Of a DNA stretch of 64,000 nt, positions 1 through 64,000 are shown one piece after another. Under the pieces are notes generated by a model, which had not been told where the DNA came from, ran no database searches, and saw nothing but the letters and a program-made list of their open reading frames with translations. Source of the DNA: Polyangiaceae bacterium (lineage in GTDB: Bacteria > Myxococcota_A > Polyangia > Polyangiales > Polyangiaceae); contig JANRKO010000047.1 of the NCBI GenBank assembly GCA_033763455.1, positions 32,001-96,000 on the forward strand, written 5' to 3'. The number at the start of each line of letters is the position of its first letter. Position 1 is the stretch's first letter. The position numbers and the translations under genes were made by a program.

Positions 1-55
1 GGCGAAAGCGCGGGGCGGAAATGGTGGGGTTCGGTGAGGGGGTAGTATCAGGCAT
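1..55 (-). CDS. 5' end of a gene running off the window (MPDTTPSPNPTISAPRFR...)
   Basis: ATG at 55-53 preceded by a strong RBS GGAGGAG (69-63); frame open to the window edge. Confidence 0.5.
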   Translation of the reverse strand, partial: MPDTTPSPNPTISAPRFR

Positions 56-653
56 GGGTGTGCTCCTCCGGCTCGGGCCGGGGTGGAAGGTGGACGGGAA
101 GCCCGCCAACAAAACGCGGCATTTCGTGGGTGTTTTCGCTCCGTGCAGAAAATCCCGCGCAAGAAAGCAATCTCTGCCCAACAGAGAGTAAGCGGGAATC
201 ATGCTGTTTTCGTGCGCCAAGCCCTAAGCTGCCTACGCTTGTGTTCGTTGGGTCGGATGGATGATTGCCGGCGTTGGCGGCGTCAGCTCCGATCAACGTC
301 GCGAACGAGGGGCGCAGACCACTCGCTAGAAGGCCCCGTGCTGCTCCTGAGCGCCTCTGTGGCTTCGTTTCACGAGGTGCACCCAAGATGCCCAGGCCTG
401 CCAGGGGGGCAAATGCCGGGTCTGAGATTCCGGGTTTCGGTGCCCACGTGTGTGGCGCTGGTATATCCAATGGCCCCCAGACCGTGTGCTGACTCTCTCT
501 GGCTAACCAGTGCTGAAGGCCGTCGTGTTCGGACCGTGTGTCGTGTGCTGGCCCCCCTAGTACCCCCCGTGCGTGAGCACACGACACGCTGGGAGCGTGT
601 GTCGGTGCACACACACGTGTGCTGGCACACTCAACACACGGCACACGCCTCAT
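48..653 (-). CDS. Doubtful hypothetical ORF (201 aa) spanning the repeat array
   Basis: ATG overlaps the helicase stop (ATGA) and the stop overlaps the next start, but no recognisable domain and the N-terminus is translated repeats. Confidence 0.3.
   Translation of the reverse strand: MRRVPCVECASTRVCAPTHAPSVSCAHARGVLGGPAHDTRSEHDGLQHWLARESQHTVWGPLDIPAPHTWAPKPGISDPAFAPLAGLGILGAPRETKPQRRSGAARGLLASGLRPSFATLIGADAANAGNHPSDPTNTSVGSLGLGARKQHDSRLLSVGQRLLSCAGFSARSENTHEMPRFVGGLPVHLPPRPEPEEHTHA
447..647. repeat. Iteron-like array of CGTGTG/CACACG hexamers in both orientations; candidate replication origin
   Basis: Ten copies counted (447, 483, 535, 542, 578, 596, 612, 616, 635, 642); 12-bp inverted repeat 538-549/576-587; palindrome CACACGTGTG 612-621; directly downstream of the helicase. 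Confidence 0.65.
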
Positions 654-2407
654 GATTGCACCTCAGCTTTTGCCCACTGCCTGGCGCTCCTTTGGCGACC
701 GTCGCTCAGGTCAACGGCTCGCCCTGTTTCCAGAAGCTCAGCCATGGTGTTTAGGATCCGGTGGGCTCCCCACTTGTGCCCCCGCTTCTCCAGAGCCACT
801 TCGAGCGCTCCCCGGCTGAACGTGTTCGGCTGCTCAGGCAGAAGGCTTTCCACCAAGTCGCAGTCCGCCCTGAACCCAACCTGAACCCGGGCCTGTTTGG
901 CTTCCGCCTTCACTTCGGGCGACGCATGCTCACGGAGACCCGAAGCCGCTCGGAGCTCCTCGGCTTCCTCGGGCGTTGCAGCCCTAAGGACACCCGAGGT
1001 GCGGAGCCAACCGCCACCCGGGAGTTGTTCGTCTTGCATGCGGACCAGCCACAAGGGGTCAGCCTCGGGCGCCAGGTTGTTCTTCGAGTTTTCGAGCAAC
1101 ACGCCCTGAAGCTCAGCCGTCCGAACCTTGCTCAGTGTGAAGGCCGCCCTGAAACCGTTGCGTAACCCCGTTACACCTCGAACATCGGCCCCGCCAGCCC
1201 TGCCACTCGTCTTTGAGCTGTGGTGCGTCACCATGACGCCGGGCTCACCCGTGACACGAATAGCAATCGATTCGACGGCCTGAACAAAGGCGGTTGCAAG
1301 CCCGTTGTCTGATTCAGCGTTGCCTGAAGCGAACCTAGCAAGCGGATCGATTGCAACGAACGCCCATTCGAACCCACCCTTTTCGGCTTCATCGTTCAGC
1401 CGCTGAACTATCGCCTCCAAGAATTCGGTGCGCCGGGGATTGTGCGCTTGATCCACTGACAAGAAAGAAACCTCGTGCCCCGTCAATAGGAATAACAAGA
1501 TCTTCTCTTGGACCTGAAGCCTCTCCTCTGCACCCAAGCCGAGCGCGTTGCAGATCCGATAGAGCCGATCCTGACATTCTTCGGCGTCATCCTCACCCAT
1601 GAGGAGCGCAATGCGTCCGCAGTTAACCTCCGGTTGAAAGGCATCAAACAGCTTGCGCCCGAGGCCCAGGCAGACAGCCATCAAAAGAGCAATGAACGAC
1701 TTGCCCACGCCGCCATCGGCTGCAAGTACGAACACTTTCCCGCGGCGGAGTAGCGGCACGGGCTTGCCTGAGCGGACGTCGTTAAACAACCAACGGCGCT
1801 TGGGCGGTTCGGTAGCTAGATCTAAACTGCTCAGCCAAATTGCTGGCAATTCCATTGGCTTCTGTCGTTCGAGAAGGAGCAAGAGAGCGGCGGCTTTGGG
1901 CCATTCCTTTTGCTCTATGAGTTCCAGAATCTCAGCGATCAGGGTCGCCGTTTCGGCTGATTCCTCTTCCGTGCTCGCCTCGCCAGACTCCGGAGCATCG
2001 TCGGAATCATGCGCTGAACCATTCGTTCCCCTGCCGTTGGTGTGCGGCCTCTCGGCTCTTGGTGGCGCCTGCCTCGGCTGCTTCTCGCCGGCACCAAATG
2101 CACTATTGAGCGTGGCCCTAATCTCCCCATCTCCAAGCCCGCATTGCTTGGCCGCATGGTGTAAAGCCGCGCGGGCCTCGGCTTCACCGAGCTGGCCACC
2201 TGATACAAGTTGCGCGACCGAAAAGGCCGACGTGTTCAGCTGATTATTTCGTTCGCCTTCGGCTGCCGAGGCTACCGCGGAGCATTCGCGCTCAAGTGCC
2301 GCCCTACCGTACGGCGTGCCTCCGTCGACGGCCTTGGCCCGCGGCGTTGAATCATTCGCCGGCTCCGGCCGTTTGCGGTTCTTGCCGATTGCTTCTTCCC
2401 AGCTCAC
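650..2407 (-). CDS. RepA/AAA_25-type replicative helicase with N-terminal PriCT-like helical domain
   Basis: Walker A ADGGVGKS, Walker B VAIDP, THHSSK and RGVTGL motifs, SKNN; N-terminal GERNNQLN...EIRATLNS; GTG start overlaps the Prim-Pol stop. Confidence 0.85.
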   Translation of the reverse strand: MSWEEAIGKNRKRPEPANDSTPRAKAVDGGTPYGRAALERECSAVASAAEGERNNQLNTSAFSVAQLVSGGQLGEAEARAALHHAAKQCGLGDGEIRATLNSAFGAGEKQPRQAPPRAERPHTNGRGTNGSAHDSDDAPESGEASTEEESAETATLIAEILELIEQKEWPKAAALLLLLERQKPMELPAIWLSSLDLATEPPKRRWLFNDVRSGKPVPLLRRGKVFVLAADGGVGKSFIALLMAVCLGLGRKLFDAFQPEVNCGRIALLMGEDDAEECQDRLYRICNALGLGAEERLQVQEKILLFLLTGHEVSFLSVDQAHNPRRTEFLEAIVQRLNDEAEKGGFEWAFVAIDPLARFASGNAESDNGLATAFVQAVESIAIRVTGEPGVMVTHHSSKTSGRAGGADVRGVTGLRNGFRAAFTLSKVRTAELQGVLLENSKNNLAPEADPLWLVRMQDEQLPGGGWLRTSGVLRAATPEEAEELRAASGLREHASPEVKAEAKQARVQVGFRADCDLVESLLPEQPNTFSRGALEVALEKRGHKWGAHRILNTMAELLETGRAVDLSDGRQRSARQWAKAEVQS

Positions 2408-3042
2408 GGAAGCACCGCCGGTTCCTGGCAGTTGACCCACCGGTACGTTGCGCCGCTGGCATGCCTGCTCGGACCCACAACGATTTGACCGCCACGGCTC
2501 CGAACGTCGATGCCCGGTGCTATCCGTACCGCATTGCCGAAGTTGGCTGAATCTGAAACTCGAAATAACAAGTGAAAGCCTTTGGCCGTCTTGGCCGTGA
2601 GAGTTTGCGGGAGTTTCCCGTGCTCAGCTTCGAGCGGAGCTAAGAGTTCAAGCGCGCCATCCACATCGATCGCGATCACATCGAACCCACCAGGCTGCGG
2701 CCCCATGCGGAGACCAACGTTCAAGCGCCAGTCTTTCTCCAAGCCAGCAAGCAACGCCGGAACGTCGAGCGCTGCAGACTGCCATCCCTGCGCAACGGGA
2801 TGTTTGCCGGCTGCCCCACAACCAGGCCGGCCACAGGTGCACGAACCATCGGCGGCAATGCCGTGTAGCAAGATCGGATGTAGCCCAAGCTTGGCGTAAA
2901 TGCGGATGGCGTCGAGCTTGTCTGTTTGGGCGATCCATTGAAGCCGATCCCACCCCTGCAACTGCAACGGGGAAGCCGAATCCATCAGCCGCTGAACCTC
3001 AGCCTCTGGAACAATCGCATAGGGATCGGGCTTGGTGCTCAT
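2404..3042 (-). CDS. Bifunctional DNA primase/polymerase (Prim-Pol) domain protein
   Basis: CTCGRPGC...GKHP, NVGLRMG, IDVD, KTAKGFHLLF, GIDVRSRGGQIVVGPSRH motifs; ATG at 3042 overlaps the upstream stop. Confidence 0.9.
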   Translation of the reverse strand: MSTKPDPYAIVPEAEVQRLMDSASPLQLQGWDRLQWIAQTDKLDAIRIYAKLGLHPILLHGIAADGSCTCGRPGCGAAGKHPVAQGWQSAALDVPALLAGLEKDWRLNVGLRMGPQPGGFDVIAIDVDGALELLAPLEAEHGKLPQTLTAKTAKGFHLLFRVSDSANFGNAVRIAPGIDVRSRGGQIVVGPSRHASGATYRWVNCQEPAVLP

Positions 3043-3356
3043 GCTTCGCCCCTGCACTGCCGACACACGACGCCTTGGCCCTTGGTCCACCACACGCGAT
3101 CGCCGACATCAATGGCCCGGGCGCAATCGCGACAAAAGCTGTTGAACCGCGAATCAATCCACCGCCCAGGTGATGCCGGTTGGCTCGCCCGCGCAGCTGG
3201 AGCGAGTGCTTGGCACTGACCGGGCTCGTGGAGCTGCAAGCCATGTTCAGCGATCATTTTCGCTAGGATGACGCCACAGGTTCGCGCCTCTTCGGGAGGG
3301 GTGCCAGAGTGCGCGGCACGACTGACTAGCGCCAGGGCGCGTGCCGCGATGCTCAC
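3039..3356 (-). CDS. DUF2786-like helix plus C-terminal Zn-ribbon protein (105 aa)
   Basis: ALALVSRAAHSGTPPEEAR...MIAEHGL resembles DUF2786; CRDC...CRQC; GTGA-coupled start. Confidence 0.6.
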   Translation of the reverse strand: MSIAARALALVSRAAHSGTPPEEARTCGVILAKMIAEHGLQLHEPGQCQALAPAARASQPASPGRWIDSRFNSFCRDCARAIDVGDRVWWTKGQGVVCRQCRGEA

Positions 3357-3799
3357 CTGGAACCCCGCGGAGCTGGCTTGCCACAGCCAAGATGTGCAGA
3401 CTTTTTCAGCTCGCGATGATAGACAATCGAGTCGCCAACCTGGTACCCATTGCCACAAACCACGCACTTGCCGGCATATTTTGATTCCATCGGGATTCCC
3501 ACGAACGGGCTCGGCACCGACATATCGGGCTCACCGCGGGTAGCCTGTGCTTGTGCCGCCGCGGGCTGGCTAGCCACCTCGGAGCGCAGCTTGGTGAGCT
3601 CCTCGATTACCTGAGGAAGCTCCCTATCCCGAAGTGTGCAGCCCTTCTTGGTGGGCAAAAGCTGCCCCGAATCCCCTCGAAAGAAGATCCGCAGGTCCGT
3701 GAACGGCTTACCGTTGTAGGTTTTGCGTGAGATCCGGAGTGTATCGGTGCCACGCTCAAACTCCAAAAGCACCACTCCGTCGGAGTCGTTTTCGCTCAT
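3353..3799 (-). CDS. PC4/p15 (YdbC-like) ssDNA-binding protein fused to a C-terminal Zn-ribbon
   Basis: LRISRKTYNGKPFTDLRIFF...PTKKGCTL PC4 signature; C-terminal CVVC...HLGC; ATGA-coupled start. Confidence 0.8.
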   Translation of the reverse strand: MSENDSDGVVLLEFERGTDTLRISRKTYNGKPFTDLRIFFRGDSGQLLPTKKGCTLRDRELPQVIEELTKLRSEVASQPAAAQAQATRGEPDMSVPSPFVGIPMESKYAGKCVVCGNGYQVGDSIVYHRELKKSAHLGCGKPAPRGSR

Positions 3800-3975
3800 T
3801 GTGCCGCCTCGCTCACCCAAAACTCAGGAGTAAGAATGCAGCGCAATTCCCACCCTTGGGAGCGCCGAAGCTCGGAGGCGTCAATCTTCCCACGCGCTGC
3901 GGACAAGGCCTGAGCAACTTCGTACTCGCCATTTTCAATGGCACGCCGGATCTCGCGATCAAGTGCGGCGCTCAT
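3796..3975 (-). CDS. Small hypothetical protein (59 aa, MSAALDREIRRAIENGEYE...), not in the ORF track
   Basis: Manually translated; ATGA overlaps at both ends fill the operon gap exactly. Confidence 0.65.
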   Translation of the reverse strand: MSAALDREIRRAIENGEYEVAQALSAARGKIDASELRRSQGWELRCILTPEFWVSEAAQ

Positions 3976-4133
3976 CGGGTCCGCCTCCCAGCCTTCGCGG
4001 CCTCGCGAAACAGCCCGGCAACCTCGCGTGAAATGGACCGGTGCCGGCGCGCCTGTTGGATCGCCAGGATGCGTTGGCGTTGCGATTCCCGGGCGTTTGC
4101 CGTGGTAGTGGGCTCAACGTGAACGGCGCTCAT
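3972..4133 (-). CDS. Small basic hypothetical protein (53 aa)
   Basis: ATGA overlaps at both ends. Confidence 0.6.
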   Translation of the reverse strand: MSAVHVEPTTTANARESQRQRILAIQQARRHRSISREVAGLFREAAKAGRRTR

Positions 4134-4432
4134 TTTCCGCCGCTCCCGGTTGCGGCCAAAACTTCCGACCACAGGTATCGAGGCGAGTCGCCGACCTTAC
4201 GGACTGGCAATTTGCCTGCCTTTGTCATCTTGTGAACCGTGGTTGAGCTCACGCTCAACCGCTGTGCCAGCTCCGAAGCTGAGAGGAGTCTCTCAGCGTC
4301 TGAAACTTCATCGGCGAGAGTTGCCCCACCAAGCCGCTGAATTATCACGTCGGCCACAGCGCTGGCCAGTTCGCCGCAGGTCGCGTGAACTGCCAACTTG
4401 CTTTCTAATGAATCCTTGATTAAAGTGCTCAT
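4130..4432 (-). CDS. Excisionase/AlpA-like helix-turn-helix protein (HTH_17)
   Basis: LLSASELAQRLSVSSTTVHKMTKAGKLPVRKVGDSPRYLWSEV. Confidence 0.85.
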   Translation of the reverse strand: MSTLIKDSLESKLAVHATCGELASAVADVIIQRLGGATLADEVSDAERLLSASELAQRLSVSSTTVHKMTKAGKLPVRKVGDSPRYLWSEVLAATGSGGK

Positions 4433-4445
4433 TGTCTCGATCCTT

Positions 4446-4477
4446 TGCGCCCCGCTGCTAGAAACAGTTGGGGCGCA
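4446..4477. promoter_or_regulatory. GC-rich hairpin between the two HTH genes
   Basis: TGCGCCCC (4446-4453) / GGGGCGCA (4470-4477) just upstream of the excisionase-like start. Confidence 0.35.
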
Positions 4478-4514
4478 CGCTTTTCAGCGTCCGGAGCCCA
4501 AGGGGCATTGATGG

Positions 4515-4712
4515 TTATGCAGCCTTTGCAGCCGTTAAGCGCTGCTCAAGCAGTAAGATGGTCCCTGGTGTCACCGGCAAACCGGCAGCAAGACGCATGA
4601 CGGTAGTGTCTGAAATGCCCAGCAAAGCGCTGGTTTTTCGTACCGATCGTTCAGTGATCAGGTCACGGACCTGTTTGACTAGATATGGACTTGCGGAGAT
4701 TGGCTTGGCCAT
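4515..4712 (-). CDS. Small Cro-like HTH protein (65 aa)
   Basis: SVRKTSALLGISDTTVMRLAAG HTH pattern; RBS GAGGTG. Confidence 0.7.
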   Translation of the reverse strand: MAKPISASPYLVKQVRDLITERSVRKTSALLGISDTTVMRLAAGLPVTPGTILLLEQRLTAAKAA

Positions 4713-4762
4713 GTGGCACCTCTAATCAGGTGTGCCGCAATGGATTCGCTTCTATCTCCGCG

Positions 4763-5719
4763 CTACCGTTTGGCCTTTTTTCTGCGGGAATTATTTTTTT
4801 TGAGGCTCAAAGTGAAGTCCTCAACTAGAGCCCGTGCCGTACGCTTCGAACCACCCTTGTTGAGCCCTACCGATTCCCGCATCTTGTCGATCGCAGTGGC
4901 AGTGAGCTCCGGCGGGACTTCGAGATCCTGAGCTAGCAGGTAGGCCCGGATCTCCTCGCCACTCGCCGGGCCCCAAAACGAGCCAGTGGCGCTCTCCTCC
5001 CGCATTCGAACAAGCTTGGCTTCAACCTTGGCAAAGGCGGGATCCGGCGTCCGTTTAGTTTTGCCGTGTTCCTTTCGCAGGCGTTCCTCTTCCCGGTGCC
5101 TCGCGTCCATTTCCAGTTGTGCGGCTAGGGAGTCTGACCAAGAAGCTCGTTCGCCATAGCGGTAGCCAAAAAGTGCTTCGAAGGCTTGTTCCAGCGCCGA
5201 TGAGCGCTCGAACATCATCATTCCTCCGCGTGCACCACGGAGTAGCGGGGCAAGATCTACTTGCGCACCACCTGCGTGGAAGAGGTGGCCAAGGCTGACT
5301 AGCAGACTCTTGGCGATTGCCTCTGTGCGGGGCGACGGATCGCAAAAGACCTTCGTCGTCCGCCATAGCATTCCGTCGCGATACTCAAAGCCAGCCGGGG
5401 CCCGCTTCTTGTCGTGCCGCCCTTTCTGGTCACGCTGCAAGTGAACACCCGCCGCGTCTCGCTCGTGACGTGTGTTGAGGCCTCGGCTCTCAGGCTCTCC
5501 AGACTGACCTTGCAGGTTATCGAGGAGCGCCATGACTTTAGCCATCGTGGCTTGGACAGAAGGGTGCCCCGGGTGCTTCCGAATTACTTCGTCAAGCTCT
5601 CCCAGTGTCTCTATTAAACCGCTGCCGTCTTGACTCCTTCGCGGAGGCGGCACCACTTTTAGCTTGACCCTCTCAGGCTTCTTCGGTGGCACCTTCCCCA
5701 TCGCGGCGACGGCCATCAT
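4763..5719 (-). CDS. Hypothetical protein (318 aa), first gene inside the att-like boundary
   Basis: Long ORF co-oriented with the element operon; basic termini; no recognised domain. Confidence 0.65.
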   Translation of the reverse strand: MMAVAAMGKVPPKKPERVKLKVVPPPRRSQDGSGLIETLGELDEVIRKHPGHPSVQATMAKVMALLDNLQGQSGEPESRGLNTRHERDAAGVHLQRDQKGRHDKKRAPAGFEYRDGMLWRTTKVFCDPSPRTEAIAKSLLVSLGHLFHAGGAQVDLAPLLRGARGGMMMFERSSALEQAFEALFGYRYGERASWSDSLAAQLEMDARHREEERLRKEHGKTKRTPDPAFAKVEAKLVRMREESATGSFWGPASGEEIRAYLLAQDLEVPPELTATAIDKMRESVGLNKGGSKRTARALVEDFTLSLKKNNSRRKKAKR

Positions 5720-5916
5720 AGCGCCCAGCCTTGCTGCTGGACTAGGCTACCCAGCATGCTTCGGATGTACGCGCGGGCGGCGCAATCGGCGGCAATCCAG
5801 CGGTTTCTTTCTTGCACCGAATTCTTGCATGGAGATACAGAATCCGCGCTTTTATCACCTACCGCGTTTGAGCCCGGCCCACTGGACAAGCCAGAAACAT
5901 CCTGATTCGAACCAAA

Positions 5917-5967
5917 AGCACAGCTTCCCATGCTTGGGGTCGTGGGTTCGAATCCCATTTCCCGCTC
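5917..5967 (+). pseudogene. 3' fragment of tRNA-Gly(CCC); probable att site
   Basis: CAGCTTCCCATGCTTGGGGTCGTGGGTTCGAATCCCATTTCCCGCT has the anticodon loop, T-arm and 3' acceptor strand; the 5' GCGGGAA strand and D-arm are absent. Confidence 0.8.
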
Positions 5968-6043
5968 AGAGTAGTTCAGAATAGCAGAATGGGTTGGAGG
6001 GGGGCGGGGTGCGAAAGGGCACTCCGGTTGGCTGCCGCGCGAA

Positions 6044-6099
6044 ATGAAGCCGGTCGTCTTTGCGCCGGAAGCTCGCGCTGAGCTTGACGCAGCGGCCCC
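6044..6099 (+). pseudogene. Possible N-terminal remnant of a ParE/RelE-family toxin
   Basis: MKPVVFAPEARAELDAAA resembles ParE N-termini, then the frame runs antisense into the next gene. Confidence 0.35.
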
Positions 6100-7260
6100 T
6101 CAGCCACCGCAGGTATCAATAATTGAGGCTGTTACGTCCGGAGGGTCATTCGGGCGGGAAACATCGCAAACGCCCTTACGCCCAAGGGCAGAGGCCACGT
6201 TGGCGGCGCCGAAACACTTCATTTCTGGGTGCCCGCAATCAGCCGTGCAATCGCAGAGCTTCAGGCAAATCCCCGCGTCCCCCTGGCCTTCCCCGGTGCG
6301 CGCGGGAACGCACACAGCACTGAGCGTTGGGCTCCCCGTTGGATTGCAGCTGCCTTCTGCACCCACAGTGCAGCCGTCGGCACAGGCTCCGATCGTATTG
6401 GTGAACGGTAAACAGAGCCCGCGGCAAGGGTCCACCTTCGCGTTGGGATCGCACTTGGAGCCGGTGGGCAAGCCTGGCGGAGGCTCAGCCCTACACAGCC
6501 CCGCTGAGAGAATAGCCGTCGCGAAATCGCAGGAAGTGCCCGACTCACACTCCCCGCTGGCACCGTTGCATTGCGGCAAACACGCCGCCAGGTTCGACGG
6601 AGCGTCGAGCAAAGTGCACGCCATCTCCGGCCTGTTGCTGCACTTTGCCGCATTGCCAATGGGACTTCCAACCGCGCAGGCTTCAAAACAATAGGCTTGC
6701 TTTTCGCTGCCCACGCACACGCTCTTTGCGTTGAGCTGCTGGCAGAGGCGGGCATCTTCGCTGCAATCTGCGGTGCAAAGCCCCTCGGCCGGGCCCCCAC
6801 CGTCGAGGGCGGTTGACCCGCTAGTGAGGCAAATGAGCCTATCTTCGCAATCCGTTTCCGAATTGCAGCGCGCCCCAACGGGGCCCTTCACAGCATTCGG
6901 GCGCCCCCCGGAAGCATTGCTCCCTGGGGGAGAACCGCCAACAGACGTTAACCCACCACTCCCGATCAGACTGTTCCCGCCGGACGAACCATTGGGCCCT
7001 CCGCCAGCGGCCGAGGCATTGTTAAACCTCCCGCCCGTAGGCAGAAGGGGGAGATTATCTATCGACACCAAGCCCGCGCCACCACTGCCCAGCGCAGCCA
7101 ACGTTCCCCCCGTGGAGCCTGCGACGGCATCTGCTCCTCCCGAAGCATCCCCGCCTGTCGACTCGAACAGGCTATTGTCCGCCTGGCCGCACGCGGGCGC
7201 CAACCCAACACTCAACGAGAAAACCACACTCAAACTCAACCAACGCAGTGAGGGCTTCAT
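6100..7260 (-). CDS. Cys-rich lipoprotein with Gly-rich linker (paralog of 13837-15009)
   Basis: Signal peptide ending LAPAC; Gly-rich spacer; many Cys; C-terminus ...ASIIDTCGG. Confidence 0.85.
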   Translation of the reverse strand: MKPSLRWLSLSVVFSLSVGLAPACGQADNSLFESTGGDASGGADAVAGSTGGTLAALGSGGAGLVSIDNLPLLPTGGRFNNASAAGGGPNGSSGGNSLIGSGGLTSVGGSPPGSNASGGRPNAVKGPVGARCNSETDCEDRLICLTSGSTALDGGGPAEGLCTADCSEDARLCQQLNAKSVCVGSEKQAYCFEACAVGSPIGNAAKCSNRPEMACTLLDAPSNLAACLPQCNGASGECESGTSCDFATAILSAGLCRAEPPPGLPTGSKCDPNAKVDPCRGLCLPFTNTIGACADGCTVGAEGSCNPTGSPTLSAVCVPARTGEGQGDAGICLKLCDCTADCGHPEMKCFGAANVASALGRKGVCDVSRPNDPPDVTASIIDTCGG

Positions 7261-7350
7261 AGGTGGGTGACCTTTGCAGATATCGCTTTCATAGCAGGGT
7301 TACCGCTTGCCGCTCCGAATGCAACCCTCAGATCCGGCAAGGCGTTTGGT

Positions 7351-8313
7351 CTAAGGCGGCAAATCTCGCGCACAACGGATCCCAATGTAATCAATGTGAT
7401 TATCCGGGCTATGGTTGCTGCGATAATCTGTGGTGATGCGGCCAGAATCCGAGCCAAAATATCCGCCGCGAATGGAGCGAAGCGTGCTCTCCTTTGTTTC
7501 CGCGCAGTTCACGCACGTAGGTTGATAGGCCGCGTACCAATCGAAGTTCCACTCAAACACGCTGCCGCCAAGATCGGACTGACCAAACTTCCCGTCCCCT
7601 GCCGGAAGGGAACCAACATTGGCGGTATGGATCTGCTTACAGCTCTCCGGATCCGTCGCAGCGACGGTAAAATGGCAGCTAAAGACCGCCCTTAGCGGAG
7701 GGCCAGCAGGCGGGTCTTCACCCCAGGCGTACGACCGCTGCTCGGCGCCACCCGCAGCAGCGTAGTTCCACTCGGCTTCGGTGGGCAGCCTTCCACCATC
7801 CCATAAGCAAAACGCGAAAGCTTCGCTCGAAGCAATGCAATTCATGGGGAGGTTTTCGCCCGCGCCTGGCTCGTCCGTCCAGTGCTGAAAAGCAGCGTCG
7901 CACTTGGCTACTTTGCGCAAGGTTGCGGCATCTTTAGGCAAGGAGGCACTTCGGCTTGCCGTCCACCCCGTACCTGGAATGCGCGGGTGCGCCCCTTCCC
8001 CAACCATTGGGTGCCCGGCGCTCCGCCAGGAATCATAAGCTTCCACGAATTTCCGATAGCGCCCCACGGTTACCTCGAACTTATCGAGCGTAAAATCCGC
8101 AACTTCGGCCGGGAAAGCCGGATCATTGCTGCGATTGAAGGCTCCACCCGTAACCTTCGGGCTCGCGCAGCAGCTTTCATTGCCAAGAGCCCCGCACGTC
8201 TTAGGTAACGTTTGGCAGCTGAGGGGCTCCGCCACCAGGTTCTCCGCTGGCACAGCTTCGGAGCCGCACGCCAACACAAGCCCACACCCAGCACACAGTG
8301 CCAAGACACGCAT
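7351..8313 (-). CDS. Formylglycine-generating enzyme (FGE-sulfatase/SUMF1) domain lipoprotein
   Basis: LDKFEVT, RLPTEAEWNYAA, DLGGSVFEW, RGG, IGIRCAR; lipobox VLAC; start estimated. Confidence 0.9.
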   Translation of the reverse strand: MRVLALCAGCGLVLACGSEAVPAENLVAEPLSCQTLPKTCGALGNESCCASPKVTGGAFNRSNDPAFPAEVADFTLDKFEVTVGRYRKFVEAYDSWRSAGHPMVGEGAHPRIPGTGWTASRSASLPKDAATLRKVAKCDAAFQHWTDEPGAGENLPMNCIASSEAFAFCLWDGGRLPTEAEWNYAAAGGAEQRSYAWGEDPPAGPPLRAVFSCHFTVAATDPESCKQIHTANVGSLPAGDGKFGQSDLGGSVFEWNFDWYAAYQPTCVNCAETKESTLRSIRGGYFGSDSGRITTDYRSNHSPDNHIDYIGIRCARDLPP

Positions 8314-8599
8314 AGCGCTGGCACCAAGCGCCGCGATGCGGCTACGGCCACATATTAACGTGCCGCTAATATGGGCGTAACGGCTAAGGCTTCGCGGTTC
8401 ATCGCTCCGAGGGATCACATTAGGCACTATAACCTCACGCGAGAAGGTTGTCCGCCCAGGTTGCAACGACACACCAGCGCGCACCCGAACGCAGCAATTC
8501 TCCGCGCCTACCCCTCGTGCAGCAGAACCTGGCTACAGCCGCGAATCACATCGCCCCTTTGCCGACGTGGCGGACTCAGAGGGTAGCACCCGTATTCAG

Positions 8600-8680
8600 G
8601 TGCCCCCTCTCGCTTCAGCCGCCCAAGGCGGCCTCAGCGGTCTCCCCCCTGCCAGTCGCTAACGCTCTGGCGGGGGAGAC
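8600..8680. repeat. REP-like palindromic intergenic repeat, copy 1
   Basis: GTGCCCCCTCTCGC...TCTCCCCCCTGCCAGTCGCTAACGCTCTGGCGGGGGAGAC hairpin; similar to 13731-13819. Confidence 0.7.
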
Positions 8681-8701
8681 TGCTCATTGCCCTAGGTACA
8701 G

Positions 8702-9343
8702 TTACTCGGCGTCACCGCAGGTGATCGTAACGTCGTGAGAGTGGCCATCATTGCTGCTGGTGAGCGTCACCGTTCCCGTGGTCTTCAAAGTGGTGAAGTC
8801 CGCGGGCGTCACCATGAGCGTGTGGGTGTGCTCAGGTTCGCCCCCCAACTCAAGCGTGTAAGTTTTCGCTGTACCAGCGATCACGTCAGCAAGAGGCACT
8901 GTTATGGGGTGCTCATGACCTGTCACCGTCATCGCCGTGGGCTCTGCGCTGCACTTGCCGCCATCACCGCTCGACCCACCACCCGTGCCGCTGTTGGTCC
9001 CGCCGGTTTCGTCGTCTGCACCGCCGGTGTTGTTGTTATTCGCGCCACCGGTGTTGCTGGTGCCACCGGTAGCTTTGCCGCCGGTATTCGCGTTGGATGC
9101 ACCGCCGGAGTTGCTCGCCCCGCCCGTGGCTTTGCCGCCCGTGCCGCTCGCCGCTCCACCCGTGGCTTTGCCGCCGGTGCCGCTCGCCGCTCCACCGGTG
9201 CCAGGCTTGCCCCCAGTTGTGTTTCCTGCGCCGCCGCCGCCGCCGCCGGGGCTTGATTCGTCGTCGCTACAAGCGACGCCTACGAGGCCTGCTGCTGCGG
9301 ACACAAAGCCAACTTTGAGTAAGTCTTGTCGGGAAATTTTCAT
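8702..9343 (-). CDS. Tat-like lipoprotein with Gly-rich repeats and a His-rich C-terminal domain
   Basis: MKISRQDLLK...VGVAC; GGAASGTGGKAT repeats; HEH, HTH and HSH motifs; RBS GGAG. Confidence 0.8.
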   Translation of the reverse strand: MKISRQDLLKVGFVSAAAGLVGVACSDDESSPGGGGGGAGNTTGGKPGTGGAASGTGGKATGGAASGTGGKATGGASNSGGASNANTGGKATGGTSNTGGANNNNTGGADDETGGTNSGTGGGSSGDGGKCSAEPTAMTVTGHEHPITVPLADVIAGTAKTYTLELGGEPEHTHTLMVTPADFTTLKTTGTVTLTSSNDGHSHDVTITCGDAE

Positions 9344-9382
9344 GGGATTCTCCAATATGGACCAAGGAAGGAAAGAGCGTCG

Positions 9383-9398
9383 AGCAGCGGTGATTCCA
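9383..9398 (-). promoter_or_regulatory. Possible sigma-54 (-24/-12) promoter
   Basis: TGGAATCACCGCTGCT (GG-N10-GC) about 40 nt upstream of the 9343 start. Confidence 0.3.
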
Positions 9399-9586
9399 AT
9401 GCTCAGGGCGCGCATGCTCTCACAAAAGCGCCCGCGGCTCACCTCCTAAGTTCAACCCAAGCCTGAATCCGAACCGGCGGCCGACAAGAAAGCCGGCCCC
9501 CAGCAACATCGGATTCCCGCCTGTCGGGATCTTAGCACTTCAGACGTAACGGCGGAGCAAAGACTCCCCCGTTTGCCGGCCCCTGC

Positions 9587-10723
9587 TCAATAGCTCGCTT
9601 CATAAAGCGCAAACATATCGTCTCGCGTACACGGCCGTGGGTTCTCGCGGTGGCACGCGTCTTCGAAGGCTAGATCGGCCAATTTTGGTAACAGATCCCG
9701 CGGCACACCCACTTCGCGCAGGCTGCTCGGAAGCTTGAGCGCCGTTCGCAAGTCTCGCAGAGCCTGCCGGCAGGCTCCGCGCTTCGCCTCGCTTCCTAGC
9801 AGCAATGCGATGTGAAACACGCGCTCTGGCACTGCTTCTTCGTTAAACGACACCACAGCCGGCAAACACAACGCATTGGCCAGGCCGTGGTGCAAGCCGC
9901 ACTCAGCTGAAAGCGGATGCGCGAGGGAATGGCAGGCCCCGAGCCCTTTTTGGAAAGCTACCGCCCCCATCATGGCGGCTTTCATCATGCCGCCGCGAGC
10001 TTCGAGATCAGTGCCCTGGCTCATAGCTGTTAATAGATGCTTGTGTACAAGCTCGATCCCTGAAAGAGCAATCGCATCCGCCATGGGGTGATCGCCCACT
10101 GCCAAATAGGCCTCCAGGCAGTGCGTGAGGGCGTCGAAACCAGTAGCGGCGGTGGTGGGCCCTGGCATAGAGAGCGTGAGCGTGGGATCCAAAATAGCCA
10201 CTTTTGCCAGCAAATACGGCGAAAAGATGACGGTCTTTTTGCCAGTGGCTTCCAGAGTTACCACGGCGGCGCGGCCCACTTCGCTACCGGTGCCAGCGGT
10301 AGTGGGGATTTGGATCATAGGCGGGATGCCGGGCATGATGTGTTTGCCACCGTTGATGGCGTCGTCAAAATCCGCCAAAGGGCGCTCGCTGCGCGTGCGT
10401 AGCGCTATCACTTTGGCCGCGTCCATAGGCGAGCCGCCGCCAATCGCAACGATGCCATTGGCGCCAAACTCTGAATAAGCTTTTGCACCCGCCTCTACGT
10501 TCGCCTCGGTGGGGTTGCCGTCAACGCCCGAAAATACGGACACCTTGATGTCCGCCGCCTCCAGCGACTCCACCACCTTGCCCACGATATTGGCCTTCAG
10601 AACGCCAGGGTCGGTCACAATCAAGACGCGTGACATTGCGAAGGACCTGGCTTCGGCGCCAACGCGCGACACCTCCCCGGCTCCAAACACGATTCTGGTG
10701 GGAAAACTCCAAATTGCAGTCAT
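9587..10723 (-). CDS. Iron-containing alcohol dehydrogenase
   Basis: GGGSPMD, PTTAGTGSE, DALTHCLE, HSLAH, HHG. Confidence 0.95.
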   Translation of the reverse strand: MTAIWSFPTRIVFGAGEVSRVGAEARSFAMSRVLIVTDPGVLKANIVGKVVESLEAADIKVSVFSGVDGNPTEANVEAGAKAYSEFGANGIVAIGGGSPMDAAKVIALRTRSERPLADFDDAINGGKHIMPGIPPMIQIPTTAGTGSEVGRAAVVTLEATGKKTVIFSPYLLAKVAILDPTLTLSMPGPTTAATGFDALTHCLEAYLAVGDHPMADAIALSGIELVHKHLLTAMSQGTDLEARGGMMKAAMMGAVAFQKGLGACHSLAHPLSAECGLHHGLANALCLPAVVSFNEEAVPERVFHIALLLGSEAKRGACRQALRDLRTALKLPSSLREVGVPRDLLPKLADLAFEDACHRENPRPCTRDDMFALYEASY

Positions 10724-10800
10724 TTTTGCTCCTTGTGGGTGCTCACGGATGGACTTTTAGGAAAGAAATGAGGGCACTTCTAGCGGCAAGCGTAGGGCGC

Positions 10801-12198
10801 TCATGTGAGTTCGAAGTAACGACGCCGTTCCCAATCGGTGACAGCGCGTTCGGCGCAGCGGACTTCCCAATCACGCGTCCGGGAGTAGTGATTCACAAAA
10901 GCCTCGCCAAATACCTCGCGGGCCGCGCGGCTTTCTGAAAAAATCCGATTGGCGTCGCGAAGGTTCACCGGCAAGCGTTGGGATGCGTCGGTGCCCGGGT
11001 CCCCCTTGGTTTCGGGCGGCAATGAGAGCTCATGTTCGATGCCGTAGAGGCCGGCGCCGAGGCCCGCGGCCATGGCAACGTAGGGGTTGATGTCGGCTGC
11101 GCCCTGGCGGTGTTCCACGCGAATGGCACGAGGATCTTTGGTGCCGATAACCCGGAGCGCACAGGTTCTGTTTTCAATTCCCCAAGATGGCAAAAGCGGT
11201 GCCCAAAGCCCTGGCACGTAGCGCTTGTAGCTGTTGATGTTGGGCGAAACCATGGCCGTGAGCTCACGCAAAAGAGCCATTTGGCCGCCGATATAGTGCT
11301 GCATCACGCTTGACATGCCGCTCGGCTGCTGGGGATCGAAGAAGGCATTTTTGCCGTTTTTCCAGAGGCTTTGGTGAATGTGGCCTCCGCAGCCAGGCAA
11401 ATCCGCGTTCCATTTCGCCATGAAGGTAACGGAGAGCCCGTGGCGGTGAACGACCTGTTTGAGCGTTGTCTTGAAAAGCGCGGCTTGATCAGCGGCGTTC
11501 AAAATATCGTCGTAACGGATGGCCGCTTCGTAAACGCCTGGGCCCGTTTCTGTGTGGAGGCCTTCAAGTTCTATCCCAAAATCGCGACACGTATCCCAGA
11601 TATCGCGCATCAGCTCTTGATCTTGGCCCGTACGCACCCAGCTGTAACCCATCATCTGTGGGTCGAGCGGCGTGAGCCCGTGGAAGTTCTTTTCGTAGAG
11701 AGAATCCCGCGTTTCCCGGAAGATGAAAAACTCAAATTCGGCGGAGAATTTGGGCAAAAAACCCATACTTTCGGCACGCGCAAGTTGCGCCTTCAAGAGC
11801 GAGCGTGGGCATGCTGGGTGGGCTTCTCCCTGGCCATCCCGAAAATCGGCGAGAATGGCAACAACGCCCGGCTCCCACGGAATACGGCGCAGCGTGCTCG
11901 GGTCGAGCACGGCCTGCACATCAGGGTAGCCCGTATGCCAGCCGGTAACCTGCGCGTTATCGTACAGCGCATCGTTGATATCCCAGCCAAAAATCACATC
12001 ACAAAATCCGAACCCGCTGCCGAGAGCGGAGCGCAGCTTGTCGAGCGATACGTATTTCCCGCGGAGAACGCCATCCAGATCGAATCCCCCAATCTTTGCC
12101 CGCGAAATCCCCTCTTTATCGAGCTTATCCACCAGGGTTGCGAGCAATGGGCCGTCTGAGCCAGTCGGCGCTCGATCGCGCTTCTCCTTTTTCGCCAT
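10801..12198 (-). CDS. Glutamine synthetase-like protein (gamma-glutamyl-amine ligase type)
   Basis: DLDGVLRGK, EFEFF, HTETGPGVYE, GCGGHIHQS, NSYKR, WGIENRTCALR. Confidence 0.9.
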   Translation of the reverse strand: MAKKEKRDRAPTGSDGPLLATLVDKLDKEGISRAKIGGFDLDGVLRGKYVSLDKLRSALGSGFGFCDVIFGWDINDALYDNAQVTGWHTGYPDVQAVLDPSTLRRIPWEPGVVAILADFRDGQGEAHPACPRSLLKAQLARAESMGFLPKFSAEFEFFIFRETRDSLYEKNFHGLTPLDPQMMGYSWVRTGQDQELMRDIWDTCRDFGIELEGLHTETGPGVYEAAIRYDDILNAADQAALFKTTLKQVVHRHGLSVTFMAKWNADLPGCGGHIHQSLWKNGKNAFFDPQQPSGMSSVMQHYIGGQMALLRELTAMVSPNINSYKRYVPGLWAPLLPSWGIENRTCALRVIGTKDPRAIRVEHRQGAADINPYVAMAAGLGAGLYGIEHELSLPPETKGDPGTDASQRLPVNLRDANRIFSESRAAREVFGEAFVNHYSRTRDWEVRCAERAVTDWERRRYFELT

Positions 12199-12252
12199 CG
12201 CCCCATGATGGCAGGGAAGCCGTGTTTTCCGCAATGCGGAGCTCACCCAGCA

Positions 12253-13650
12253 TTAGTCCGTCTTCACAAGTTCACTGACGATCTGGGCCACGCCCAAAAG
12301 GCCCAGGGCCGCCGCCGCCCAGCTGGAGCGAACGGGCCCCACCATCAAGAGCTCTCCGGTGCTGGTCGCGTAGCCCACGCCAATGAGCGTGGCCACAAGA
12401 GCCGCTCCGAGCAGCAACAGGCCCGGCAGCAAACGTGTACCAAGCGGTCGGCGGCGTGGGCGCCCCCGTTCGATATTCACCGCCATGGCTCGGGACATAA
12501 CGATGGGTACTTGGCCGTGCGAGAAGCCGACGCCACTCGCCGGCGCGGGGGCCGACCTCCGAGAGTTTGGAATCTCGAATTCCTGCTCGCGCTCCATTTC
12601 TGCGCGCAACAAGGTCGGCGCGTCGGCAGGAACGCGCACCTGCCGGGCAGACACTGGGCCAGGCACGCTCCCTTCGATCCTCGGTTGGCTGCGAATAGAA
12701 ATGTTTGAACGGGCGGCCGCTTCAAGCGCATCCCAGAATTCGCCCGCCTCCTGGTAGCGGTGCCGCGGATCGAGAGCTAAAGCGCGCAAAAATACGGCTT
12801 CAACAGCATCGTTGATGGCCACCCCCTCGCTACGAGGCGTGGGACGGCGTTGAGGATCGAGCGTGGTGCCCATAATGGCCGCGTGGTCCCCCTCCAGCAC
12901 AGCATGACCGATTAACATCTCCACCAGCACGAGCGCCAAGCCGTACACGTCTGTCCACGGGCCCGTTTGGCCGTAGGTTTTCGGTACCCATTGCTCGGGA
13001 GCGCCGTATGCGGGCGTAAACGGGGAAAAGCCGGCCTGGGTCTGGCTTTGCCGGCCTGCGACTTGGCTCGCCACACTTTTGGCTTTGCCGATCCCAAAAT
13101 CCAAAATCTTCACCTGGCGTTGACCTGCGACGTTCGCCACGAAAATGTTCTCGGGCTTCAAATCGCGATGCACCACGGAAATGGGCCCCTCTGGCCCAAC
13201 GAAGTTGTGCGCTCGTTCCAGGGCGCGGGCGACGGGGGTGAGCAGATCGAGAACTTCTTGCAGCGAATACGGCCCCTCACCATTGGCGAAGCGCCGATTC
13301 ATCACCGCATCCAGCGTTTCACCCTCCAGCCATTCGAGCACAATATACGGGACAAAGTCGCCGTGCCGGCTGGTGAATGCGTCGACGTGCAGCGGCCTCA
13401 CCACCGTTGGGATACTCGCCGAAAGCTTGAACAGCAGTTCCGCTTCCCGCCGAAACTGCTCCAAGAATAGTGCGTGCTGCTCGCTCGAGAGCTGCTGCGG
13501 GATCTTCAAACATTTGAGCGCCACATCGGCCCGAAAACCTCGATGGTGGGCGCGATACACCACGCCGAAACCACCCTCAGCCACCGCGCGATCCACCTCA
13601 TACGCGCCAGCAATCTTCTTCCCCACAATACCGAAGACGTCGTCTGTCAT
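12253..13650 (-). CDS. Ser/Thr protein kinase with two C-terminal TM helices
   Basis: GGFGVVY, VALK, HRDLKPEN, DFG, APE, DVYGL. Confidence 0.95.
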   Translation of the reverse strand: MTDDVFGIVGKKIAGAYEVDRAVAEGGFGVVYRAHHRGFRADVALKCLKIPQQLSSEQHALFLEQFRREAELLFKLSASIPTVVRPLHVDAFTSRHGDFVPYIVLEWLEGETLDAVMNRRFANGEGPYSLQEVLDLLTPVARALERAHNFVGPEGPISVVHRDLKPENIFVANVAGQRQVKILDFGIGKAKSVASQVAGRQSQTQAGFSPFTPAYGAPEQWVPKTYGQTGPWTDVYGLALVLVEMLIGHAVLEGDHAAIMGTTLDPQRRPTPRSEGVAINDAVEAVFLRALALDPRHRYQEAGEFWDALEAAARSNISIRSQPRIEGSVPGPVSARQVRVPADAPTLLRAEMEREQEFEIPNSRRSAPAPASGVGFSHGQVPIVMSRAMAVNIERGRPRRRPLGTRLLPGLLLLGAALVATLIGVGYATSTGELLMVGPVRSSWAAAALGLLGVAQIVSELVKTD

Positions 13651-13730
13651 GCGCTCACGGCCGAGGGAGGCTTTGCCCAAGCGTGGAACACTAACAGATT
13701 CTTGGCGCCTGGGAAGAGCGAGGCTTTTTC

Positions 13731-13819
13731 GTGCCCCCACTCGCCTTGCTCTCGCGCCAAGCGCGCTTCGCTCGGCGTTCTCCCCCCGGCCAGTCGCTTC
13801 GCTCTGGCAGGGGAGAGAC
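13731..13819. repeat. REP-like palindromic intergenic repeat, copy 2
   Basis: GTGCCCCCACTCGC...TCTCCCCCCGGCCAGTCGCTTCGCTCTGGCAGGGGAGAGAC. Confidence 0.7.
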
Positions 13820-13836
13820 CTTACGTACGCCTACCG

Positions 13837-15009
13837 TTACCCGCCTGCGCCACCGCCGCCAGCGTTCACGCCACCGGTTGCTGCGGCTCCGCCCGCTGCG
13901 GGCGCTCCAGCCGAGCCCGACCCCCCAGTTGCCGCCGCACCACCTGCGCCTGCTCCACCGGCTCCGCCGCCAGCACAGGTATCGATGATGGAGGCAGTGG
14001 TAGCCGGTGTATCGGTTGCACGTTGGATATCACAAATGCCTTTACGCCCGAGGGCGGCTTCCGCGTTCGCATTCCCGAAGCACTTCATGTCCGGGTTCGC
14101 GCAGTCTGCCGAGCAATCGCACAGCTTGGTGCAAAGGCCTACGTCCCCTACGCCACCGTTTTGCAGGGCGGGCAAACAGAATCCATCTAGTTTCATCCCA
14201 CCTCCTGGATTGCAGGAGTCAGGCGACCCCACCGTACAGCCGTCTCCACAAGCGCCAATGGTTGCCGAAAAGGGTACGCACAACCCGCGGCAGGGATCCG
14301 TGGCCGCATTGGGATCACACTTGGCTCCTGTGGCAAGCCCTGCCGGGGGTGTCGCCTGGCAGAGCCCAAAGGATAAGAACGCCGAGGCGGCGCTGCAGGT
14401 TGTGCCATTCACGCACTCACCTACCGCTCCGTTGCATTGGGGTGCACAGAAATTGCCTAGGATGGCGCCTGTCGAATCGAACGCTGGGGCGCAAGCCACT
14501 TCAGGCCTACCGTGGCATTTGTTGTTGAGGTCAGCCTGGGTGGCAGGGGTGTCTGGCAAACACGTCTCAAGGCAGAAACCGTTGCCCTGCTGATCCAGAG
14601 AAATGCACGCAACGTTACGACCAAACTGCTGGCAAACTCCCGGATTTGCGGAGGTGCAAGGCGCGGTACAAAGACCACCCGGAGGGCCGCCGCCGCCCAA
14701 ATCAGTTGAACTACTGGTGAGGCACTTCAAGCCGGTACCGCAGGCGGCGTCGTTGGCGCAGCGCGCACCCACCGTTGTGCTTGCGTTGGCGCCACCACCG
14801 GTAGCTGTGTTGCCCCCAGTCACGGCCCCGTTGCCGCCAGTGTTGCCGCGCCCACCAGTACCCGGCAAAACTCCTCCCCCGCCAACACCAGCACCGCTTC
14901 CGCCAGCTCCCGAGTCGCTCGCTACTTCATTGCTCCCGCAGCCCGGCGCCGCACCAAAAGCCAACAAACACCCAACTCCGGCAGTCAACCATGGCAGCAG
15001 CTTTTTCAT
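13837..15009 (-). CDS. Cys-rich lipoprotein with Gly-rich flanks (paralog of 6100-7260)
   Basis: Signal peptide ending APGC; RBS GGAG; Cys pattern shared with 6100-7260. Confidence 0.85.
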   Translation of the reverse strand: MKKLLPWLTAGVGCLLAFGAAPGCGSNEVASDSGAGGSGAGVGGGGVLPGTGGRGNTGGNGAVTGGNTATGGGANASTTVGARCANDAACGTGLKCLTSSSTDLGGGGPPGGLCTAPCTSANPGVCQQFGRNVACISLDQQGNGFCLETCLPDTPATQADLNNKCHGRPEVACAPAFDSTGAILGNFCAPQCNGAVGECVNGTTCSAASAFLSFGLCQATPPAGLATGAKCDPNAATDPCRGLCVPFSATIGACGDGCTVGSPDSCNPGGGMKLDGFCLPALQNGGVGDVGLCTKLCDCSADCANPDMKCFGNANAEAALGRKGICDIQRATDTPATTASIIDTCAGGGAGGAGAGGAAATGGSGSAGAPAAGGAAATGGVNAGGGGAGG

Positions 15010-15216
15010 GAAACGGGGGATCTCCTAGGGGTAGTCCAGTGACGCTAGAGTTCCTGGTTGTGTGAGGGAACGCAAGAACAAACGCCTCACCTTACTTCGC
15101 TGATCCGCGGCGGAGTGCTGGATTGCCCGAGCCGACACCTTCCCGAATGGATTTTTCCTAAAATTCCTGGTGGAGGTGCCTGGGGTTTCGATGTAAGGGA
15201 GCCGCTCGAAAATTCA

Positions 15217-15289
15217 GGGCCGATAGCTCAGTCGGTAGAGCAGTGGATTTTTAATCCATTGGTCGAGGGTTCGAATCCCTCTCGGCCCA
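15217..15289 (+). tRNA. tRNA-Lys(TTT), CCA not encoded
   Basis: GGGCCGA...TCGGCCC-A acceptor; D-arm GCTCAGTCGGTAGAGC; anticodon arm GTGGA-TTTTTAA-TCCAT; GGTTCGAATCC. Confidence 0.95.
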
Positions 15290-15365
15290 CTCAATACTTC
15301 CCCGCCTATCCCGCCTGTTTCCGAACCGGCCTGCCTAGCTCCCTAAAATTCTATATCCTGCGGCT

Positions 15366-15953
15366 ATGTCCGAACCTGCCAAGCGGCGAGCCATCTGGGA
15401 CGACCTTTTAGACGTCGCCGAAGGCTACGTGGGGGAAATCGTAGACGGGGAGCTCAACGTGGTTCCTCGACCCGCACCCCCACACGCGGAAACAGCCTCC
15501 GACCTCGGCGGCGTGCTAACTCCGCCCTTTCGGTTCGGGCGCGGTGGCCCCGGCGGCTGGGTGATCGTCGATGAACCTCGGCTTGCGGTCTTGAGGGATA
15601 TCCGCGTGCCGGATTTAGCGGGATGGAAGAAGGAGCGGTACGTCCGGCCGGAGCTTGGCCCGTACACCGTGGTTCCAGATTGGATCTGCGAAATCTTGTC
15701 GCCTTCCACTGCTGTGAGCGATCGGACTGAGAAATTGCCACTCTACGCCCGCGCAGGGGTACCATTTGTGTGGCTGATCGATCCGGTCGGATTTTCATTG
15801 GAAGTCTATGAGCTCGAAAGGGATCGATATTTCCTGGCGCTCACGGCTCAAGGGCGTGCCACACTCCGCGTTCCACCATTTGCTGCGATTGAGATCGAGC
15901 TTGAATTGCTCTGGGGCGACCGGCTCGCCGAAGCCGAGGCCTCAGACCGTTAG
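15366..15953 (+). CDS. Uma2 (DUF820) family endonuclease
   Basis: EIVDGEL..PRPAPPH, VPDLAGW, PDWICEILSPST, KLPLYARAGVPFVWLIDP. Confidence 0.92.
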   Translation: MSEPAKRRAIWDDLLDVAEGYVGEIVDGELNVVPRPAPPHAETASDLGGVLTPPFRFGRGGPGGWVIVDEPRLAVLRDIRVPDLAGWKKERYVRPELGPYTVVPDWICEILSPSTAVSDRTEKLPLYARAGVPFVWLIDPVGFSLEVYELERDRYFLALTAQGRATLRVPPFAAIEIELELLWGDRLAEAEASDR

Positions 15954-17192
15954 AATTTCGTAGACGCGGACGCGCAATTGCTGCTCCACCGCCGGCCCGA
16001 GCAATGCCCCCGCGCTAAATAGCGCAAAGCTCACGTATTCCTGGAACATCTGTGCCAAAACGGCGTCGGGGGCCGCGCCCCCGGAGAGCAACAGCGCATT
16101 CTCTGCAACTTGATCGGGATCCAATTGGCCCCTTTCATCGGGCCCAGCTCCCCGAAAAAGGATGTCGTACATGCCCGCGCCGTTTGCGAAGCTGGCTAAG
16201 GCGTTAGCCAGCTCGGGCACTCTCTGCGCTTCCGCCAAGGCATAAAACACGACGCTGATAGCATTGTTGGCGCGTGCAACAATCGCCGTTGGCCCCCCTG
16301 AAACCGGCGGCGGTATTACCTCAACGTGCTTGGATTGCATGAGCGCGTAGATTTGCCGCGTTGTCTCAAATTCCCCTAGGCCCGTCTGACGGCCGATTTC
16401 TTCCACATTTCGTGCACCGTCGATCGCGGCGTACACAGTCGCAAACTCATCTGGCCCCTGGGCCATTAGGCTCGTTGGCTTTGGCACGTGAAGGTGCGAG
16501 GGCACCTTTTGTCGAAAATACTTGAGCTCATCCAACCGGGTAACGCCATCCATCAAGATGGAGTTCGCGCTTGCCGTGTGCCGGGAGCTCACCAGCGCGT
16601 CGTCAAATCCATCCAAAAAGAAGAAGGTTCCGTCGGCCACCATGAGGGTCGCAAACACCACCTCCCTCACCTGTTTGCCGATGTATTGGTACACAGCCTC
16701 TGGCTCTAGAAAGCCGAGCTCCACGGCCGCCTCACCAAACCGGCGCCCACCTTCAACGCGTGCCTCAATGGCTTGAAGCTGAGGCAATGTGAGCCCGCCG
16801 AAGTGGTAAATCACGGCGCCAAGGCGTTCTTCTTTCACGTTGGTGGCAACGCCAACAATGTTGCCTTGGTCGAAGAATATTGAACGCTCAGCGCCCTCTA
16901 ACGCGTCGGAGACGGTAAGCTCGCCCCTCCAACCCGATTGCGCCAAGAGCGCCAAAATATCACACATGGAGCCCGGCGCGGTGAGCTCTCCGCCGAGCCG
17001 GACGATGGCACCATCTTCGTCATCGCGCTGACCATCCTCCCCGGTGTACCGCATGAACACGACGTGTTTCGGTCCCGGCAGCATCCGAAAAGTACCCTCG
17101 CGGAAGCGGAGGCGTTGGCTGGCAAGTGTCCCAATGGGATGAGCTCCGCCTTGCGAGTCGATACGGACCAGTTCGTCGCGAACGTCCTTCAT
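15942..17192 (-). CDS. DUF4388-domain protein
   Basis: DILALLAQSGWRGELTV...IFFDQGNIV...ERLG...GTFFF...ILMDGVTRLDE. Confidence 0.8.
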   Translation of the reverse strand: MKDVRDELVRIDSQGGAHPIGTLASQRLRFREGTFRMLPGPKHVVFMRYTGEDGQRDDEDGAIVRLGGELTAPGSMCDILALLAQSGWRGELTVSDALEGAERSIFFDQGNIVGVATNVKEERLGAVIYHFGGLTLPQLQAIEARVEGGRRFGEAAVELGFLEPEAVYQYIGKQVREVVFATLMVADGTFFFLDGFDDALVSSRHTASANSILMDGVTRLDELKYFRQKVPSHLHVPKPTSLMAQGPDEFATVYAAIDGARNVEEIGRQTGLGEFETTRQIYALMQSKHVEVIPPPVSGGPTAIVARANNAISVVFYALAEAQRVPELANALASFANGAGMYDILFRGAGPDERGQLDPDQVAENALLLSGGAAPDAVLAQMFQEYVSFALFSAGALLGPAVEQQLRVRVYEILTV

Positions 17193-17213
17193 GAGCCCGA
17201 AATCATACAGCGG

Positions 17214-20200
17214 CTACCTGAGCTCAGCTATACTTTGGCCAAACATCCGCTCCAGGCTCGCCAAGATGCCGTCGGTGGGAGTGATGCGAGCGCCCGGCAA
17301 ATCCAGGATCACCTGCGCACCATCCGGGAGCGCGAGCACCAACTCCACCGGGCAAGGCCCGGGGGACCCCTCAAGCAGCGCTTTTAGGCCCTCCAGCTGG
17401 CCCCGCTCCGCGCGCTCTGCATTGAGGCGCAAGCTCATAGAACGGGTGGTTTTCAATACCGCATCTGCCAAAGGCTCTACCGAATCCACGAGCAGAGTCG
17501 GCTCCGCCTCGGCGTCCGGTTCATCGGTGACCGGGAAGCTCACCTTGCCCGTAACGAGTACAGGCTCCCCGCGGTTCAGCAAGGCGCCGTAGGTTTCAAT
17601 GCGATCTTGGCGCAACTTGGCGTGCACGCGCCCCTCGGTATCCTCAAGCTCAAAAAAGGCCGCCTTTCCTCCCTTTCCACCCTTGAAGATCTTCTCTTGG
17701 TAGTTCTCCACCATGCCCGCGACCACGGCCATCGACCACGGCTTGGCCTCACCCAGCTTGGCGGTTGAAATCGCCCCCAACCGGCTTGATTTATTGCCGT
17801 AGCGATACAACGGGTGTCCTGAAACGTAGCAGCCAAGCGCGCTTTTCTCCCGACGCAGCAACTCGAAGCCATCCCATTCCGTTGGGCGGGGATATTCGTC
17901 GGCTGGTGCTGCGCGAACGGGATCTTTGGCGGCTGCTTGGTCGAACATTCCAAATAAAGTCGTCTGGCCGCGCTCACGATCCCGGGTCGCGTAACGAGAT
18001 CTTTCGAGAGCGCGATCGATTGCGGCAAATGCACGCGCTCGCGTGATGCCCTTGGGTTCGAGCGCTGAATCAAAAGCCCCGCACTGCACGAGGGACTCGA
18101 GCACGCCTTTATTCAGACGCTTTGCGTCCACGCGCGAGGCAAAATCAAACAGATCTTCGAATTTCCCGCCGGCTTCCCGAGCGTCAAACATGGTTTCCAG
18201 CGCGGCCTCGCCCACGCCCCGCACGGCTCCCAATCCGAAGCGCACCTGGGGACCAAAGCGATCCCGCACCTTACCTGGGCCACGGGCTGGCCCCTGGCCG
18301 CGTGGGAACTTGTAGACCACCGAAAAATCTGTCGCACTCGCGTTAATATCCGGCGGCAAAACACTCACGCCCCACGCACGCGCTTCGGCAATCGTGCGCA
18401 CCACTTTTTCGATTTTTTCGCGATCTGCAGTCATCACCCCGGCAAAAAACTCCGCTGGGTAGTGCGCCTTCAGATACGCCGTGTGGTACGTGACAAGTGC
18501 ATAAGCTGCCGAATGGCTCTTGTTGAAGCCGTAAGATGCAAAGCCCTCGATCTCGCGAAAAATGGACGAGGATTGCTCTTCGGAAACGCCGTTCTTGAGT
18601 GCCCCTTGCACAAAGAGTGCTTGCTGCTTCTGCATCTCTTCGGCTTTTTTCTTGCCCATTGCCCGTCGCAAGAGGTCAGCGCCGCCGAGCGAAAACCCGG
18701 CCAAGTGTTGAGCTATTTGCATTACCTGCTCTTGGTACACAGGCACGCCATAGGTAGGAGCTAACACCGCATCCACCAGTGGATGAAGCTTGCGGATAGC
18801 CTTACGCCCGTGTTTGCCGCCGACAAAATCGTCGATCATGCCGGTGCCAAGAGGGCCCGGCCGGTACAGGGCCACCGCGGCCACAATGTCTTCGAAACAA
18901 TCCGGCTTCAACTGACGCAAAAGGGTTTGCATGCCGCTCGATTCAAGCTGAAACACGTTCGTAGTTTCACCACTTGAGATGAGGGCGTAGGTGTCACGAT
19001 CTTCGAGGGAGATCTTCGACAGATCCAGCGGGGAGCCTTGGCGATCCGGCCGCGCGTTCACGAAACGCTGGACGATATCGATAACGGTGAGGGTTTTTAG
19101 GCCCAAAAAGTCGAATTTTACGAGGCCAGCAGCCTCGACGTCGTCTTTGTCGTATTGGGTAACGATCACATCCCCGTTGCGAAAACAGGGCACGTGGGTG
19201 ACGAGCGGGCCGTCGCTGATAACGACGCCGGCCGCGTGAGTGCCTGCGTGGCGCGTCAGATCTTCTAGCTTTTGGGCCTGTTTGATCAGCTCCGCCACGC
19301 GCGGCTCAGCTTCTACGCGCTGACGCAACTTGGGCTCCGCCACCAACGCTTCGGTGATGGTGCACATTTTTCCCTGGCCTTTGGAGGGGATGAGGCTGGC
19401 AATTCGCTGGGCTTCGGGGGCAGGAAAGCTCATCGCCCGCGCGACGTCTTTGATCACGCTTCGCGCTTTGAGATTTTGGAAGGTGGCAATCTGGCCCACG
19501 CTCTGTTGGCCATATTTTGCGGCAACGTACGTAATGACTTCATCGCGCCGCGCCATGCAAAAATCGACGTCGAAGTCAGGCATGCTGACGCGTTCTGGGT
19601 TTAAGAATCGCTCAAACAAGAGGTTGTACGGCAACGGATCGATTTCGGTAATGCCCATCGAATAAGCGACGAGCGACCCTGCACCCGAACCGCGGCCTGG
19701 CCCCACCGGAATCCCCCTCGCCTTCGCTTCCCGGATAAAATCCCAAACGATCAAGAAGTAGCCTGGGTACTTCATCTCGATGATAACACCGACCTCACGA
19801 TCCAAGCGTTCGCGGTAAATGGCCTCGTTGAACGAGCGACCTATCAGGCGAAAATCTGCGAACCTTTTCTCAAGCCCCTCCAAGGCGACGTGGCGGAAAT
19901 AGCTGGCATCGTTGTAGCCCTCGGGAATGGGAAACTCCGGCAGCATGGCCCCGCCGAGATCGAGCTTGAGGCCCGAGCACATCTCAGAAACCAGCATCGT
20001 ATTCTTGATGGCTGCTGGATAATCGCGAAATAACTCGGCCATCTCAGAGGGAGACTTGAGGTACATCTCGCTGCTCTGATGATGATGCCCGTGTGACTCA
20101 TCGAAAGTGCGCCCGAGCCGAATGCATTCCAGGTAACGCTGGGCTTCGGCGTCGTCGCGGTTCAAGAACTGCACGTCGTTGCTAGCGACCGTGGGCAAGC

Positions 20201-20774
20201 CAAGCCGGCCTGCGGCTTCGGCTAGAATCGAATTGACCAAAGGCTGTTCGGGGAATCCGTGATCTTGGAGTTCTACGAACAAGTGCCCGGGATCGAACAT
20301 GTCCCGGAGCTCCGCTAACATCGGCTCCCCGCGCTCGGGGCCGAACTCCAAGATGGTTTGAGCCATTACCCCGCCCAAACACCCCGTGAGGGCGACATTG
20401 CCCGCGGCGTGTTTGGCGACCTGATCGAGTGTAACACTGGGCGTATCGACGTTTGCCGAATCCAGATAACCCAGCGAAACGAGCTGTATCAGGTTCTTGT
20501 AGCCCTCAGCGTTCGAGGCCAACATTACTAAATGGTCAACAACCGAAGGGTTGTTGCGGCGAGCGACGTTCAGCTCACAGCCAAGGATCGGGCGAATTCC
20601 AGCCTTCTTGCAGGCATTGTAGTGCCGGATGGCCCCATACATGTTCGCGTGGTCAGTAATCGCCACAGCAGTCATTCCGCGGCGTTCCGCCTCCACGGCG
20701 AGCTCCCCCACTCGCACCATGCTGACGAGAAACGAGTATTGCGTGTGCGCGTGGAGGTGGACGAACTCTGCCAC
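17214..20774 (-). CDS. dnaE: DNA polymerase III alpha subunit
   Basis: PHP HLHAHTQYS, GPGRGSGAGS, FERFLNPERVSMPDFDVDF, KFDFLGL, YGFNKSH; start estimated at GTG 20774. Confidence 0.98.
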   Translation of the reverse strand: MAEFVHLHAHTQYSFLVSMVRVGELAVEAERRGMTAVAITDHANMYGAIRHYNACKKAGIRPILGCELNVARRNNPSVVDHLVMLASNAEGYKNLIQLVSLGYLDSANVDTPSVTLDQVAKHAAGNVALTGCLGGVMAQTILEFGPERGEPMLAELRDMFDPGHLFVELQDHGFPEQPLVNSILAEAAGRLGLPTVASNDVQFLNRDDAEAQRYLECIRLGRTFDESHGHHHQSSEMYLKSPSEMAELFRDYPAAIKNTMLVSEMCSGLKLDLGGAMLPEFPIPEGYNDASYFRHVALEGLEKRFADFRLIGRSFNEAIYRERLDREVGVIIEMKYPGYFLIVWDFIREAKARGIPVGPGRGSGAGSLVAYSMGITEIDPLPYNLLFERFLNPERVSMPDFDVDFCMARRDEVITYVAAKYGQQSVGQIATFQNLKARSVIKDVARAMSFPAPEAQRIASLIPSKGQGKMCTITEALVAEPKLRQRVEAEPRVAELIKQAQKLEDLTRHAGTHAAGVVISDGPLVTHVPCFRNGDVIVTQYDKDDVEAAGLVKFDFLGLKTLTVIDIVQRFVNARPDRQGSPLDLSKISLEDRDTYALISSGETTNVFQLESSGMQTLLRQLKPDCFEDIVAAVALYRPGPLGTGMIDDFVGGKHGRKAIRKLHPLVDAVLAPTYGVPVYQEQVMQIAQHLAGFSLGGADLLRRAMGKKKAEEMQKQQALFVQGALKNGVSEEQSSSIFREIEGFASYGFNKSHSAAYALVTYHTAYLKAHYPAEFFAGVMTADREKIEKVVRTIAEARAWGVSVLPPDINASATDFSVVYKFPRGQGPARGPGKVRDRFGPQVRFGLGAVRGVGEAALETMFDAREAGGKFEDLFDFASRVDAKRLNKGVLESLVQCGAFDSALEPKGITRARAFAAIDRALERSRYATRDRERGQTTLFGMFDQAAAKDPVRAAPADEYPRPTEWDGFELLRREKSALGCYVSGHPLYRYGNKSSRLGAISTAKLGEAKPWSMAVVAGMVENYQEKIFKGGKGGKAAFFELEDTEGRVHAKLRQDRIETYGALLNRGEPVLVTGKVSFPVTDEPDAEAEPTLLVDSVEPLADAVLKTTRSMSLRLNAERAERGQLEGLKALLEGSPGPCPVELVLALPDGAQVILDLPGARITPTDGILASLERMFGQSIAELR

Positions 20775-20939
20775 TAGGCCTTTGGAGTACACCCGCGGTC
20801 ATCCTGGAGGAAGCCATCACCCACCTCGAGGCGTCCGTGCCGCAGGGTCAGGCCCGATGGCCGATGTAAAAAGGACTACCATGTGGGCCGTCATCCAATT
20901 GTAGGCTGCGGCCCGCGCTCGACGTGCTATGTGGCCCCC

Positions 20940-21452
20940 ATGCGCATCCCTGTCCTTGCGATGACGCTCGTGACCACCCTGGCGTTCGCCTGCGAGAAGC
21001 CCGCACCTGACCTCCGCGAATGGCGCGTCTCGGACCACGATCAGCCTCCATCACAGGGGCAGGTCGCACCCAGTGCCCCTCCTCCTGCCGAAACGGCAGC
21101 GGCGGGAGCTGCTGGGTTGCCGACAACCGTCAACCAAGCGTTGGCCCATCGCGGTCTCAATGAACAAATCCTGCAAGTGTGGGTTGAACGCTGTACAAGC
21201 TGCCACGGCACCATTGGCCGGGGAGATGGCCCGCAGGGCGCCATGTTTCGGGCGCGGGACCTGAGCGATCCAGGTTGGCAGCAATCGGTAACGGACGCGA
21301 GCATCGAGGTGAGCATCACCAAGGGCAAGGGAGCGATGCCAGGTTTCGCGCTGCCACCCGAGACGCTTGCAGGAATGGTTAGGCTGGTGCGGCTTTTTGC
21401 TCAGCGTAGTCCTGCACCCGGCACAGCGGTGCCCCAAGGAGCCGCCCCATGA
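20940..21452 (+). CDS. Monoheme cytochrome c lipoprotein
   Basis: Lipobox AFAC; CTSCH; distal Met in GAMP. Confidence 0.9.
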   Translation: MRIPVLAMTLVTTLAFACEKPAPDLREWRVSDHDQPPSQGQVAPSAPPPAETAAAGAAGLPTTVNQALAHRGLNEQILQVWVERCTSCHGTIGRGDGPQGAMFRARDLSDPGWQQSVTDASIEVSITKGKGAMPGFALPPETLAGMVRLVRLFAQRSPAPGTAVPQGAAP

Positions 21453-21862
21453 GCAAGCCCTGGTGGCGCTCGCTAGTGGGGCGAGCCTCTCTCCTTGGGG
21501 GCGTGCTCGCACTCGTCACCTTGATTGGGCCTCGTATGCCGCATGAGCAAGAGCTCGCTTTCAACCTCGGCAAGGCAGAAGCACAGCAGCTCGAAGTCAG
21601 TTGGACGCCCGAGTCGGAAGTGGAAGCGCAGGGCGGATTTTCCCTCAACCTTGCGGCTAAACCGTCGCGAATCGTCCGGCATACGGCCGAGCTCCCCAAT
21701 GGGAGCTATCGCTTCGATATCGTCGTCACCCCATCGCCGATCGCGCCCGCCGTAGAGGCAAAACAGGCGAGCAATTCGTCACCAACTCCTTCCGCTTCGA
21801 CAACCACCTATGTCCGTCGCGTAACGCTGGAGGGTGGCCCCACCACCATCCACCTACCGTAA
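21449..21862 (+). CDS. Hypothetical membrane-anchored protein
   Basis: ATGA-coupled to the cytochrome c gene; N-terminal TM. Confidence 0.7.
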   Translation: MSKPWWRSLVGRASLLGGVLALVTLIGPRMPHEQELAFNLGKAEAQQLEVSWTPESEVEAQGGFSLNLAAKPSRIVRHTAELPNGSYRFDIVVTPSPIAPAVEAKQASNSSPTPSASTTTYVRRVTLEGGPTTIHLP

Positions 21863-21872
21863 GGCCCACCAA

Positions 21873-22802
21873 GTGACAGACCCAACGCGTCCCAACCCCG
21901 GTCCCACGCCCACCGCCAACCATCTGGTCGCTTTGAGCGAACCCATGCGGCAGCTTGCTTCCCAGGTTGACCGAGCAGCATCTGCAGCGGGAGCCGTCCT
22001 CATCCTGGGGGAACGCGGTGCGGGTCGTACCTTCGTCGCCCGCGCGCTCCACCACCGCAGCCCCCACGGCAAGGCGCCGTTTGTGGCACTGGATCTGTCC
22101 GAAGTTTCCCTCCAACACCAGCGCGACGTTCTCTTCGGGCGCGCGAGCCTGGTCGACTTAGATGGAACACTTTGTCTCAAAGAAATCGAGCATTTAGCGC
22201 CAGAACTTCAAGTGGAACTTTCTCAGAGAATTGGACGCACGGGCAGCCGAATCGTCGCAACCTCCGCCCGGCCGCTTGAGCAGTGGGCGGGTGCAGGTGC
22301 CTTTAGCGTGCAGCTCTTAGGGGTATTCAGTGACCGGCTTCGTGTTCCTGCCCTGAGGGAGCGGCAAGAGGATCTGGCGGAGTTGGTGCGAACCCTCACG
22401 CGGGAGGCGTGCGCCGCTGCACGACGGAACACCCTGACTCCCTCCGAAGCCTTCATCCTTGCGCTCTCCCGATACGATTTCCCCGGCAACATTACCCAGC
22501 TTCGAGCTGTATTGGATCGGGCCATCCAGCGAGTGGGCGTCGAAGAGGAGCTCGGAACTAGTGCCCTGAGCTCGATTAGCGAATTCCGAGAGCCGGGTGC
22601 ATTTTCGGCATCGCTTTCCTATCGCGACACGCGGACGCACTTCGAAAACGGGTTCGAAAAGGCTTACGTATCCTGGTTGCTCGAACGCCACCAAGACAAC
22701 ATCAGTGCGGCCGCCCGCGAGGCGCGCATGGACCGCAAGCACCTCTACGACCTCGCGCGCAAACACGGACTACGCCGGCCCCGAGGCCTAGAAGATGATT
22801 AA
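21873..22802 (+). CDS. Degenerate sigma-54 activator-like AAA+/Fis-HTH regulator
   Basis: VLILGERGAGRT, VPALRER, FPGNITQL, NISAAAREARMDRKHLY; no GAFTGA. Confidence 0.85.
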   Translation: MTDPTRPNPGPTPTANHLVALSEPMRQLASQVDRAASAAGAVLILGERGAGRTFVARALHHRSPHGKAPFVALDLSEVSLQHQRDVLFGRASLVDLDGTLCLKEIEHLAPELQVELSQRIGRTGSRIVATSARPLEQWAGAGAFSVQLLGVFSDRLRVPALRERQEDLAELVRTLTREACAAARRNTLTPSEAFILALSRYDFPGNITQLRAVLDRAIQRVGVEEELGTSALSSISEFREPGAFSASLSYRDTRTHFENGFEKAYVSWLLERHQDNISAAAREARMDRKHLYDLARKHGLRRPRGLEDD

Positions 22803-23010
22803 GTGGCTGATTTTGAGGGATAGGACCGGTATGTGTTCCAATCCCCCTTGAAGCCAGCGACGCGGTGCGGCTATCTCTTGGCCATACGAGGCGCCGTGTG
22901 GCATCTTATCCTACATCAGATTACATTAGCTCTTAGCAACGTGGCCTCGCCGGTGTCGGCGTGAGGCCCTTGGGGGAAACCCTTGGTCTGTTATTGGAGT
23001 GACAATACGC

Positions 23011-23187
23011 ATGAAGTTTAACCTCTACCACCTGCTAGCTCTTGTTTGCCTCGGAGCGGCAGCGCTCGCTGGTTCGATCGGCATGCAGCTGGCCGTGTTG
23101 GGCGTGACGCTCGGCATTTTCTTTGGAACACTTTCCCTCCGTAGCCCTGCTGCTTCGGAAGCACCCAGCGCCAATACGGGTACCTAA
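23011..23187 (+). CDS. Small membrane protein (58 aa)
   Basis: RBS GGAG; two hydrophobic segments. Confidence 0.6.
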   Translation: MKFNLYHLLALVCLGAAALAGSIGMQLAVLGVTLGIFFGTLSLRSPAASEAPSANTGT

Positions 23188-23255
23188 CGGACCAGTTCGA
23201 TAGCACCCCACCGCGCTCGTCCCGCGAGCCCCGGGCGAGCGCGATCCCGCCGCCG

Positions 23256-24320
23256 ATGCTGAAGAGCATCCGCGATTTGCTGTTGCCCGAGGTCGAGGCT
23301 ATTCGGCTTATTCTCCGCGGCGGTTCGGTGGTCGATTGGCATCGGCTCCAGTTTACGAGTTCAACCGAAATTGAACGTTTCCTGGCCACACAGGAGCTTT
23401 CGCTCGAAAATCCCAGCGACCGCGCGTACCTGGACCACGTGCGGGAGGCGGCCATCGAGTACCTCCGCCGCAACTTCTCCTTCTCAATCCCCAAGCCCAT
23501 CGAGCGTGCGCCGGTCGATCAGCTAATGCTCATCGCCTCCGGACAGGCGGAATCGAATCATCGCCAGCTGTGCGCCTGCACGGTATTGAAGACGCTGCAC
23601 ATCATCCACCACATGTCCGGCCGCGAGCTTTTGTTTCGTTTGCCGGTGAGCGACCACGACCTCTTCCACTTGGTTGAAGAGAAGGTTTATCGCGTCGTTG
23701 GTACGATGCTAAGTGCTGGCTTTCCAATCACGGAGTTCATTGGCGGCCGCAAGAATCTCGACTCCACGTATACCAAGCTCTTATCCAAACGCGAGGCCAC
23801 GGCCTCGGCCCTTTACGATAAGCTCCGCTTTCGGATCGTGACGCGCACCCGGGAAGATCTCTTGCCCGTCTTGAACTACCTAACCGAACGGGTGGTTCCA
23901 TTTAACTATGTGGTGCCCCTGCAGAGCAGCAACACCATCCTCGATTTTGCCGAGCTCTGCCGTCAGCACCCGCATTTGGGGCAGATGGCACCACATTTTC
24001 AGGGCGATACGGACGATATGTTGAGCACTGGGGACAACCGCTTCAGCGCCCCAAGCTATCGGGTCATCCACTTCGTGGCGGACATTCCGGTCCGAGTGCC
24101 GGAACACGTGATGGAGCAGGCTCCCGACGGCTGCGAGGCCCTCGGGCCCATTGTCTTCATGCTTTGCGAATTTCAGCTTCTTGATGCCGACAGCGATGCC
24201 GCCAACGAAACGGGCGACGCGAGCCACGAATCCTACAAGCAACGGCAGAGAGCAGCTGTTTTCCGCCGGCTTCGTATGGGCGTACGGCCCGAGAAATCGC
24301 CCGGGGACGCTGACTCGTAG
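23256..24320 (+). CDS. TIGR04552-like protein with RelA/SpoT synthetase-like motifs
   Basis: LILRGGSVVDW; GRKNLDSTYTKL, YDKLRFRIV, SYRVIH, EFQL, GDASHESYK. Confidence 0.8.
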   Translation: MLKSIRDLLLPEVEAIRLILRGGSVVDWHRLQFTSSTEIERFLATQELSLENPSDRAYLDHVREAAIEYLRRNFSFSIPKPIERAPVDQLMLIASGQAESNHRQLCACTVLKTLHIIHHMSGRELLFRLPVSDHDLFHLVEEKVYRVVGTMLSAGFPITEFIGGRKNLDSTYTKLLSKREATASALYDKLRFRIVTRTREDLLPVLNYLTERVVPFNYVVPLQSSNTILDFAELCRQHPHLGQMAPHFQGDTDDMLSTGDNRFSAPSYRVIHFVADIPVRVPEHVMEQAPDGCEALGPIVFMLCEFQLLDADSDAANETGDASHESYKQRQRAAVFRRLRMGVRPEKSPGDADS

Positions 24321-24419
24321 GGCATCCCGCCCAAGGGGGCGCTCAGAGCCGAAATACCGACGTGCTTTCAGCAGAATAGCGCTCCCTCGGGTCGCTTAAA
24401 TGCGCTACGAATCGAGGTC

Positions 24420-24929
24420 ATGCGGCTTGCAAGCTCCCGGGTGCCCGAAATCGTCCACGAAATGGTCGCCGCTCTTGTGGCCGGAGGGGACATCGAAACC
24501 GAGAGTCCCAAAGAGGTGGAACGCGACCTGGAGTCCGTCCTCAACCAATACATTGAGGACGAGCGGGAAATTACCGACCGCGCACGCGACATGATCGCAG
24601 CAAAAGGCCTCCCGCAGAGCGATATCGGCAAGATGCGACGCTCGCTCGCAGATCAACGTAAGCTCAAGCTCGACGACGAAGCGATCGACTACCTGCTCGA
24701 TCAGTTACTCGAAATGCTCATGCATTCGAATAACGTCGAAGAAATCTTCGCGGAAGACTTTCAGTTGCGAAAAAAAATGCGCGAGCCGCTCCGTAGGCAG
24801 GCCGACCTCGATGGGGAGCTTCAAGAAGCCGTGAGGAACCAGCTGAAGCACGTCAAAGAAGGCACCAGCACTTGGGAAATCGAGTACCGCCGAGTGATGG
24901 AGGATATCAAGCGTCGTAAGGGCCTTTAG
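24420..24929 (+). CDS. DUF507 family protein
   Basis: MRL...EIFAEDFQLR...EGTSTWEIEY...KRRKGL pattern. Confidence 0.75.
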   Translation: MRLASSRVPEIVHEMVAALVAGGDIETESPKEVERDLESVLNQYIEDEREITDRARDMIAAKGLPQSDIGKMRRSLADQRKLKLDDEAIDYLLDQLLEMLMHSNNVEEIFAEDFQLRKKMREPLRRQADLDGELQEAVRNQLKHVKEGTSTWEIEYRRVMEDIKRRKGL

Positions 24930-24934
24930 GCGCA

Positions 24935-25807
24935 GTGCTCAGCATGACGGGTTTTGGGGTGGGTGTATCACCCTACGGAAGCGGCCGAATCCTGGCCGAA
25001 ATTCGTGCACTCAATCATCGCTTCACGGATGTGCGCGTGCGTACGCCCGATACTCTCAGCGGGGAAACGTTGTTCGTTGAACAGCTAGTGCGAACTCACC
25101 TGTCTCGCGGGCGCTTAGACGTGGGCATTCGCTTCGAAGGAGTGGAGCCCGCCTCGGTGGAGTTGGATCCAGGTCGAGTGCGGCGGCTGTATCAGCTGCT
25201 TTCCGCGCTCAAAGAAGAGTTAGCTCCCGAATCAGCGCTCACACTGGATGCGGTGCTAAGAGCGCCAGAATTAGTCACCGTGCACACCGGTCAAGACATT
25301 GACCAAATCCGCGCGGTGTTAACTAGCGCCGTAGAAGCGGCAATCTCGAACCTAAACGAAATGCGGACTCGCGAAGGGCAAACGTTGGCCGCTGAGCTCG
25401 CGGCTCGCCTGGAAAACGCTCGAAAGCTGCTGGGCGAGGTACGGAGCCGAACGGCCGAGGGTAAAAGCGCCTACCGGGAGCGGGTGCAGGCCCGCCTCCA
25501 GCACTTATTGCGGGAAGTGAAGGCCCCCATCGACGAAGGGCGGCTAGAGGTAGAGCTTGCGCTCTTGGCTGAGCGCTCCGACATCACCGAAGAAATGGTG
25601 CGGCTCGAAAGCCATTTTGAGCAATTTGGACGCGTGCTCAAGGAGCCCGGTGCGGTGGGGCGAAAGTTGGAATTTTTGCTCCAAGAAATGGCCCGGGAAG
25701 CCAATACCATCGGAGCCAAAAGCCAGAGTGCAAGTGTGAATCACCTAGCGCTTGAGATCAAAGTCGAGCTCGAGCGCATGCGGGAACAGGTACAAAATGT
25801 CGAATAA
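24935..25807 (+). CDS. yicC: YicC/YloC family endoribonuclease
   Basis: SMTGFG, NHRF, DITEEMVRL, GRKLEFLLQEMAREANT, REQVQNVE. Confidence 0.95.
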   Translation: MLSMTGFGVGVSPYGSGRILAEIRALNHRFTDVRVRTPDTLSGETLFVEQLVRTHLSRGRLDVGIRFEGVEPASVELDPGRVRRLYQLLSALKEELAPESALTLDAVLRAPELVTVHTGQDIDQIRAVLTSAVEAAISNLNEMRTREGQTLAAELAARLENARKLLGEVRSRTAEGKSAYRERVQARLQHLLREVKAPIDEGRLEVELALLAERSDITEEMVRLESHFEQFGRVLKEPGAVGRKLEFLLQEMAREANTIGAKSQSASVNHLALEIKVELERMREQVQNVE

Positions 25808-26426
25808 CGGTCCGCTCTTGTTGATCGTCTCTTCCCCTTCCGGGGCAGGCAAAACAACGCTGACGGCGAGGTTGCTGAAAAGCATCGAAAACGTCCGCTT
25901 CAGCATTTCGCATACCACCCGGAAGCCTCGCGGCAACGAAGAAAATGGGCGCGAATACCACTTCGTAACGCGCCCTGAATTCGAACACCTCATAGCCCAA
26001 GAAGAATTCGTCGAATGGGCCGAGGTGCATGGCAACCTCTACGGAACCAGCAAGCGTGAACTAGAAAGCGCTTCGAGCGCTCGGGGGATCCTGTTTGATA
26101 TCGACCACCAAGGCGCGCGCCAGATCAAGAGTTCTCGCCCAGATGCAGTAGGTGTCTTCATCTTGCCCCCCAGCATGGATGTGCTTTTGAAGCGTCTGCG
26201 GGGGCGTGCAAGCGAGGACGAAGAGACGGTGCAGCGACGCTTCAATGTCGCACGCACCGAAATTGCTCATTATGGCCTCTTTGATTACGTGCTCGTAAAC
26301 GACGACCTCGATGAGGCCACCGACAAATTGCTCGGCATTTTTCGAGCCGAAGAGTGCAAAAGGGCCCGGGCAGCCAGATTCGCCGAACAGCTCCTGGCGA
26401 TGGGTCGCGAATTTGGCGGCGCATAA
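25797..26426 (+). CDS. gmk: Guanylate kinase
   Basis: SPSGAGKTT, SHTTRKPR, EYHFV, HGNLYGT, FILPPS. Confidence 0.97.
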   Translation: MSNNGPLLLIVSSPSGAGKTTLTARLLKSIENVRFSISHTTRKPRGNEENGREYHFVTRPEFEHLIAQEEFVEWAEVHGNLYGTSKRELESASSARGILFDIDHQGARQIKSSRPDAVGVFILPPSMDVLLKRLRGRASEDEETVQRRFNVARTEIAHYGLFDYVLVNDDLDEATDKLLGIFRAEECKRARAARFAEQLLAMGREFGGA

Positions 26427-26491
26427 AGCGTGGTGATGCCAAGATTCTTGCTTGAACCTCAAGCTCCCCTGCGACAGAGTTGGGCACCCCG

Positions 26492-27415
26492 ATGACTCCT
26501 TCCCATAGCAAATCTGTTCTCATCATTGGTTCGATGGCGTTCGACGACCTCGAACTCCCGTCCGGCTCCTTCACGGATGTAGTGGGAGGCTCCGCAACCT
26601 ATTGCGCGTACGCCGCCAGCCTGTTCGCCAAGGCGAGCGTAGTCGCTGTCGTTGGGGCAGATTTCCCGAAAGCTACGCTTGATTCGCTCGGGCGGCGCGG
26701 CGTGAACACCGAGGGCATCGAACAAGTTCCCGGAAAAACCTTTCGATGGAAGGGCCGCTACGCGAGCAACCTAGCAAGCCGCACGACGCTCGACACGCAG
26801 CTGAATGTCTTCGCTGATTTTCGCCCGAAGCTCCCGAACAATGTCCGCAAGTGCACGCACCTTTTGCTCGGCAATATCCACCCCGCGCTTCAACTCGAGG
26901 TTCTGGATCAGGTAGAGAATCCCGAATTCGTCGCGGCCGATACGATGAATTTCTGGATCGAAGGCGAACGCGCAACCCTAGAGCGCGTGCTCAAACGCAT
27001 TGGCTGCTTGGTCGTAAACGACGAAGAGATCCGCCAGCTCTCGGGTGAACACAACATCAAGAAGGCTGCTGCACGCGTCCAACAGATGGGCCCCAAGCGC
27101 GTCATCGTAAAACGCGGCGAATATGGCGCTCTGCTCTTCGACGAACACGGCGTCTTTTTTGCCCCCGCCTATCCCCTAGAGGCTGAGGTAGATCCAACGG
27201 GTGCGGGTGATACCTTCGCCGGCGCATTCATGGGCTTTCTTGCCAGCGAGGGCGAATACGACCGCTCCTCGCTACGCCGTGCACTGATGATGGCCGCCAC
27301 GGTTGCGTCGTTTTGCGTCGAAAGTGTTGGTACCGAGCGCCTCGCTTCGCTCGGCCGTGACGATGTAGCGGCGCGGCTAGATTCGCTCCGAAGCCTCGTA
27401 CACTTCGGAGCTTAG
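26492..27415 (+). CDS. PfkB family carbohydrate/nucleoside kinase
   Basis: GGSATY, DPTGAGDTFAG. Confidence 0.93.
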   Translation: MTPSHSKSVLIIGSMAFDDLELPSGSFTDVVGGSATYCAYAASLFAKASVVAVVGADFPKATLDSLGRRGVNTEGIEQVPGKTFRWKGRYASNLASRTTLDTQLNVFADFRPKLPNNVRKCTHLLLGNIHPALQLEVLDQVENPEFVAADTMNFWIEGERATLERVLKRIGCLVVNDEEIRQLSGEHNIKKAAARVQQMGPKRVIVKRGEYGALLFDEHGVFFAPAYPLEAEVDPTGAGDTFAGAFMGFLASEGEYDRSSLRRALMMAATVASFCVESVGTERLASLGRDDVAARLDSLRSLVHFGA

Positions 27416-27428
27416 GCAGCTTTGGCGT

Positions 27429-27719
27429 TCAGGCGGCCCGACCAATGGTCGCGTCGCCGCGCACTAGCGTTTCCGCCGAGGACGGCAGCACAACCTCAGC
27501 CACCGAGGGACCGTAGAATCGAGAACGCACGGTTGCGACCAGCGCCAAAAGCTCACGCTGGGTAGCGACCTTGCTGTCCATGAGCAGGCGCATGTAGCCG
27601 TCGGCATAGCCCTGGGCGTGTGCCAAACGGGCGTGTGGACCACCGGCTTCTTTAAGTTCCAGGACGTCAGTGAGTAAGGTCTCGAGAACGCGCAACTGGT
27701 CAGTGTTATTTGAGCTCAT
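27429..27719 (-). CDS. Hypothetical protein (96 aa)
   Basis: RBS GGAGG; AQGYADGYM motif. Confidence 0.65.
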   Translation of the reverse strand: MSSNNTDQLRVLETLLTDVLELKEAGGPHARLAHAQGYADGYMRLLMDSKVATQRELLALVATVRSRFYGPSVAEVVLPSSAETLVRGDATIGRAA

Positions 27720-28010
27720 AGTGGCCTCCGGCAATGGGTCGCCCAGACCCGCCCTTGGTAACGGGCGCCCGCGATTAGGGCCAAGTTCGCGCAAAAAACA
27801 GGTAGCAGTACCGCGCCGGAAGTAGGTGCGTGGGAAGACCCAAGTCAGATTCGCCCAGTTCATCATGGGCGGTCAGGTCGCGGGCCGTGTGCCGAGCAGG
27901 CCGCTACCGCATGGGCCAATTGACTCAGAGCCAAACCGGCCTAAGGTTAAGTCATCCACAGTCCTGCAGGCAGACCCCAAAAAGGCCGCCATGTTTGAGG
28001 GCCAAAAAGC

Positions 28011-28409
28011 ATGAAACTGAATCTTTTCAAGTCCAAGATCCACCGCGCGACCGTCACCCACGCAGATCTGGAGTACGAGGGCAGCGTGAGCATCGACGCC
28101 GATCTTCTGCGCGAAGCCAACATCGTACCGTACGAAGCGGTACATATCTGGAACGTCTCTCGCGGCACGCGCCTGATGACCTACGCCCTTCCTGGGCCGT
28201 CCGGCTCGGGCGTAATCTGCATCAATGGCGCTGCCGCCCACCTCAATCAGCCCGGCGATCTGGTGATTTTGGCCACCTTTGCAGAGATGACGGCTGAGGA
28301 AGCTCAAACTCACAAGCCGCGCGTGGTCCGCGTAGATGCGCACAATCGCATCACCGATACCTCGGATGAGGTCCCGGGCCCCGCAATGCCCATGGCTCTA
28401 GTTTCGTAA
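28011..28409 (+). CDS. panD: Aspartate 1-decarboxylase
   Basis: [14 protein letters not shown] self-cleavage site, TY, NGAAA. Confidence 0.97.
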
Positions 28410-28449
28410 GTGCCCCTTTTGGGCCTGGGAAAGGTAAGGTTGGCCGCCG

Positions 28450-29481
28450 ATGACGGACCCAGCACCCGAGCTTACCCCAAGAGCGCTGCGCGCATCCATT
28501 GAGCTAGACTGCGTGTGCAGCGCATGGGCCCAGGAAATCTTGGGCCTAAGAGAGCACGACCCTGAGCAGAACTTTGCGACACCCTGGGGTGACCTCAACG
28601 AGCTCTTGAATTCGGAACATCGAACAACCGCTCAACGCCGCTTGCTAGCGCTGGCCCTCGCGGTTGGCGCCCAGTCGCTCCTTGAGGATAAAGAGTTAAC
28701 GTCAAAGATGATCATGGCGCGCTTCGTCGAGCTCGCGCACGCTGGAAAGATCAACGCTCTCGGGGTGGTCGACGAAGTGTTTGGCGCCGAGGCTGCGTCC
28801 CTCTGGCGCGCAATCCCGTTGCCTCCATCCAAGCCACTCAGGACAATTCTGGTGGACGGCCAGCTGTTGGATCCGCCACGGCCCGCATGGCTCACCGGGC
28901 TACTTGGGCTATCGGCAATCCTTCTGATTAGAAGGATCGGTTCAACCCTTGGCCGCTGGTTGCTCGGCTACCGTACGCCTGCGCGCTTGCGCGTCGTGGA
29001 AATGGGGCTTGAGCTCCGCTACCGTCGGCAATTTCTGGGGCGGACGCTGGCAGAGGTAACGTTCTTGGTGCCCATGGACGAACTTTCACGCCTCACACGC
29101 GAAGTTCGCTATCGGGGCGCGTTGCTGTACGCGGGGCTTTCGGCACTTGTGCTCGGGAGTTACCTGGGAGCTGGCATGGTGTTGGATGGGCTACGCGTTC
29201 CCAATGGTTCCCTGCCCCTCATCACCACGGGAGTGCTGGCGGTTTTGGCGGGCCTCGCCTTGGACTTCGTTAGCACCACCGCCTTCGACAGCTTCCGTGG
29301 GCGCAACCGCCTGTGCATTCAGTCGCGCTCTGGTTTTGCGTTTTCCTTGGGCGACGTTTCGCCAAAAGAAGCGGAGAGTTTGCTTGGCTACTTCCAGCTG
29401 GATGCTACTGCTGGCGTGGAGGCGCAGCCCAGCGCGCAACCTGGCTCCCAGGGCGAGAAACCTGAGACGGCACCAGGTTAA
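28450..29481 (+). CDS. Hypothetical membrane protein
   Basis: 343-aa ORF with about three TM segments. Confidence 0.7.
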   Translation: MTDPAPELTPRALRASIELDCVCSAWAQEILGLREHDPEQNFATPWGDLNELLNSEHRTTAQRRLLALALAVGAQSLLEDKELTSKMIMARFVELAHAGKINALGVVDEVFGAEAASLWRAIPLPPSKPLRTILVDGQLLDPPRPAWLTGLLGLSAILLIRRIGSTLGRWLLGYRTPARLRVVEMGLELRYRRQFLGRTLAEVTFLVPMDELSRLTREVRYRGALLYAGLSALVLGSYLGAGMVLDGLRVPNGSLPLITTGVLAVLAGLALDFVSTTAFDSFRGRNRLCIQSRSGFAFSLGDVSPKEAESLLGYFQLDATAGVEAQPSAQPGSQGEKPETAPG

Positions 29482-31040
29482 GGCGCCGAGGGTCGAGATG
29501 GAGCTCCGGTGGCGGGCGGCCCTTTCTTCGGAGCCACCTTCGGAGACGTGGGTGGTGGAGGTACCGGCGGGCGACGCGTGGAGCTCCGACCTTCGATTTG
29601 CGCCAGCCACGCGTCCACTAGATCAAGCCCCGCGCTTACCTGGGCGTCTGTAGCCAGAATCGTTCCAACAATCTTCTTTCCCTTAGCCTCAAAATGCGAA
29701 CTTTCGAGGAAGCGGTGTTGGCGTTGGCCCAGAAAAGCTCCGAACACTCCCAAATCAACGCTCGCGATCGACGCCACGGAGCGATCCATCAATGCCGCCG
29801 TGTCGACCGCGGAGGCTTCGGATCCTTCCTCCGCCTCGAGCTTAAGCATCACCCGGCCTCGTGGGAGCGTTTCCAACGTAACATTCACCCACTGTATGCT
29901 GTGTGGAATTCGGAACGGCATACCTTCGAAGGCGCGCCACGGAAGGACCAGCCGCGCCACCATCACCCGGTTAGGACCAGCCGCCCGCAAGCTAACATTC
30001 TTCTTCTTGGAAAGTGCGTCCGAAAGCGCACTCTGTGGGGCAACGATGACCAAATGGTCGTTCGGCAAGACGAAGTAGCGAGCAGCTCGATCAGCTCGGG
30101 CCCTGGCTACCGGGACTTCTGCTGGCAACCAGGCTCCCTCCGGATCACGTTTTACTAGTTGGTCGAGGGCTGCCCGAAGCGTGGCCTTCGGAATGTGATG
30201 ATGGAGCACTACCACGATATTTGAAGAATCGCGGAATTGTGGACCAGCAATCAAGATGCGGTCGATATCACGGATCGGATCTAGCCCGGTGGGACCGAAA
30301 AAATCTCGCCATTGATACAGCGAGGAAAGGATGCGCCCGATACGCGGCCCCAAGCTGTGGCTGCGAATGGTCTCGGTGTAGATGATCGCACTCACGTTAG
30401 CGTTGCTGTCGGCAACCGCTCCCGCGCTGCCGCTCAACGCCACCGGATCCCCACCGGCATCACCCGCATCGAGGAGCGCCGAGCCCGCTTCCGCATCCCC
30501 CGCGTCGGCGCCCGTAGCAGCGTCGGAAGCGGCTACCGCATCGCTTGCGTCACTGCCGGTCGCATCGGGCCCGGCGTCGGCCTGCGCTGCGTCCGCAATT
30601 TCCTCCCCTGCATCGGGCCCCGCATCCGCCTCGGCGTCACCCGAGTCGACCTCAGCATCGGTGCCCGCATCGACGTCCGCATCCACCGCGGCGTCGCTTT
30701 GTGCGTCTTCGGCACTCGCATCCTTCGGCTTCGGAGCGCCCGCGTCCTGCACGCGGAAGTCTTCCTCCGAGGGGGCTTCGGGCGCGGCGGTTGGCTCGGC
30801 TTCCGGAGGCGCCGATGCCGCACGCTCCGCACCCGGATCTGTGTCCAATAGCTCGACGGGGATGCCACGGATCTCGCCTAAATCAGGCACTGGCTCGGGC
30901 TGCTTTAGCAACGAGAACCAGCCGAGAAGGCCGAGGAGCGGAGTGAAAGGCAAGTGGAGGAGCAGCGAGAGCCAGACAAACTTCCCGAGCCCCCTGACGC
31001 GCGTGTGCTTGGGGCCACTCGGGCGCGTCAGGGTTTCCAC
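29478..31040 (-). CDS. Membrane-anchored protein with TonB/TolA-like TM and acidic DAG-repeat linker
   Basis: WLSLLLHL (SxxxH) TM; Asp/Ala/Gly low-complexity stretch; globular C-terminal domain. Confidence 0.7.
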   Translation of the reverse strand: METLTRPSGPKHTRVRGLGKFVWLSLLLHLPFTPLLGLLGWFSLLKQPEPVPDLGEIRGIPVELLDTDPGAERAASAPPEAEPTAAPEAPSEEDFRVQDAGAPKPKDASAEDAQSDAAVDADVDAGTDAEVDSGDAEADAGPDAGEEIADAAQADAGPDATGSDASDAVAASDAATGADAGDAEAGSALLDAGDAGGDPVALSGSAGAVADSNANVSAIIYTETIRSHSLGPRIGRILSSLYQWRDFFGPTGLDPIRDIDRILIAGPQFRDSSNIVVVLHHHIPKATLRAALDQLVKRDPEGAWLPAEVPVARARADRAARYFVLPNDHLVIVAPQSALSDALSKKKNVSLRAAGPNRVMVARLVLPWRAFEGMPFRIPHSIQWVNVTLETLPRGRVMLKLEAEEGSEASAVDTAALMDRSVASIASVDLGVFGAFLGQRQHRFLESSHFEAKGKKIVGTILATDAQVSAGLDLVDAWLAQIEGRSSTRRPPVPPPPTSPKVAPKKGPPATGAPSRPSAP

Positions 31041-31093
31041 GGGTGCACGATACCTCCGGGCGCCTTCTGCGCGAAGAACCGAGTGACAACTTC

Positions 31094-31109
31094 TGGCACG
31101 TTCCTAGCA
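31094..31109 (+). promoter_or_regulatory. Probable sigma-54 promoter upstream of the L,D-transpeptidase
   Basis: TGGCACGTTCCTAGCA versus consensus TGGCACG-N4-TTGCW (one mismatch). Confidence 0.5.
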
Positions 31110-31233
31110 GAACGTAGTGCGTTCGGGCACGCTTCAAGTAAGAGTCGAATGCCAAGCCCCAAAGTGTCATCTCGCCCCAAGCAGTGGATCCCTGGCCCCT
31201 GTCAGTAGTAAGCCAGACCAAAGCCGCCCCCAA

Positions 31234-32958
31234 ATGTCCGCCCATCACCTCAAATTCTTCGTCGCGTTTGCGCTGCTCTCCTCGGCTTGCGAGGAGCCGC
31301 CTCGCCCCACGCCGCAGCCTACCCAGGCCCCGCAAGCCCAGCCCACTCACGCTGTAGCTACGCCCGGGCCCAACGCCCCGGCCGAAGCACCCCCTAGCGC
31401 GGCTAGAGGTGGGGCGGCTTCGACCGAACCTGGCCCTCAACGTCCGGATGCCCACGTCAAGCTCGACTATCCTGGTCCGTGGTTCATCGTGACGGCGCGC
31501 GAAACCGGCGTTTACGCCGACACGAAAGCGGACCGAAACACCAAGCTTGCCTGGGCACGCAATGGGGGGCGTCTCGCCGTACTCCCGGATGTCACCAAGA
31601 GCGAAACTTGTTCGGCGGGTTGGTACCAACTCACCACCGGCGGTTACGTGTGCGGCAAAGATGGAGCCATCGAAGTAGAAGGCAAGAAAACCCGCTCAAC
31701 ACTCAAACAGCCCGCGCTCGAAGACATCCTGCCCTACAAGTACGCGCGCAACTCCAAACACGGCACCCCACTTTACCGCTCCATCCCCTCGCCTGAGCAG
31801 ATGCTGGAGTACGAGCCCTACTTGGCGGAAAAAAAGGCGAATAAAACCGCTGCAGGCAAAGAAAAAACTCCCGATGCCGACGCCGGTACCGAACAGATCG
31901 CGAGTGACGCCGGAAAACTAGCTCCAACAGCCAGTAGTGCCACGCCACGCACCCCTGTACCTGATGCCGGTGCTCCGGAGCCCGAGCTCGAGCTGAGCGA
32001 GGCGGAGGTTTCAGCCCTGAATGACGCTGGAGTTCCGTGGTGGCAAAAGGACGACGCCAGCGTCCACGACGTAACCCTGGACCAACTCGAAGAAGAGGGC
32101 GACGGCATTTTAGCCAAACGTATGGTGGCTGGCTTCTACGTGGCCGTAGACAGCGTATTTCACTGGAACAAGCGCACTTGGTACAAGACCACCAAGGGCA
32201 TGGTTGCACCCGCGGACCGCTTCTGGGTAACGGCGGGTCCTGAATTCAAAGGGGTCGAGCTCGACGGCACCAACTACGCGCTGCCAGTCGCCTGGGTGTA
32301 CGGCTGGCGCAAAGAGGCGGTCCTCTACGAGCTCGATGAGGCCAAAGACACGCTGAAGCCCAAAGGAACCGCCAAGCTGTTTCAGGCACTCAAGCTATCT
32401 GGGCGCACCCGTTCGGTGCGCGGCAAGCCCTACCACGAGTTGGCCGAAGGGCTCTGGATCTCCGATCGAAGCATCCGCGTCACGCAACCCGGCCCCCCAC
32501 CAGCGGGACTGCTACCAACCGAACGCTGGGTGGACGTGGATTTATCACAACAAACCTTAGTAGTTTTTGAAGGAACTCGCCCCGTGTACGCGACGCTGGT
32601 CTCTACGGGAAAATCTTCAAAAATTAAGGAGAAAGACCACAGCACCCCTATCGGCGAGTGGCGGATCCGCGAAAAGCACATCACCACAACCATGGATGGT
32701 GACGGCACCGCAGCCGGTGATCTGCCCTACAGCATCGAGGATGTGCCCTACGCGATGTACTACTACAAGGCATTCGCCTTACACGGGGCCTTCTGGCACA
32801 AAAATTTCGGCACCCAAATGAGCCACGGCTGTGTCAACCTCGCCCCGCTGGATGCAAAATGGTTGTTCTTCTTCACGGACCCACCGGTCCCGCACGGAGT
32901 GCACGGGGTCTGGGCGAGAGATAATCAGCCGGGCAGCCGCGTAGTGGTACATGAATAA
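31234..32958 (+). CDS. L,D-transpeptidase (YkuD) lipoprotein
   Basis: Lipobox SSAC; VDVDLSQQTL, VSTG, ALHGAFWH...SHGCVNL. Confidence 0.93.
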   Translation: MSAHHLKFFVAFALLSSACEEPPRPTPQPTQAPQAQPTHAVATPGPNAPAEAPPSAARGGAASTEPGPQRPDAHVKLDYPGPWFIVTARETGVYADTKADRNTKLAWARNGGRLAVLPDVTKSETCSAGWYQLTTGGYVCGKDGAIEVEGKKTRSTLKQPALEDILPYKYARNSKHGTPLYRSIPSPEQMLEYEPYLAEKKANKTAAGKEKTPDADAGTEQIASDAGKLAPTASSATPRTPVPDAGAPEPELELSEAEVSALNDAGVPWWQKDDASVHDVTLDQLEEEGDGILAKRMVAGFYVAVDSVFHWNKRTWYKTTKGMVAPADRFWVTAGPEFKGVELDGTNYALPVAWVYGWRKEAVLYELDEAKDTLKPKGTAKLFQALKLSGRTRSVRGKPYHELAEGLWISDRSIRVTQPGPPPAGLLPTERWVDVDLSQQTLVVFEGTRPVYATLVSTGKSSKIKEKDHSTPIGEWRIREKHITTTMDGDGTAAGDLPYSIEDVPYAMYYYKAFALHGAFWHKNFGTQMSHGCVNLAPLDAKWLFFFTDPPVPHGVHGVWARDNQPGSRVVVHE

Positions 32959-33083
32959 GGCACGGTTTCCCGGCCGGCCTTTCGCTCCCAGCAGATTTCC
33001 AGTGTCAGGGCCTAAACTCTTGGGCGGATCGAGCCGGATTGCTTGACACGGTCGTGGGTACGGACGATTTAACTGCGCGCGAT

Positions 33084-34100
33084 ATGGACCAGTTCTCGGC
33101 TCACCTCGACCGCGGCTGGGACCTTGTCCAGCGCGGGGATTCCGACGGAGCGGAAGCTTCTGGGAAACGTGCGCTTGAAATCGATAGCCAGTCGCCGGAA
33201 GCCTACAACCTCTTGGGCTACGTCGCCGCGTTGAAGGGCGAGTTCGAGGAAGCCGTTGAGCACTATACCCAAGCCATCGCCTTGGACGACACGTACTTGG
33301 AGGCGATGCTGAACGCCGCCGAGGTTTACATTCACCCTCTGGGTGAATTCGATGACGCCATCGCCATGTGCGAGCACGCACTTGATTTGGCGGAGACCGA
33401 AGACGAAGTCGTCGACGCACTACTCTTACACTTCGACGCGCTGCTCGGCCGCGGCGACATGGAAGCAGCCAAGCAGATTGTTCAGAGGTTTCCTAAAGGG
33501 CCCTTTGAAAATCCAAACCACACTTTCCTGGTGGGGCGCGCCTACTACGAGACGGGCGCCATTGATGAATCCCGGCAGCTCGTTGAAGACGCCGTGAAGC
33601 GCAACCCTTCAAACCCAGAGGCTCAATATTACCTCGGCCTGATTTTGGACGAGTTGGGTGAATCTGGGCTTGGCACTAGCGCATTTTTACGCTCCCGTGA
33701 GCTCGATCTACTACAGCCTGCGCCAGCTTGGTCGCTCTCCGTGGAGACGTTCCAAATGACAGCCAAAAGGGCGCTCCAGTCGCTGGAAGAGCCCTTAAAA
33801 CGCTTCATTCGCCAGGAAGAAGTCTACGTGTGCGACGTCCCAGGCGTGGAAGTGGTGGTTGATGGGGTAGATCCACGCGCACTGCTCCTTTTGGACAGCG
33901 TTTCGATCGCGCCCGATGATCCGAACCCCACCGCACGCGTCTTTGTCTATCAGCGTAATGTGGAGCGCCTGGCTGGAGCCATCGAATACGTGCAGAGCGA
34001 AATTCGTTCGGCTTTAGAACGCGAGTTAACGGCGGCCTTCTTGGAGCCAGCACCCGAAAACGCTAATTCCGGGGCACCTCCCGACTCGGCCGCGCATTAA
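33084..34100 (+). CDS. TPR protein with C-terminal degenerate zincin-like domain
   Basis: Multiple TPRs; C-terminal VDPRALLL...VFVYQRNVER...EIRSALEREL. Confidence 0.8.
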   Translation: MDQFSAHLDRGWDLVQRGDSDGAEASGKRALEIDSQSPEAYNLLGYVAALKGEFEEAVEHYTQAIALDDTYLEAMLNAAEVYIHPLGEFDDAIAMCEHALDLAETEDEVVDALLLHFDALLGRGDMEAAKQIVQRFPKGPFENPNHTFLVGRAYYETGAIDESRQLVEDAVKRNPSNPEAQYYLGLILDELGESGLGTSAFLRSRELDLLQPAPAWSLSVETFQMTAKRALQSLEEPLKRFIRQEEVYVCDVPGVEVVVDGVDPRALLLLDSVSIAPDDPNPTARVFVYQRNVERLAGAIEYVQSEIRSALERELTAAFLEPAPENANSGAPPDSAAH

Positions 34101-34103
34101 CGC

Positions 34104-35135
34104 TTAGGTAACTCGCAGCGCGAGCTGAAAAGCTACCTGTTCGAGCAGAGTGCGCGCCGGGCTCGGGGCAATTCCAACCAGCTGGGCCACCGCTTGCTCG
34201 GTGTGGCGTTTGGCGCGTTCTCGGACCTCATCGCACGCGCCGCTTTCGATCACCGCGCGGCTCACCTCGGCCACTCGGCGCGCATCCCCAGCGTGGATCT
34301 CGCTGAGCGGCTGGATGAGGGCCGGACGCCGAGCCACGGCGAGCACGAGAGGTAGAGTGAGCTTACCCTCGGTCAGATCGGCGAAGAGCGTCTTGCCGGT
34401 ATTTTCTCCGGAGTAGTCGAGAGCGTCGTCTACAAGTTGGAACGCGATACCAAGCAGTTCCCCAAACTGACCCAAACGTGCCTGAAGAGCTTCGTTGGCT
34501 CCACCCAGACGCGCACCGGTGCGTGTTGCCCACGCAAACAATGACGCGGTTTTCTTACGCAAAATCAGATCGTAGGTGGCTTCGCTGACGTCGAGCTCGG
34601 TGCGGCCCTTTAGCTGGACAACTTCGCCCTCCACCAAGCACCGAAGCGTTCCAACCAGATCGGCCATCGCGTCGGGTGCCACTTGTGACGTTCGCTCAAG
34701 GGCCGTGACTAACAGCAAGTCCCCCGCCAATACGCTCATTCCGTTTCCCCAGATCCGTCGCGCAGCAGGCGCGCCGCGACGCTCCTGGCCCTCATCCACT
34801 ACGTCGTCGTGAAGAAGCGTCGCCGAGTGGACGAGCTCGGCCACCACGCCTAGGTCACGCGCCACGCTTGGAATTTTTCCAAAGCAAGCGGCACTGAGGA
34901 GCAGAGCAAGAGGGCGCACCCGTTTGCCGCCGCGGCTGATAAGATGTGCTGCGGCAGAAACAGCTGGCTCGGGCCCGCCGATCAGAGCTTTGGCTAGCTC
35001 AGCCTCCAACCCAATTAGCTCCTGACCTAAGAAAGACTGCGCGTCGGCCAAGCGCTCTTGAAGTCGGCCACCGGTTTCACGGGCAGCGCCAGCTTCACTC
35101 AGCGTCGTCAGGGCGGCCGAAACCGATAACGGCAT
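34104..35135 (-). CDS. Polyprenyl diphosphate synthase (IspB-like)
   Basis: GGKRVRP, HDDVVD..RRG, KKT, FQLVDDALD; start estimated. Confidence 0.93.
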   Translation of the reverse strand: MPLSVSAALTTLSEAGAARETGGRLQERLADAQSFLGQELIGLEAELAKALIGGPEPAVSAAAHLISRGGKRVRPLALLLSAACFGKIPSVARDLGVVAELVHSATLLHDDVVDEGQERRGAPAARRIWGNGMSVLAGDLLLVTALERTSQVAPDAMADLVGTLRCLVEGEVVQLKGRTELDVSEATYDLILRKKTASLFAWATRTGARLGGANEALQARLGQFGELLGIAFQLVDDALDYSGENTGKTLFADLTEGKLTLPLVLAVARRPALIQPLSEIHAGDARRVAEVSRAVIESGACDEVRERAKRHTEQAVAQLVGIAPSPARTLLEQVAFQLALRVT

Positions 35136-35306
35136 AGATCCTCGGGAATTAGTGACGTTGGGCGTTTGGATGGCGGGACTATGCGGTACACCCCCGAGAA
35201 ACGTCAACGTCGCGTTGGGGTCGTCCATCAAGAGAAGGAGGCCTTCCCTGGCGGAATTTGCCACGCTGTTTGACGTGAACGCCCGGAGGGGGCTAAGCGT
35301 GGGGCC

Positions 35307-35774
35307 GTGGACAAGCCCGGTTCGATGCCGAGCCCAGCCGAACGGGTGGGCCAACGCGTTTCGCTTGGGCTGTATATCGGTCTCGTCACGGCGTTCACCC
35401 TGATATGCTCGTTGCAAGTCATTCTGCAAGCCTGGGCGACACCGGCGATAGGCCTCCCCGTAAATTGCCCTCAAAAGGCCGAATCGCTACTCCAAGGCCT
35501 GCGGCGAGCCCGGGAAGCGGCGCGTAAGGGGGATAGCGAACAACACAGCTTGGAGCTGTTTCGCACAGCCTTGGGCCCAGATTGGGACGCCAAAAACAGC
35601 ATAGCGAACGCTTGCGCCAACAATGCCCCATCCAGCCGCTTGATTCGAGAGATCGACCAACTTCGCTATGCGGAGGAGCACGCAGTGCGCTATGAAGCGC
35701 GGGAGCTCACGCAGCGCCGGCAGCGGGTCTCAACGCTCGAACGCGAGCTCGGCCTAGATCCGGCCCCCCACTGA
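35307..35774 (+). CDS. Hypothetical membrane-anchored protein
   Basis: N-terminal TM; ends 11 nt before the helicase start. Confidence 0.65.
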   Translation: MDKPGSMPSPAERVGQRVSLGLYIGLVTAFTLICSLQVILQAWATPAIGLPVNCPQKAESLLQGLRRAREAARKGDSEQHSLELFRTALGPDWDAKNSIANACANNAPSSRLIREIDQLRYAEEHAVRYEARELTQRRQRVSTLERELGLDPAPH

Positions 35775-35785
35775 AGACCGCCTGA

Positions 35786-37693
35786 ATGACCGCAGACCTG
35801 GACCCGAAACCCCTTCCCCTCCCCACCTTCGACGCACTTCCCCTCTCCAAAGAGTTGCGTCAGGCCGTCAACGAGCTCGGGTACATTCACCCGAGCCCAG
35901 TGCAGCTTGCCGTTTTCGAGCCCGCCACGCGCGGCCGCGATCTGGTGGTTCAGGCGCGAACGGGCACCGGAAAGACCGCAGCGTTTGGCCTTCCATTGGC
36001 CGACAGTTTGGTGCGGCGGCAGCAAAAAAACGTCCAGGCACTCGTGCTCTGCCCAACGCGTGAGTTGGCGCTACAGGTAAAGCGAGAAATCTCGTCTCTG
36101 TGCAAGTACCGCGAGTTAGTTGCGGTGCCCGTGTACGGCGGAGCACCGATGGCCAAGCAGGTCGCCGAGTTGAGTGAAGGCGCGCAGATTTTGGTGGGGA
36201 CACCTGGGCGCGTCTTGGACCACCTGGAACGGGGAACCTTCAATCCAAAAGATGTTCGGGTGGTGATCCTCGATGAGTCGGACGAAATGCTCTCGATGGG
36301 CTTTCTCCCGCAAATCAACGCCATTTTCGGGTATTTGCCCGAATCGCGCCAGACGCTCCTTTTTAGCGCCACCTTGCCCTCCGCCATCCAGCGTATGGCG
36401 CAAACGCGGTTGAAGAATCCAGAGTTTATCACTCTCAGCGGAGATAGCGTCGGGGCACTCGAGATCCAACACATTCTGTACCTGACCCATGGCGATAAGC
36501 TCGCCAATTTGATTCAGGTGATCGAAGTGGAAAACCCCGAAAGCGCGATCGTGTTTTGCAACACGCGAGACGAAACCAAGCGCGCGTGCGCCGCCCTTCA
36601 GGCCCAAGGCTTCGATGCCGAGTGGCTCAACGCAGATCTCCCGCAGAAAGATCGCGAACGGGTGCTCGGCCTCACGCGCGAAGGCAAAGTACGTTTCCTG
36701 GTCGCCACCGATGTGGCGGCGCGCGGCATCGATATCTCCCACCTCACGCACGTCATCAACCACGATTTTCCAGATTCTCCCGAAAATTACGTCCATCGAA
36801 CAGGCCGAACGGGCAGAGCTGGCCGCACCGGTACAGCCATCTCGTTGGTTTCGCCGTCACAAATCGGCAACCTCTACATGATGCGGTTAACCTACGGGAT
36901 CCCGCTGATTGAGAAGCAATTGCCGAGCGCGCGCGAGCTGCGTACCCGTTCGGAAATGGACGTCGTTGAGATGTTCGTGGCGGCAGCCAGCGAACGTCGC
37001 CCGCACGCGGATGATCTCGCACTCGCTCGTCGGTTGCTCACCCATGAACAAGCCGAACGAGTGGTCGCAGGCTTGCTCCGAGAACACCTCGGTGCCCGGC
37101 CAGAAACGTCCGATGTTGCCACGGCGGCCCGACGGGCGAAGCTCCCGCCGCCCGCACCCGTTCAGGTGGAAGCTCCCCCCGTATCGCCCACGGCCGCGCA
37201 CAGCCCGGCCGCCGCCCCGCGCGCAACCGCTTCGCCTGCCAATGGTAACGGCACCAACGGCAACGGCGACAAAGCGCGCCAGCCCAGCCGCGAACGACCG
37301 CGCGAGCCGTACGGGGAAAGAACGCGTGATGCACGGCCGCGCCAGCGCCGCGACCGCGGTGACCGCGAGGAATTCGGCTATACCGTACAAGATATGCCCG
37401 AAGCGTCGGGCCCCGGGGCAGGTACAAGTAGCTCCCGAGATGCGAGCTCCGTGGAAGGCCCCGAAGCAGAGGTTTTTGTGAACCTGGGGCGACGCGACGG
37501 AGTGGAGGCAGAAGCGCTCGTCACACTGTTGCGCAATCAAGGCCTCACGATCGGGGACAGCCAAGCGGTAAGGGTTCGGGACCGCCACACCTTTGTCAGC
37601 GTGCAACGTGAACAGCTCGCCGCCGCCCTGGCAGCCCTGGATGGCAGCGAGTTGGCCGGAAAAACGGCCCGTGCCGAGCAAGCTCGGCGCTAA
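35786..37693 (+). CDS. DEAD-box RNA helicase with DbpA RNA-binding domain (DeaD/CsdA-like)
   Basis: ARTGTGKT, PTRELA, DESD, SAT, ARGID, HRTGRTGR; C-terminal FVNLGRRDG. Confidence 0.93.
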   Translation: MTADLDPKPLPLPTFDALPLSKELRQAVNELGYIHPSPVQLAVFEPATRGRDLVVQARTGTGKTAAFGLPLADSLVRRQQKNVQALVLCPTRELALQVKREISSLCKYRELVAVPVYGGAPMAKQVAELSEGAQILVGTPGRVLDHLERGTFNPKDVRVVILDESDEMLSMGFLPQINAIFGYLPESRQTLLFSATLPSAIQRMAQTRLKNPEFITLSGDSVGALEIQHILYLTHGDKLANLIQVIEVENPESAIVFCNTRDETKRACAALQAQGFDAEWLNADLPQKDRERVLGLTREGKVRFLVATDVAARGIDISHLTHVINHDFPDSPENYVHRTGRTGRAGRTGTAISLVSPSQIGNLYMMRLTYGIPLIEKQLPSARELRTRSEMDVVEMFVAAASERRPHADDLALARRLLTHEQAERVVAGLLREHLGARPETSDVATAARRAKLPPPAPVQVEAPPVSPTAAHSPAAAPRATASPANGNGTNGNGDKARQPSRERPREPYGERTRDARPRQRRDRGDREEFGYTVQDMPEASGPGAGTSSSRDASSVEGPEAEVFVNLGRRDGVEAEALVTLLRNQGLTIGDSQAVRVRDRHTFVSVQREQLAAALAALDGSELAGKTARAEQARR

Positions 37694-37766
37694 GGGCCCG
37701 ACAAACTCGTTGGCTTGAGCCGTTTCCCTTTGCACCTCCTGCCCCAGAACGCTAACAAACCGGCCT

Positions 37767-38342
37767 ATGGCACTGCGTGCCCGCGACAAGCTTCTGAATG
37801 ACGTGAACTGGGCGCTCGAAAATGGGCTCCCGCCTCGCGATTTGGTGCCCATGCTCCGAAGCCTGCTCGCTCAGGTCGAGCCGGAAAGTGCCGAGGCCCT
37901 GCGCGCCAAGCGGCATCTGGCGGAGCTGCTTGTAGAGTCGGATCCGTGGCGCGCAGCTGGGTACGCCCGCGACGTGCTGAAGGCCGAGCAGGATGATCGC
38001 TCCTACGCTGTGCTCGGGCTAGCCCACACGTTGCTCGGGAATTTTCGTGCGGCAGCGAGCGCCTATCGCTCGGCGATCCATCTCCGAGCAGACTGCGCCT
38101 GGTACCTTCATAATCTAGGGCATTTGCTAGATGTTGCCCTCAAGCGCCCCGAAGATGCACTGCTTTACCTGCGCAAAGCGCACCTGAGTGTTCCCGATGA
38201 GCCAGAAATGGCTGCATCTTACGCGCATGCGTTGTTGCGTACCGCCCGAGAGTCCGAGGCTCGCTCCGTGTTGGCGGGTGTCTTGGAAGGGCCGGCTGAG
38301 GTCGAAGCGCTTTTGGCACGCTGGTCTCGCGTTCCCGGCTGA
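37767..38342 (+). CDS. TPR protein
   Basis: YAVLGLAH...YRSAI, WYLHNLG repeats. Confidence 0.8.
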   Translation: MALRARDKLLNDVNWALENGLPPRDLVPMLRSLLAQVEPESAEALRAKRHLAELLVESDPWRAAGYARDVLKAEQDDRSYAVLGLAHTLLGNFRAAASAYRSAIHLRADCAWYLHNLGHLLDVALKRPEDALLYLRKAHLSVPDEPEMAASYAHALLRTARESEARSVLAGVLEGPAEVEALLARWSRVPG

Positions 38343-38387
38343 GACCCCCTTTCCGATCGGGGCCGACCCCACTATCGAAGGGACACT

Positions 38388-39875
38388 ATGCGCCCGTTGT
38401 TCCTTGCCTCCTGGGTTGTGGCCGCCACGGCAGTTTTTTCCCAGGCACACGCCCAAACCGTCACTCCGGCTTCTCCCCCTGCGCCGAGGCCGCCCGAAGC
38501 TGCTGGGCCTCCCGCCTCGGCCACCTCCCAAGCGCCAGCTGCCGCTGACGGAGTCTCCACTTCCACCACTCCCGCAGCTCCTGAATTTAATCTGAGCGAT
38601 CCTTTGTTGCAGGCCCAATTGCCAGCCGCCAAGGTGCTTTCCAACTGGCAGCAGGCTATCACCCTCGTTCGGAGTAACTCGACGAACTTGAAGAGCGCTC
38701 TGCTGCAGATCCAACAGGCAGAAGCACAAGCGCGCCAGGCGCTGGCTCAATCTTACCCCTCCTTGAGCGCCAACGGAAATATTTCCAGGCATCTACTCTT
38801 AGGCGAAGCGGCCCCCAATCCCCTGAACCCCGCCAGCAATGGAGGGAGCATTCCGGATCCGGCAACCACCTGGCAGGCTGGACTCAACCTTCGCATCCCC
38901 GTGATCGCACCCCAAGCATGGTACGACGGTGCGACGGCCAAATCCGCCATCGAACTTGCAAAGTTAAGCTCCAGCGAAACCGAAAGGCTGCTTCTAGCCG
39001 GGCTCGCGGATGCAATTGTCAATGTGATCACGTCTGAACGCTTGCTGGAAGTCAGCCAGGTGTCACTTCGCTCAACGCTTTCCACTTTAGAGCTGAATAC
39101 TCGGCGCGAAAGCCTGGGGGGCGGCAGCCAAGTGGATGTGTTGCGCGCGGAGCAGGAAGTTGCGTCAGCGCGTGCTCAAGTGATTGCGGCGATCGAAGGC
39201 GTGCAACGTTCACGTGAAGCGCTCGGCTTGGCCCTGGGTTCCGAAGAATCGTATTCCGTAGCCCCCAACATCCAGATCGATGCCCTGGTGAGTGATGCCA
39301 ATGCCGTCTGCCACCGCGAACAGAACGTAACCCAACGGTCCGACATCCGGGTGGCTCAGAGCAACACCGAGCTCGCTGCCCGGCGCCTCAAGAGCGTTGA
39401 CTACGGATTCTACCCCACGCTCGATTTGGTTTCCGGAGCTACGCTTTTTGGCAGCACCAATCAGAGCCCCAACCGTGAACGCGTGACCTGGACGGTAGCG
39501 GGCGTCCTCAACTGGACCCTGTACGATGGTGGCGCACGCTACGCTGGTCGCGACGTCGCAGCCACCCAACTGGGCCTTGCCCGAGAAACGCTCACAGATA
39601 CGCGTCGTAAAGCGTTGCTCCAACTTTCCCAAACCGCACGCGCGGTGCGCGTCGCCGCGGCCAACCTCGCCGTCAGCCAGAAGGCCCGCGATATTTCGCA
39701 GAAGAGCTCGGAGCTCTCAAAAATCGCCTTTATCAACGGCGCTGGGACTGCCTTTGACGTCGTAGACACCGAGCGCCGCTTGCGTTCCAGCGAACTGGAC
39801 CTCGCGATTAAGGAATTTGAGCTCGTAAAAGCGAAGATTACGGCGCTGCTTGCTCAGGCGAGCTGCGACATTTAG
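38388..39875 (+). CDS. TolC family outer-membrane protein
   Basis: Signal peptide; two OEP repeats (YPSL, YPTL, LYDGG). Confidence 0.9.
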   Translation: MRPLFLASWVVAATAVFSQAHAQTVTPASPPAPRPPEAAGPPASATSQAPAAADGVSTSTTPAAPEFNLSDPLLQAQLPAAKVLSNWQQAITLVRSNSTNLKSALLQIQQAEAQARQALAQSYPSLSANGNISRHLLLGEAAPNPLNPASNGGSIPDPATTWQAGLNLRIPVIAPQAWYDGATAKSAIELAKLSSSETERLLLAGLADAIVNVITSERLLEVSQVSLRSTLSTLELNTRRESLGGGSQVDVLRAEQEVASARAQVIAAIEGVQRSREALGLALGSEESYSVAPNIQIDALVSDANAVCHREQNVTQRSDIRVAQSNTELAARRLKSVDYGFYPTLDLVSGATLFGSTNQSPNRERVTWTVAGVLNWTLYDGGARYAGRDVAATQLGLARETLTDTRRKALLQLSQTARAVRVAAANLAVSQKARDISQKSSELSKIAFINGAGTAFDVVDTERRLRSSELDLAIKEFELVKAKITALLAQASCDI

Positions 39876-39942
39876 TCGCCGGCAAAGGGTCGAACAAGGC
39901 TCACGGTTGGGCTAAGCTCCCGAAGCTTTCCGCGGCTTGCCC

Positions 39943-40650
39943 ATGGCTCAGAAGAAACTCTATCCCATCCTCTTGGTCGCGACCGCGCTGCTCTTCTTTT
40001 ATCTGATCCAGTTCGTCGGCTTTACGGTGCCACAGGCACAAGCCGAGGCTGGAGGGATCGCTCAGAAGATCTTCTACTTTCACGTACCTTCCGCGTACGC
40101 GATGTACCTGTGCGGCACGGTGTGTTTTGTTGCAAGTTGCGGCTACCTATACCGCCCCTCGGATACCTGGGACGCTTGGGCGAGGGCCGGCTCCGAGTGC
40201 GCCGTGGCCTTTGGTAGCATGGTGCTGTTGAGTGGGCCGCTTTGGGCAAAGAAAGCCTGGGGCGTCTATTGGACATGGGATCCGCGCCTCACTACTCTGC
40301 TGCTAACGGTGCTCATCTATGCCGCGCTGGTGGTGATGCGGGCGTTTACCGGTGACGGCGACGCGGAGCGCAAGTTCGCGGCGGGATTTGGGATCCTTGG
40401 AACGGTTAACCTACCCATCGTCCACTATTCGGTTAAAAAGTGGGGAGGCAATCACCCCACGGTGGTTGGGCAGGGCGGCGGAGGCCTCCGCGATCCCGAC
40501 ATGGTGACGGCTCTTTCACTCGGCTTTTTGGCCATGACGTTGCTTGCCGTGCTCCTCATCGTAGCTCGAGCGAATTTGGCCCAGGCGCGCGCACGGGTAG
40601 CAGCCCTTGAAGAGCAGGCTGCCGTCGATGGCATCCTAGAAAGCCCTTAA
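39943..40650 (+). CDS. ccmC: Heme exporter / cytochrome c biogenesis protein CcmC
   Basis: YFHVPSA, WAKKAWGVYWTWDPRLT, SVKKW...HP. Confidence 0.92.
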   Translation: MAQKKLYPILLVATALLFFYLIQFVGFTVPQAQAEAGGIAQKIFYFHVPSAYAMYLCGTVCFVASCGYLYRPSDTWDAWARAGSECAVAFGSMVLLSGPLWAKKAWGVYWTWDPRLTTLLLTVLIYAALVVMRAFTGDGDAERKFAAGFGILGTVNLPIVHYSVKKWGGNHPTVVGQGGGGLRDPDMVTALSLGFLAMTLLAVLLIVARANLAQARARVAALEEQAAVDGILESP

Positions 40651-40679
40651 TTCCGAAGCGTCTTGATTTGAGTAGTCCC

Positions 40680-40919
40680 ATGCAGACACCGTCAGCCAAT
40701 CCGAATCTCAATAAGACTCCTGAAGGCCGCGCCCAAGAGTTCCAGGCGGTTCAGGGGGCCCCCGAAACCACGAGCGCCGAAGCGTTACTGATAACCGCTT
40801 ATATCGGCATGTGGGCCATCCTCATGGTTTTCGTGTTTCTTTCCTGGCGTCGCCAGCAGAAGCTCAACGTGCGGATTGCGGAGCTTGAGGCGGCGCTCGC
40901 CAAGCGCAAAGGAGCCTGA
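40680..40919 (+). CDS. ccmD: CcmD-like small membrane protein
   Basis: AYIGMWAIL TM then basic/coiled tail; directly after ccmC. Confidence 0.65.
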   Translation: MQTPSANPNLNKTPEGRAQEFQAVQGAPETTSAEALLITAYIGMWAILMVFVFLSWRRQQKLNVRIAELEAALAKRKGA

Positions 40920-40930
40920 GGGCGGGCCCC

Positions 40931-41056
40931 ATGCCTCTTGAGCATGTTATCTATATTCCGGTCATATTGGGCCTTGGGTTCGCGGTCGGTTATGTCGTGG
41001 GAATGCGGGCCGTACGCACTGAAGTAGCTAAAGCCAAGAAGGCAGCGAAGGAGTAG
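40931..41056 (+). CDS. Small membrane peptide (41 aa, MPLEHVIYIPVILGLGFAVGYVVGMRAV...), not in the ORF track
   Basis: Manually translated; single TM; fills the gap between ccmD and the acyl-CoA dehydrogenase. Confidence 0.65.
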   Translation: MPLEHVIYIPVILGLGFAVGYVVGMRAVRTEVAKAKKAAKE

Positions 41057-41059
41057 GCG

Positions 41060-42199
41060 ATGTTAAATTTCGGTCTTTCAGAAGAACAGCAGGCCCTCGT
41101 TGAAGCAGCGCGGCGTTTCGCCAAAGAGCGGATCATTCCCATCGCTGCGGCCTGCGATAAAGAAAGCACCTTTCCCAAAGATGTGTTCGAAGCTGGCCAC
41201 GCACTTGGCTTCGTGAACGCCACCGTGCCGGCTGAGTATGGTGGGCCAGGTCTCGGCGAACTCGAAAACGCCTTAATCGCCGAACAGTTAGCCTACGGCT
41301 GCACGGGGATCCAAACCAGCATGCTGGCCAACACGCTCGCGGCCACTCCCATCAAGCTCGCTGGTAGCGAAGAGCAGAAGAAGAAGTACCTTGGCATGCT
41401 CACAAGCTCGCCGGTGTTTGCCAGCTACTGCACCACCGAGCCGAGCGGCGGCAGCGATGTTGCGGGCCTGCGCACCACTTATAAGCAGCACGGTTCGGAT
41501 TACGTGCTCAACGGCGAAAAGTGCTGGATTACCAACGCTTCTTTTGCGAGCTTTTACGTGGTTTTCGCCACCACCAATCCCGAAAAACGCCACAAGGGCA
41601 TCGCCGCCTTCATCATCGATAGAGATACTCCGGGCCTGCGCGTAGGCAAACATGAAGACAAGCTGGGCCAACGCGCGAGCGATACGGCGGCCGTGCACTT
41701 CGAAGATGTCGTTGTGAGTGCGGCAAATATGCTGGCGCCCGAGGGCGAAGGGTTCAAGCTCGCGATGGAGACCTTCAACCAGACGCGGCCCGATATCGGT
41801 GCGATGGCAACGGGGCTCATGCAGCGTTGCTTGGACGAATCGGTGGCTTACGCCAAGGAGCGTAAAACCTTCGGAGTGGCTATCTCTGAGCACCAGCTTA
41901 TTCAAGCGATGCTTGCCGAGATGGCCATCGGCGCCGAGGCAACTCGCCTTTTGTACCAAAAAGCCGCCTGGAACCTCGACAACGACGTGCGGGACCCAAT
42001 TGTCTCAAGCTACGCCAAAGCGTTCGGCGCCGACCGCGCCATGCAGACAGCCATCGACGCCGTGCAGGTCTTTGGTGGCAACGGGTACGTGCGGGATTAT
42101 CCAGTCGAAAAACTCATGCGTGACGCGAAAGTCCTTCAGATCTACGAGGGTACCAGCCAGATCCAGCGGCTCGTCATCGCACGGCAGCTGATTCGATAA
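41060..42199 (+). CDS. Acyl-CoA dehydrogenase
   Basis: [41 protein letters not shown]. Confidence 0.96.
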
Positions 42200-42305
42200 G
42201 GGCCGCTCGGCGTTCGTACCCAAAAGCGTCGGGGCGCCTCCAAATCAGCCATTTTAAGGCTCTCAAACGATTGCGGCAGGCGACCTTCGGGGGTAGCTTG
42301 GTCCC

Positions 42306-43178
42306 GTGTTTGGAATGGGTTTTTCGGAGATGTTGGTCGTCGGGACCGTGCTTCTCCTCGCCGTTGGGCCAAAGCGCTTGCCTGGGATGTTGCAGACGCT
42401 CGGCCAGTGGGTTCGCAAACTCAGGCGCATGGCTTTTGACATGCGCAACCAAAGTGGCCTGGACGATATCTTGCGTCAGGAAGGCCTAGCGGGCGGCTTC
42501 GCTGAGCTGCGTGAATTGCGAGATACGTTGAAGGGGGACATTGGGGCGATGCGACGGCAATGGGAAATGGAGCATCGCCCTGCACCTGCGGCGACTCCCG
42601 ATCCCGTAAGGCACACCCCGGGCGCCCTCCAAATCGATCCCACTCGCGAATACCCACCTGAAGGTGTGGACGCTCACGGCGCGTTGCCGGAAGACCTCGC
42701 GCACCAGGCGTACGAAGACGAAGACGTTGAGCACCACGAGGAGCGCTACGGAGGGAAAGAACCTGTGGCTAACAAAGCTACAGAAAATGAACCTGTAGCT
42801 ACCGAGCAGGCACCTCTCGCGCCCGAGCCTGTTCCCCCGCCCCCTGTCGAAGCTGCAGGTGGCGATCCGTCGCTCGCCGTTGAAGCAACAACCGCTGTTG
42901 CTGCGCCCACCCCGGCCCCCCAGCACACGGTCGGTGGCGTTCCGACGGGCTCAGCCTCAGCCTCTGCCTCGCGCCCCAGCCAACCCCCGCCGCCACCTCG
43001 CCCGAGCGCGCCACCGCGTCCAAGTGCCCCGCCGCGTCCAAGTGCTCCGCCGCGCCCGAGCGCACCAAGCCACAGCGCTCCGGCGTCTGCCGCGCCCTCC
43101 CAGGTAAAGGCCGAGCTCAACTCCGAGGCCACGGCAGCGAACACAAGTGCCTCCCCTGCGGAACCGCAAGGTGAGTAG
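42306..43178 (+). CDS. tatB: Twin-arginine translocase subunit TatB with Pro-rich tail
   Basis: MFGMGFSE...GPKRLP; four PPRPSA repeats; upstream of tatC. Confidence 0.88.
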   Translation: MFGMGFSEMLVVGTVLLLAVGPKRLPGMLQTLGQWVRKLRRMAFDMRNQSGLDDILRQEGLAGGFAELRELRDTLKGDIGAMRRQWEMEHRPAPAATPDPVRHTPGALQIDPTREYPPEGVDAHGALPEDLAHQAYEDEDVEHHEERYGGKEPVANKATENEPVATEQAPLAPEPVPPPPVEAAGGDPSLAVEATTAVAAPTPAPQHTVGGVPTGSASASASRPSQPPPPPRPSAPPRPSAPPRPSAPPRPSAPSHSAPASAAPSQVKAELNSEATAANTSASPAEPQGE

Positions 43179-43230
43179 CCGTTAACTCTAGTTCAACTAC
43201 TGCGACGATTGCCGAACCCCTGAGAGAAAA

Positions 43231-44025
43231 GTGACCGAAAACCCCGAGGAACAGCACGAAGAAGGCACCATGACGATCTGGGAGCATCTCGAAGAGCTCC
43301 GGGCACGCATGGTCAAAGCGCTCCTTGCGGCCGTTTTGGGCGCGGCACTGGGTTGGTACTTCCGGGGTCAGCTCCTCCACTTTTTACTGGCGCCCCTGCT
43401 CGAAAGCTGGCCCGCGAAACTTGGTCCTGCCACGATAAACGCCAGGACGCTTCCGGAAGGTTTTTTGATAAGCCTCAAGGTCGCTATTTTGGGCGGCTTC
43501 ATCATGGCCTTTCCGCTGATAGCCTATCAACTCTGGGCCTTCGTGGCGCCCGGGCTCTACAAGAAGGAAAAGCGCTACACGCTTCTATTTGTGGCGAGCT
43601 CGTGTGGGCTCTTTGCCGTTGGAAGCTATTTCTCGTGGCGTTTCGCGATCCCCGCGGGCTTTCAATACATGCTCACGTATCTCGGCCCAGACACCATACC
43701 CGGCGTACCGTTCGTGCCCACTTTCACGATTTCGGACTACGTGAACTTCGTCACCAAGCTCTTGATGGCGTTCGGCGTGATCTTCGAATTGCCGGTCGTG
43801 GTGCTTTTCCTTTCCGTAGCCGGGCTCATCAATCACACGCACCTAATCAAGTTCTTCCGCTATTTCGTCGTGATAGCGTTCGTGATTTCGGCCATCCTCA
43901 CGCCGCCGGATCCCATCAGCCAGTTGCTTATGGCACTGCCGCTTGTCGGGCTCTACGGATTTTCGATTGGTGTGGCCTACGTGTTCGGGCGCAAAAAAGA
44001 CGATACGGCAGACAGCAAAACGTGA
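43231..44025 (+). CDS. tatC: Twin-arginine translocase subunit TatC
   Basis: EHLEELR, WAFVAPGLYKKE, FELP, LTPPD. Confidence 0.96.
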   Translation: MTENPEEQHEEGTMTIWEHLEELRARMVKALLAAVLGAALGWYFRGQLLHFLLAPLLESWPAKLGPATINARTLPEGFLISLKVAILGGFIMAFPLIAYQLWAFVAPGLYKKEKRYTLLFVASSCGLFAVGSYFSWRFAIPAGFQYMLTYLGPDTIPGVPFVPTFTISDYVNFVTKLLMAFGVIFELPVVVLFLSVAGLINHTHLIKFFRYFVVIAFVISAILTPPDPISQLLMALPLVGLYGFSIGVAYVFGRKKDDTADSKT

Positions 44026-44306
44026 GCTGCCAAACCCCGGGGCTGAAAAGCGGAACCTGGCCCTAGGCAAGAAACCAACGTCGTACGCGAGGGAGCGCCA
44101 AACCGCTGACGCTCGCCTTCATGGTTCTCGAATTGGGGCGTCGAAACCTCGACTCGCAGCGCCAAATCACCAACGTATTTGGGCCACCGGGCCCGATCCT
44201 TGGCGCCGTGAACACAGCGTCGCCTCAACGCTCCTTGGCCTTAAGCCCGCTCGTTCGAGGTCGTTTTCATGGGGGCACGCTCTTTGCTTAAGCGCGAGCC
44301 AACCCT

Positions 44307-46436
44307 ATGCCCTCCCTCCCCAGCCTTCCTATTCTGTTCGTCGATGATGAAGCTCCTGTGCGCCGTGCCTTTGAACGTACGATGCGCCAACGCGGCTTCA
44401 AGGTAACTACGGCGGCGAGTGGCCCCGAGGCGCTGCGGGCGGTGCAGCTCCAGCAGTACCCGGTAGTGGTTACCGATCTCCGGATGCCGGGGCTCGACGG
44501 CATCGCGCTCATTGAACGCATCGTATCTATCTATCCGGATACTTCGTTCGTAGTGGTCACGGGCATGCCTGAGGTGGATCTGCGACGTGATCACGGCACG
44601 CACCACGGAATCACCGCCATAGTGCCCAAGCCGTGGAACGATGATGAACTCGCGAGCATTGTGGAGCGCGCCTACGAGCTCCAACGGCAGCGAGCCGAAT
44701 CTGCAGCACTCGATGCGGACGTATACCGCGTATTGCTCGTGGAGAACGCCGCCGAACAGGATTCCTCCGTAGCCGATTGCCTGCGCAGCGCCTTCGACAA
44801 ACGCCTCAAGCTCACCTTTGCGCAGAGCGTGCGAGAAGCCATTGCCAAACTCCACGATTCAGAGGTGGACATCATTCTTACAGATCTTGGCCTTCCTGAC
44901 GCCGGCGGGCTCGACTGCGTCCGCGCCCTGCACCCAGCCTCCCAGGAAGCGGCCATCATTGTGCTCAGCGACATTCACGACGAAGCGCTTTCTTTGGAAG
45001 CTATCCGCGTAGGTGCTCAGGAATACATCGCCAAGCCAGATCTCCACGCTCGCCACCTTCGTCAGCTCATTCGCTTCGCCGTCGAGCGCAAGAAGGCCGA
45101 GCAGCGCCTGGCCCACCGGGCCAACTATGATCAACTCACCGGCCTGGCCAACCGCTCCACGCTGCGCCGAAAGCTCGTTCAATCGCTCGCCCGAGCCACA
45201 CGAAGCAACGAGAAGCTGGCGGTAATGTTTCTCGATCTCGATCACTTCAAGGCCATCAACGATGCATACGGGCATGAAGGTGGAGATCGCCTGCTGCGCG
45301 AAGTCAGCGACCGTTTACTGGCAGCCGTGCGTGAATACGACACCGTTGCCAGGCTTTCTGGCGATGAATTTGCCATCTTGGTGGAGGGCCTGGAAAGCGC
45401 GGAGATCCCCGAAGCCCTAGCGCGCCGCATCGTGGCCTCACTCTCTCGCCCTATAACCCTAGATGGCGCAGAGCTTTGCGTCACATCCAGCATCGGAATT
45501 GCAAGTTACCCAGGTGCCGCCGAAACAGCGGACGAATTGCTCAAGGCCGCCGACTTTGCCATGTACCTTGCCAAGGAGCGAGGGCGAAACACCTACGTTC
45601 GGATGCAGGAGCCTCACGACGCTCAGGCAAAAAAAGCCCTAAGCCTTGCCGCACAGCTGCGCGTTGCCAAACAAGCCGATCAATTCTGCCTATTTTATCA
45701 GCCACAGGTAGCTCTGCCTTCGCTTGAAGTCGTGGGCCTGGAAGCGCTCTTGCGCTGGCGGCGTGATGATGGCGTGTTGGTTTCCCCTGCTGAATTTGTG
45801 CCGGTCCTCGAAGACAGCGGCCTCATTCTTGAAGCGGGTGCGTGGGTACTGCATGAAGCTTGCCGCAAGCTCGGCGAATTGCGCGAAGAAGGCCACCTAC
45901 ACCTTCGCATGGCCGTGAACCTATCGGCAAAACAATTCGAAGCTCAGGGCCTGGTGGATACGGTAAAAAGTGCCATGAAGGCTCACCGCGTTCCGCCGGG
46001 TTGTTTGGAGCTCGAAATCACCGAATCTCTCCTGATGCGAGACACCGAACGCACCAATTCAACGTTGGCGGAGCTCAAACGCCTCGGCGTTCGCATCGCG
46101 ATTGATGACTTTGGCACGGGCTATTCGTCACTCGCCTATCTGGATCGCTTCGACGTAGACGTGCTCAAGATCGATCAGTCTTTCATTCGAGCGATTTCTC
46201 GCGACAATCAACGAGAAGCTGTGGCTGGAGCCATCGTAGGCCTCGGCCACCAGTTGGGGTTGGAGGTAGTCGCAGAAGGCGTCGAATCCGACTCCCAAAT
46301 GCACTACATGATCGCGCAAGGCTGCAACATGGCTCAGGGCTACCTGTTCGGGCGCCCTGAAGAGCACTGGTCACCGCCGGCGCGGTCCTCGGTTCTCTTG
46401 GTCTCGCCGGGTGCCTCCCTGTCCTTGGCCGTTTGA
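44307..46436 (+). CDS. REC-REC-GGDEF-EAL diguanylate cyclase/phosphodiesterase
   Basis: Two receiver domains; SGDEF with I-site REYD; EAL, EITES, DDFGTGYSS. Confidence 0.95.
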   Translation: MPSLPSLPILFVDDEAPVRRAFERTMRQRGFKVTTAASGPEALRAVQLQQYPVVVTDLRMPGLDGIALIERIVSIYPDTSFVVVTGMPEVDLRRDHGTHHGITAIVPKPWNDDELASIVERAYELQRQRAESAALDADVYRVLLVENAAEQDSSVADCLRSAFDKRLKLTFAQSVREAIAKLHDSEVDIILTDLGLPDAGGLDCVRALHPASQEAAIIVLSDIHDEALSLEAIRVGAQEYIAKPDLHARHLRQLIRFAVERKKAEQRLAHRANYDQLTGLANRSTLRRKLVQSLARATRSNEKLAVMFLDLDHFKAINDAYGHEGGDRLLREVSDRLLAAVREYDTVARLSGDEFAILVEGLESAEIPEALARRIVASLSRPITLDGAELCVTSSIGIASYPGAAETADELLKAADFAMYLAKERGRNTYVRMQEPHDAQAKKALSLAAQLRVAKQADQFCLFYQPQVALPSLEVVGLEALLRWRRDDGVLVSPAEFVPVLEDSGLILEAGAWVLHEACRKLGELREEGHLHLRMAVNLSAKQFEAQGLVDTVKSAMKAHRVPPGCLELEITESLLMRDTERTNSTLAELKRLGVRIAIDDFGTGYSSLAYLDRFDVDVLKIDQSFIRAISRDNQREAVAGAIVGLGHQLGLEVVAEGVESDSQMHYMIAQGCNMAQGYLFGRPEEHWSPPARSSVLLVSPGASLSLAV

Positions 46437-48035
46437 GGCCGGACGAGCGCCCCCGCCTGCCGGGCGCGGGCCTGCGCCAAAGCCGCCTGCTGGACGCGAC
46501 GCGGAGCCAAAGCCGCCTGATGGTGCTGTGCGGTAGCCGCCACCGCTAGATCCGCGTCGCTGGTTGCCTTGCGCGCGCTGCCGATGGCCTCCGCCACCTC
46601 CACCACCGCCGCCACCTCCGCTCACAGCGGCACTCTTCACGAACGCACCCGGGCTTCCACCGGCCACCGGGATCTTCTTCTGCGTCAGCTTTTCTATCGC
46701 TGCCAGGCAACCGAGCTCCGTGTTGTCACAAAAGGCGATCGCCTTGCCTTGCCCACCGGCACGAGCGGTACGCCCAATGCGGTGCACATAGCTCTCGGGC
46801 ACGTTGGGCAGATCGTAATTGATCACCAAAGATACGCCTTGAACATCAATTCCACGTGCCGCGATATCGGTGGCCACGAGCACCAAGTTGGAACCGTCGC
46901 GAAATTCATTGAGAGCTTTCACACGCGCACCTTGGGATTTGTTGCCGTGAATCGCAGAAGCTTGAATGCCCGCTTTGGTAAGCTGCGTCGCGATGCGGTT
47001 GGCACCGTGTTTGGTTCTCGAAAAAATCAGCGTTCTGCCAGGAACCTCGGATTTTAAAACCGTCTCCAGCAAGGTGCGTTTCTCGGCCTGGGACGCAAAA
47101 TACACAGACTCCGAAATCCCGGTGGCGGTGGTGCCCTGAGGCGCCACCGATACGCGAACTGGGTTACGCAAAAAGCGCTGGGCGAGCTCCACAATGGGCG
47201 CCGGCAGGGTCGCAGAAAATAGCAGCGTTTGCCGTGATTCCGGCACTTCGGCAAGAATACGTCGCACGTCATGAATGAAGCCCATGTCCAGCATGGTATC
47301 CGCTTCGTCCAACACCAAGATTTCCACGTTTCGTAGAGACACCACACGCTGCCCCATCAAATCGAGCAAGCGACCAGGCGTTGCAATCAACACATCCGGG
47401 CGCCGCGCCAGCTGCTCCTCCTGACGCTTCTGGCTAACACCTCCGTAAACAACTGTGTTGCTAAGCTTGAGGTTCCTGCCGTAGCCATCCGTGCGCTCCG
47501 CGATCTGGATCGCAAGCTCCCGGGTGGGAGTTACCACCAAGGCACGGATCATTCCGCGCGGTGCGCCCAGGCGCTGCAGCAGTGGCAGCGTGAAAGCTGC
47601 CGTTTTGCCTGTGCCCGTCTGAGCTGAACCCAACAAATCTTTGCCTTCCAAAATCGTAGGGATGCAATCACGCTGAATGGGCGTTGGCGTGGAGTACCCT
47701 TCTTCACCGAGCGCTGAAACGAGTTGTGCACATAGGCCTAACTCGGCGAAGGCGCTTGCGTCAGCTTGGAGCGCCGGGCGCCTGGAGGGAGGCGCTGATA
47801 CGGGTGCCGTGGGTCGGGAATTCTGTTGAGACCGTTGGTCCCTCTGTGGCGGACGCCCTCTTTGCCCTCTGGCCTCTGGGCGTACTTCCGGCCGTTGAAA
47901 TGGCGTCGCGGCGCGAGGAGTTTGGCTGCGTTGGGGGGGAGCCGTGAAGGGGGCTTCGACCCTGGCGCTCCTCGGTTCTCGGTCTTTTTGCCGTTCCGGC
48001 TGGGATCCTGGATGATTCTTGGGCAAAACGGTCAT
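46371..48035 (-). CDS. rhlE: DEAD-box RNA helicase (RhlE-like)
   Basis: AQTGTGKT, DEAD, SAT, HGNKSQ, HRIGRTAR; Gly/Arg tail; start uncertain. Confidence 0.88.
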   Translation of the reverse strand: MTVLPKNHPGSQPERQKDREPRSARVEAPFTAPPQRSQTPRAATPFQRPEVRPEARGQRGRPPQRDQRSQQNSRPTAPVSAPPSRRPALQADASAFAELGLCAQLVSALGEEGYSTPTPIQRDCIPTILEGKDLLGSAQTGTGKTAAFTLPLLQRLGAPRGMIRALVVTPTRELAIQIAERTDGYGRNLKLSNTVVYGGVSQKRQEEQLARRPDVLIATPGRLLDLMGQRVVSLRNVEILVLDEADTMLDMGFIHDVRRILAEVPESRQTLLFSATLPAPIVELAQRFLRNPVRVSVAPQGTTATGISESVYFASQAEKRTLLETVLKSEVPGRTLIFSRTKHGANRIATQLTKAGIQASAIHGNKSQGARVKALNEFRDGSNLVLVATDIAARGIDVQGVSLVINYDLPNVPESYVHRIGRTARAGGQGKAIAFCDNTELGCLAAIEKLTQKKIPVAGGSPGAFVKSAAVSGGGGGGGGGGGHRQRAQGNQRRGSSGGGYRTAPSGGFGSASRPAGGFGAGPRPAGGGARPASNGQGQGGTRRDQENRGPRRR

Positions 48036-48050
48036 TTCAAGCGGCTCATT

Positions 48051-48479
48051 CTAACCTTCGCGGGCATACGGTTCATTGTTGTTGATGCTCATAGCGCGAT
48101 ACAGCTGCTCCAACAAAACAATTCTTGCCAGGCGATGCGGAAGCGTTAACTGAGAAAGACTAAGTTGAAAATCCGCTCGGGCGCTAAGCGCCTTGGGGAT
48201 CCCTTCGGCTCCCCCAATTATGAACGCGATCACCCCTTTTCCGCGCGTACTCCAATGGGCGACGTACCGCGCCAAATCGAGACTTGTCGGCGATTTCCCC
48301 AGGACTTCCAGCGCCACCACCCAAGCCCCATCGGGAATAGCTCGCTCCAGCTTGTCCGCTGACCCCACTTCTTTTTCTTCCACGGGGCAATAGTGCGCGA
48401 GGCGCCCGAGATAGTCGTCACGCAACGCACGGTAGGCGGCTTCCTTCAGCTTGCCCTCGGCCACCACAACGATCTTCAT
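48051..48479 (-). CDS. rlmH: 23S rRNA pseudouridine-1915 N3-methyltransferase
   Basis: FIIGGAEG, LSLSQLTLPH, EQLYRA...PY. Confidence 0.95.
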   Translation of the reverse strand: MKIVVVAEGKLKEAAYRALRDDYLGRLAHYCPVEEKEVGSADKLERAIPDGAWVVALEVLGKSPTSLDLARYVAHWSTRGKGVIAFIIGGAEGIPKALSARADFQLSLSQLTLPHRLARIVLLEQLYRAMSINNNEPYAREG

Positions 48480-48552
48480 CGAACCGCGCTTAAGTCAAAA
48501 CTTCAAAACTGGCTTTTTTTTCGAGCATTTTGCGCGGAAAAACGCGAGACTT

Positions 48553-48999
48553 TCAGCGTTTTTGGCCTGAACTGGGAACGGGCTCGGCTTCGGGAACGGG
48601 CACTCGCCGTGCGTCCATCCAGAGGCCACCAAGGTCGTACAGAGCGCGTTCTTCGTCGAGGAACACGTGAACCACTACATCCACAAAATCGAGCAGCACC
48701 CAGTGCGCCTTGGGCAAACCCTCCACGGAAATCGGATGGGTACCGCTCTTGGAAAGGCGCTGGTCGACCTCGCCGGCAATGGCCGATACCTGTCGATCAC
48801 TCATGCCCGTCATGATCACCAAAAAGTCTGCGTAATCGACCTTGCCCGTCACATCGATAATCTCGATGTCGATGGCCTGTTTCTCAAGGCCTGCTTCGGC
48901 GGCGAGTAACGCTAGGCGGCGTGACTCATCACTGGCGGCCTGCCGTGGCATGCCTTTACGCACAACGGTGTCTTTGCGAACTGGCGCTTTGATCTTCAT
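48553..48999 (-). CDS. rsfS: Ribosome silencing factor
   Basis: WVLLDFVDVVVHVF...RALYDLGGLW. Confidence 0.95.
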   Translation of the reverse strand: MKIKAPVRKDTVVRKGMPRQAASDESRRLALLAAEAGLEKQAIDIEIIDVTGKVDYADFLVIMTGMSDRQVSAIAGEVDQRLSKSGTHPISVEGLPKAHWVLLDFVDVVVHVFLDEERALYDLGGLWMDARRVPVPEAEPVPSSGQKR

Positions 49000-49002
49000 A
49001 AA

Positions 49003-50250
49003 TTATGCTCGAACCTGGCCTTGCCCGTAGACAACCCATTTCTCCGCAGTCAGGCTCAAAAGGCCCATGGGGCCATAAGCATGGAGCTTAGAAGTGCTGA
49101 TACCTATCTCCGCACCCAGCCCCAACTGACCACCGTCATTAAAGCGAGTGGACGCGTTCACCAGCACACAGCTCGCATCCACCTCGTTCACCCAACGTTC
49201 TGCGTTGGAGTAATTTTCGGTACAAATACTCTCAGTGTGGTTCGAACCGTAACGGGCAATGTGCGCGAGGGCCTCGTCCAAATCATGCACCACGCGCACC
49301 GCCAAGATCTTGGCCAAAAATTCGGCGCCGAAATCACTCTCACTAACGGGCGTGGCCCAAGGCAGAAGGGCACGCGTTTTCTCGCACCCGCGAACTTCAA
49401 CGCCCGCTTCTCGCAGGGCAGTGCCAAGAACGGGCAACAGATCGCTCGCTGCCTTTTCATGCACGAGCAAGCACTCAAGAGCGTTACACACACCTGGCCG
49501 CTGCGCCTTGGAGTTAATAACGAGCGGCACGGCCTTCTTGACGTCCGCGCTCTCATCCAAAAACATATGGCAGATGCCCTGATAGTGCTTCACCACGGGC
49601 ACCCGAGCGTTCTCGGCCACGAAGCGAATCAAGCCTTCTCCGCCCCGTGGGATTGCCAGATCCACCAGATCATGCAGGGAAAGGAGCTCTTTCATCCCTT
49701 CGCGATCGGTGGCGGGAATAATCTGCACAACATCCCCGGGAATGCCACATTCAGTCAACGCTTCTGCAATGAGCCGCCCCAACAACTGATTGGTTTCCTC
49801 GGCCTCTTTGCCGCCTCGCAAGAGGACCGCGTTGCCAGATTTAATGCAAAGCGCCGCTGCATCCACCGTAACATTGGGGCGAGCTTCGTATATCATGGCA
49901 ATAACGCCCAGTGGCAAGCGCTGCTGGCCCACAAGCAAGCCGTTATCCAAGCGCCGCGCTTCACTCCTTGAGCCAACCGGATCAGGCAATGAAACGATGT
50001 AATCCACGCCTTTGGCGGTAGCCTCAATTTGGCTCGGCCCCAAGGTGAGGCGATCGAGCATAGGTTCGCTCAAGCCGTTGGCGCGCGCCCGCTCGAGATC
50101 TTTCAGGTTCGTGGCCGTTATGGTTGCCACGTTGGCGCGCAACTTGGCCGCAATCGCCGCGAGTGCCTGATCTTTGGGCAGACGCCTAAGCGGGGCAAGC
50201 GTTCTTTGGGCAAGGCGAGCGAGCTCTGCCTGCTTTCGAACCGAGCTCAT
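49003..50250 (-). CDS. proA: Gamma-glutamyl phosphate reductase
   Basis: IYEARPNVT, PRGGEGLI, CNALE, NASTRF, EIGISTSKLHAYGPMG. Confidence 0.97.
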   Translation of the reverse strand: MSSVRKQAELARLAQRTLAPLRRLPKDQALAAIAAKLRANVATITATNLKDLERARANGLSEPMLDRLTLGPSQIEATAKGVDYIVSLPDPVGSRSEARRLDNGLLVGQQRLPLGVIAMIYEARPNVTVDAAALCIKSGNAVLLRGGKEAEETNQLLGRLIAEALTECGIPGDVVQIIPATDREGMKELLSLHDLVDLAIPRGGEGLIRFVAENARVPVVKHYQGICHMFLDESADVKKAVPLVINSKAQRPGVCNALECLLVHEKAASDLLPVLGTALREAGVEVRGCEKTRALLPWATPVSESDFGAEFLAKILAVRVVHDLDEALAHIARYGSNHTESICTENYSNAERWVNEVDASCVLVNASTRFNDGGQLGLGAEIGISTSKLHAYGPMGLLSLTAEKWVVYGQGQVRA

Positions 50251-50303
50251 GAGCGTGAGGCTCCCGACGGGGTGTGCGACATGGGCACTAGCCTTTAGTG
50301 TAG

Positions 50304-50612
50304 CTATGGGGAGGGCGCAACGACTGGATTTTCCGGGGGCTCCGCGCTTGGCCCGGGTGTTGGTGCAGGGCCGCTCCCTGCCGCGCCTCCCGCTGGCCCG
50401 TCGGGAATGACCGCATCGTTGAGGTTTTGAAGCGGATCGGACGGCTGTGTAGCCGCTACGGGTGCCAACCGCGGGCGGATATATTCTGGAGGCGGGCCAC
50501 TCGGGCGCGCCGGACGCTCACATTGAGACGCAAGCAGCAGCAAGCTTGCTCCGATGAGCCCTACCGCCGCAGGGTGCCAGTTATTCGTCAGGAACAAGTA
50601 CGAACTCCGCAT
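50304..50612 (-). CDS. Pro-rich hypothetical (lipo)protein
   Basis: Hydrophobic stretch followed by Cys; Pro-rich tail. Confidence 0.5.
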   Translation of the reverse strand: MRSSYLFLTNNWHPAAVGLIGASLLLLASQCERPARPSGPPPEYIRPRLAPVAATQPSDPLQNLNDAVIPDGPAGGAAGSGPAPTPGPSAEPPENPVVAPSP

Positions 50613-50630
50613 TATCAGGCCGGTTTGAGC

Positions 50631-51551
50631 TTAAGCCACCCAGCGTTCGGCGTCGACAGCTTGGAGCGTCTGCACCAGATCGAACTTGTGGCGATAGCCC
50701 AGCGTCTCGCGCGCTAGTTGATCGTCCACCATGCAAACGTAGCGGATAAAATCTAGCTCTGGCGCCGGGAAATTGCTCATTTTCGCCTTAAATAGGCCAT
50801 CGATGGTCACTTTCGCCAGGCCGTGCGGAACGCCCACTGTGGCCCGCTTCAGGAGCTTAAGCGCCTGAGCCAGCGGTACGGGGGGCGGCCCCGCGATGTT
50901 GAAAGCGCCACGGATGCCAGGCTTGAGCGCCAACACCAACGCCTGCACCACATCTTGTTGGTGGACCACCTGCACCATCGGATCAAAGCCTAAAATAGTG
51001 GGGACCATGGGCAGCCGCAGGTAATTGCTCGGCGCGTTGTGCACCGTCCCTAGAACATGAGTGGGGCGCAGAATGACAGTTTCGAGATCCGCGTGTTGCC
51101 ACATGAAAGACTGCACCAGCATGTCCACTTCCACGAGGTCCCGAATGTCGCTGAAGGGGCCAGCCGCTAGCAGCGGGGCCGTTTCCTTCAAGAATTGAGG
51201 ATTGTCGGGCCTCGGCCCGTACACGTTGGCACTCGAAAGAAGAACCACCTTAGCCAGGCCGCCCTCGCGCGCGCCCTCGAGCAAGCTCTGCACGGCAACC
51301 ACATTTCGGCGGTGTCGCTCAGCGTCAGGCTTGTGGGTGTTATGAGAAACCCCAAGATGTACCAGCGCCTGTACGTCTCCAGCTTTGAATAGCTCCCGCA
51401 CTCGGTGGCTGGTTAGCGGCACCTGATGAAAAATGACGTCTTCGGGCTTGCCCACGAAGGGCCGCTCGTCCACGCCCACCACTGTGAGCATTCGGTGCAA
51501 TTGTTGCACTAGGCGTCGACCGAGGCGCCCACAGGCTCCGGTGACAATCAC
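50631..51551 (-). CDS. NAD-dependent epimerase/dehydratase family protein
   Basis: TGACGRLG, SSANVYG, LRP, VHQQDV. Confidence 0.9.
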   Translation of the reverse strand: MIVTGACGRLGRRLVQQLHRMLTVVGVDERPFVGKPEDVIFHQVPLTSHRVRELFKAGDVQALVHLGVSHNTHKPDAERHRRNVVAVQSLLEGAREGGLAKVVLLSSANVYGPRPDNPQFLKETAPLLAAGPFSDIRDLVEVDMLVQSFMWQHADLETVILRPTHVLGTVHNAPSNYLRLPMVPTILGFDPMVQVVHQQDVVQALVLALKPGIRGAFNIAGPPPVPLAQALKLLKRATVGVPHGLAKVTIDGLFKAKMSNFPAPELDFIRYVCMVDDQLARETLGYRHKFDLVQTLQAVDAERWVA

Positions 51552-51571
51552 CTTCGAGAAAGGTGCGGGCG

Positions 51572-52498
51572 TCAGCGAAATACCCCTTTTCGTTCACTCA
51601 GAGCTCCGTTCAATAGATTCTGGATCTCCTCGCGCACCAACCACACTTTGTGGTCCAGCGAGGCCGAATCATCGGAGGCGCTCTCGGTGAAGTACATCGG
51701 CTCACCAAACCGAATGTGGTACTTCGTGGGCAACGGAAGCTGGCCTCCGGGCACGAACATCTGGGGGATAACCGGCAAAGATTCCAACCCAAATGCCTTG
51801 GCCGCCCACTTGATGTTGCCAAGGTTTACGTATTGCTCTTCGGCACCCACAATCGCCACCGGTACAATGGGCGTATTAGTTTCGAGCGCTAACCGCATGA
51901 AGCCGCGGGAAAAATCCTGCATCTGGTAACGCTCGCTGAAGGGCTTGTTGATCCCACGCATACCTTCGGGGAAAACGAGCACCGTTTCGTCCATTTGCAG
52001 CAAGCGGCGAGCATTCTCCGGCAACCCCGGCACCTGCCCCACTCGGCTATAAAGTGTCGAAATGAACGGCAATCCGAAGGCCCACTTGTCGACCATCGCG
52101 CGCGTCACCCGCGGGGGCTCAGCGTCCAAAAAGAGCGCGGCTGCCAGCACCGTGGCATCCCACGGCAGTTGCCCCGAATGATTGCCCACAATGAGCACTC
52201 GGCCTTTGGGCAACCCTTCAATGCCTTGGCATTCAGTTCTGAAATAGAAGCGATGAAAAAACGCCGCCAGCTTAACAACTCTGGCCGCAACCTCTGGATC
52301 CAAACCAAATGGGTCACCGCCTGCCGAAGCGTAGCGTTCCCGCAGCATGGCCACACGGCGATCGAAATCATGCCCCAGGAGGCGCACGCTCACCTCTCGG
52401 CGCGAACGCTCCACGAAAGCCAACGCCTGACCAGCGAGGGGTAACAGGCGCGTCTCGGCGACCTGGGTGAGGCGGGCAAGGGCGGTGAAAGCGTTCAT
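51572..52498 (-). CDS. Lysophospholipid acyltransferase (PlsC-like)
   Basis: NHSGQLPWD, VFPEG, PIVPV; start estimated. Confidence 0.92.
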   Translation of the reverse strand: MNAFTALARLTQVAETRLLPLAGQALAFVERSRREVSVRLLGHDFDRRVAMLRERYASAGGDPFGLDPEVAARVVKLAAFFHRFYFRTECQGIEGLPKGRVLIVGNHSGQLPWDATVLAAALFLDAEPPRVTRAMVDKWAFGLPFISTLYSRVGQVPGLPENARRLLQMDETVLVFPEGMRGINKPFSERYQMQDFSRGFMRLALETNTPIVPVAIVGAEEQYVNLGNIKWAAKAFGLESLPVIPQMFVPGGQLPLPTKYHIRFGEPMYFTESASDDSASLDHKVWLVREEIQNLLNGALSERKGVFR

Positions 52499-52600
52499 GT
52501 CGTCGAATGCGGCTGGGGCCCGGTGGGATCCCAGGGGCGGAGGTTGCGACAGAGGGGGCGGGTTGGCAACTTGCGAGTCCCGTGGCAAAGCCCTCGATCG

Positions 52601-53491
52601 GTGATCCTTCCGCCTCCGCTAGAGCCCGGCGCCCGCGTGCGCGTGATAGCACCTTCGAGCCCGTTCGACCGCGCTTTGGTGTATCGGGGGCTTAGCTTTC
52701 TGGCGCAGCGCTACCAAGTGCTGTTTGAACCCGAAATGTTCGAAAAAGAGGGATATTTGGCGGGAAACGACGACCGACGCCTGGGCGAACTCAATCGAGC
52801 CCTGCGGGACCCAGAAGCCCGAGCGATCGTTGCTGCACGCGGTGGGTACGGCGCCTCACGAGTCAGCTTTCGGGCCGATTTTGCAGCTTTGAGGCATCAT
52901 CCGAAATGGCTTGTGGGGTTTTCGGATTTCACAGCGCTGCACGTGGAGGCAGCCCGAGTCGGCGTGATGTCCCTCCACGCCCACAATGCCGCGGGGCTTG
53001 GGCGGCACCACGTGAAAGTTTGGCAGCCTTGGGTTTCTGTTTTAGAGGCCGCAGCTTCACCCAGAACACTGACCGGCACGGATGTAGTGGCCCCAGGAAG
53101 GGGTCAAGGGACGCTGGTGGGCGGCAACCTAACCGTTTGGTTCACGGCGTGGGCGGCTGGGCGGGTTCGCCTGCCGGAAGCCTTCGTGCTCGCGCTCGAA
53201 GACGTGGGAGAGGCAACGTATCGCCTGGATCGCATGTTGATGGCCCTTCGGGCCGCGGGTGTTTTCGATGGGTGTCGCGGCATCGCTTTGGGCGAGTTCA
53301 CCGATTGCACGCCCGGAAAATTCGGTGTTTCCCTGCCGCAAATGTTCCGCCAAACGCTCGGCGGGTTGAAGCTTCCCATCTTGGGGGGGCTCCCATTCGG
53401 CCACGGTGCTCAGAATGAACCGCTGATTCTCGGCGGCGAAGCAACGCTTGATACGGCAGCACTCACTTTGCGAATTGCTGCATCAGGCTAA
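52601..53491 (+). CDS. LD-carboxypeptidase (peptidase S66)
   Basis: RGGYG, GFSD, GGNL, LEDV, FGH triad motifs. Confidence 0.93.
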   Translation: MILPPPLEPGARVRVIAPSSPFDRALVYRGLSFLAQRYQVLFEPEMFEKEGYLAGNDDRRLGELNRALRDPEARAIVAARGGYGASRVSFRADFAALRHHPKWLVGFSDFTALHVEAARVGVMSLHAHNAAGLGRHHVKVWQPWVSVLEAAASPRTLTGTDVVAPGRGQGTLVGGNLTVWFTAWAAGRVRLPEAFVLALEDVGEATYRLDRMLMALRAAGVFDGCRGIALGEFTDCTPGKFGVSLPQMFRQTLGGLKLPILGGLPFGHGAQNEPLILGGEATLDTAALTLRIAASG

Positions 53492-53506
53492 CACCCATCG
53501 TCCGCC

Positions 53507-56500
53507 TTAAGTGGCGGGGCGATCGATCAACTCGTCATCTTCGATGTCCATGGCGTCGTCAGCCTCCGCCTCCCGCACAGGAGGCGGAGGAACCGGTGCA
53601 TTCGAGGCGGGCCGACGCGGCGGCGGTGGAGGGCCTGAGGAGGGCCCACGTGGCGGCGGAGGAGGCGCTTTGGAAGAACGACCATTCGGTGGTCGAGGCG
53701 GAGGAGCAAGCTTTTTGGCTGGAGGCGGAGGCTCGGGCGCCACCTCAGGCTCAATACCCATGTCGATGTCGACGTCAATTTCTTCTGAGCTTTGTGCGCG
53801 AGCTGCTGCCCTTACTGGGAAGGTCGGAGGCTCCCCTAGCTCGATTTCAGCGGAGGATTGGCGCACATCAGTCGCAAGAACCGAGCGCACGCTTTCCTCT
53901 AAGCTGCCCTCCACGTCCAACGTGCTTGCGGCGTTGGACGCCAGATCTATCTCCACGCGGCTGTCGAGGTTGGGCGCGGAAAAGGGTTCCTCGATCCGCC
54001 GAAAGACAGCTGAGAGTTCCTCGGCCATCGAATCTCCATCGATCTCCGGGGAGAAAGGCGGAGCCTCGTCGCCCAAAGTGTCTCCGTCCTCAGAGCTCGA
54101 CTCCGCCGCGCTCGAAGCCAACAATGCCGAAGCCACCGGTTCTTCGCTGGGCACTTCGTCCTCGTCCCCAACCATCTCCCCATCTGCATCCTCCGAAGCC
54201 TCAGGCAAAACAAGGTTGCCAGCGGAGGTCTGCACGTCAGCATCGGCATCCGAAACAACCCCGGCTGCGACTGTATCCGTCTCAGAATCGCCTGCGCTGG
54301 TATCGGTGTCAGCCTCGCCCGCGGGCTCCAACTCGGCCGCTATCGGCGACGCCGCCACCTCTTCGGAAGCGGCATCAACCGTTCGCGCGGCCTGCAAAGA
54401 CGAAGCCTCCGAGTCAGGAGGTTCCGCAGCCTCGGCTTCTGCTATTTGGGGCCCCTTTTCCTCGTGTTTTTCGGGCGCCGCTACAGATTGCTCAACAGAA
54501 TTATCGCGGCCCGCGTCAGCGTCCGGCGTTTCTTCGGCATCTTCCACCGCCGGAGCGTTCAACATGCCCCGTTTAGCGTTGTCCAAGCCACGCGTGGCTT
54601 CGGGATCATTGGGCACCAGCCGCAAAACGCGCCGCCAAGCATCGGCCGCTTCACGTGGATCGCCAAGCTCGCCACCCCACAGCTTGGCAACCTTTCGCGA
54701 AAGCTCCGCACGCAGCTCCTTGTCCTTGCAGCGCAAGATGAGATCTTCGTAAAGCTTCACCAGGCCCGCGTAATTCTTCGTTTCGGAATACAGGCTAATA
54801 AGGCTATCTGTGACCTCTTGATCGGAAGGAGCGAGTTCGTGCAACCGTTTCAGATCAGCGCTCGCGCCCTCAATGTCATCCAGCTCCTCGCGTCGCAATT
54901 TCGCACGTTTTGCCAAAAGCAAGCGCACCCATGGCCCGTCGAACACCTCCGAGAGGGCTCGCTCGAAAACCGCGTCGGCCAACTTCATATCGTGAAGCTC
55001 CCGCGCCAACTCAAGCACACCGCGGATCCCATCTTCATCCACGTGAGCAATGAGAGCATCACCCATCCAAGCCAAAGCTTGACTGGTATCCTTGTAGTCG
55101 AAGGCCGCAAGCCTTCCGGCGCGCAAAAGGAAGCGCGAACGCGTTTTACCGCCATCTCTCGCCGATTGACCAGCCGCGCTAAGCACATCAGCCAGAAGCT
55201 TCACCACTACAGGCTCTTTGCCTGCAAGATCACACTCCCGAGCACTGTTAACCAGCAACTCTAACGCCTCAGCATCTAAAGAAGAACCCAGCGCGATTTC
55301 AAAAAAGCCACGAGCCCTATCCAATTGACCCGCGCGCGCAGCAACTTCGGCCGCACGAGCTAGCGCCCGCAAGCGATCCTTAGGATCTTTGCAGCGCATC
55401 ACCTGGTGTTCGTAGAGATCCACCGTTTGCTCGGGGGAATCGGCACACGCAGAAAGCCGCTCCAAAAGCGGCTCCACTTCAGCTGGAGGCATGCTCGAAA
55501 GTGCTTGTTCCCCGTGCTCCAAAGCTTGCGCTGAATCCATACCGGCCCGGCGCAACACCAGGGCTTGTCGCACCAACTCTTCCGCGCGCGCTGGCCCAGT
55601 AAGCTGCTTCACCAAGAAGGCCTGAGCGAGAGAGAGAGCTCCCATGTGACGGCTCTTCTGGGCGAGCTCTTCGAGCTTAGAGGCAATTTCAGGGGTGGCG
55701 CCTCCGCTTCGCACGAGCTCTTCGGCCACGCTTACAAGTTGTTCGGTGTCTTCCAAGGCCAGAAAACGCTCAAAAACGGAGCGCAGCGCGGTATCTCGCC
55801 GTTCACTATGCCCAAGCGGCCGATACCAACTGAGCAGCGCGTTTGCCACTTCCGCTCGCCTCCCCAGCTTATCGCCAAGGGCCACGAACGCGTCTCTGCA
55901 AGCTTCATCCCCGGAATCGGCAACGGCTTTTAATGCCGCGAGAGCTTCGTCCCCACGCCCCAAATGTTGGTCCAGAATCTCAGCACGGCGGCGCGTCAGC
56001 TGGCTCACCTCTTCGTCGTCACCCTCGACTTCGATGAGCTCCACCATGTAGCCCGCAAGCGCGTCCCAATCCCCGAGGCGCTCAGAAAGGCTAGCCAGGC
56101 GCTGAACCGCACTAAAATCCTCAGGATCCTGGCTTCTCACCAAAGCTAGCAAACGGACCGCATCTTTCGGCTCGTCCAGCTTCTCTTCATAAATGTCCGC
56201 CAAGCGATTCGCCACTTCGAGCTTGCTCTCGGGCTCTTCCTGCAACTCGAGTAAACGTTCGAGAGCCTTGGCTGCGCCTGCAAAATTCTCTTCGGCCTCC
56301 TTGAGGTCAGCCACCCTGCGCAGGGCTTCCTGGTTCCTGGGATCGAGCGTATTCAAGATGAATTCGTAGCGCTCCATGGCGCCAACCGGATCTGCTAGCT
56401 GGGTCGCAAGAAACGCACCTTCCCGCAGAGTAATGGCTGTTTTTCGCGCCACATCTGGTTCGGCCGCGGCCTGGCGATGTAAGTAGTGGCAAGCCTCAGC

Positions 56501-58948
56501 CCAATTGCCTTGCTCCACCTCGTCGTTGGCCAAAAGCTCTAGCGCCTCGACATCTTCTGCGTCCTGCAGGATGAGGCCGAGGGTGTCGCGGGAACCTTCG
56601 ATATCGCTCAATTCAGTGCGCTGAACCTCTGCTGCGCGTTTTCGCAGAGAGATCCCGAGAGCCCTATCTTTGGTGGACTCCGCGCGCTGCAGCAACACCG
56701 TCACGATATCTTCGAGCCGATTGTCGGCGCGGTAGGCTTCTTCAAGCTGGGCCGCTGCATCCGTAGCAGTTGGGTCCAGGTCCACCGCGCGTTCCAGCCG
56801 CACCAGGCTCTCATCACGGTCCCCTGCCCTACCCAGGTAGTCTGCCTCTAGCGCCAGAAGCTTCGCCTGAGCCTCGGGAGTCGTAGCTTTTTCTAGACGC
56901 GCTTCCACGCAGGTGGCAGCTTGATTCCAGGCCCCAGCACTTACGTAGCAACTCTCTGCAGCCTCAAAATGGGCTACCGCTCCCGAAAGCGCTCCGGCCT
57001 CCGTGTACGCGTCCCCAGCCGCCTCTTGGTCCCCAAGCTCGGAACGAAGGCTACCCAGTTTTGCGAACAGCTCTGCACGAGCGGCTTCGCTCGACACACT
57101 GGGGACCACTTCGGTGATCGCCTGCGCCGCTAGATCCGGGCGCTTCGCGGTCTGGAAGTGACTGAGAGCGGTTTGCATGGCTGCGTCGTCATCAGGCGCT
57201 AGGTTGGCAATGCGCGCCCAAACGGTTCCGGCAGCGACGGGATCTGAGCGCTTTTCGAGGTGGATCTTGGCGGCCTTCTTTTCGACCACTAGCCGGGCCT
57301 CAAGATCCGTAATCAGCTCCGCGCGCTGCTCCAGAAGCGAAGCCAAATCATCCCAGCGCCCAGCCTTTTCTAGCAAGAGTGCGAGCTGAGCCCCCGCTTG
57401 TTCGTCTTCGGGCGAAATCACGGAAATCTGGCTCCAAGCCCACACAGCGCTCTCAAGATCTTTCAGCTGTCCTTCGCTCAGCATCGCAATCTCTCGCAAC
57501 CATTCAAGCTTTGCACTCGACTCTCCGTGGCTGCCGCGACACGCGTTCACCAGGATCTCGCGCAGCTCCTTGAACTTACGAGTTTGGCGCAAGTACCCCT
57601 GCAGAAATGCCAGCGCTTCGGCGTTTGCTGGGTCGTGCTCGAGCGCGCTTTGATACTTGGCTGCAGCATCGTGTTTTCGTGCCTTGCGGGCTAACGTTTG
57701 GCCTTCTTCGAGCAAGCGCACCACAACTGACAGATCCTTGCGCTCCGCAGAGGCCGGTGCTGCTGCTGGCGCAGTCGCTACGCTCGTCGGCACCCTTCGC
57801 TCGGACGGTGAAGCCGCCGCATGCTCACGAGGGCCCGCGATTGCCCTGGACCCAACTTGAGCGCGCCCCTCCGAAAGATACGCCTCGGTCGCCTCGGCAC
57901 CCATCACCCGAGTGACAAAGGCTTGCGCCTCGTCCGACATGACACCGTCCGGGTTCACCCGCAGATATTCTGCAACCCTTGGGGCAACGTCTTCGTCTTG
58001 ACCGAGCTCGGCACCGTAAAACATCACGAGCTGCACGGCACGTTCGTGTTCTGGGGCAAGCTCAAGCGCACAAGCGGAATACGAATAGCCGTGCTCGCCA
58101 GGGAATTCCTCGGCGAGCTCAATGAACAACTGAACGGCAAGCTCGCGCTCCTGGGGTGAAACAACGTGACCGAGCTGCACTCGCTCCAAAATCGTGGCGC
58201 CGAGCTGCTGTTTTAAGCTGGCATCTGAGCCACCTTCGAGCTCGCGAGCAGCCCGGAGCGCTTGCACTACAGAAGGCAAATCCCCAGCTTCGCGCTGTAC
58301 TTCCGCTTCCTCCAGATAAAGGGCGATCTTGCGCTCAGGATCGGACAAAAGCAGCTGTTCTTTCGCATAATAGGGCAGCGCTTCGCGGGCCCGCTGATCG
58401 GCGCGGTACAGCTCCCTTAAGGACGAAATGGTAGAAAGGCTTTGATCGTTGAACTCGATCGCGCGTCGATAGTTGTCGATCGCCTTTGGGTGCTGAGAGA
58501 GGGGCGCTTCGCCCCACAAGCGGCCCAGTTGGCGGTGTACCGCTGCTGCCGCCGGGCGCAATGCGGGATCGGCAGCTGCGAGAGGATCGAGAGCCTTGGC
58601 GCGCCGCTCCAGCAAGGCGATCAACGCCTTCGAGTCTCCCTTCTCCCGATACATTTCGGCGAGTCGGTTTGCGGGCCCTTCTTGGGTAGGATCGCGGTCG
58701 ATCGCCTTCATCAAGGCGCGCGCGGTCGCCGGTGCGTCCGCGAGTGACTCGCTCCACACGCTGGCCGCTTCGTTATACCAGTGGCACGCAATCGCCCCGT
58801 CGGCGGTCTGTTCCCCGACTTTTTCCAGAAACTCAGCGTAGAGCTTCGGATCCTCCGTCCCCACCTCATAAGCGGCGCCGAGCGCCTCCGCGTCGTGCGG
58901 ATCATTGACCAAACGTACAACTAGGGGTTCGAGCGAAACCTGGTCCAT
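53507..58948 (-). CDS. Giant TPR-like alpha-solenoid protein (1813 aa) with acidic region and poly-Pro tail
   Basis: Repeated helical TPR-like motifs; C-terminal D/E-rich region then PPPPP repeats; no signal peptide. Confidence 0.88.
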   Translation of the reverse strand: MDQVSLEPLVVRLVNDPHDAEALGAAYEVGTEDPKLYAEFLEKVGEQTADGAIACHWYNEAASVWSESLADAPATARALMKAIDRDPTQEGPANRLAEMYREKGDSKALIALLERRAKALDPLAAADPALRPAAAAVHRQLGRLWGEAPLSQHPKAIDNYRRAIEFNDQSLSTISSLRELYRADQRAREALPYYAKEQLLLSDPERKIALYLEEAEVQREAGDLPSVVQALRAARELEGGSDASLKQQLGATILERVQLGHVVSPQERELAVQLFIELAEEFPGEHGYSYSACALELAPEHERAVQLVMFYGAELGQDEDVAPRVAEYLRVNPDGVMSDEAQAFVTRVMGAEATEAYLSEGRAQVGSRAIAGPREHAAASPSERRVPTSVATAPAAAPASAERKDLSVVVRLLEEGQTLARKARKHDAAAKYQSALEHDPANAEALAFLQGYLRQTRKFKELREILVNACRGSHGESSAKLEWLREIAMLSEGQLKDLESAVWAWSQISVISPEDEQAGAQLALLLEKAGRWDDLASLLEQRAELITDLEARLVVEKKAAKIHLEKRSDPVAAGTVWARIANLAPDDDAAMQTALSHFQTAKRPDLAAQAITEVVPSVSSEAARAELFAKLGSLRSELGDQEAAGDAYTEAGALSGAVAHFEAAESCYVSAGAWNQAATCVEARLEKATTPEAQAKLLALEADYLGRAGDRDESLVRLERAVDLDPTATDAAAQLEEAYRADNRLEDIVTVLLQRAESTKDRALGISLRKRAAEVQRTELSDIEGSRDTLGLILQDAEDVEALELLANDEVEQGNWAEACHYLHRQAAAEPDVARKTAITLREGAFLATQLADPVGAMERYEFILNTLDPRNQEALRRVADLKEAEENFAGAAKALERLLELQEEPESKLEVANRLADIYEEKLDEPKDAVRLLALVRSQDPEDFSAVQRLASLSERLGDWDALAGYMVELIEVEGDDEEVSQLTRRRAEILDQHLGRGDEALAALKAVADSGDEACRDAFVALGDKLGRRAEVANALLSWYRPLGHSERRDTALRSVFERFLALEDTEQLVSVAEELVRSGGATPEIASKLEELAQKSRHMGALSLAQAFLVKQLTGPARAEELVRQALVLRRAGMDSAQALEHGEQALSSMPPAEVEPLLERLSACADSPEQTVDLYEHQVMRCKDPKDRLRALARAAEVAARAGQLDRARGFFEIALGSSLDAEALELLVNSARECDLAGKEPVVVKLLADVLSAAGQSARDGGKTRSRFLLRAGRLAAFDYKDTSQALAWMGDALIAHVDEDGIRGVLELARELHDMKLADAVFERALSEVFDGPWVRLLLAKRAKLRREELDDIEGASADLKRLHELAPSDQEVTDSLISLYSETKNYAGLVKLYEDLILRCKDKELRAELSRKVAKLWGGELGDPREAADAWRRVLRLVPNDPEATRGLDNAKRGMLNAPAVEDAEETPDADAGRDNSVEQSVAAPEKHEEKGPQIAEAEAAEPPDSEASSLQAARTVDAASEEVAASPIAAELEPAGEADTDTSAGDSETDTVAAGVVSDADADVQTSAGNLVLPEASEDADGEMVGDEDEVPSEEPVASALLASSAAESSSEDGDTLGDEAPPFSPEIDGDSMAEELSAVFRRIEEPFSAPNLDSRVEIDLASNAASTLDVEGSLEESVRSVLATDVRQSSAEIELGEPPTFPVRAAARAQSSEEIDVDIDMGIEPEVAPEPPPPAKKLAPPPRPPNGRSSKAPPPPPRGPSSGPPPPPRRPASNAPVPPPPVREAEADDAMDIEDDELIDRPAT

Positions 58949-59093
58949 CCCAGGCGGAACCTAGCATTTGGGGTGAACCCACAGCAATGAACGAATTTTG
59001 ACTCCAGCAGAACCGGCTTAGAGGCCGACAGTTACGTCCACACTAAACACTAGTCGGCACCCAGGGCGAGGTTTGGTAGACTCCGCCCCCCAT

Positions 59094-60638
59094 ATGACCA
59101 CCGCCCCCCAAGTGGGACCCTCCAGACCGCAAACGAACGCCGCCACATTGCGTGCGCGCATGTCAAGTTCACCAGTCCAACCTGCGTTTGACTTTCGGCA
59201 GGCGCTCGGACTTGTAGTTCCTCTATGCGTCGAACTCGCTGACTTCCATCGGCAGGGCCGTTCGATGCACGTGCATCCGTCGAGTTTGCGGATGTTGGGC
59301 GGGCTCTTAACTTTGGGTCCCGAACTCGGTGAGGCGCTGCCTACCAACCCACACGACCTTGCGTGTTTGCCGCCAGAGAGCCGTCACGGGGCGAAAGGCG
59401 GAGCGCGCGCAAGCATCTATTCAGTCGGCGCTCTGCTTTACGAACTGATCACGGGTAAGAGCGTGGGGCCCGGAATGCTTCGGCCCACGGAGGTTGTAGA
59501 GGGCCTTCCTGTTCAGCTTGAGCTCATTCTCAGCAAGGCCCTTGTCGCCGATCCGGCACATCGCCCCGACGATCTGAATGCGCTAGCCCAGGCCCTGCAC
59601 GAGTTAGCACCTAAACACAGCATGACACCGCCACCCGCGGACGTGACACACCTCGATCACGATGGCGACTTGGATGTCGACATCTCACTTTCGATGTTAC
59701 CACCGATCCCGACGGCGAAGCGGGTAGACGCGAGCAGTCCTTTCGAAATGCAGGTGCAAGTCCAGGCAGCGCCCCCGGTTGCGCGCCCCCGGATGGACGA
59801 CGCCTCCAACGAACTTCTGGCTCTAAAAGCTCGCCTAGAAGCAGACCAACGGCCCCGCTACGTCATCGTAAAAGACGGGATGGACCACGGCCCCTTTAGT
59901 GCCGTGGAGCTCTTGCAGCAAATTGCCACTCACAGCTTCGTTGAAAACGACGTCCTTCGCGACGCCCTTGGAGGCGAAGAGCGCGAAATCAAAGCTTGGG
60001 AAGAATTCGCTCCCTTTGCCGATCATGCTCGGCGCCATCGCGATATCAAGGCCGAAAAAGAAGCCATTCAGCGTGTCGTGGTGCAAGAGGGTCGAAGCAC
60101 GCGTGGCAAGGCTTTTCTAGGTATCGCGGCGCTAGCTGCGCTGCTGATCGCCGCCGGCGCGTGGTTCCTAACGTCTCGCGGTGAGAAAAATGATGCTATT
60201 TTAGTGCAGGAATCCAGCCAATCGAGCGTTGAAACGAACGACGGCCTCACTGGCAAACGTTTCGGTGGCGGGAAACGGCCTCGCGGGGCAGGTCAGCAGC
60301 AGGGCGGCGTTCCGGTGTTGAGCGGAGGCATGAGCTGCGAGGCTGCGCAAGCGGCCTACGTGGAGCAGATGTCCATCGGCGGGCCCAAAGCCCAGGCAGA
60401 TCTCACCGCGGGCCAGTATGGCTCAATTCTAAACAGCAGCAGCTACTTCAGCCATTGCGGCATTCCTGATTCGATGAAGCTGAGCATTTGTGCGGCCGTG
60501 CAGAATGGTCGCGCAGTCGGTGTGTCGGTCAGCACCACGCCCCGAGATGCTGGAAAAGCGGGTTGCGTAGCCTCTGCGGTGCGGCGCCTTTCGTTCCCTA
60601 GCCATCCGAAGCTCGACGTGACACGAACCAACTTCTAG
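59094..60638 (+). CDS. Pseudokinase C-lobe / GYF-like / TM / AgmX(GltJ)-C-like protein
   Basis: HVHPSSL, CLPPE, SIYSVGALLYELITG; YVIVKDGMDHGPFS; TM; C-terminal AGCVASAVRRLSFP; start uncertain. Confidence 0.7.
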   Translation: MTTAPQVGPSRPQTNAATLRARMSSSPVQPAFDFRQALGLVVPLCVELADFHRQGRSMHVHPSSLRMLGGLLTLGPELGEALPTNPHDLACLPPESRHGAKGGARASIYSVGALLYELITGKSVGPGMLRPTEVVEGLPVQLELILSKALVADPAHRPDDLNALAQALHELAPKHSMTPPPADVTHLDHDGDLDVDISLSMLPPIPTAKRVDASSPFEMQVQVQAAPPVARPRMDDASNELLALKARLEADQRPRYVIVKDGMDHGPFSAVELLQQIATHSFVENDVLRDALGGEEREIKAWEEFAPFADHARRHRDIKAEKEAIQRVVVQEGRSTRGKAFLGIAALAALLIAAGAWFLTSRGEKNDAILVQESSQSSVETNDGLTGKRFGGGKRPRGAGQQQGGVPVLSGGMSCEAAQAAYVEQMSIGGPKAQADLTAGQYGSILNSSSYFSHCGIPDSMKLSICAAVQNGRAVGVSVSTTPRDAGKAGCVASAVRRLSFPSHPKLDVTRTNF

Positions 60639-60643
60639 GCTCG

Positions 60644-61459
60644 GTGTCCGTGAAGTTGTTAACCCGCATTTGTCAGCAGGCGAACCTCGGTCTCACACTG
60701 CTCGCAGGGGTAACCCTCGTTGGCTGCGAAGCGCGCATCCTGGGTGCACTCGACGAGGGTGAAGCCAACCAAGCGATCACTCGGCTGCAAAAACGGGGCG
60801 TTTTGGCTCGAAAAGAGGCTGATACGTCAGCTGAGGGGCGCTTTCGGCTTTCGGTCGGGAGGCAAGACGCGGATCGCGCAGTGGCAGTGCTTCAAGCGGA
60901 AGGGCTCCCTCGACAACATTCGCCCGGCGTGCTTGAGGCGCTCGGTGAGGCCTCCATTCTGCCTTCCCGCTCATCGGAGCAGGCCAAGTGGCTCGCAGGT
61001 ACCGCCGGAGAGCTAGAGCGATCGCTCAGCGACGTCGAGGGCATCGTGTCGGCTCGTGTGCATTTGGCAGTGCCCGCCGTCGATCCGCTGGCACCGCCTG
61101 AAGGTCCACTCCCGCGGCCCACCGCGTCGGTCCTCATCTCGTACCGCGGAACGCCTGGTTTGACCGACGGGCAGGTGCAACGTCTGGTGTCGGGGGCTGT
61201 TTCAGGGCTCGCACCGGAGGCTGTTGCGGTGGTGGCGCAACAGCTCCCACAAGCCACGGAGCAGGTGGACCTTCAGCGGCTAGGCCCTTTTACGGTTACT
61301 CGAGCCTCGGCCCCGATCCTAAAAGCTTTGCTAGGCGCTGCGTTTTCCCTCAACCTGCTGTTGCTCGGGGGTACTTTTTGGTTTTGGTACCGCTCCCGAA
61401 AGCTGGTGGCGGCGCCACAGGGCACCGCGCCCGCAAGCGCTTTGCCTACGCAAGCTTGA
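60644..61459 (+). CDS. sctJ: SctJ/YscJ/FliF-family inner-membrane ring lipoprotein
   Basis: Lipobox LVGC; LDEGEAN, EGLPR, GELERSL...GIVSARVHL, PTASVLI, LVSGAVSGL; C-terminal TM. Confidence 0.85.
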   Translation: MSVKLLTRICQQANLGLTLLAGVTLVGCEARILGALDEGEANQAITRLQKRGVLARKEADTSAEGRFRLSVGRQDADRAVAVLQAEGLPRQHSPGVLEALGEASILPSRSSEQAKWLAGTAGELERSLSDVEGIVSARVHLAVPAVDPLAPPEGPLPRPTASVLISYRGTPGLTDGQVQRLVSGAVSGLAPEAVAVVAQQLPQATEQVDLQRLGPFTVTRASAPILKALLGAAFSLNLLLLGGTFWFWYRSRKLVAAPQGTAPASALPTQA

Positions 61460-61658
61460 CCAGGACGTCACCCTCTTCGACCGCCTGACCCTCGGTCACG
61501 GGTATCTCGCTCACAACGCCGTCGTCGGGTGCTTCCAATGGAAGCTCCATCTTCATCGACTCCAAGATCACCAGCGTTTCCCCCTCTTTCACGCTCTGCC
61601 CCACCTTTACGACAATCTTCCAAACCGTGCCGGTAATCTGCGCCACCACATCTGCCAT
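61446..61658 (-). CDS. Stand-alone biotin/lipoyl carrier protein (70 aa)
   Basis: GTVWK, ILESMKME biotinylation motif. Confidence 0.92.
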   Translation of the reverse strand: MADVVAQITGTVWKIVVKVGQSVKEGETLVILESMKMELPLEAPDDGVVSEIPVTEGQAVEEGDVLVKLA

Positions 61659-61862
61659 GCGCACAAGAGTACACTCAATAAATGCGGGCACCCAATGTCC
61701 ATCGCGTATGCCTGTCCAACGAGTACTTTGGCGCCACCGAGTTCACGATCCTGGCCAAGCGCGCACTCGTTGCTCTTACATAAACCTACATTGAGAAATC
61801 TGCGCGCGACGGAGCGCTTTGGGCTCGGCGCACACAACCGAACCGGTGGAACGGGATGATGC

Positions 61863-61890
61863 TTGACGGGGCAATCTTTAGATTGGTATT
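61863..61890 (+). promoter_or_regulatory. Possible -35 box followed by a palindromic operator
   Basis: TTGACG (61863-61868) then CAATCT-TT-AGATTG (61872-61885) upstream of 61963. Confidence 0.3.
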
Positions 61891-61962
61891 CGCCCTGTTT
61901 GGACTTTTATTTCCGCCTCGCTTGCCCGAGTATTGTTGTAACTAGATAGGAATCGTCCGCCC

Positions 61963-62712
61963 ATGGCTGAACAGAAAGAAAGCTCCGTCCTCTTTTCCCT
62001 CAAAGAACTGATGAATCTTGAGGAAGATCGGATCAAATCCGAGGAAGACGCGAAGGTTGCCGCGCAACGCCAGGCTCAAGAACGCGCCGCCGCCGCTGAA
62101 AGAGCAAAGCGAGAAGCTGAAGAGGCTCGCATTCGAGCTGAGGAAGATGCTCGCCGCCAGGAAGAGCAGCGCAAGCGCGAGGAAGAAGCGCGGCTTGAAG
62201 CTATCCGCCAAGGCGAAATCGAAAAAGCCCGTGCTGAAGCTGAACACCGAGCTCGCATGGAGGCCCTGAGCGCTCAGCAAGCTCATGAGCAACAGCTGGC
62301 TGCGATGCAGGGGGATAAGTCGCAAAAGAAGTTGAAGGTGATCATCGGAGTCGTGGTGGGCGTGTTCCTGGTTGGAGCCATCGGGGGTGGCATCATCTAC
62401 AAGAAGAACGTAGAGGAAGCGGAAAAGGCGAGCTTATTGGCGAAGCAACAGGCCGCTGCCGCCGAAGAGCAAAGGCAAGCGTTGCAGCGCAAGCTGGAAG
62501 AGCTGGATCAGGAGAGCAAGGAGTTGACGCGTAAGCTCGGCGAAGCCACGACGGCAGCCGACCGCGCGGCCGTTGAAGCTGCAATGGCGGCCCTCAAGGA
62601 CAAAAAGAGCCAGCTCTCTGGCGGCAGCGGTCGTGCCCGGCCGAGCGGCGACAAGCCAGCAGGCAAGCCCTGCGCGTGCCCCCCGGGCGATCCGTTGTGT
62701 TCGTGTCTGTGA
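61963..62712 (+). CDS. Bitopic coiled-coil protein with C-terminal Cys motif
   Basis: E/R/A-rich coiled coil, one TM, second coiled coil, ends CACPPGDPLCSCL. Confidence 0.85.
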   Translation: MAEQKESSVLFSLKELMNLEEDRIKSEEDAKVAAQRQAQERAAAAERAKREAEEARIRAEEDARRQEEQRKREEEARLEAIRQGEIEKARAEAEHRARMEALSAQQAHEQQLAAMQGDKSQKKLKVIIGVVVGVFLVGAIGGGIIYKKNVEEAEKASLLAKQQAAAAEEQRQALQRKLEELDQESKELTRKLGEATTAADRAAVEAAMAALKDKKSQLSGGSGRARPSGDKPAGKPCACPPGDPLCSCL

Positions 62713-62724
62713 GTTGAGTCTGTC

Positions 62725-63450
62725 TTGAACGCTGCAAACTTTGACGAGGCGCGCCGTCGCCTCGTGTACCCCCTCGACTACCCCACCCTCGAAGAAGCAC
62801 GTGCGGGTGCCGAGCTCATCGCTGAACACGTGGGCGTCTTAAAAGTTGGCTTGGAGTTGTTCGTGCGGGTGGGGCCTGCTGCCCTGGCGCTCGGGCGCCA
62901 ACTGGGCTGCGAGGTCTTTTTGGATCTCAAGCTACACGACATCCCGGCAACCGTTGATGGGGCCGTGGCTTCCGCGATTTCGCATGGCGTGCGCTACCTC
63001 ACCGTCCACGCTACGGGGGGCCAGAAGATGTTAGAGGCGGCTGCGGATCGCGTGGAGAAAGAGCAGTCGCATCTGGCGCTCCTAGCGGTAACGGTGCTCA
63101 CCTCGCTGGACGAGTCCGATTTGCGAGCAACAGGCGTGAGTTTTCCCCCGAATGAGCAAGCGCTTCGCTTAGCGGTGTTAGCTCGTAAGTCTGGAATTCG
63201 AGGGATGGTGAGTTCAGTGGCGGAGGTTTCCATGCTCCGGTCCGAGCTCGGTCCGGATGTAGTGCTCGTAACGCCAGGTATTCGTCCAGCTGGCGCCGGA
63301 ACTCAGGATCAGAAGCGGGTGGGTACTCCAGCCCAGGCAATGGCCGCGGGGTCTAGCTTGCTGGTCGTCGGTCGCCCCATTCGCGAAGCAAGCGATCCGC
63401 GCGCCGCCGCAGAGGCCATCCGTCGCGAAGTCGCGGAAGCGTTGGCTTAA
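62725..63450 (+). CDS. pyrF: Orotidine-5'-phosphate decarboxylase
   Basis: KVGLEL, FLDLKLHDIPATV, VTVLTS, TPGIRP, VVGRPI. Confidence 0.97.
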   Translation: MNAANFDEARRRLVYPLDYPTLEEARAGAELIAEHVGVLKVGLELFVRVGPAALALGRQLGCEVFLDLKLHDIPATVDGAVASAISHGVRYLTVHATGGQKMLEAAADRVEKEQSHLALLAVTVLTSLDESDLRATGVSFPPNEQALRLAVLARKSGIRGMVSSVAEVSMLRSELGPDVVLVTPGIRPAGAGTQDQKRVGTPAQAMAAGSSLLVVGRPIREASDPRAAAEAIRREVAEALA

Positions 63451-63456
63451 GCTTTC

Positions 63457-64000
63457 GTGTCCGATCCCCGAGCTAACAGTCGCTTAGTGGTGGGGCTACA
63501 GCCCGTGCGCGAGGTGGTGCGGGTCCATGGGCCGCGCTGCCTAGAAGTGCTCATTGAAGCGAGTGGTTCTCCCAGGCTCGACGCGGTCCATCGCTTTGCT
63601 ACCGATCAGGGTTGTGCGGTGGTCCGGAGAGTCTCCCGAAGCGAGCTGGATCGGTTGAGCCAGGGGGCCGTCCACCAGGGGTTGGCTGCTTTCGCTCCGC
63701 CACTCCGGTTCACGGACATCGCCGAGCTCATCGTTTCCGCAGATTTGGTTCTTGCTCTGGACTCGATCCAAGATCCTCAAAACTTTGGGGCGGCCATCCG
63801 GAGTGCCGTCGGCGTCGCCGGTGCAGCCGTCCTTTGGGCCGAGCATGACTCAGCGCCCCTCAGCCTCGCCACCTTCCGCGCGTCGGCCGGTGCGATCGAG
63901 CACGCTCGCCTCTGCCGGGTGCGTTCTCTCAGAAGCGCACTCGCGGATGCCCGAGCGGCGGGATTTTCGGTCGTGGGGCTGGATTCAAATGGCACCCACT
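63457..64000 (+). CDS. TrmH/RlmB-family RNA 2'-O-methyltransferase (3' end off window)
   Basis: Manual translation: VGLQPVRE...HQG...LDSIQDPQNFGAAIRSA...RASAGA. Confidence 0.9.
   Translation, partial: MSDPRANSRLVVGLQPVREVVRVHGPRCLEVLIEASGSPRLDAVHRFATDQGCAVVRRVSRSELDRLSQGAVHQGLAAFAPPLRFTDIAELIVSADLVLALDSIQDPQNFGAAIRSAVGVAGAAVLWAEHDSAPLSLATFRASAGAIEHARLCRVRSLRSALADARAAGFSVVGLDSNGTH

Follow-up and report, generated by a model that had tools for sequence, protein, structure and literature searches.

The first 5967 nucleotides of the window (the whole 64,000-nucleotide stretch of DNA analysed here) make up roughly the right-hand third of a 17,808 bp mobile element inserted in the 3′ end of tRNA-Gly(CCC) in an uncultured Polyangiales/Polyangiaceae myxobacterium, and hold its early end, with the replication and excision genes. 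The element is probably a helper-dependent phage satellite with its own terminase and tape measure. More tentatively, it may represent an undescribed Polyangiaceae satellite family that encodes its own large terminase (TerL), a family-specific partner and a tape-measure or tail-core protein, and that would rely on a helper for the capsid shell, the portal and the remaining tail parts. A reading of the sequence alone had described positions 1–5967 as a phage-satellite-like element; the layout, an empty insertion site and the lack of a full structural module speak for this, while helper dependence, packaging into helper capsids and the role of the tape measure are parts that we infer.

The element is bounded by two copies of a 49-nt att repeat, 17,808 bp apart. 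The left copy (attL, C47:20114-20162) lies inside an intact tRNA-Gly(CCC) (C47:20086-20159), 11.9 kb left of the window. The right copy (attR, 5922..5970, plus strand), located by a repeat search and an exact-match genome scan, is an exact direct repeat of the 3′ part of this tRNA; ARAGORN found no whole tRNA in positions 1–6000. This is the tRNA-Gly fragment on which the sequence-only reading had anchored the element, and the intact tRNA and the integrase that it expected upstream are both present, a tyrosine integrase (Pfam Phage_integrase, E = 2.2e-10; phrog_1, 1.1e-24) adjoining the tRNA outside the window. The extent flagged at that stage is part of the element but covers only about one third of it. 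An empty site in a related genome, also proposed as a check, was seen in a same-genus genome (G409), where synteny with the element's host extends over the left flank and the tRNA (70–77% identity) and a homologue of window positions 7364–8180 follows about 100 nt past the tRNA. The flagged genes are therefore not syntenic core genes, and the element was inserted recently. Profiles of TerL and of the tape measure gave no match in any of the three other genomes of the genus.

Every plausible gene in the ORF list for positions 1–5967 lies on the minus strand, as first described, and throughout the element the genes share one orientation, the integrase being the last of them. The first gene inside the right end (4763..5719, minus strand), recognized as an ORF only, encodes a charged protein of 318 aa with no assigned function; its former label as a helix-turn-helix (HTH) protein was not reproduced, and it has no Pfam, PHROG or PADLOC match. 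By contrast, the excisionase-like HTH was well called: the 100-aa product of 4130..4432 (minus strand) is an HTH_17 protein (Pfam, E = 5.9e-7) matching excisionase families (phrog_66, 2.7e-7; phrog_7735, 1e-5) and is a candidate Xis/AlpA-like regulator or excisionase. Pfam likewise bore out the PC4, Prim-Pol and helicase assignments, all on the minus strand. These are a 155-aa PC4-like protein (ssDNA-binding fold) with a C-terminal zinc ribbon (3353..3820; PC4, E = 5.4e-10, above the curated cut-off), a 229-aa Prim-Pol bifunctional primase/polymerase of uncertain start codon (2404..3093; Prim-Pol, E = 7.7e-26; phrog_1156 DNA primase, 2.1e-20) and a 596-aa AAA_25 helicase with a RepA/DnaB-like P-loop (650..2440; AAA_25, E = 1.6e-26; PHROG primase/helicase families, e.g. 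phrog_906, 3.8e-13). Between the PC4-like and Prim-Pol genes lies a zinc-ribbon protein of about 105 aa (3039..3356, minus strand; 142 aa, to 3467, as the ORF was called), with a 105-aa homologue in a related element (L041). Its C-terminal CxxC...CxxC pattern agrees with half of the original description as a DUF2786-Zn ribbon protein, but neither DUF2786 nor any other Pfam family matched the 105/142-aa protein (3039–3467) at E ≤ 5. At the left edge, the 5′ part of a small ORF (1..55, minus strand; about 98 aa from an ATG at 55–53) runs out of the window leftward; it is placed between the terminase-partner gene and the iteron-like cluster. The N terminus of its product carries a twin-arginine-like motif. 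As a gene it is weakly supported, and it gave no significant Pfam match (best E = 0.11 at a limit of E ≤ 5).

An iteron-like cluster (483..647) follows immediately 3′ of the stop codon of the helicase gene. It was defined from repeat families and motif counts, and CAGCACACG and CGTGTGCTG motifs occur in it in direct and inverted orientation. With at most one mismatch, CAGCACACG has 12 matches in the 20-kb locus versus 6.46 expected, a number reached in five of 200 shuffles; half of the 12, including all three exact matches, fall within these 165 bp, in keeping with the array first described. In related elements L011 and L036, the helicase/primase gene likewise has a comparable array immediately 3′ of it. 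From its position we infer that the cluster is the replication origin, and with Prim-Pol and AAA_25 it gives the element a primase-replicase module with an adjacent candidate ori.

Left of the window, the integrase is adjoined by a 286-aa CxxCxxCC-domain protein with no assigned family, and further regulators comprise an HTH_3/MqsA-like protein and a weakly matched RHH protein; none of the element ORFs matched the Phage_AlpA or Stl families. A profile of 37 TerL homologues matches PDB terminase nuclease domains (E = 3e-8), and the best Foldseek matches of the AF2 model (pLDDT 89) are the large terminases of HK97, Sf6 and T4 (E = 4e-18 to 4e-15); the predicted fold confirms its identity as a large terminase. 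All 37 sequences keep the Walker A, Walker B and nuclease acidic residues unchanged, and the matches contain no internal stops. Immediately upstream of TerL is the gene for a conserved 177-aa protein, the partner. Of 14 small elements, 13 have a member of its family at this position and the fourteenth has one within about 0.7 kb; none of the five phage loci with upstream sequence has one. A predicted partner–TerL complex scored 0.41 versus 0.02 for the best control, which is weak support. Of 157 solved pairs, 116 attained this mark, as did two of 215 mismatches; at a score of 0.60 or less, just 18 of the 157 and both mismatches attained it. Contact agreement between runs was at least 57%, with a partner pLDDT of at least 69. 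The partner showed no terminase-small-subunit fold match, no Foldseek match in PDB or BFVD at E ≤ 0.001 and no TerS family match (Pfam, PHROG). Phage head-to-tail adaptor chains appear among its VIA rows at Z 7.4–9.1, below the level that is meaningful for helical proteins, and no element ORF matched a head-tail adaptor or connector family (Pfam, PHROG). We regard the partner as a candidate small terminase or specificity partner.

The element also encodes, left of the window, a 728-aa protein of a tape-measure family. Seven of 60 homologues have a precomputed PF10145 (PhageMin_Tail) annotation, four of 38 aligned family members match PF10145 (best E = 1.6e-11), an Atlas feature search gave 0.96 with 187 features common to PhageMin_Tail clusters, and relatives in L142, L138 and L036 match tape-measure PHROGs; the 728-aa protein itself has no direct Pfam or PHROG match. 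Five small ORFs near this gene (183, 132, 113, 100 and 78 aa) have no assigned identity, and conservation between elements was not found for them.

An ordinary prophage would have a full structural module upstream. What lies there is TerL, the partner and the tape-measure family, and none of the 26 element ORFs gave a portal, major-head or protease match in Pfam or PHROG; of the capsid and small-terminase genes proposed as a check, the first gave no match, and the partner is a candidate for the second. The same search found no such gene in 138 ORFs of six related elements or in 63 ORFs of three more, and neither the element nor these nine relatives yielded a portal, major capsid protein, tail tube or lysis gene. 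In four of six related phage loci the PHROG scan does find head or portal/connector genes: L013 and L015 each have a portal, a protease and a major head protein, L012 has a major head protein and L016 an adaptor/portal match. L014 and L017 have no PHROG head match despite ORFs of 650–690 aa after TerL, so absence of an HMM match is not absence of genes.

As there are no recognizable capsid genes, the element would most likely spread by borrowing the capsid of another phage. In the cycle that we propose, the integrase and the Xis/AlpA-like HTH protein would excise the element at the 49-nt att repeats, and Prim-Pol and the AAA_25 helicase would replicate it from the iteron cluster, with help from the zinc-ribbon protein and from the PC4-like protein as a binder of ssDNA. 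TerL and the upstream partner would then cut the DNA and pump it into procapsids of a co-resident or infecting tailed phage, while the tape-measure-family protein and the products of the few small ORFs between its gene and TerL would join or modify helper-derived tails. A tape measure of its own could allow a satellite to reset tail length or to secure delivery of its genome.

The compact layout recurs among Polyangiaceae, both in genomes and in metagenomes. We identified nine att-bounded elements of 13,341–18,285 bp, at tRNA-Gly, Leu(CAA), Cys, Ala (twice), Thr and Leu(GAG), a tRNA-Cys 3′ fragment (L036) and one non-tRNA repeat, and integrase homologues adjoin the att site in related elements. 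In 251 host-family genomes, TerL and tape-measure matches share a contig and strand in 10 cases, separated by 1.1–3.8 kb in nine, across genera, and by 10.8 kb in one. These observations bear on whether the element is a defective remnant of a temperate siphovirus-like prophage, stripped of its head and neck genes and most of its tail genes, that kept integrase, replication, terminase and tape measure and is no longer transmissible as a particle. TerL and tape-measure genes are ordinary phage genes, and TerL has relatives in complete phages. Small-element and phage sequences are mixed in the TerL tree, with at least three changes and a single group in none of 200 bootstrap trees, which also fits repeated reduction of prophages. 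Nor was a helper phage found in the element's own assembly (93.7% complete, 92 contigs), which gave no match to Phage_capsid, Phage_portal, Terminase_6N, phrog_113 or phrog_1005, the last being a control that matched in no genome. Against a remnant stand the same short TerL-to-tape-measure gap across genera, nine copies with intact att repeats at different sites and only 13.3–18.3 kb long, the invariant catalytic residues of TerL, the lack of internal stops in the matches, and a partner family that marks small elements rather than phage loci; the recent insertion indicates, moreover, that the element moved in its reduced form. We therefore think a remnant unlikely. A complete Caudoviricetes prophage is a poor description, as portal, capsid, tail tube and lysis genes were not detected and 17.8 kb leaves no room for them.

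That the element is instead a small autonomous virus, with a capsid and portal too divergent or unusual to recognize, seems very improbable. Fourteen of the 26 ORFs have no Pfam or PHROG family match at reporting thresholds, the clusters nearest to the 132-aa protein in Atlas are small and consist mostly of viral (85–100%) hypothetical proteins (score 0.94), and several protein matches come from contigs of 14–18 kb. However, no unassigned ORF in the late block, between TerL and the tape-measure gene, exceeds 183 aa, and only two unassigned ORFs are longer, those for the charged early-end protein (318 aa) and for the CxxCxxCC-domain protein by the integrase (286 aa). A terminase-driven virion needs portal, capsid, neck, tail and lysis genes, for which about 2 kb is too small, and no holin or endolysin match was found among the element ORFs (Pfam, PHROG). 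A non-viral integrative island, transferred by other means and using terminase- and tape-measure-like genes for another purpose, such as a decoy packaging motor or a tail-assembly blocker against incoming phages, would suit the lack of an identified helper and the anti-phage functions often carried by satellites and islands, where tail-assembly interference systems are described (PMC11364771), but we give it very little weight, since 17 ORFs gave no PADLOC defence family beyond HTH-domain-level matches, TerL keeps its ATPase and nuclease catalytic residues, Pfam found no relaxase or conjugation domain among the 26 ORFs, with no mobilization gene seen, and, like satellites, the element brings along a replication module and a candidate ori.

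Taking the element as a satellite, it resembles PICIs and SaPIs, as characterized in PMC10085698, in size (about 10–18 kb), site-specific integrase, candidate AlpA/Xis-type regulator, primase-replicase with adjacent candidate ori, lack of capsid genes and, as a possible counterpart in the PICI core list, a packaging gene that would redirect helper packaging. It differs in combining a full TerL and a tape-measure-family gene with no capsid-morphogenesis gene found, and in its unidirectional genes ending with the integrase; the PICI definition allows 'no other phage structural genes', and here TerL and the tape-measure-family protein are present. The P4/PICI likeness drawn at the outset holds for the arrangement of Xis/AlpA-like HTH, primase, helicase and candidate ori but not for the hijacking genes, since P4-like satellites and PICIs are described as typically without TerL and a tape-measure-family protein (PMC10085698). 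The same account names phages as the only elements with consistent tail components, which makes a tail gene atypical for a satellite (PMC10085698). Like the element, the capsid-forming cf-PICIs encode their own TerL (PMC10085698), and they need a helper to supply part of the virion, as is proposed here for the element. They are described as encoding capsid, protease and head-tail adaptor/connector, with the helper giving tails only (PMC10085698; 10.1101/2022.09.08.507074); the element has the large terminase, with no match to a major capsid protein or protease in its 26 ORFs. Its content suggests the reverse arrangement, a tape-measure gene and no head genes, as a mirror image of the cf-PICIs. 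The EPIPs of Mycolicibacterium aichiense are small satellites reported to encode a tape-measure protein (TMP) and a small terminase, and their authors state that TMPs are otherwise absent from satellites, save a proposed TMP-like protein in PLE11 (PMC12822802). As described there, EPIPs infect an actinobacterial host and carry a serine integrase together with genes for a head-to-tail adaptor, a stopper and scaffolding (PMC12822802), whereas our element, though it shares a tape-measure-family gene, is set apart by its tyrosine recombinase, TerL and Prim-Pol/helicase module.

With P4 and Pseudomonas phiAH14b the element has in common an integrase, a candidate AlpA-like regulator, a primase with helicase and, as proposed here, helper-supplied capsids. 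P4 carries the capsid-size genes sid, psu and delta, for which the 26 ORFs gave no Pfam or PHROG match, and to our knowledge has no terminase. The 16.8-kb phiAH14b integrates at a short repeat and has a tail-assembly-protein homologue, with no terminase identified in its description (PMC4936722). Our element differs from both in its TerL and partner gene.

The known phage satellites come mostly from Proteobacteria and Firmicutes, together with a few Actinobacteria. No literature joining 'phage satellite' and 'myxobacteria' was found in the library searched, and the main text of the SatelliteFinder paper (PMC10085698) does not mention Myxococc*. If the element is a satellite, it extends satellites to Myxococcota with a new hijacking design, its own TerL and tape measure without a capsid, that existing detection models would take for neither a phage nor a known satellite; if it is only a reduced prophage, this is an ordinary annotation matter. 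The TerL family, phages included, occurs in 60 of the 251 sampled host-family genomes at E ≤ 1e-10, which could make these elements an important path for gene flow among such large-genome soil bacteria. A 14,419 bp metagenome contig (L040) without host genes encodes, in this order, the tape measure, integrase, Xis-like protein, replication initiator, partner and TerL; the integrated order is thus circularly permuted in this contig, which is possibly a free form.

The window spans C47:32001–96000 (C47 is contig JANRKO010000047.1) in an assembly of 6.56 Mb and 92 contigs. Window positions 5922–5970 are a 49-nt exact copy of the 3′ part of tRNA-Gly(CCC), and the intact tRNA-Gly(CCC), the sole match in an Rfam search, lies left of the window at C47:20086–20159. 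The 49-nt repeats lie 17,808 bp from each other, which bears out the tRNA anchoring proposed by the sequence-only reading; the stretch that reading described, window 1–5967, therefore takes in no more than the right-hand third of the element. In a same-genus genome (G409), the left flank and tRNA are conserved at 70–77% identity and a homologue of window 7364–8180 begins approximately 100 nt past the tRNA, so the site is empty there. Profiles of the element's large terminase (TerL) and tape-measure-family protein yielded no match in the three other genomes of the genus. We conclude that the mobile element is real and its insertion recent; it moved as a 17.8-kb unit and carries its own predicted excision and replication functions. 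The host DnaE shares 89% identity with its counterpart in a Polyangiales MAG and 61–62% with those of Polyangium, Sorangium and Minicystis; on this sequence comparison the host is a Polyangiales/Polyangiaceae-type myxobacterium. One sediment sequencing run matched 10% of the sequence words, as contigs only: near-identical pieces of the flanks with 275 nt of the gene for a 183-aa protein, plus a diverged tape-measure contig. Its ‘joints’ fit neither attP nor attB, being tRNA-like sequence with extra letters in between, and so are uninformative on excision.

The plausible genes of window 1–5967 are all on the minus strand, the one-strand layout first described for this stretch. Pfam confirms each component of the proposed replication module, namely the AAA_25 helicase (650–2440, E = 1.6e-26), the Prim-Pol (2404–3093, E = 7.7e-26) and the PC4-like protein (3353–3820, E = 5.4e-10), while the excisionase-like HTH corresponds to an HTH_17 protein (4130–4432, E = 5.9e-7) that also matches excisionase PHROGs. 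For the suggested DUF2786-zinc ribbon protein (3039–3467, probably approx. 105 aa), the CxxC...CxxC ribbon is visible and is its only recognizable feature; DUF2786 was not reproduced with Pfam. The 318-aa protein encoded at 4763–5719 has no family match, so its earlier description as an HTH was not verified. The iteron-like array was recovered: six of the 12 near-matches and all three exact matches to the motif CAGCACACG in the 20-kb locus holding the element (L001, C47:18501–38500) cluster at window 483–647, directly 3′ of the helicase stop codon. L011 and L036 likewise show clear iteron-like arrays directly 3′ of the helicase or primase gene, whereas in six further elements examined such arrays are unclear.

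The remaining gene content was taken from L001, where the genes are again all on the minus strand. In reading order, the replication genes are followed by the iteron cluster and, between it and the packaging genes, a small ORF (window 1–55 and leftwards, L001:13262–13555) that starts with a twin-arginine-like motif (…FTRRTALGTLLLSA…) and whose product might be secreted or sit in the membrane. Next come a 177-aa helical protein, the 506-aa TerL, ORFs of 183, 132, 113 and 100 aa (the last at L001:9291–9593), a 728-aa protein, a 78-aa ORF (L001:6860–7096), an HTH_3/MqsA-like regulator (L001:5961–6410), a weak RHH protein, several small unknowns, a 286-aa CxxCxxCC-domain protein and finally a 443-aa tyrosine integrase, the 3′ end of which overlaps the tRNA. 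Both the intact tRNA and the integrase that the sequence-only reading had suggested looking for upstream are present. No portal, major capsid protein, protease, holin, endolysin or relaxase was detected among the element ORFs with Pfam and PHROG, and no known defence system with PADLOC. Two large protein libraries contained two homologues of the 132-aa protein and five of the 183-aa protein, and the Atlas structural neighbours of both all fall below TM 0.5. Of the element's proteins, the 149-aa zinc-ribbon and HTH_3 (MqsA-like) regulator alone has a close counterpart elsewhere in the genome, an 82% identical paralogue at C47:1661–2107, outside the window and approximately 18 kb left of the element on the same contig. 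The 100-aa and 78-aa ORFs, which flank the tape-measure-family gene, share 33% identity over 63 aa (E = 0.031 in a single comparison) and both terminate in ...ARERL.

Sequence profile and predicted structure identify the 506-aa protein as a large terminase. A profile of 37 sequences matches PDB terminase nuclease domains (E = 3e-8), the AF2 model (pLDDT 89) matches the large terminases of HK97, Sf6 and T4 at E = 4e-18 to 4e-15, and the Walker A, Walker B and nuclease acidic residues show no variation. The packaging ATPase-nuclease is complete, in an element with nothing predicted to be able to form a capsid. Many TerL relatives (P0011, P0053, P0063, P0071 and others; loci L012, L014, L016 and L017) match in the N-terminal ATPase half only, at 46–62% identity, and the nuclease half diverges, which suggests domain-level mosaicism in the terminase family.

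In 13 of 14 small elements, a member of the 177-aa protein's family is encoded immediately upstream of TerL, and in the 14th it lies within approximately 0.7 kb; none was found in the five related phage loci with upstream sequence. Its AF2 model (pLDDT 88) comprises short N-terminal strands followed by a helical bundle. As a small terminase it found no relevant match in a PDB profile search and, by fold, nothing at E ≤ 0.001 with Foldseek against PDB and BFVD; a wide VIA search returned middling helical matches, many of them phage head-to-tail adaptor chains, with Z-scores of 7.4–9.1, under the meaningful level for helical proteins. Complex prediction with TerL gave a score of 0.41 versus 0.02 for the best control. 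Of 157 solved pairs, 116 attain this mark, as do 2 of 215 mismatches; those that attain it with scores of 0.60 or under include only 18 of the 157 solved pairs and both mismatches. Contact agreement between runs was at least 57%, with a pLDDT of at least 69 for the 177-aa chain. Gene position and this weak complex prediction are what make the protein a candidate small terminase or TerL partner.

The 728-aa protein belongs to a diverged tape-measure (PhageMin_Tail, PF10145) family. Precomputed PF10145 annotation is present on 7 of 60 homologues, 4 of 38 aligned members match PF10145 (best E = 1.6e-11), and the protein's Atlas features lead to PhageMin_Tail clusters (score 0.96, 187 shared features). 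The protein itself has no direct Pfam or PHROG match, the Pfam PhageMin_Tail model run over its own genome missed the gene even at E ≤ 1, and the tape-measure profile found nothing relevant among PDB sequences. A single-protein scan of viral contigs yielded no match.

A pattern search of species-representative genomes found no TerL relatives, but whole-genome searches did. In a set of 5.8 billion proteins, 228 of 7,998 scored candidates matched at E ≤ 0.001, all unnamed or ‘hypothetical’; the few with an organism are from Polyangiaceae or Myxococcales MAGs, one being labelled Pseudomonadota. A sample of 401 genomes from across the phylum has the family in 6, and a set of 251 host-family genomes has it in 60 (E ≤ 1e-10). 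Those 251 genomes offer 10 cases of a TerL and a tape-measure match on the same contig and strand, separated by 1.1–3.8 kb in nine and 10.8 kb in one; the tape-measure counts are a floor because that search had a stricter filter.

TerL occurs in two contexts, phage-like contigs and small integrated elements. The former comprise six IMG/VR loci on contigs of 13.8–61.6 kb. L013 and L015 carry portal, protease and major head protein genes downstream of TerL, a major head protein is encoded in L012 and an adaptor/portal match was obtained in L016, whereas L014 and L017 have no PHROG head match, though ORFs of 650–690 aa come after TerL. Nine small elements have direct repeats at both ends: this element (17,808 bp, tRNA-Gly(CCC)), L034 (15,090 bp, tRNA-Leu(CAA)), L041 (14,531 bp, tRNA-Cys), L011 from genome G225 (14,892 bp, tRNA-Ala), L036 (18,285 bp, tRNA-Cys fragment), L037 (14,596 bp, tRNA-Thr), L140 (14,193 bp, tRNA-Leu(GAG)), L142 (13,341 bp, tRNA-Ala) and L138 (16,815 bp, 21-nt repeat, no tRNA). 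Integrase homologues adjoin the att site, and replication modules differ (Prim-Pol with AAA_25, Prim-Pol with VapE, DnaG-like primase with helicase, or an HTH_36 initiator). What stays constant is the form of the late block: the TerL partner and TerL lead, some small non-conserved ORFs come next, and a tape-measure-family or baseplate-hub-like gene closes it. None of the 201 ORFs scanned in nine such elements matched a portal, major head or protease family. Different genera maintain the same reduced design, with the elements at different sites of integration.

Cargo genes are present in related elements, within the late block or the accessory region: a toxin-antitoxin-like DUF433 and PIN-like pair between TerL and the tape-measure gene (L036:11510–12552), and a GGDEF protein on the opposite strand (L034:15757–16599). 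At L018:7548–10402, two integrase genes run towards each other and meet at a tRNA-like fragment, which suggests a tandem pair of elements sharing an attachment site. A 14,419-bp metagenome contig, L040, encodes a tape measure and TerL partner 38% and 62% identical to those of this element. Its order (tape measure, RHH, integrase, Xis-like, initiator, partner, TerL, with no host genes) is the integrated order circularly permuted, which would fit an excised form, a concatemer or a tandem arrangement; in the contig past its first 1,806 nt, the surroundings of the integrase showed no tRNA-like attP. Its TerL homologue is in two ORFs of 262 and 267 aa (L040:10001–11589), reflecting either a frameshift or an assembly error.

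In the relevant passages of PMC10085698, PICIs have a core of integrase, regulator, primase-replicase, capsid-morphogenesis gene and small terminase and no other structural genes, cf-PICIs add capsid, adaptor/connector and TerL, and tail genes are unusual in satellites. This element has the integrase and replicase of a PICI but also structural genes, and differs from cf-PICIs in having no capsid of its own. The corresponding text of the EPIP preprint (PMC12822802) reports a tape-measure gene in mycobacterial satellites and describes TMPs as otherwise absent from satellites, except for a proposed TMP-like protein in PLE11. As outlined in PMC4936722, the 16.8-kb satellite phiAH14b has an integrase, AlpA, primase, helicase and tail-assembly homologue and, in contrast to this element, no identified terminase. 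A literature search, supplements aside, found no paper combining ‘phage satellite’ with ‘myxobacteria’, and in the accessible portion of a 2026 preprint on myxobacterial viruses satellites appear in the reference list only. Judged against the described families, the element is best regarded as a variant of the satellite kind with its own TerL and tape-measure gene and without capsid genes.

The simplest account would be a satellite that depends on a helper while supplying its own terminase, hence packaging specificity, plus a tail-core protein. We consider it probable that the element is such a helper-dependent phage satellite; this interpretation, raised by the sequence-only reading, is the best supported, yet unproven. 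Run over the element's own assembly, five models for capsid, portal and terminase proteins revealed no helper phage (one of them, phrog_1005, matched no control genome). In the TerL tree, small-element and phage sequences are intermixed, with at least three changes, a pattern that fits repeated capture of helper terminases and, equally well, the repeated prophage reduction that would make the element a reduced prophage remnant, an origin we regard as unlikely. That it is an unrecognised autonomous virus is improbable, and least credible is a non-viral island reusing terminase and tape-measure genes.

Directly right of attR, window 6100–7260 encodes a 386-aa secreted cysteine-rich protein that has no counterpart at the syntenic site of G409. 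In translation it is visibly similar to a 390-aa protein encoded at window 13837–15009, adjoining tRNA-Lys(TTT) at 15217–15290, and the two genes may represent a second variable locus beside tRNA genes.

Follow-up and report, generated by a model that had tools for sequence, protein, structure and literature searches.

Stand-alone synthetases such as RelP (SAS2) and RelQ (SAS1) of Firmicutes consist of a synthetase domain without a hydrolase domain, and the long RelA/SpoT-homologue (RSH) enzymes Rel, RelA and SpoT also carry HD hydrolase, TGS and ACT domains. In some phyla (p)ppGpp targets guanylate kinase (Gmk), and in Escherichia coli K-12 the spoT gene stands in a yicC...gmk-rpoZ-spoT arrangement, in line with the initial annotation of the locus described here. 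The toxSAS toxins (CapRel, FaRel, FaRel2 and PhRel) and Tas1 belong to the same superfamily and, according to the available excerpts on them, the fold can use acceptors beyond GDP/GTP.

The gene under study lies in a window of 64,000 nucleotides from a Polyangiaceae bacterium (contig JANRKO010000047.1). The gene and its motifs are as follows, with the evidence in brackets:

23256..24320, + strand: RSH-synthetase-like gene, TIGR04552-family protein, 354 aa, ATG start (ORF call, NCBIfam, AlphaFold2, Foldseek)
23256..23645, + strand: predicted N-terminal all-helical, family-specific domain, residues ~1-130 (AlphaFold2 model, conservation)
23646..24278, + strand: predicted RSH synthetase-like alpha/beta core, residues ~131-341 (hhalign, structural neighbours)
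23745..23777, + strand: Syn1-like motif GRKNLDSTYTK, residues 164-174, with K166, S170 and K174 (conservation, RelP alignment)
23811..23840, + strand: Syn2-like motif LYDKLRFRIV, residues 186-195, with D188, R191 and R193 (conservation, RelP/Rel alignment)
23892..23939, + strand: family-specific loop VVPFNYVVPLQSSNTI, residues 213-228, without RelA/SpoT counterpart (conservation, hhalign gap)
24054..24071, + strand: Syn3-like motif SYRVIH, residues 267-272 (conservation, RelP alignment)
24168..24185, + strand: Syn4-like motif EFQLLD, residues 305-310, with E305, Q307 and D310 (conservation, Rel/RelA alignment)
24213..24239, + strand: Syn5-like motif GDASHESYK, residues 320-328 (conservation, alignment to GvAAHWaYK)

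The ORF is a typical TIGR04552 member, matching the NCBIfam models TIGR04552 (E 6.3e-100) and TIGR04562 (E 2.9e-96), as did 72 of 72 diverse relatives. The family is common in Myxococcota, with members also in a Bdellovibrio genome and one further record. In the literature, two papers were found to mention the family, each as uncharacterised, and no biochemical data on its members. A Pfam scan found no HD, TGS or ACT domain in the ORF, and a search for longer relatives returned one only. Among 44 of the larger ORFs of the window, the Pfam scan found no second RelA_SpoT and no HD_4 domain.

The protein itself scored 19.4 bits against Pfam RelA_SpoT (E 0.0014), below the gathering cut-off of 27. 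The same model was matched at E<=0.01 by 30 of the 72 family members (best 4.2e-6), and the remaining Pfam matches were to two unrelated families, in a single member each. A distant member with 26% identity reached 24 bits over positions 3-111 of the 113-position profile, and its DLVGVR, YRSLH and EIQ motifs are near-canonical. When a profile of the 72 sequences (29-57% identity) was searched against 177,635 PDB sequences, all five matches at E<=10 were GTP pyrophosphokinases: RelP 6fgk came first at E 0.0036 and Rel 7oiw next at E 0.01, followed by RelA sequences, three in number, at E 0.6-0.8. The family core was also aligned by hhalign to E. coli RelA residues 229-361 (E 0.0023; 3.4e-4 against a RelA alignment) and to SpoT residues 222-345 (E 0.0012), co-linearly over 124-133 columns, with modest probabilities of 12.5-37.6% against templates that were single-sequence or of low diversity.

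The AlphaFold2 model of the 354-aa protein (pLDDT 93.4, pTM 0.91) gave 34 Foldseek matches in the PDB at E<=0.001. Among the matches listed, to rank 46, only RSH enzymes occurred, led by RelP (3e-5) and RelQ (5.6e-5) and followed by Rel, RelSeq, RelA and SpoT. The best structural matches were RelP and RelQ entries (6fgk, 6ewz, 6fgx, 6ex0, 5dec and 5ded; E 3e-5 to 1e-4), at only 12-17% identity; TM-scores by target were ~0.5 for the small synthetases, whereas TM by query was only ~0.3, lowered by the additional domain and the insert of the TIGR04552 protein. Long RSHs (7oiw, 8acu, 1vj7, 24io, 5iqr and 7qpr) resemble it in the synthetase domain by profile and fold. In the ESM Atlas, too, the structural neighbours from beyond TIGR04552 were long RSHs, aligned over residues 131-344. 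The model thus has residues ~131-341, the C-terminal two-thirds, adopting a Pol-beta-like RSH nucleotidyltransferase fold. On profiles and predicted structure, TIGR04552 forms a stand-alone lineage that diverges deeply within the RSH synthetase superfamily, which agrees with the initial annotation in its description of an uncharacterised stand-alone relative and in the comparison with RelA, RelP and RelQ structures that it had proposed.

Unlike RelP and RelQ, the protein adds a ~130-residue N-terminal helical domain, with predicted helices at residues 10-21, 36-45, 53-74, 80-94 and 101-128. This domain fell outside the hhalign matches to RelA and SpoT and could not be aligned to their HD domain; modelled alone (pLDDT 79.8), it had no Foldseek match in the PDB at E<=0.001 (best E 0.43). 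Within it K112 is invariant, and C108, L111 and H119 are near-invariant, across the 72 sequences. A second addition is a ~55-residue insert with an invariant PFNYVVP..S.N loop at residues 213-228 (P215 71/72, N217 66/72, P221 63/72, N226 71/72), gapped against both RelA and SpoT in hhalign.

All five RSH-like motifs were present in the order first described (residues 164-174, 186-195, 267-272, 305-308 and 320-328), and the K..S..K, D..R, aromatic, E.Q and H..YK elements are co-linear with those of RelP and RelQ. The parallel drawn between GRKNLDSTYTK and GRxKxxxSIxxK stood for K166 (71/72), S170 (66/72) and K174 (69/72), which HMM alignments place over the two lysines and the serine of RxKxxxSxxxK and which align to KsfeSivnK of RelP. 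It did not stand for R165, which sits out of register and is kept in just 38/72; in this register the RSH arginine falls on position 164, Ser or Gly in the family. D188 (71/72) and R193 (66/72) correspond to the Asp and Arg of DxxGxR in RelP and Rel, with the glycine replaced by R191 (71/72). SYRVIH aligns to GYRSLH of RelP; position 268 is aromatic in 71/72 sequences (Tyr 53, Phe 18), and position 272 is His in only 5/72 and Asn in 41/72. In EFQLLD, aligned to EIQIRT of Rel and RelA, E305 (72/72) and Q307 (69/72) are kept, the Arg is a hydrophobic residue and the Thr is D310 (71/72). N317 (72/72) lies just upstream of Syn5, in which G320 (70/72), H324 (68/72), Y327 (70/72) and K328 (66/72) are conserved. 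The altered RxK arginine, DxxGxR glycine and ExQIRT thus set the family apart from RelP and RelQ. MixRel, a named SAS from other myxobacteria, is a different protein, with canonical EVQVR and IEH-DYK motifs.

The reading that we consider probable is that of a divergent RSH-type alarmone pyrophosphokinase, with GDP/GTP to (p)ppGpp as the first guess for the acceptor reaction. K166, S170, K174 and R193 align with the residues by which RelP, RelQ and Rel bind the ATP phosphates, D188 and E305 occupy both catalytic acidic positions, and the aromatic platform (Tyr268) and the H..YK helix are retained. Such a protein would bind ATP-Mg2+ and move the beta,gamma-pyrophosphate onto the 3'-OH of a purine nucleotide; with GDP or GTP this would yield (p)ppGpp. 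The remodelled acceptor side (the PFNYVVP..S.N loop, Asp310, Asn317 and K112) makes an adenine nucleotide or other acceptor nearly as likely.

The loss of canonical positions, together with the family's own invariant residues, speaks for an acceptor, and perhaps a chemistry, other than that of (p)ppGpp synthesis. A tentative alternative, possible but doubtful, is an active RSH-fold pyrophosphokinase with a non-guanine acceptor, giving (pp)pApp-type products or pyrophosphorylating a different 3'-OH, for instance at the CCA end of tRNA, in a housekeeping rather than a toxin role. It draws on donor-side residues being kept while acceptor-side motifs are remodelled (Asn mostly at position 272, the Arg-Thr of ExQIRT replaced, and the loop, N317 and K112 added), and on toxSAS RSH folds accepting adenine nucleotides or tRNA, in the excerpts available on them. 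However, the family retains the aromatic residue (Tyr/Phe268) and the H..YK helix of (p)ppGpp synthetases, RelP and RelQ are the solved structures nearest to it, with toxSAS absent among the Foldseek matches listed, and sequence by itself cannot identify an acceptor.

Loss of the transferase activity, leaving an RSH-like sensor or scaffold that binds nucleotides, would account for the missing RxK arginine, DxxGxR glycine and ExQIRT arginine, the large N-terminal domain without a fold match and the mild phenotype reported, in the available part of the source, for a mutant of the Myxococcus xanthus member MXAN_4858. It is improbable, as the catalytic acidic residues and the Lys/Ser/Lys set are conserved in 66-72 members of the 72-sequence set (29-57% identity), the pattern expected of a working active site.

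The neighbouring genes are all on the strand of the TIGR04552 gene, which heads a DUF507-yicC-gmk-pfkB cluster as originally described:

22999..23187, + strand: small hydrophobic ORF, 62 aa with the GTG start or 58 aa with the start at ATG 23011 (tblastn)
24420..24929, + strand: DUF507 protein, 169 aa, 99 bp downstream of the TIGR04552 gene (PF04368, E 1.6e-31)
24935..25807, + strand: YicC/YloC-family endoribonuclease, 290 aa (TIGR00255, E 3.2e-67; 33% identity to E. coli YicC)
25797..26426, + strand: guanylate kinase, gmk (TIGR03263, E 2.2e-65; 44% identity to E. coli Gmk)
26480..27415, + strand: PfkB-family kinase, 311 aa (PF00294, E 3.5e-31)

The gmk ORF opens at TTG 25752; its probable start, judged from the translation, is ATG 25797, which overlaps the end of yicC. 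The PfkB protein scored far below the cut-offs of all NCBIfam equivalogs, and among solved structures 3kd6, labelled 'carbohydrate kinase, PfkB family' without further assignment, comes nearest to it (E 1.1e-90). Of 73 loci that offer 700 bp or more of upstream sequence, tblastn found the small hydrophobic ORF in 57, upstream on the same strand and 24-394 bp from the TIGR04552 gene; it had no PADLOC match.

Synteny was compared across 80 loci, all from Polyangiales-type relatives (55-81% identity). The TIGR04552 gene was followed by DUF507, yicC and gmk in 62/62, 53/56 and 55/55 testable loci, respectively, with DUF507 always on the same strand, but the region from dnaE to panD is syntenic as a whole, so that common descent could by itself account for the order. 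The gap to DUF507 exceeded 1 kb in 12 of 62 loci, and it held an opposite-strand gene for a Crp-family protein in Sorangium locus L075 and one for a Ser/Thr kinase in L080. In MW495066.1 (26% identity), the sole distant relative with visible context, gmk, yicC and DUF507 were absent within ~23 kb. The suggested linkage to gmk therefore held in close relatives, was interrupted in Sorangium-like genomes and failed in the distant one: the place before DUF507-yicC-gmk is lineage-level synteny, and a functional tie to gmk is at most weakly suggested. The position near gmk recalls spoT of E. coli; in contrast to that row, rpoZ was not found. The E. coli proteins RpoZ, SpoT and RelA had no tblastn match (E<=0.01) in the window or the 80 loci, in line with the noted lack of spoT and rpoZ, although a divergent short rpoZ could escape such a search. 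MXAN_4858 lies next to the glt G1 gliding cluster, according to the available preprint text.

The small alarmone synthetase type of fold and the small DUF507 gene lying <=350 bp downstream in 47 of 62 loci would fit a toxin of the toxSAS type, in a toxin-antitoxin or defence module that has the DUF507 protein as antitoxin. This reading is very unlikely: the gene lacks PADLOC and plasmid matches, the lone 'phage' record resembles a bacterial chromosome, and the gene sits within stable chromosomal core synteny. Wide or interrupted gaps and the distant relative without DUF507 nearby also speak against it. Unlike toxSAS, the gene has no antitoxin-like obligate partner and no mobile or defence context, and DUF507 is present in Aquifex too, according to the source text available. 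Chance or convergent resemblance of an unrelated fold is scarcely credible since, although the single sequence scores are each marginal (19.4 bits, E 0.0014-0.0036), Pfam, the PDB profile search, hhalign, and the high-confidence AlphaFold2 model with Foldseek concur, with the same five motifs lined up in order.

Earlier RSH censuses probably listed TIGR04552 as unclassified 'SYNTH' or 'Rel[S]'. The table of Atkinson et al. 2011 (PMC3153485), in its available part, has three 'SYNTH' entries, of which two are the single ones of M. xanthus DK1622 (YP_633016.1) and S. cellulosum So ce56 (YP_001614396.1). In the accessible data of Jimmy et al. 2020 (PMC7229694), five of the 30 Myxococcales genomes carry 'Rel[S]', among them that of Chondromyces apiculatus DSM 436, which has a TIGR04552 locus in our set (L057). 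Such entries carry no subfamily name or discussion in the available text of either census, and their uneven occurrence among closely related species agrees with a protein whose score lies near the threshold.

The context of the TIGR04552 gene is housekeeping. A transposon screen, in the part of its report available, found a development/aggregation phenotype for MXAN_4858. Within an alarmone pyrophosphokinase, the N-terminal helical domain would probably be a regulatory or substrate-shaping module, and the near-invariant ATP-binding Lys/Ser/Lys and catalytic Asp and Glu lead us to expect, from sequence, that TIGR04552 proteins are active pyrophosphokinases.

The open reading frame proposed in the initial annotation to encode a RelA/SpoT-synthetase-like protein was recovered at 23256–24320 on the forward strand. 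It starts with ATG and encodes a protein of 354 aa, referred to here as T4552, in which the five quoted synthetase motifs lie in the stated order at residues 164–174, 186–195, 267–272, 305–308 and 320–328. The four genes said to follow it were all found downstream on the same strand.

Genes of the T4552 cluster (window coordinates).
23256–24320, forward strand, T4552, TIGR04552-family protein
24420–24929, forward strand, DUF507 protein, beginning 99 bp past T4552
24935–25807, forward strand, YicC-family endoribonuclease
25752–26426, forward strand, guanylate kinase (gmk) open reading frame, probable start at 25797
26480–27415, forward strand, PfkB-family kinase

DUF507, yicC and gmk are spaced by 5 bp or overlap. 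A consensus scan of 22700–27900 for promoters and terminators gave nothing beyond the shuffled expectation and none that was convincing. The sole Rfam match in the whole window was a tRNA at 15217–15289, with no RNA element in 22700–27900, and thus no riboswitch lies close to the cluster. The PfkB-family protein scored far under the cut-off of all NCBIfam equivalogs and was close to an unassigned structural-genomics entry, 3kd6 (E 1.1e-90); a role as a nucleoside kinase beside gmk is conceivable. Upstream of T4552, a small hydrophobic ORF (22999–23187, forward strand, 62 aa, or 58 aa from the ATG at 23011) has counterparts 24–394 bp 5′ of T4552 in 57 of the 73 related loci with room for it. 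The more distant Sorangium/Polyangium group lacks this ORF, which could encode a small membrane protein inherited together with T4552. Further upstream (21834–22802, forward strand) lies a gene for a sigma-54 activator-like AAA+ protein (Sigma54_activ_2 with a lid domain, but neither receiver nor sensor domain), which in many related loci is set apart from T4552 by 3–4 kb of other DNA.

T4552 is a full-length member of a catalogued family. It matched the NCBIfam model TIGR04552 with 334.9 bits (cut-off 125, E 6.3e-100) and the sister model TIGR04562 with 322.8 bits (cut-off 140), and these matches cover residues 12–339. Both models are named just 'TIGR04552 family protein'. The family comprised 2278 clusters at E≤0.001 among 6282 candidates in a database clustered at 90 %, and 745 representatives in an exhaustive library clustered at 50 %. 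Fused forms were sought as a clue to function: one longer relative, of 696 aa, was seen, and no extra Pfam domain was present in six slightly longer members or in two partly matching members of ordinary length. By Pfam, T4552 has no HD, TGS or ACT domain and so does not have the architecture of a long RelA/SpoT homologue (RSH).

An RSH-like fold is established for T4552 in its predicted structure. The AlphaFold2 model (pLDDT 93.4, pTM 0.91) shows the nucleotidyltransferase alpha/beta fold of RelP/RelQ type. Foldseek gave 34 matches in the PDB at E≤0.001, and all entries listed to rank 46 were RSH enzymes; RelP and RelQ came first, with E 3e-5 to 1e-4 and a TM by target of ~0.5. In the ESM Atlas, the structural neighbours outside the family's own clusters were long RSHs, aligned over residues 131–344. 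At the sequence level, the Pfam RelA_SpoT model (PF04607) matched only residues 166–213 of T4552, with 19.4 bits, below the gathering score of 27 (E 0.0014). In a 72-sequence alignment of diverse members, which are 29–57 % identical to T4552, 30 matched RelA_SpoT at E≤0.01 (best 4.2e-6), and the other Pfam matches were to two unrelated families, each in a single member. A phmmer search of PDB sequences with T4552 alone returned nothing at E≤10. The profile built from the 72 sequences retrieved five distinct PDB sequences at that threshold, all of them GTP pyrophosphokinases (RelP, E 0.0036; Rel, E 0.01; three RelA sequences, E 0.6–0.8), and these alignments traverse all five synthetase motifs. 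Comparison of the family profile by hhalign gave E 0.0023 with Escherichia coli RelA, E 3.4e-4 with an alignment of 33 RelA synthetase regions and E 0.0012 with SpoT, at probabilities of 12.5–37.6 % against templates that consisted of one sequence or had low diversity (Neff 2.6). Singly these tests of kinship are marginal, yet all agree. A distant member (26 % identity, GenBank MW495066.1) scored 24 bits over positions 3–111 of the 113-position RelA_SpoT model and carries almost canonical DLVGVR, YRSLH and EIQ motifs; judged by its sequence, it is a bridge from TIGR04552 to ordinary RSHs.

The positions matching the donor site and catalytic centre of RSH enzymes are nearly invariant across the 72 sequences. 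Their RSH counterparts contact the ATP phosphates and Mg2+ and stack on the base in the structures of RelSeq, RelQ and RelP.

Residues of the five synthetase motifs (Syn1–Syn5) kept among the 72 sequences.
Syn1: K166 in 71, S170 in 66, K174 in 69
Syn2: D188 (catalytic Asp) in 71, R193 (Arg) in 66
Syn3: Tyr or Phe at position 268 in 71
Syn4: E305 (catalytic Glu) in 72, Q307 in 69
Syn5, H-x-x-Y-K helix: H324 in 68, Y327 in 70, K328 in 66

Departures from the canonical motifs were also found. The ATP-phosphate motif of RSH enzymes, Syn1, reads R-x-K-x3-S-x3-K. The stretch quoted by the initial annotation is found in T4552, but the proposed alignment was one residue off register at the arginine of RxK: this arginine falls on position 164, which is Ser or Gly across the family, while R165 next to it is shared by only 38 of 72. 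The Gly of DxxGxR in Syn2 is replaced by R191 (71/72). The His of GYxSxH in Syn3, present as His272 in T4552, is His in only 5 of 72 and Asn in most members, and the Arg-Thr of ExQIRT in Syn4 gives way to a hydrophobic residue followed by D310 (71/72). Further invariant residues are specific to the family (K112, P215, N217, N226, P278, D310, N317 and R330), and many of them sit in a PFNYVVP..S.N loop within an insert of ~55 residues absent from RelA and SpoT. This pattern of conservation may be read as that of an ATP-dependent transferase that is functional but has had its acceptor site remodelled, and T4552 is likely to be catalytically competent. No published enzyme assay or biochemical work on TIGR04552, TIGR04562 or MXAN_4858, the Myxococcus xanthus member, was found in the full-text literature.

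Residues 1–130 form six helices in the AlphaFold2 model. They did not match the HD domain of RelA or SpoT, and the hhalign alignments to both proteins leave this region uncovered, which speaks against a degenerate HD domain. Nor was another known fold found: a separate model of the domain, built with 39 sequences (pLDDT 79.8), had no PDB match in Foldseek (best E 0.43). The invariant K112 lies on the helix spanning residues 101–128, which suggests that this helix would contribute to the active site.

Members of the family have probably been met before in censuses of RSH proteins. Supplementary file 5 of Atkinson et al. 2011 (PMC3153485) has one unclassified 'SYNTH' entry each for M. xanthus and Sorangium cellulosum, of three such entries in the entire table. 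In Dataset S2 of Jimmy et al. 2020 (PMC7229694), 5 of the 30 genomes from Myxococcales have 'Rel[S]'. Myxococcus, Sorangium and Chondromyces apiculatus appear in these tables under the unclassified labels 'SYNTH' or 'Rel[S]' only, without a subfamily name. These entries are probably TIGR04552 proteins at the edge of detection. This is indicated by rough gene-index arithmetic from M. xanthus relA, which we take to be MXAN_3204 and which presumably puts YP_633016.1 at about MXAN_4858. A literature search found no papers naming TIGR04562 or the two YP accessions (YP_633016.1 and YP_001614396.1). MixRel, the small alarmone synthetase (SAS) that bears a name in other myxobacteria, is not the same protein, as that of Melittangium has canonical motifs. 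A 2026 preprint assigns MXAN_4858 to TIGR04552, calls it uncharacterised, places it close to the glt G1 gliding cluster and reports that its transposon mutants resemble weak gliding-motility mutants in development. One table row of a Bdellovibrio evolution study records a frameshift in a TIGR04552 gene. TIGR04552 represents a known kind of enzyme in a divergent form that is uncharacterised, catalogued as a family and never described.

The initial annotation further linked T4552 to guanylate metabolism. Its analogy is real, since the order yicC...gmk-rpoZ-spoT is found in E. coli, and its remark that neither spoT nor rpoZ is present agrees with the searches: E. coli queries detected no homologue of rpoZ, spoT or relA in the window or in 80 related loci. 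These loci are the best 80 of 595 confirmed relatives, all of Polyangiales type and 55–81 % identical. DUF507 lay downstream on the same strand in 62 of 62 loci with room, yicC in 53 of 56, gmk in 55 of 55 and pfkB in 46 of 55. The order with gmk was kept among the close loci but was absent from the sole distant relative seen, MW495066.1, which has no gmk, yicC or DUF507 within ~23 kb. Synteny extends all the way from dnaE to panD across the scanned relatives, so the order T4552-DUF507-yicC-gmk may be due to inheritance alone. T4552 and DUF507 lay ≤350 bp apart in 47 of the 62 loci and >1 kb apart in 12, and these 12 come without exception from the more distant group (Sorangium, Polyangium, Chondromyces and others); Polyangium and Chondromyces loci have a gap of ~1.2–1.8 kb, similar to that in the Sorangium locus L075. 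In one Sorangium locus (L075), a Crp-family cyclic-nucleotide-binding regulator gene (8239–9147, reverse strand) lies between T4552 and DUF507 on the opposite strand, and an epimerase gene lies between DUF507 and yicC; a nucleotide-sensing regulator adjoining an enzyme of nucleotide-messenger type may merit attention. In another locus (L080), a Ser/Thr kinase gene on the opposite strand occupies the first of these positions. MXAN_4858 is described in the 2026 preprint as adjoining the glt G1 cluster, and no other neighbours of it were found in the literature or in the searchable supplement files of PMC3169522. Given the gaps, the opposite-strand genes and the linkage missing from the distant relative, coupling to guanylate metabolism is possible, with support confined to one order, and the link to gmk is weak. 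Two of the loci (L070 and L071, Polyangium jinanense SDU13, scaffolds 71 and 19) are the same T4552 locus within one assembly, with identical flanking coordinates for dnaE and a cytochrome c gene, and reflect either a recent duplication or assembly redundancy.

A toxSAS toxin–antitoxin or defence module would call for an obligate adjacent antitoxin and a mobile or defence context, and neither was found. DUF507, described as a widespread helical protein of unknown function with a structure solved from Aquifex, is parted from T4552 by the opposite-strand genes in L075 and L080. T4552 lies in core synteny instead of a mobile or defence island, had no match in PADLOC and had no plasmid matches. 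The window itself is chromosomal (~60 % GC), with dnaE, panD, tatC, pyrF and similar genes, and its nearest relatives are Polyangiaceae genomes. A viral homologue is dismissed, since MW495066.1, a 274-kb record filed as 'Microcystis phage MaAM05' (L083/L084, positions 100000–148000), carries murJ, fliM, pomA, glyS, secDF, smc, scpAB, fabI and acpS along with its TIGR04552/TIGR04562 member and looks like a bacterial chromosome, not a phage genome.

Other features of the window were recorded. At its left end (650–3093, reverse strand), a Prim-Pol gene beside an AAA_25 (RepA-like) gene suggests an integrated mobile element. The gene at 44307–46436 (forward strand) encodes a protein of c-di-GMP turnover, namely a response regulator that carries GGDEF and EAL domains. 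A very large TPR/ARM-repeat protein of 1813 aa is encoded at 53507–58948 (reverse strand), and near it lies a YscJ/FliF-family lipoprotein gene (60644–61459, forward strand).

A joint reading, which we regard as improbable, is that TIGR04552 is an unnamed ancient RSH class of the Myxococcota, with members also reported from Bdellovibrio, in which a remodelled acceptor pocket, gated by the novel helical domain at the N terminus, makes a nucleotide messenger other than (p)ppGpp that feeds into the control of development and motility, as in the MXAN_4858 phenotype; in Polyangiales it would be wired to the supply of GDP via the adjacent yicC-gmk. The tie to guanylate kinase would be interesting if real and is at present a matter of local synteny. 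The question of activity is directly testable because a TIGR04552 protein is easy to express and D188 and E305 provide clear catalytic-dead controls. In Myxococcus, (p)ppGpp triggers fruiting-body development, and to our knowledge studies of synthetases in that genus have dealt only with the long one, Rel/RelA. Activity of a second synthetase-like enzyme, present family-wide, would alter the picture of nucleotide signalling for myxobacteria and perhaps for Bdellovibrio, of which one genome is annotated with a TIGR04552 member. The RSH superfamily would then gain a structurally distinct branch in which both the N-terminal domain and the acceptor loop are new.
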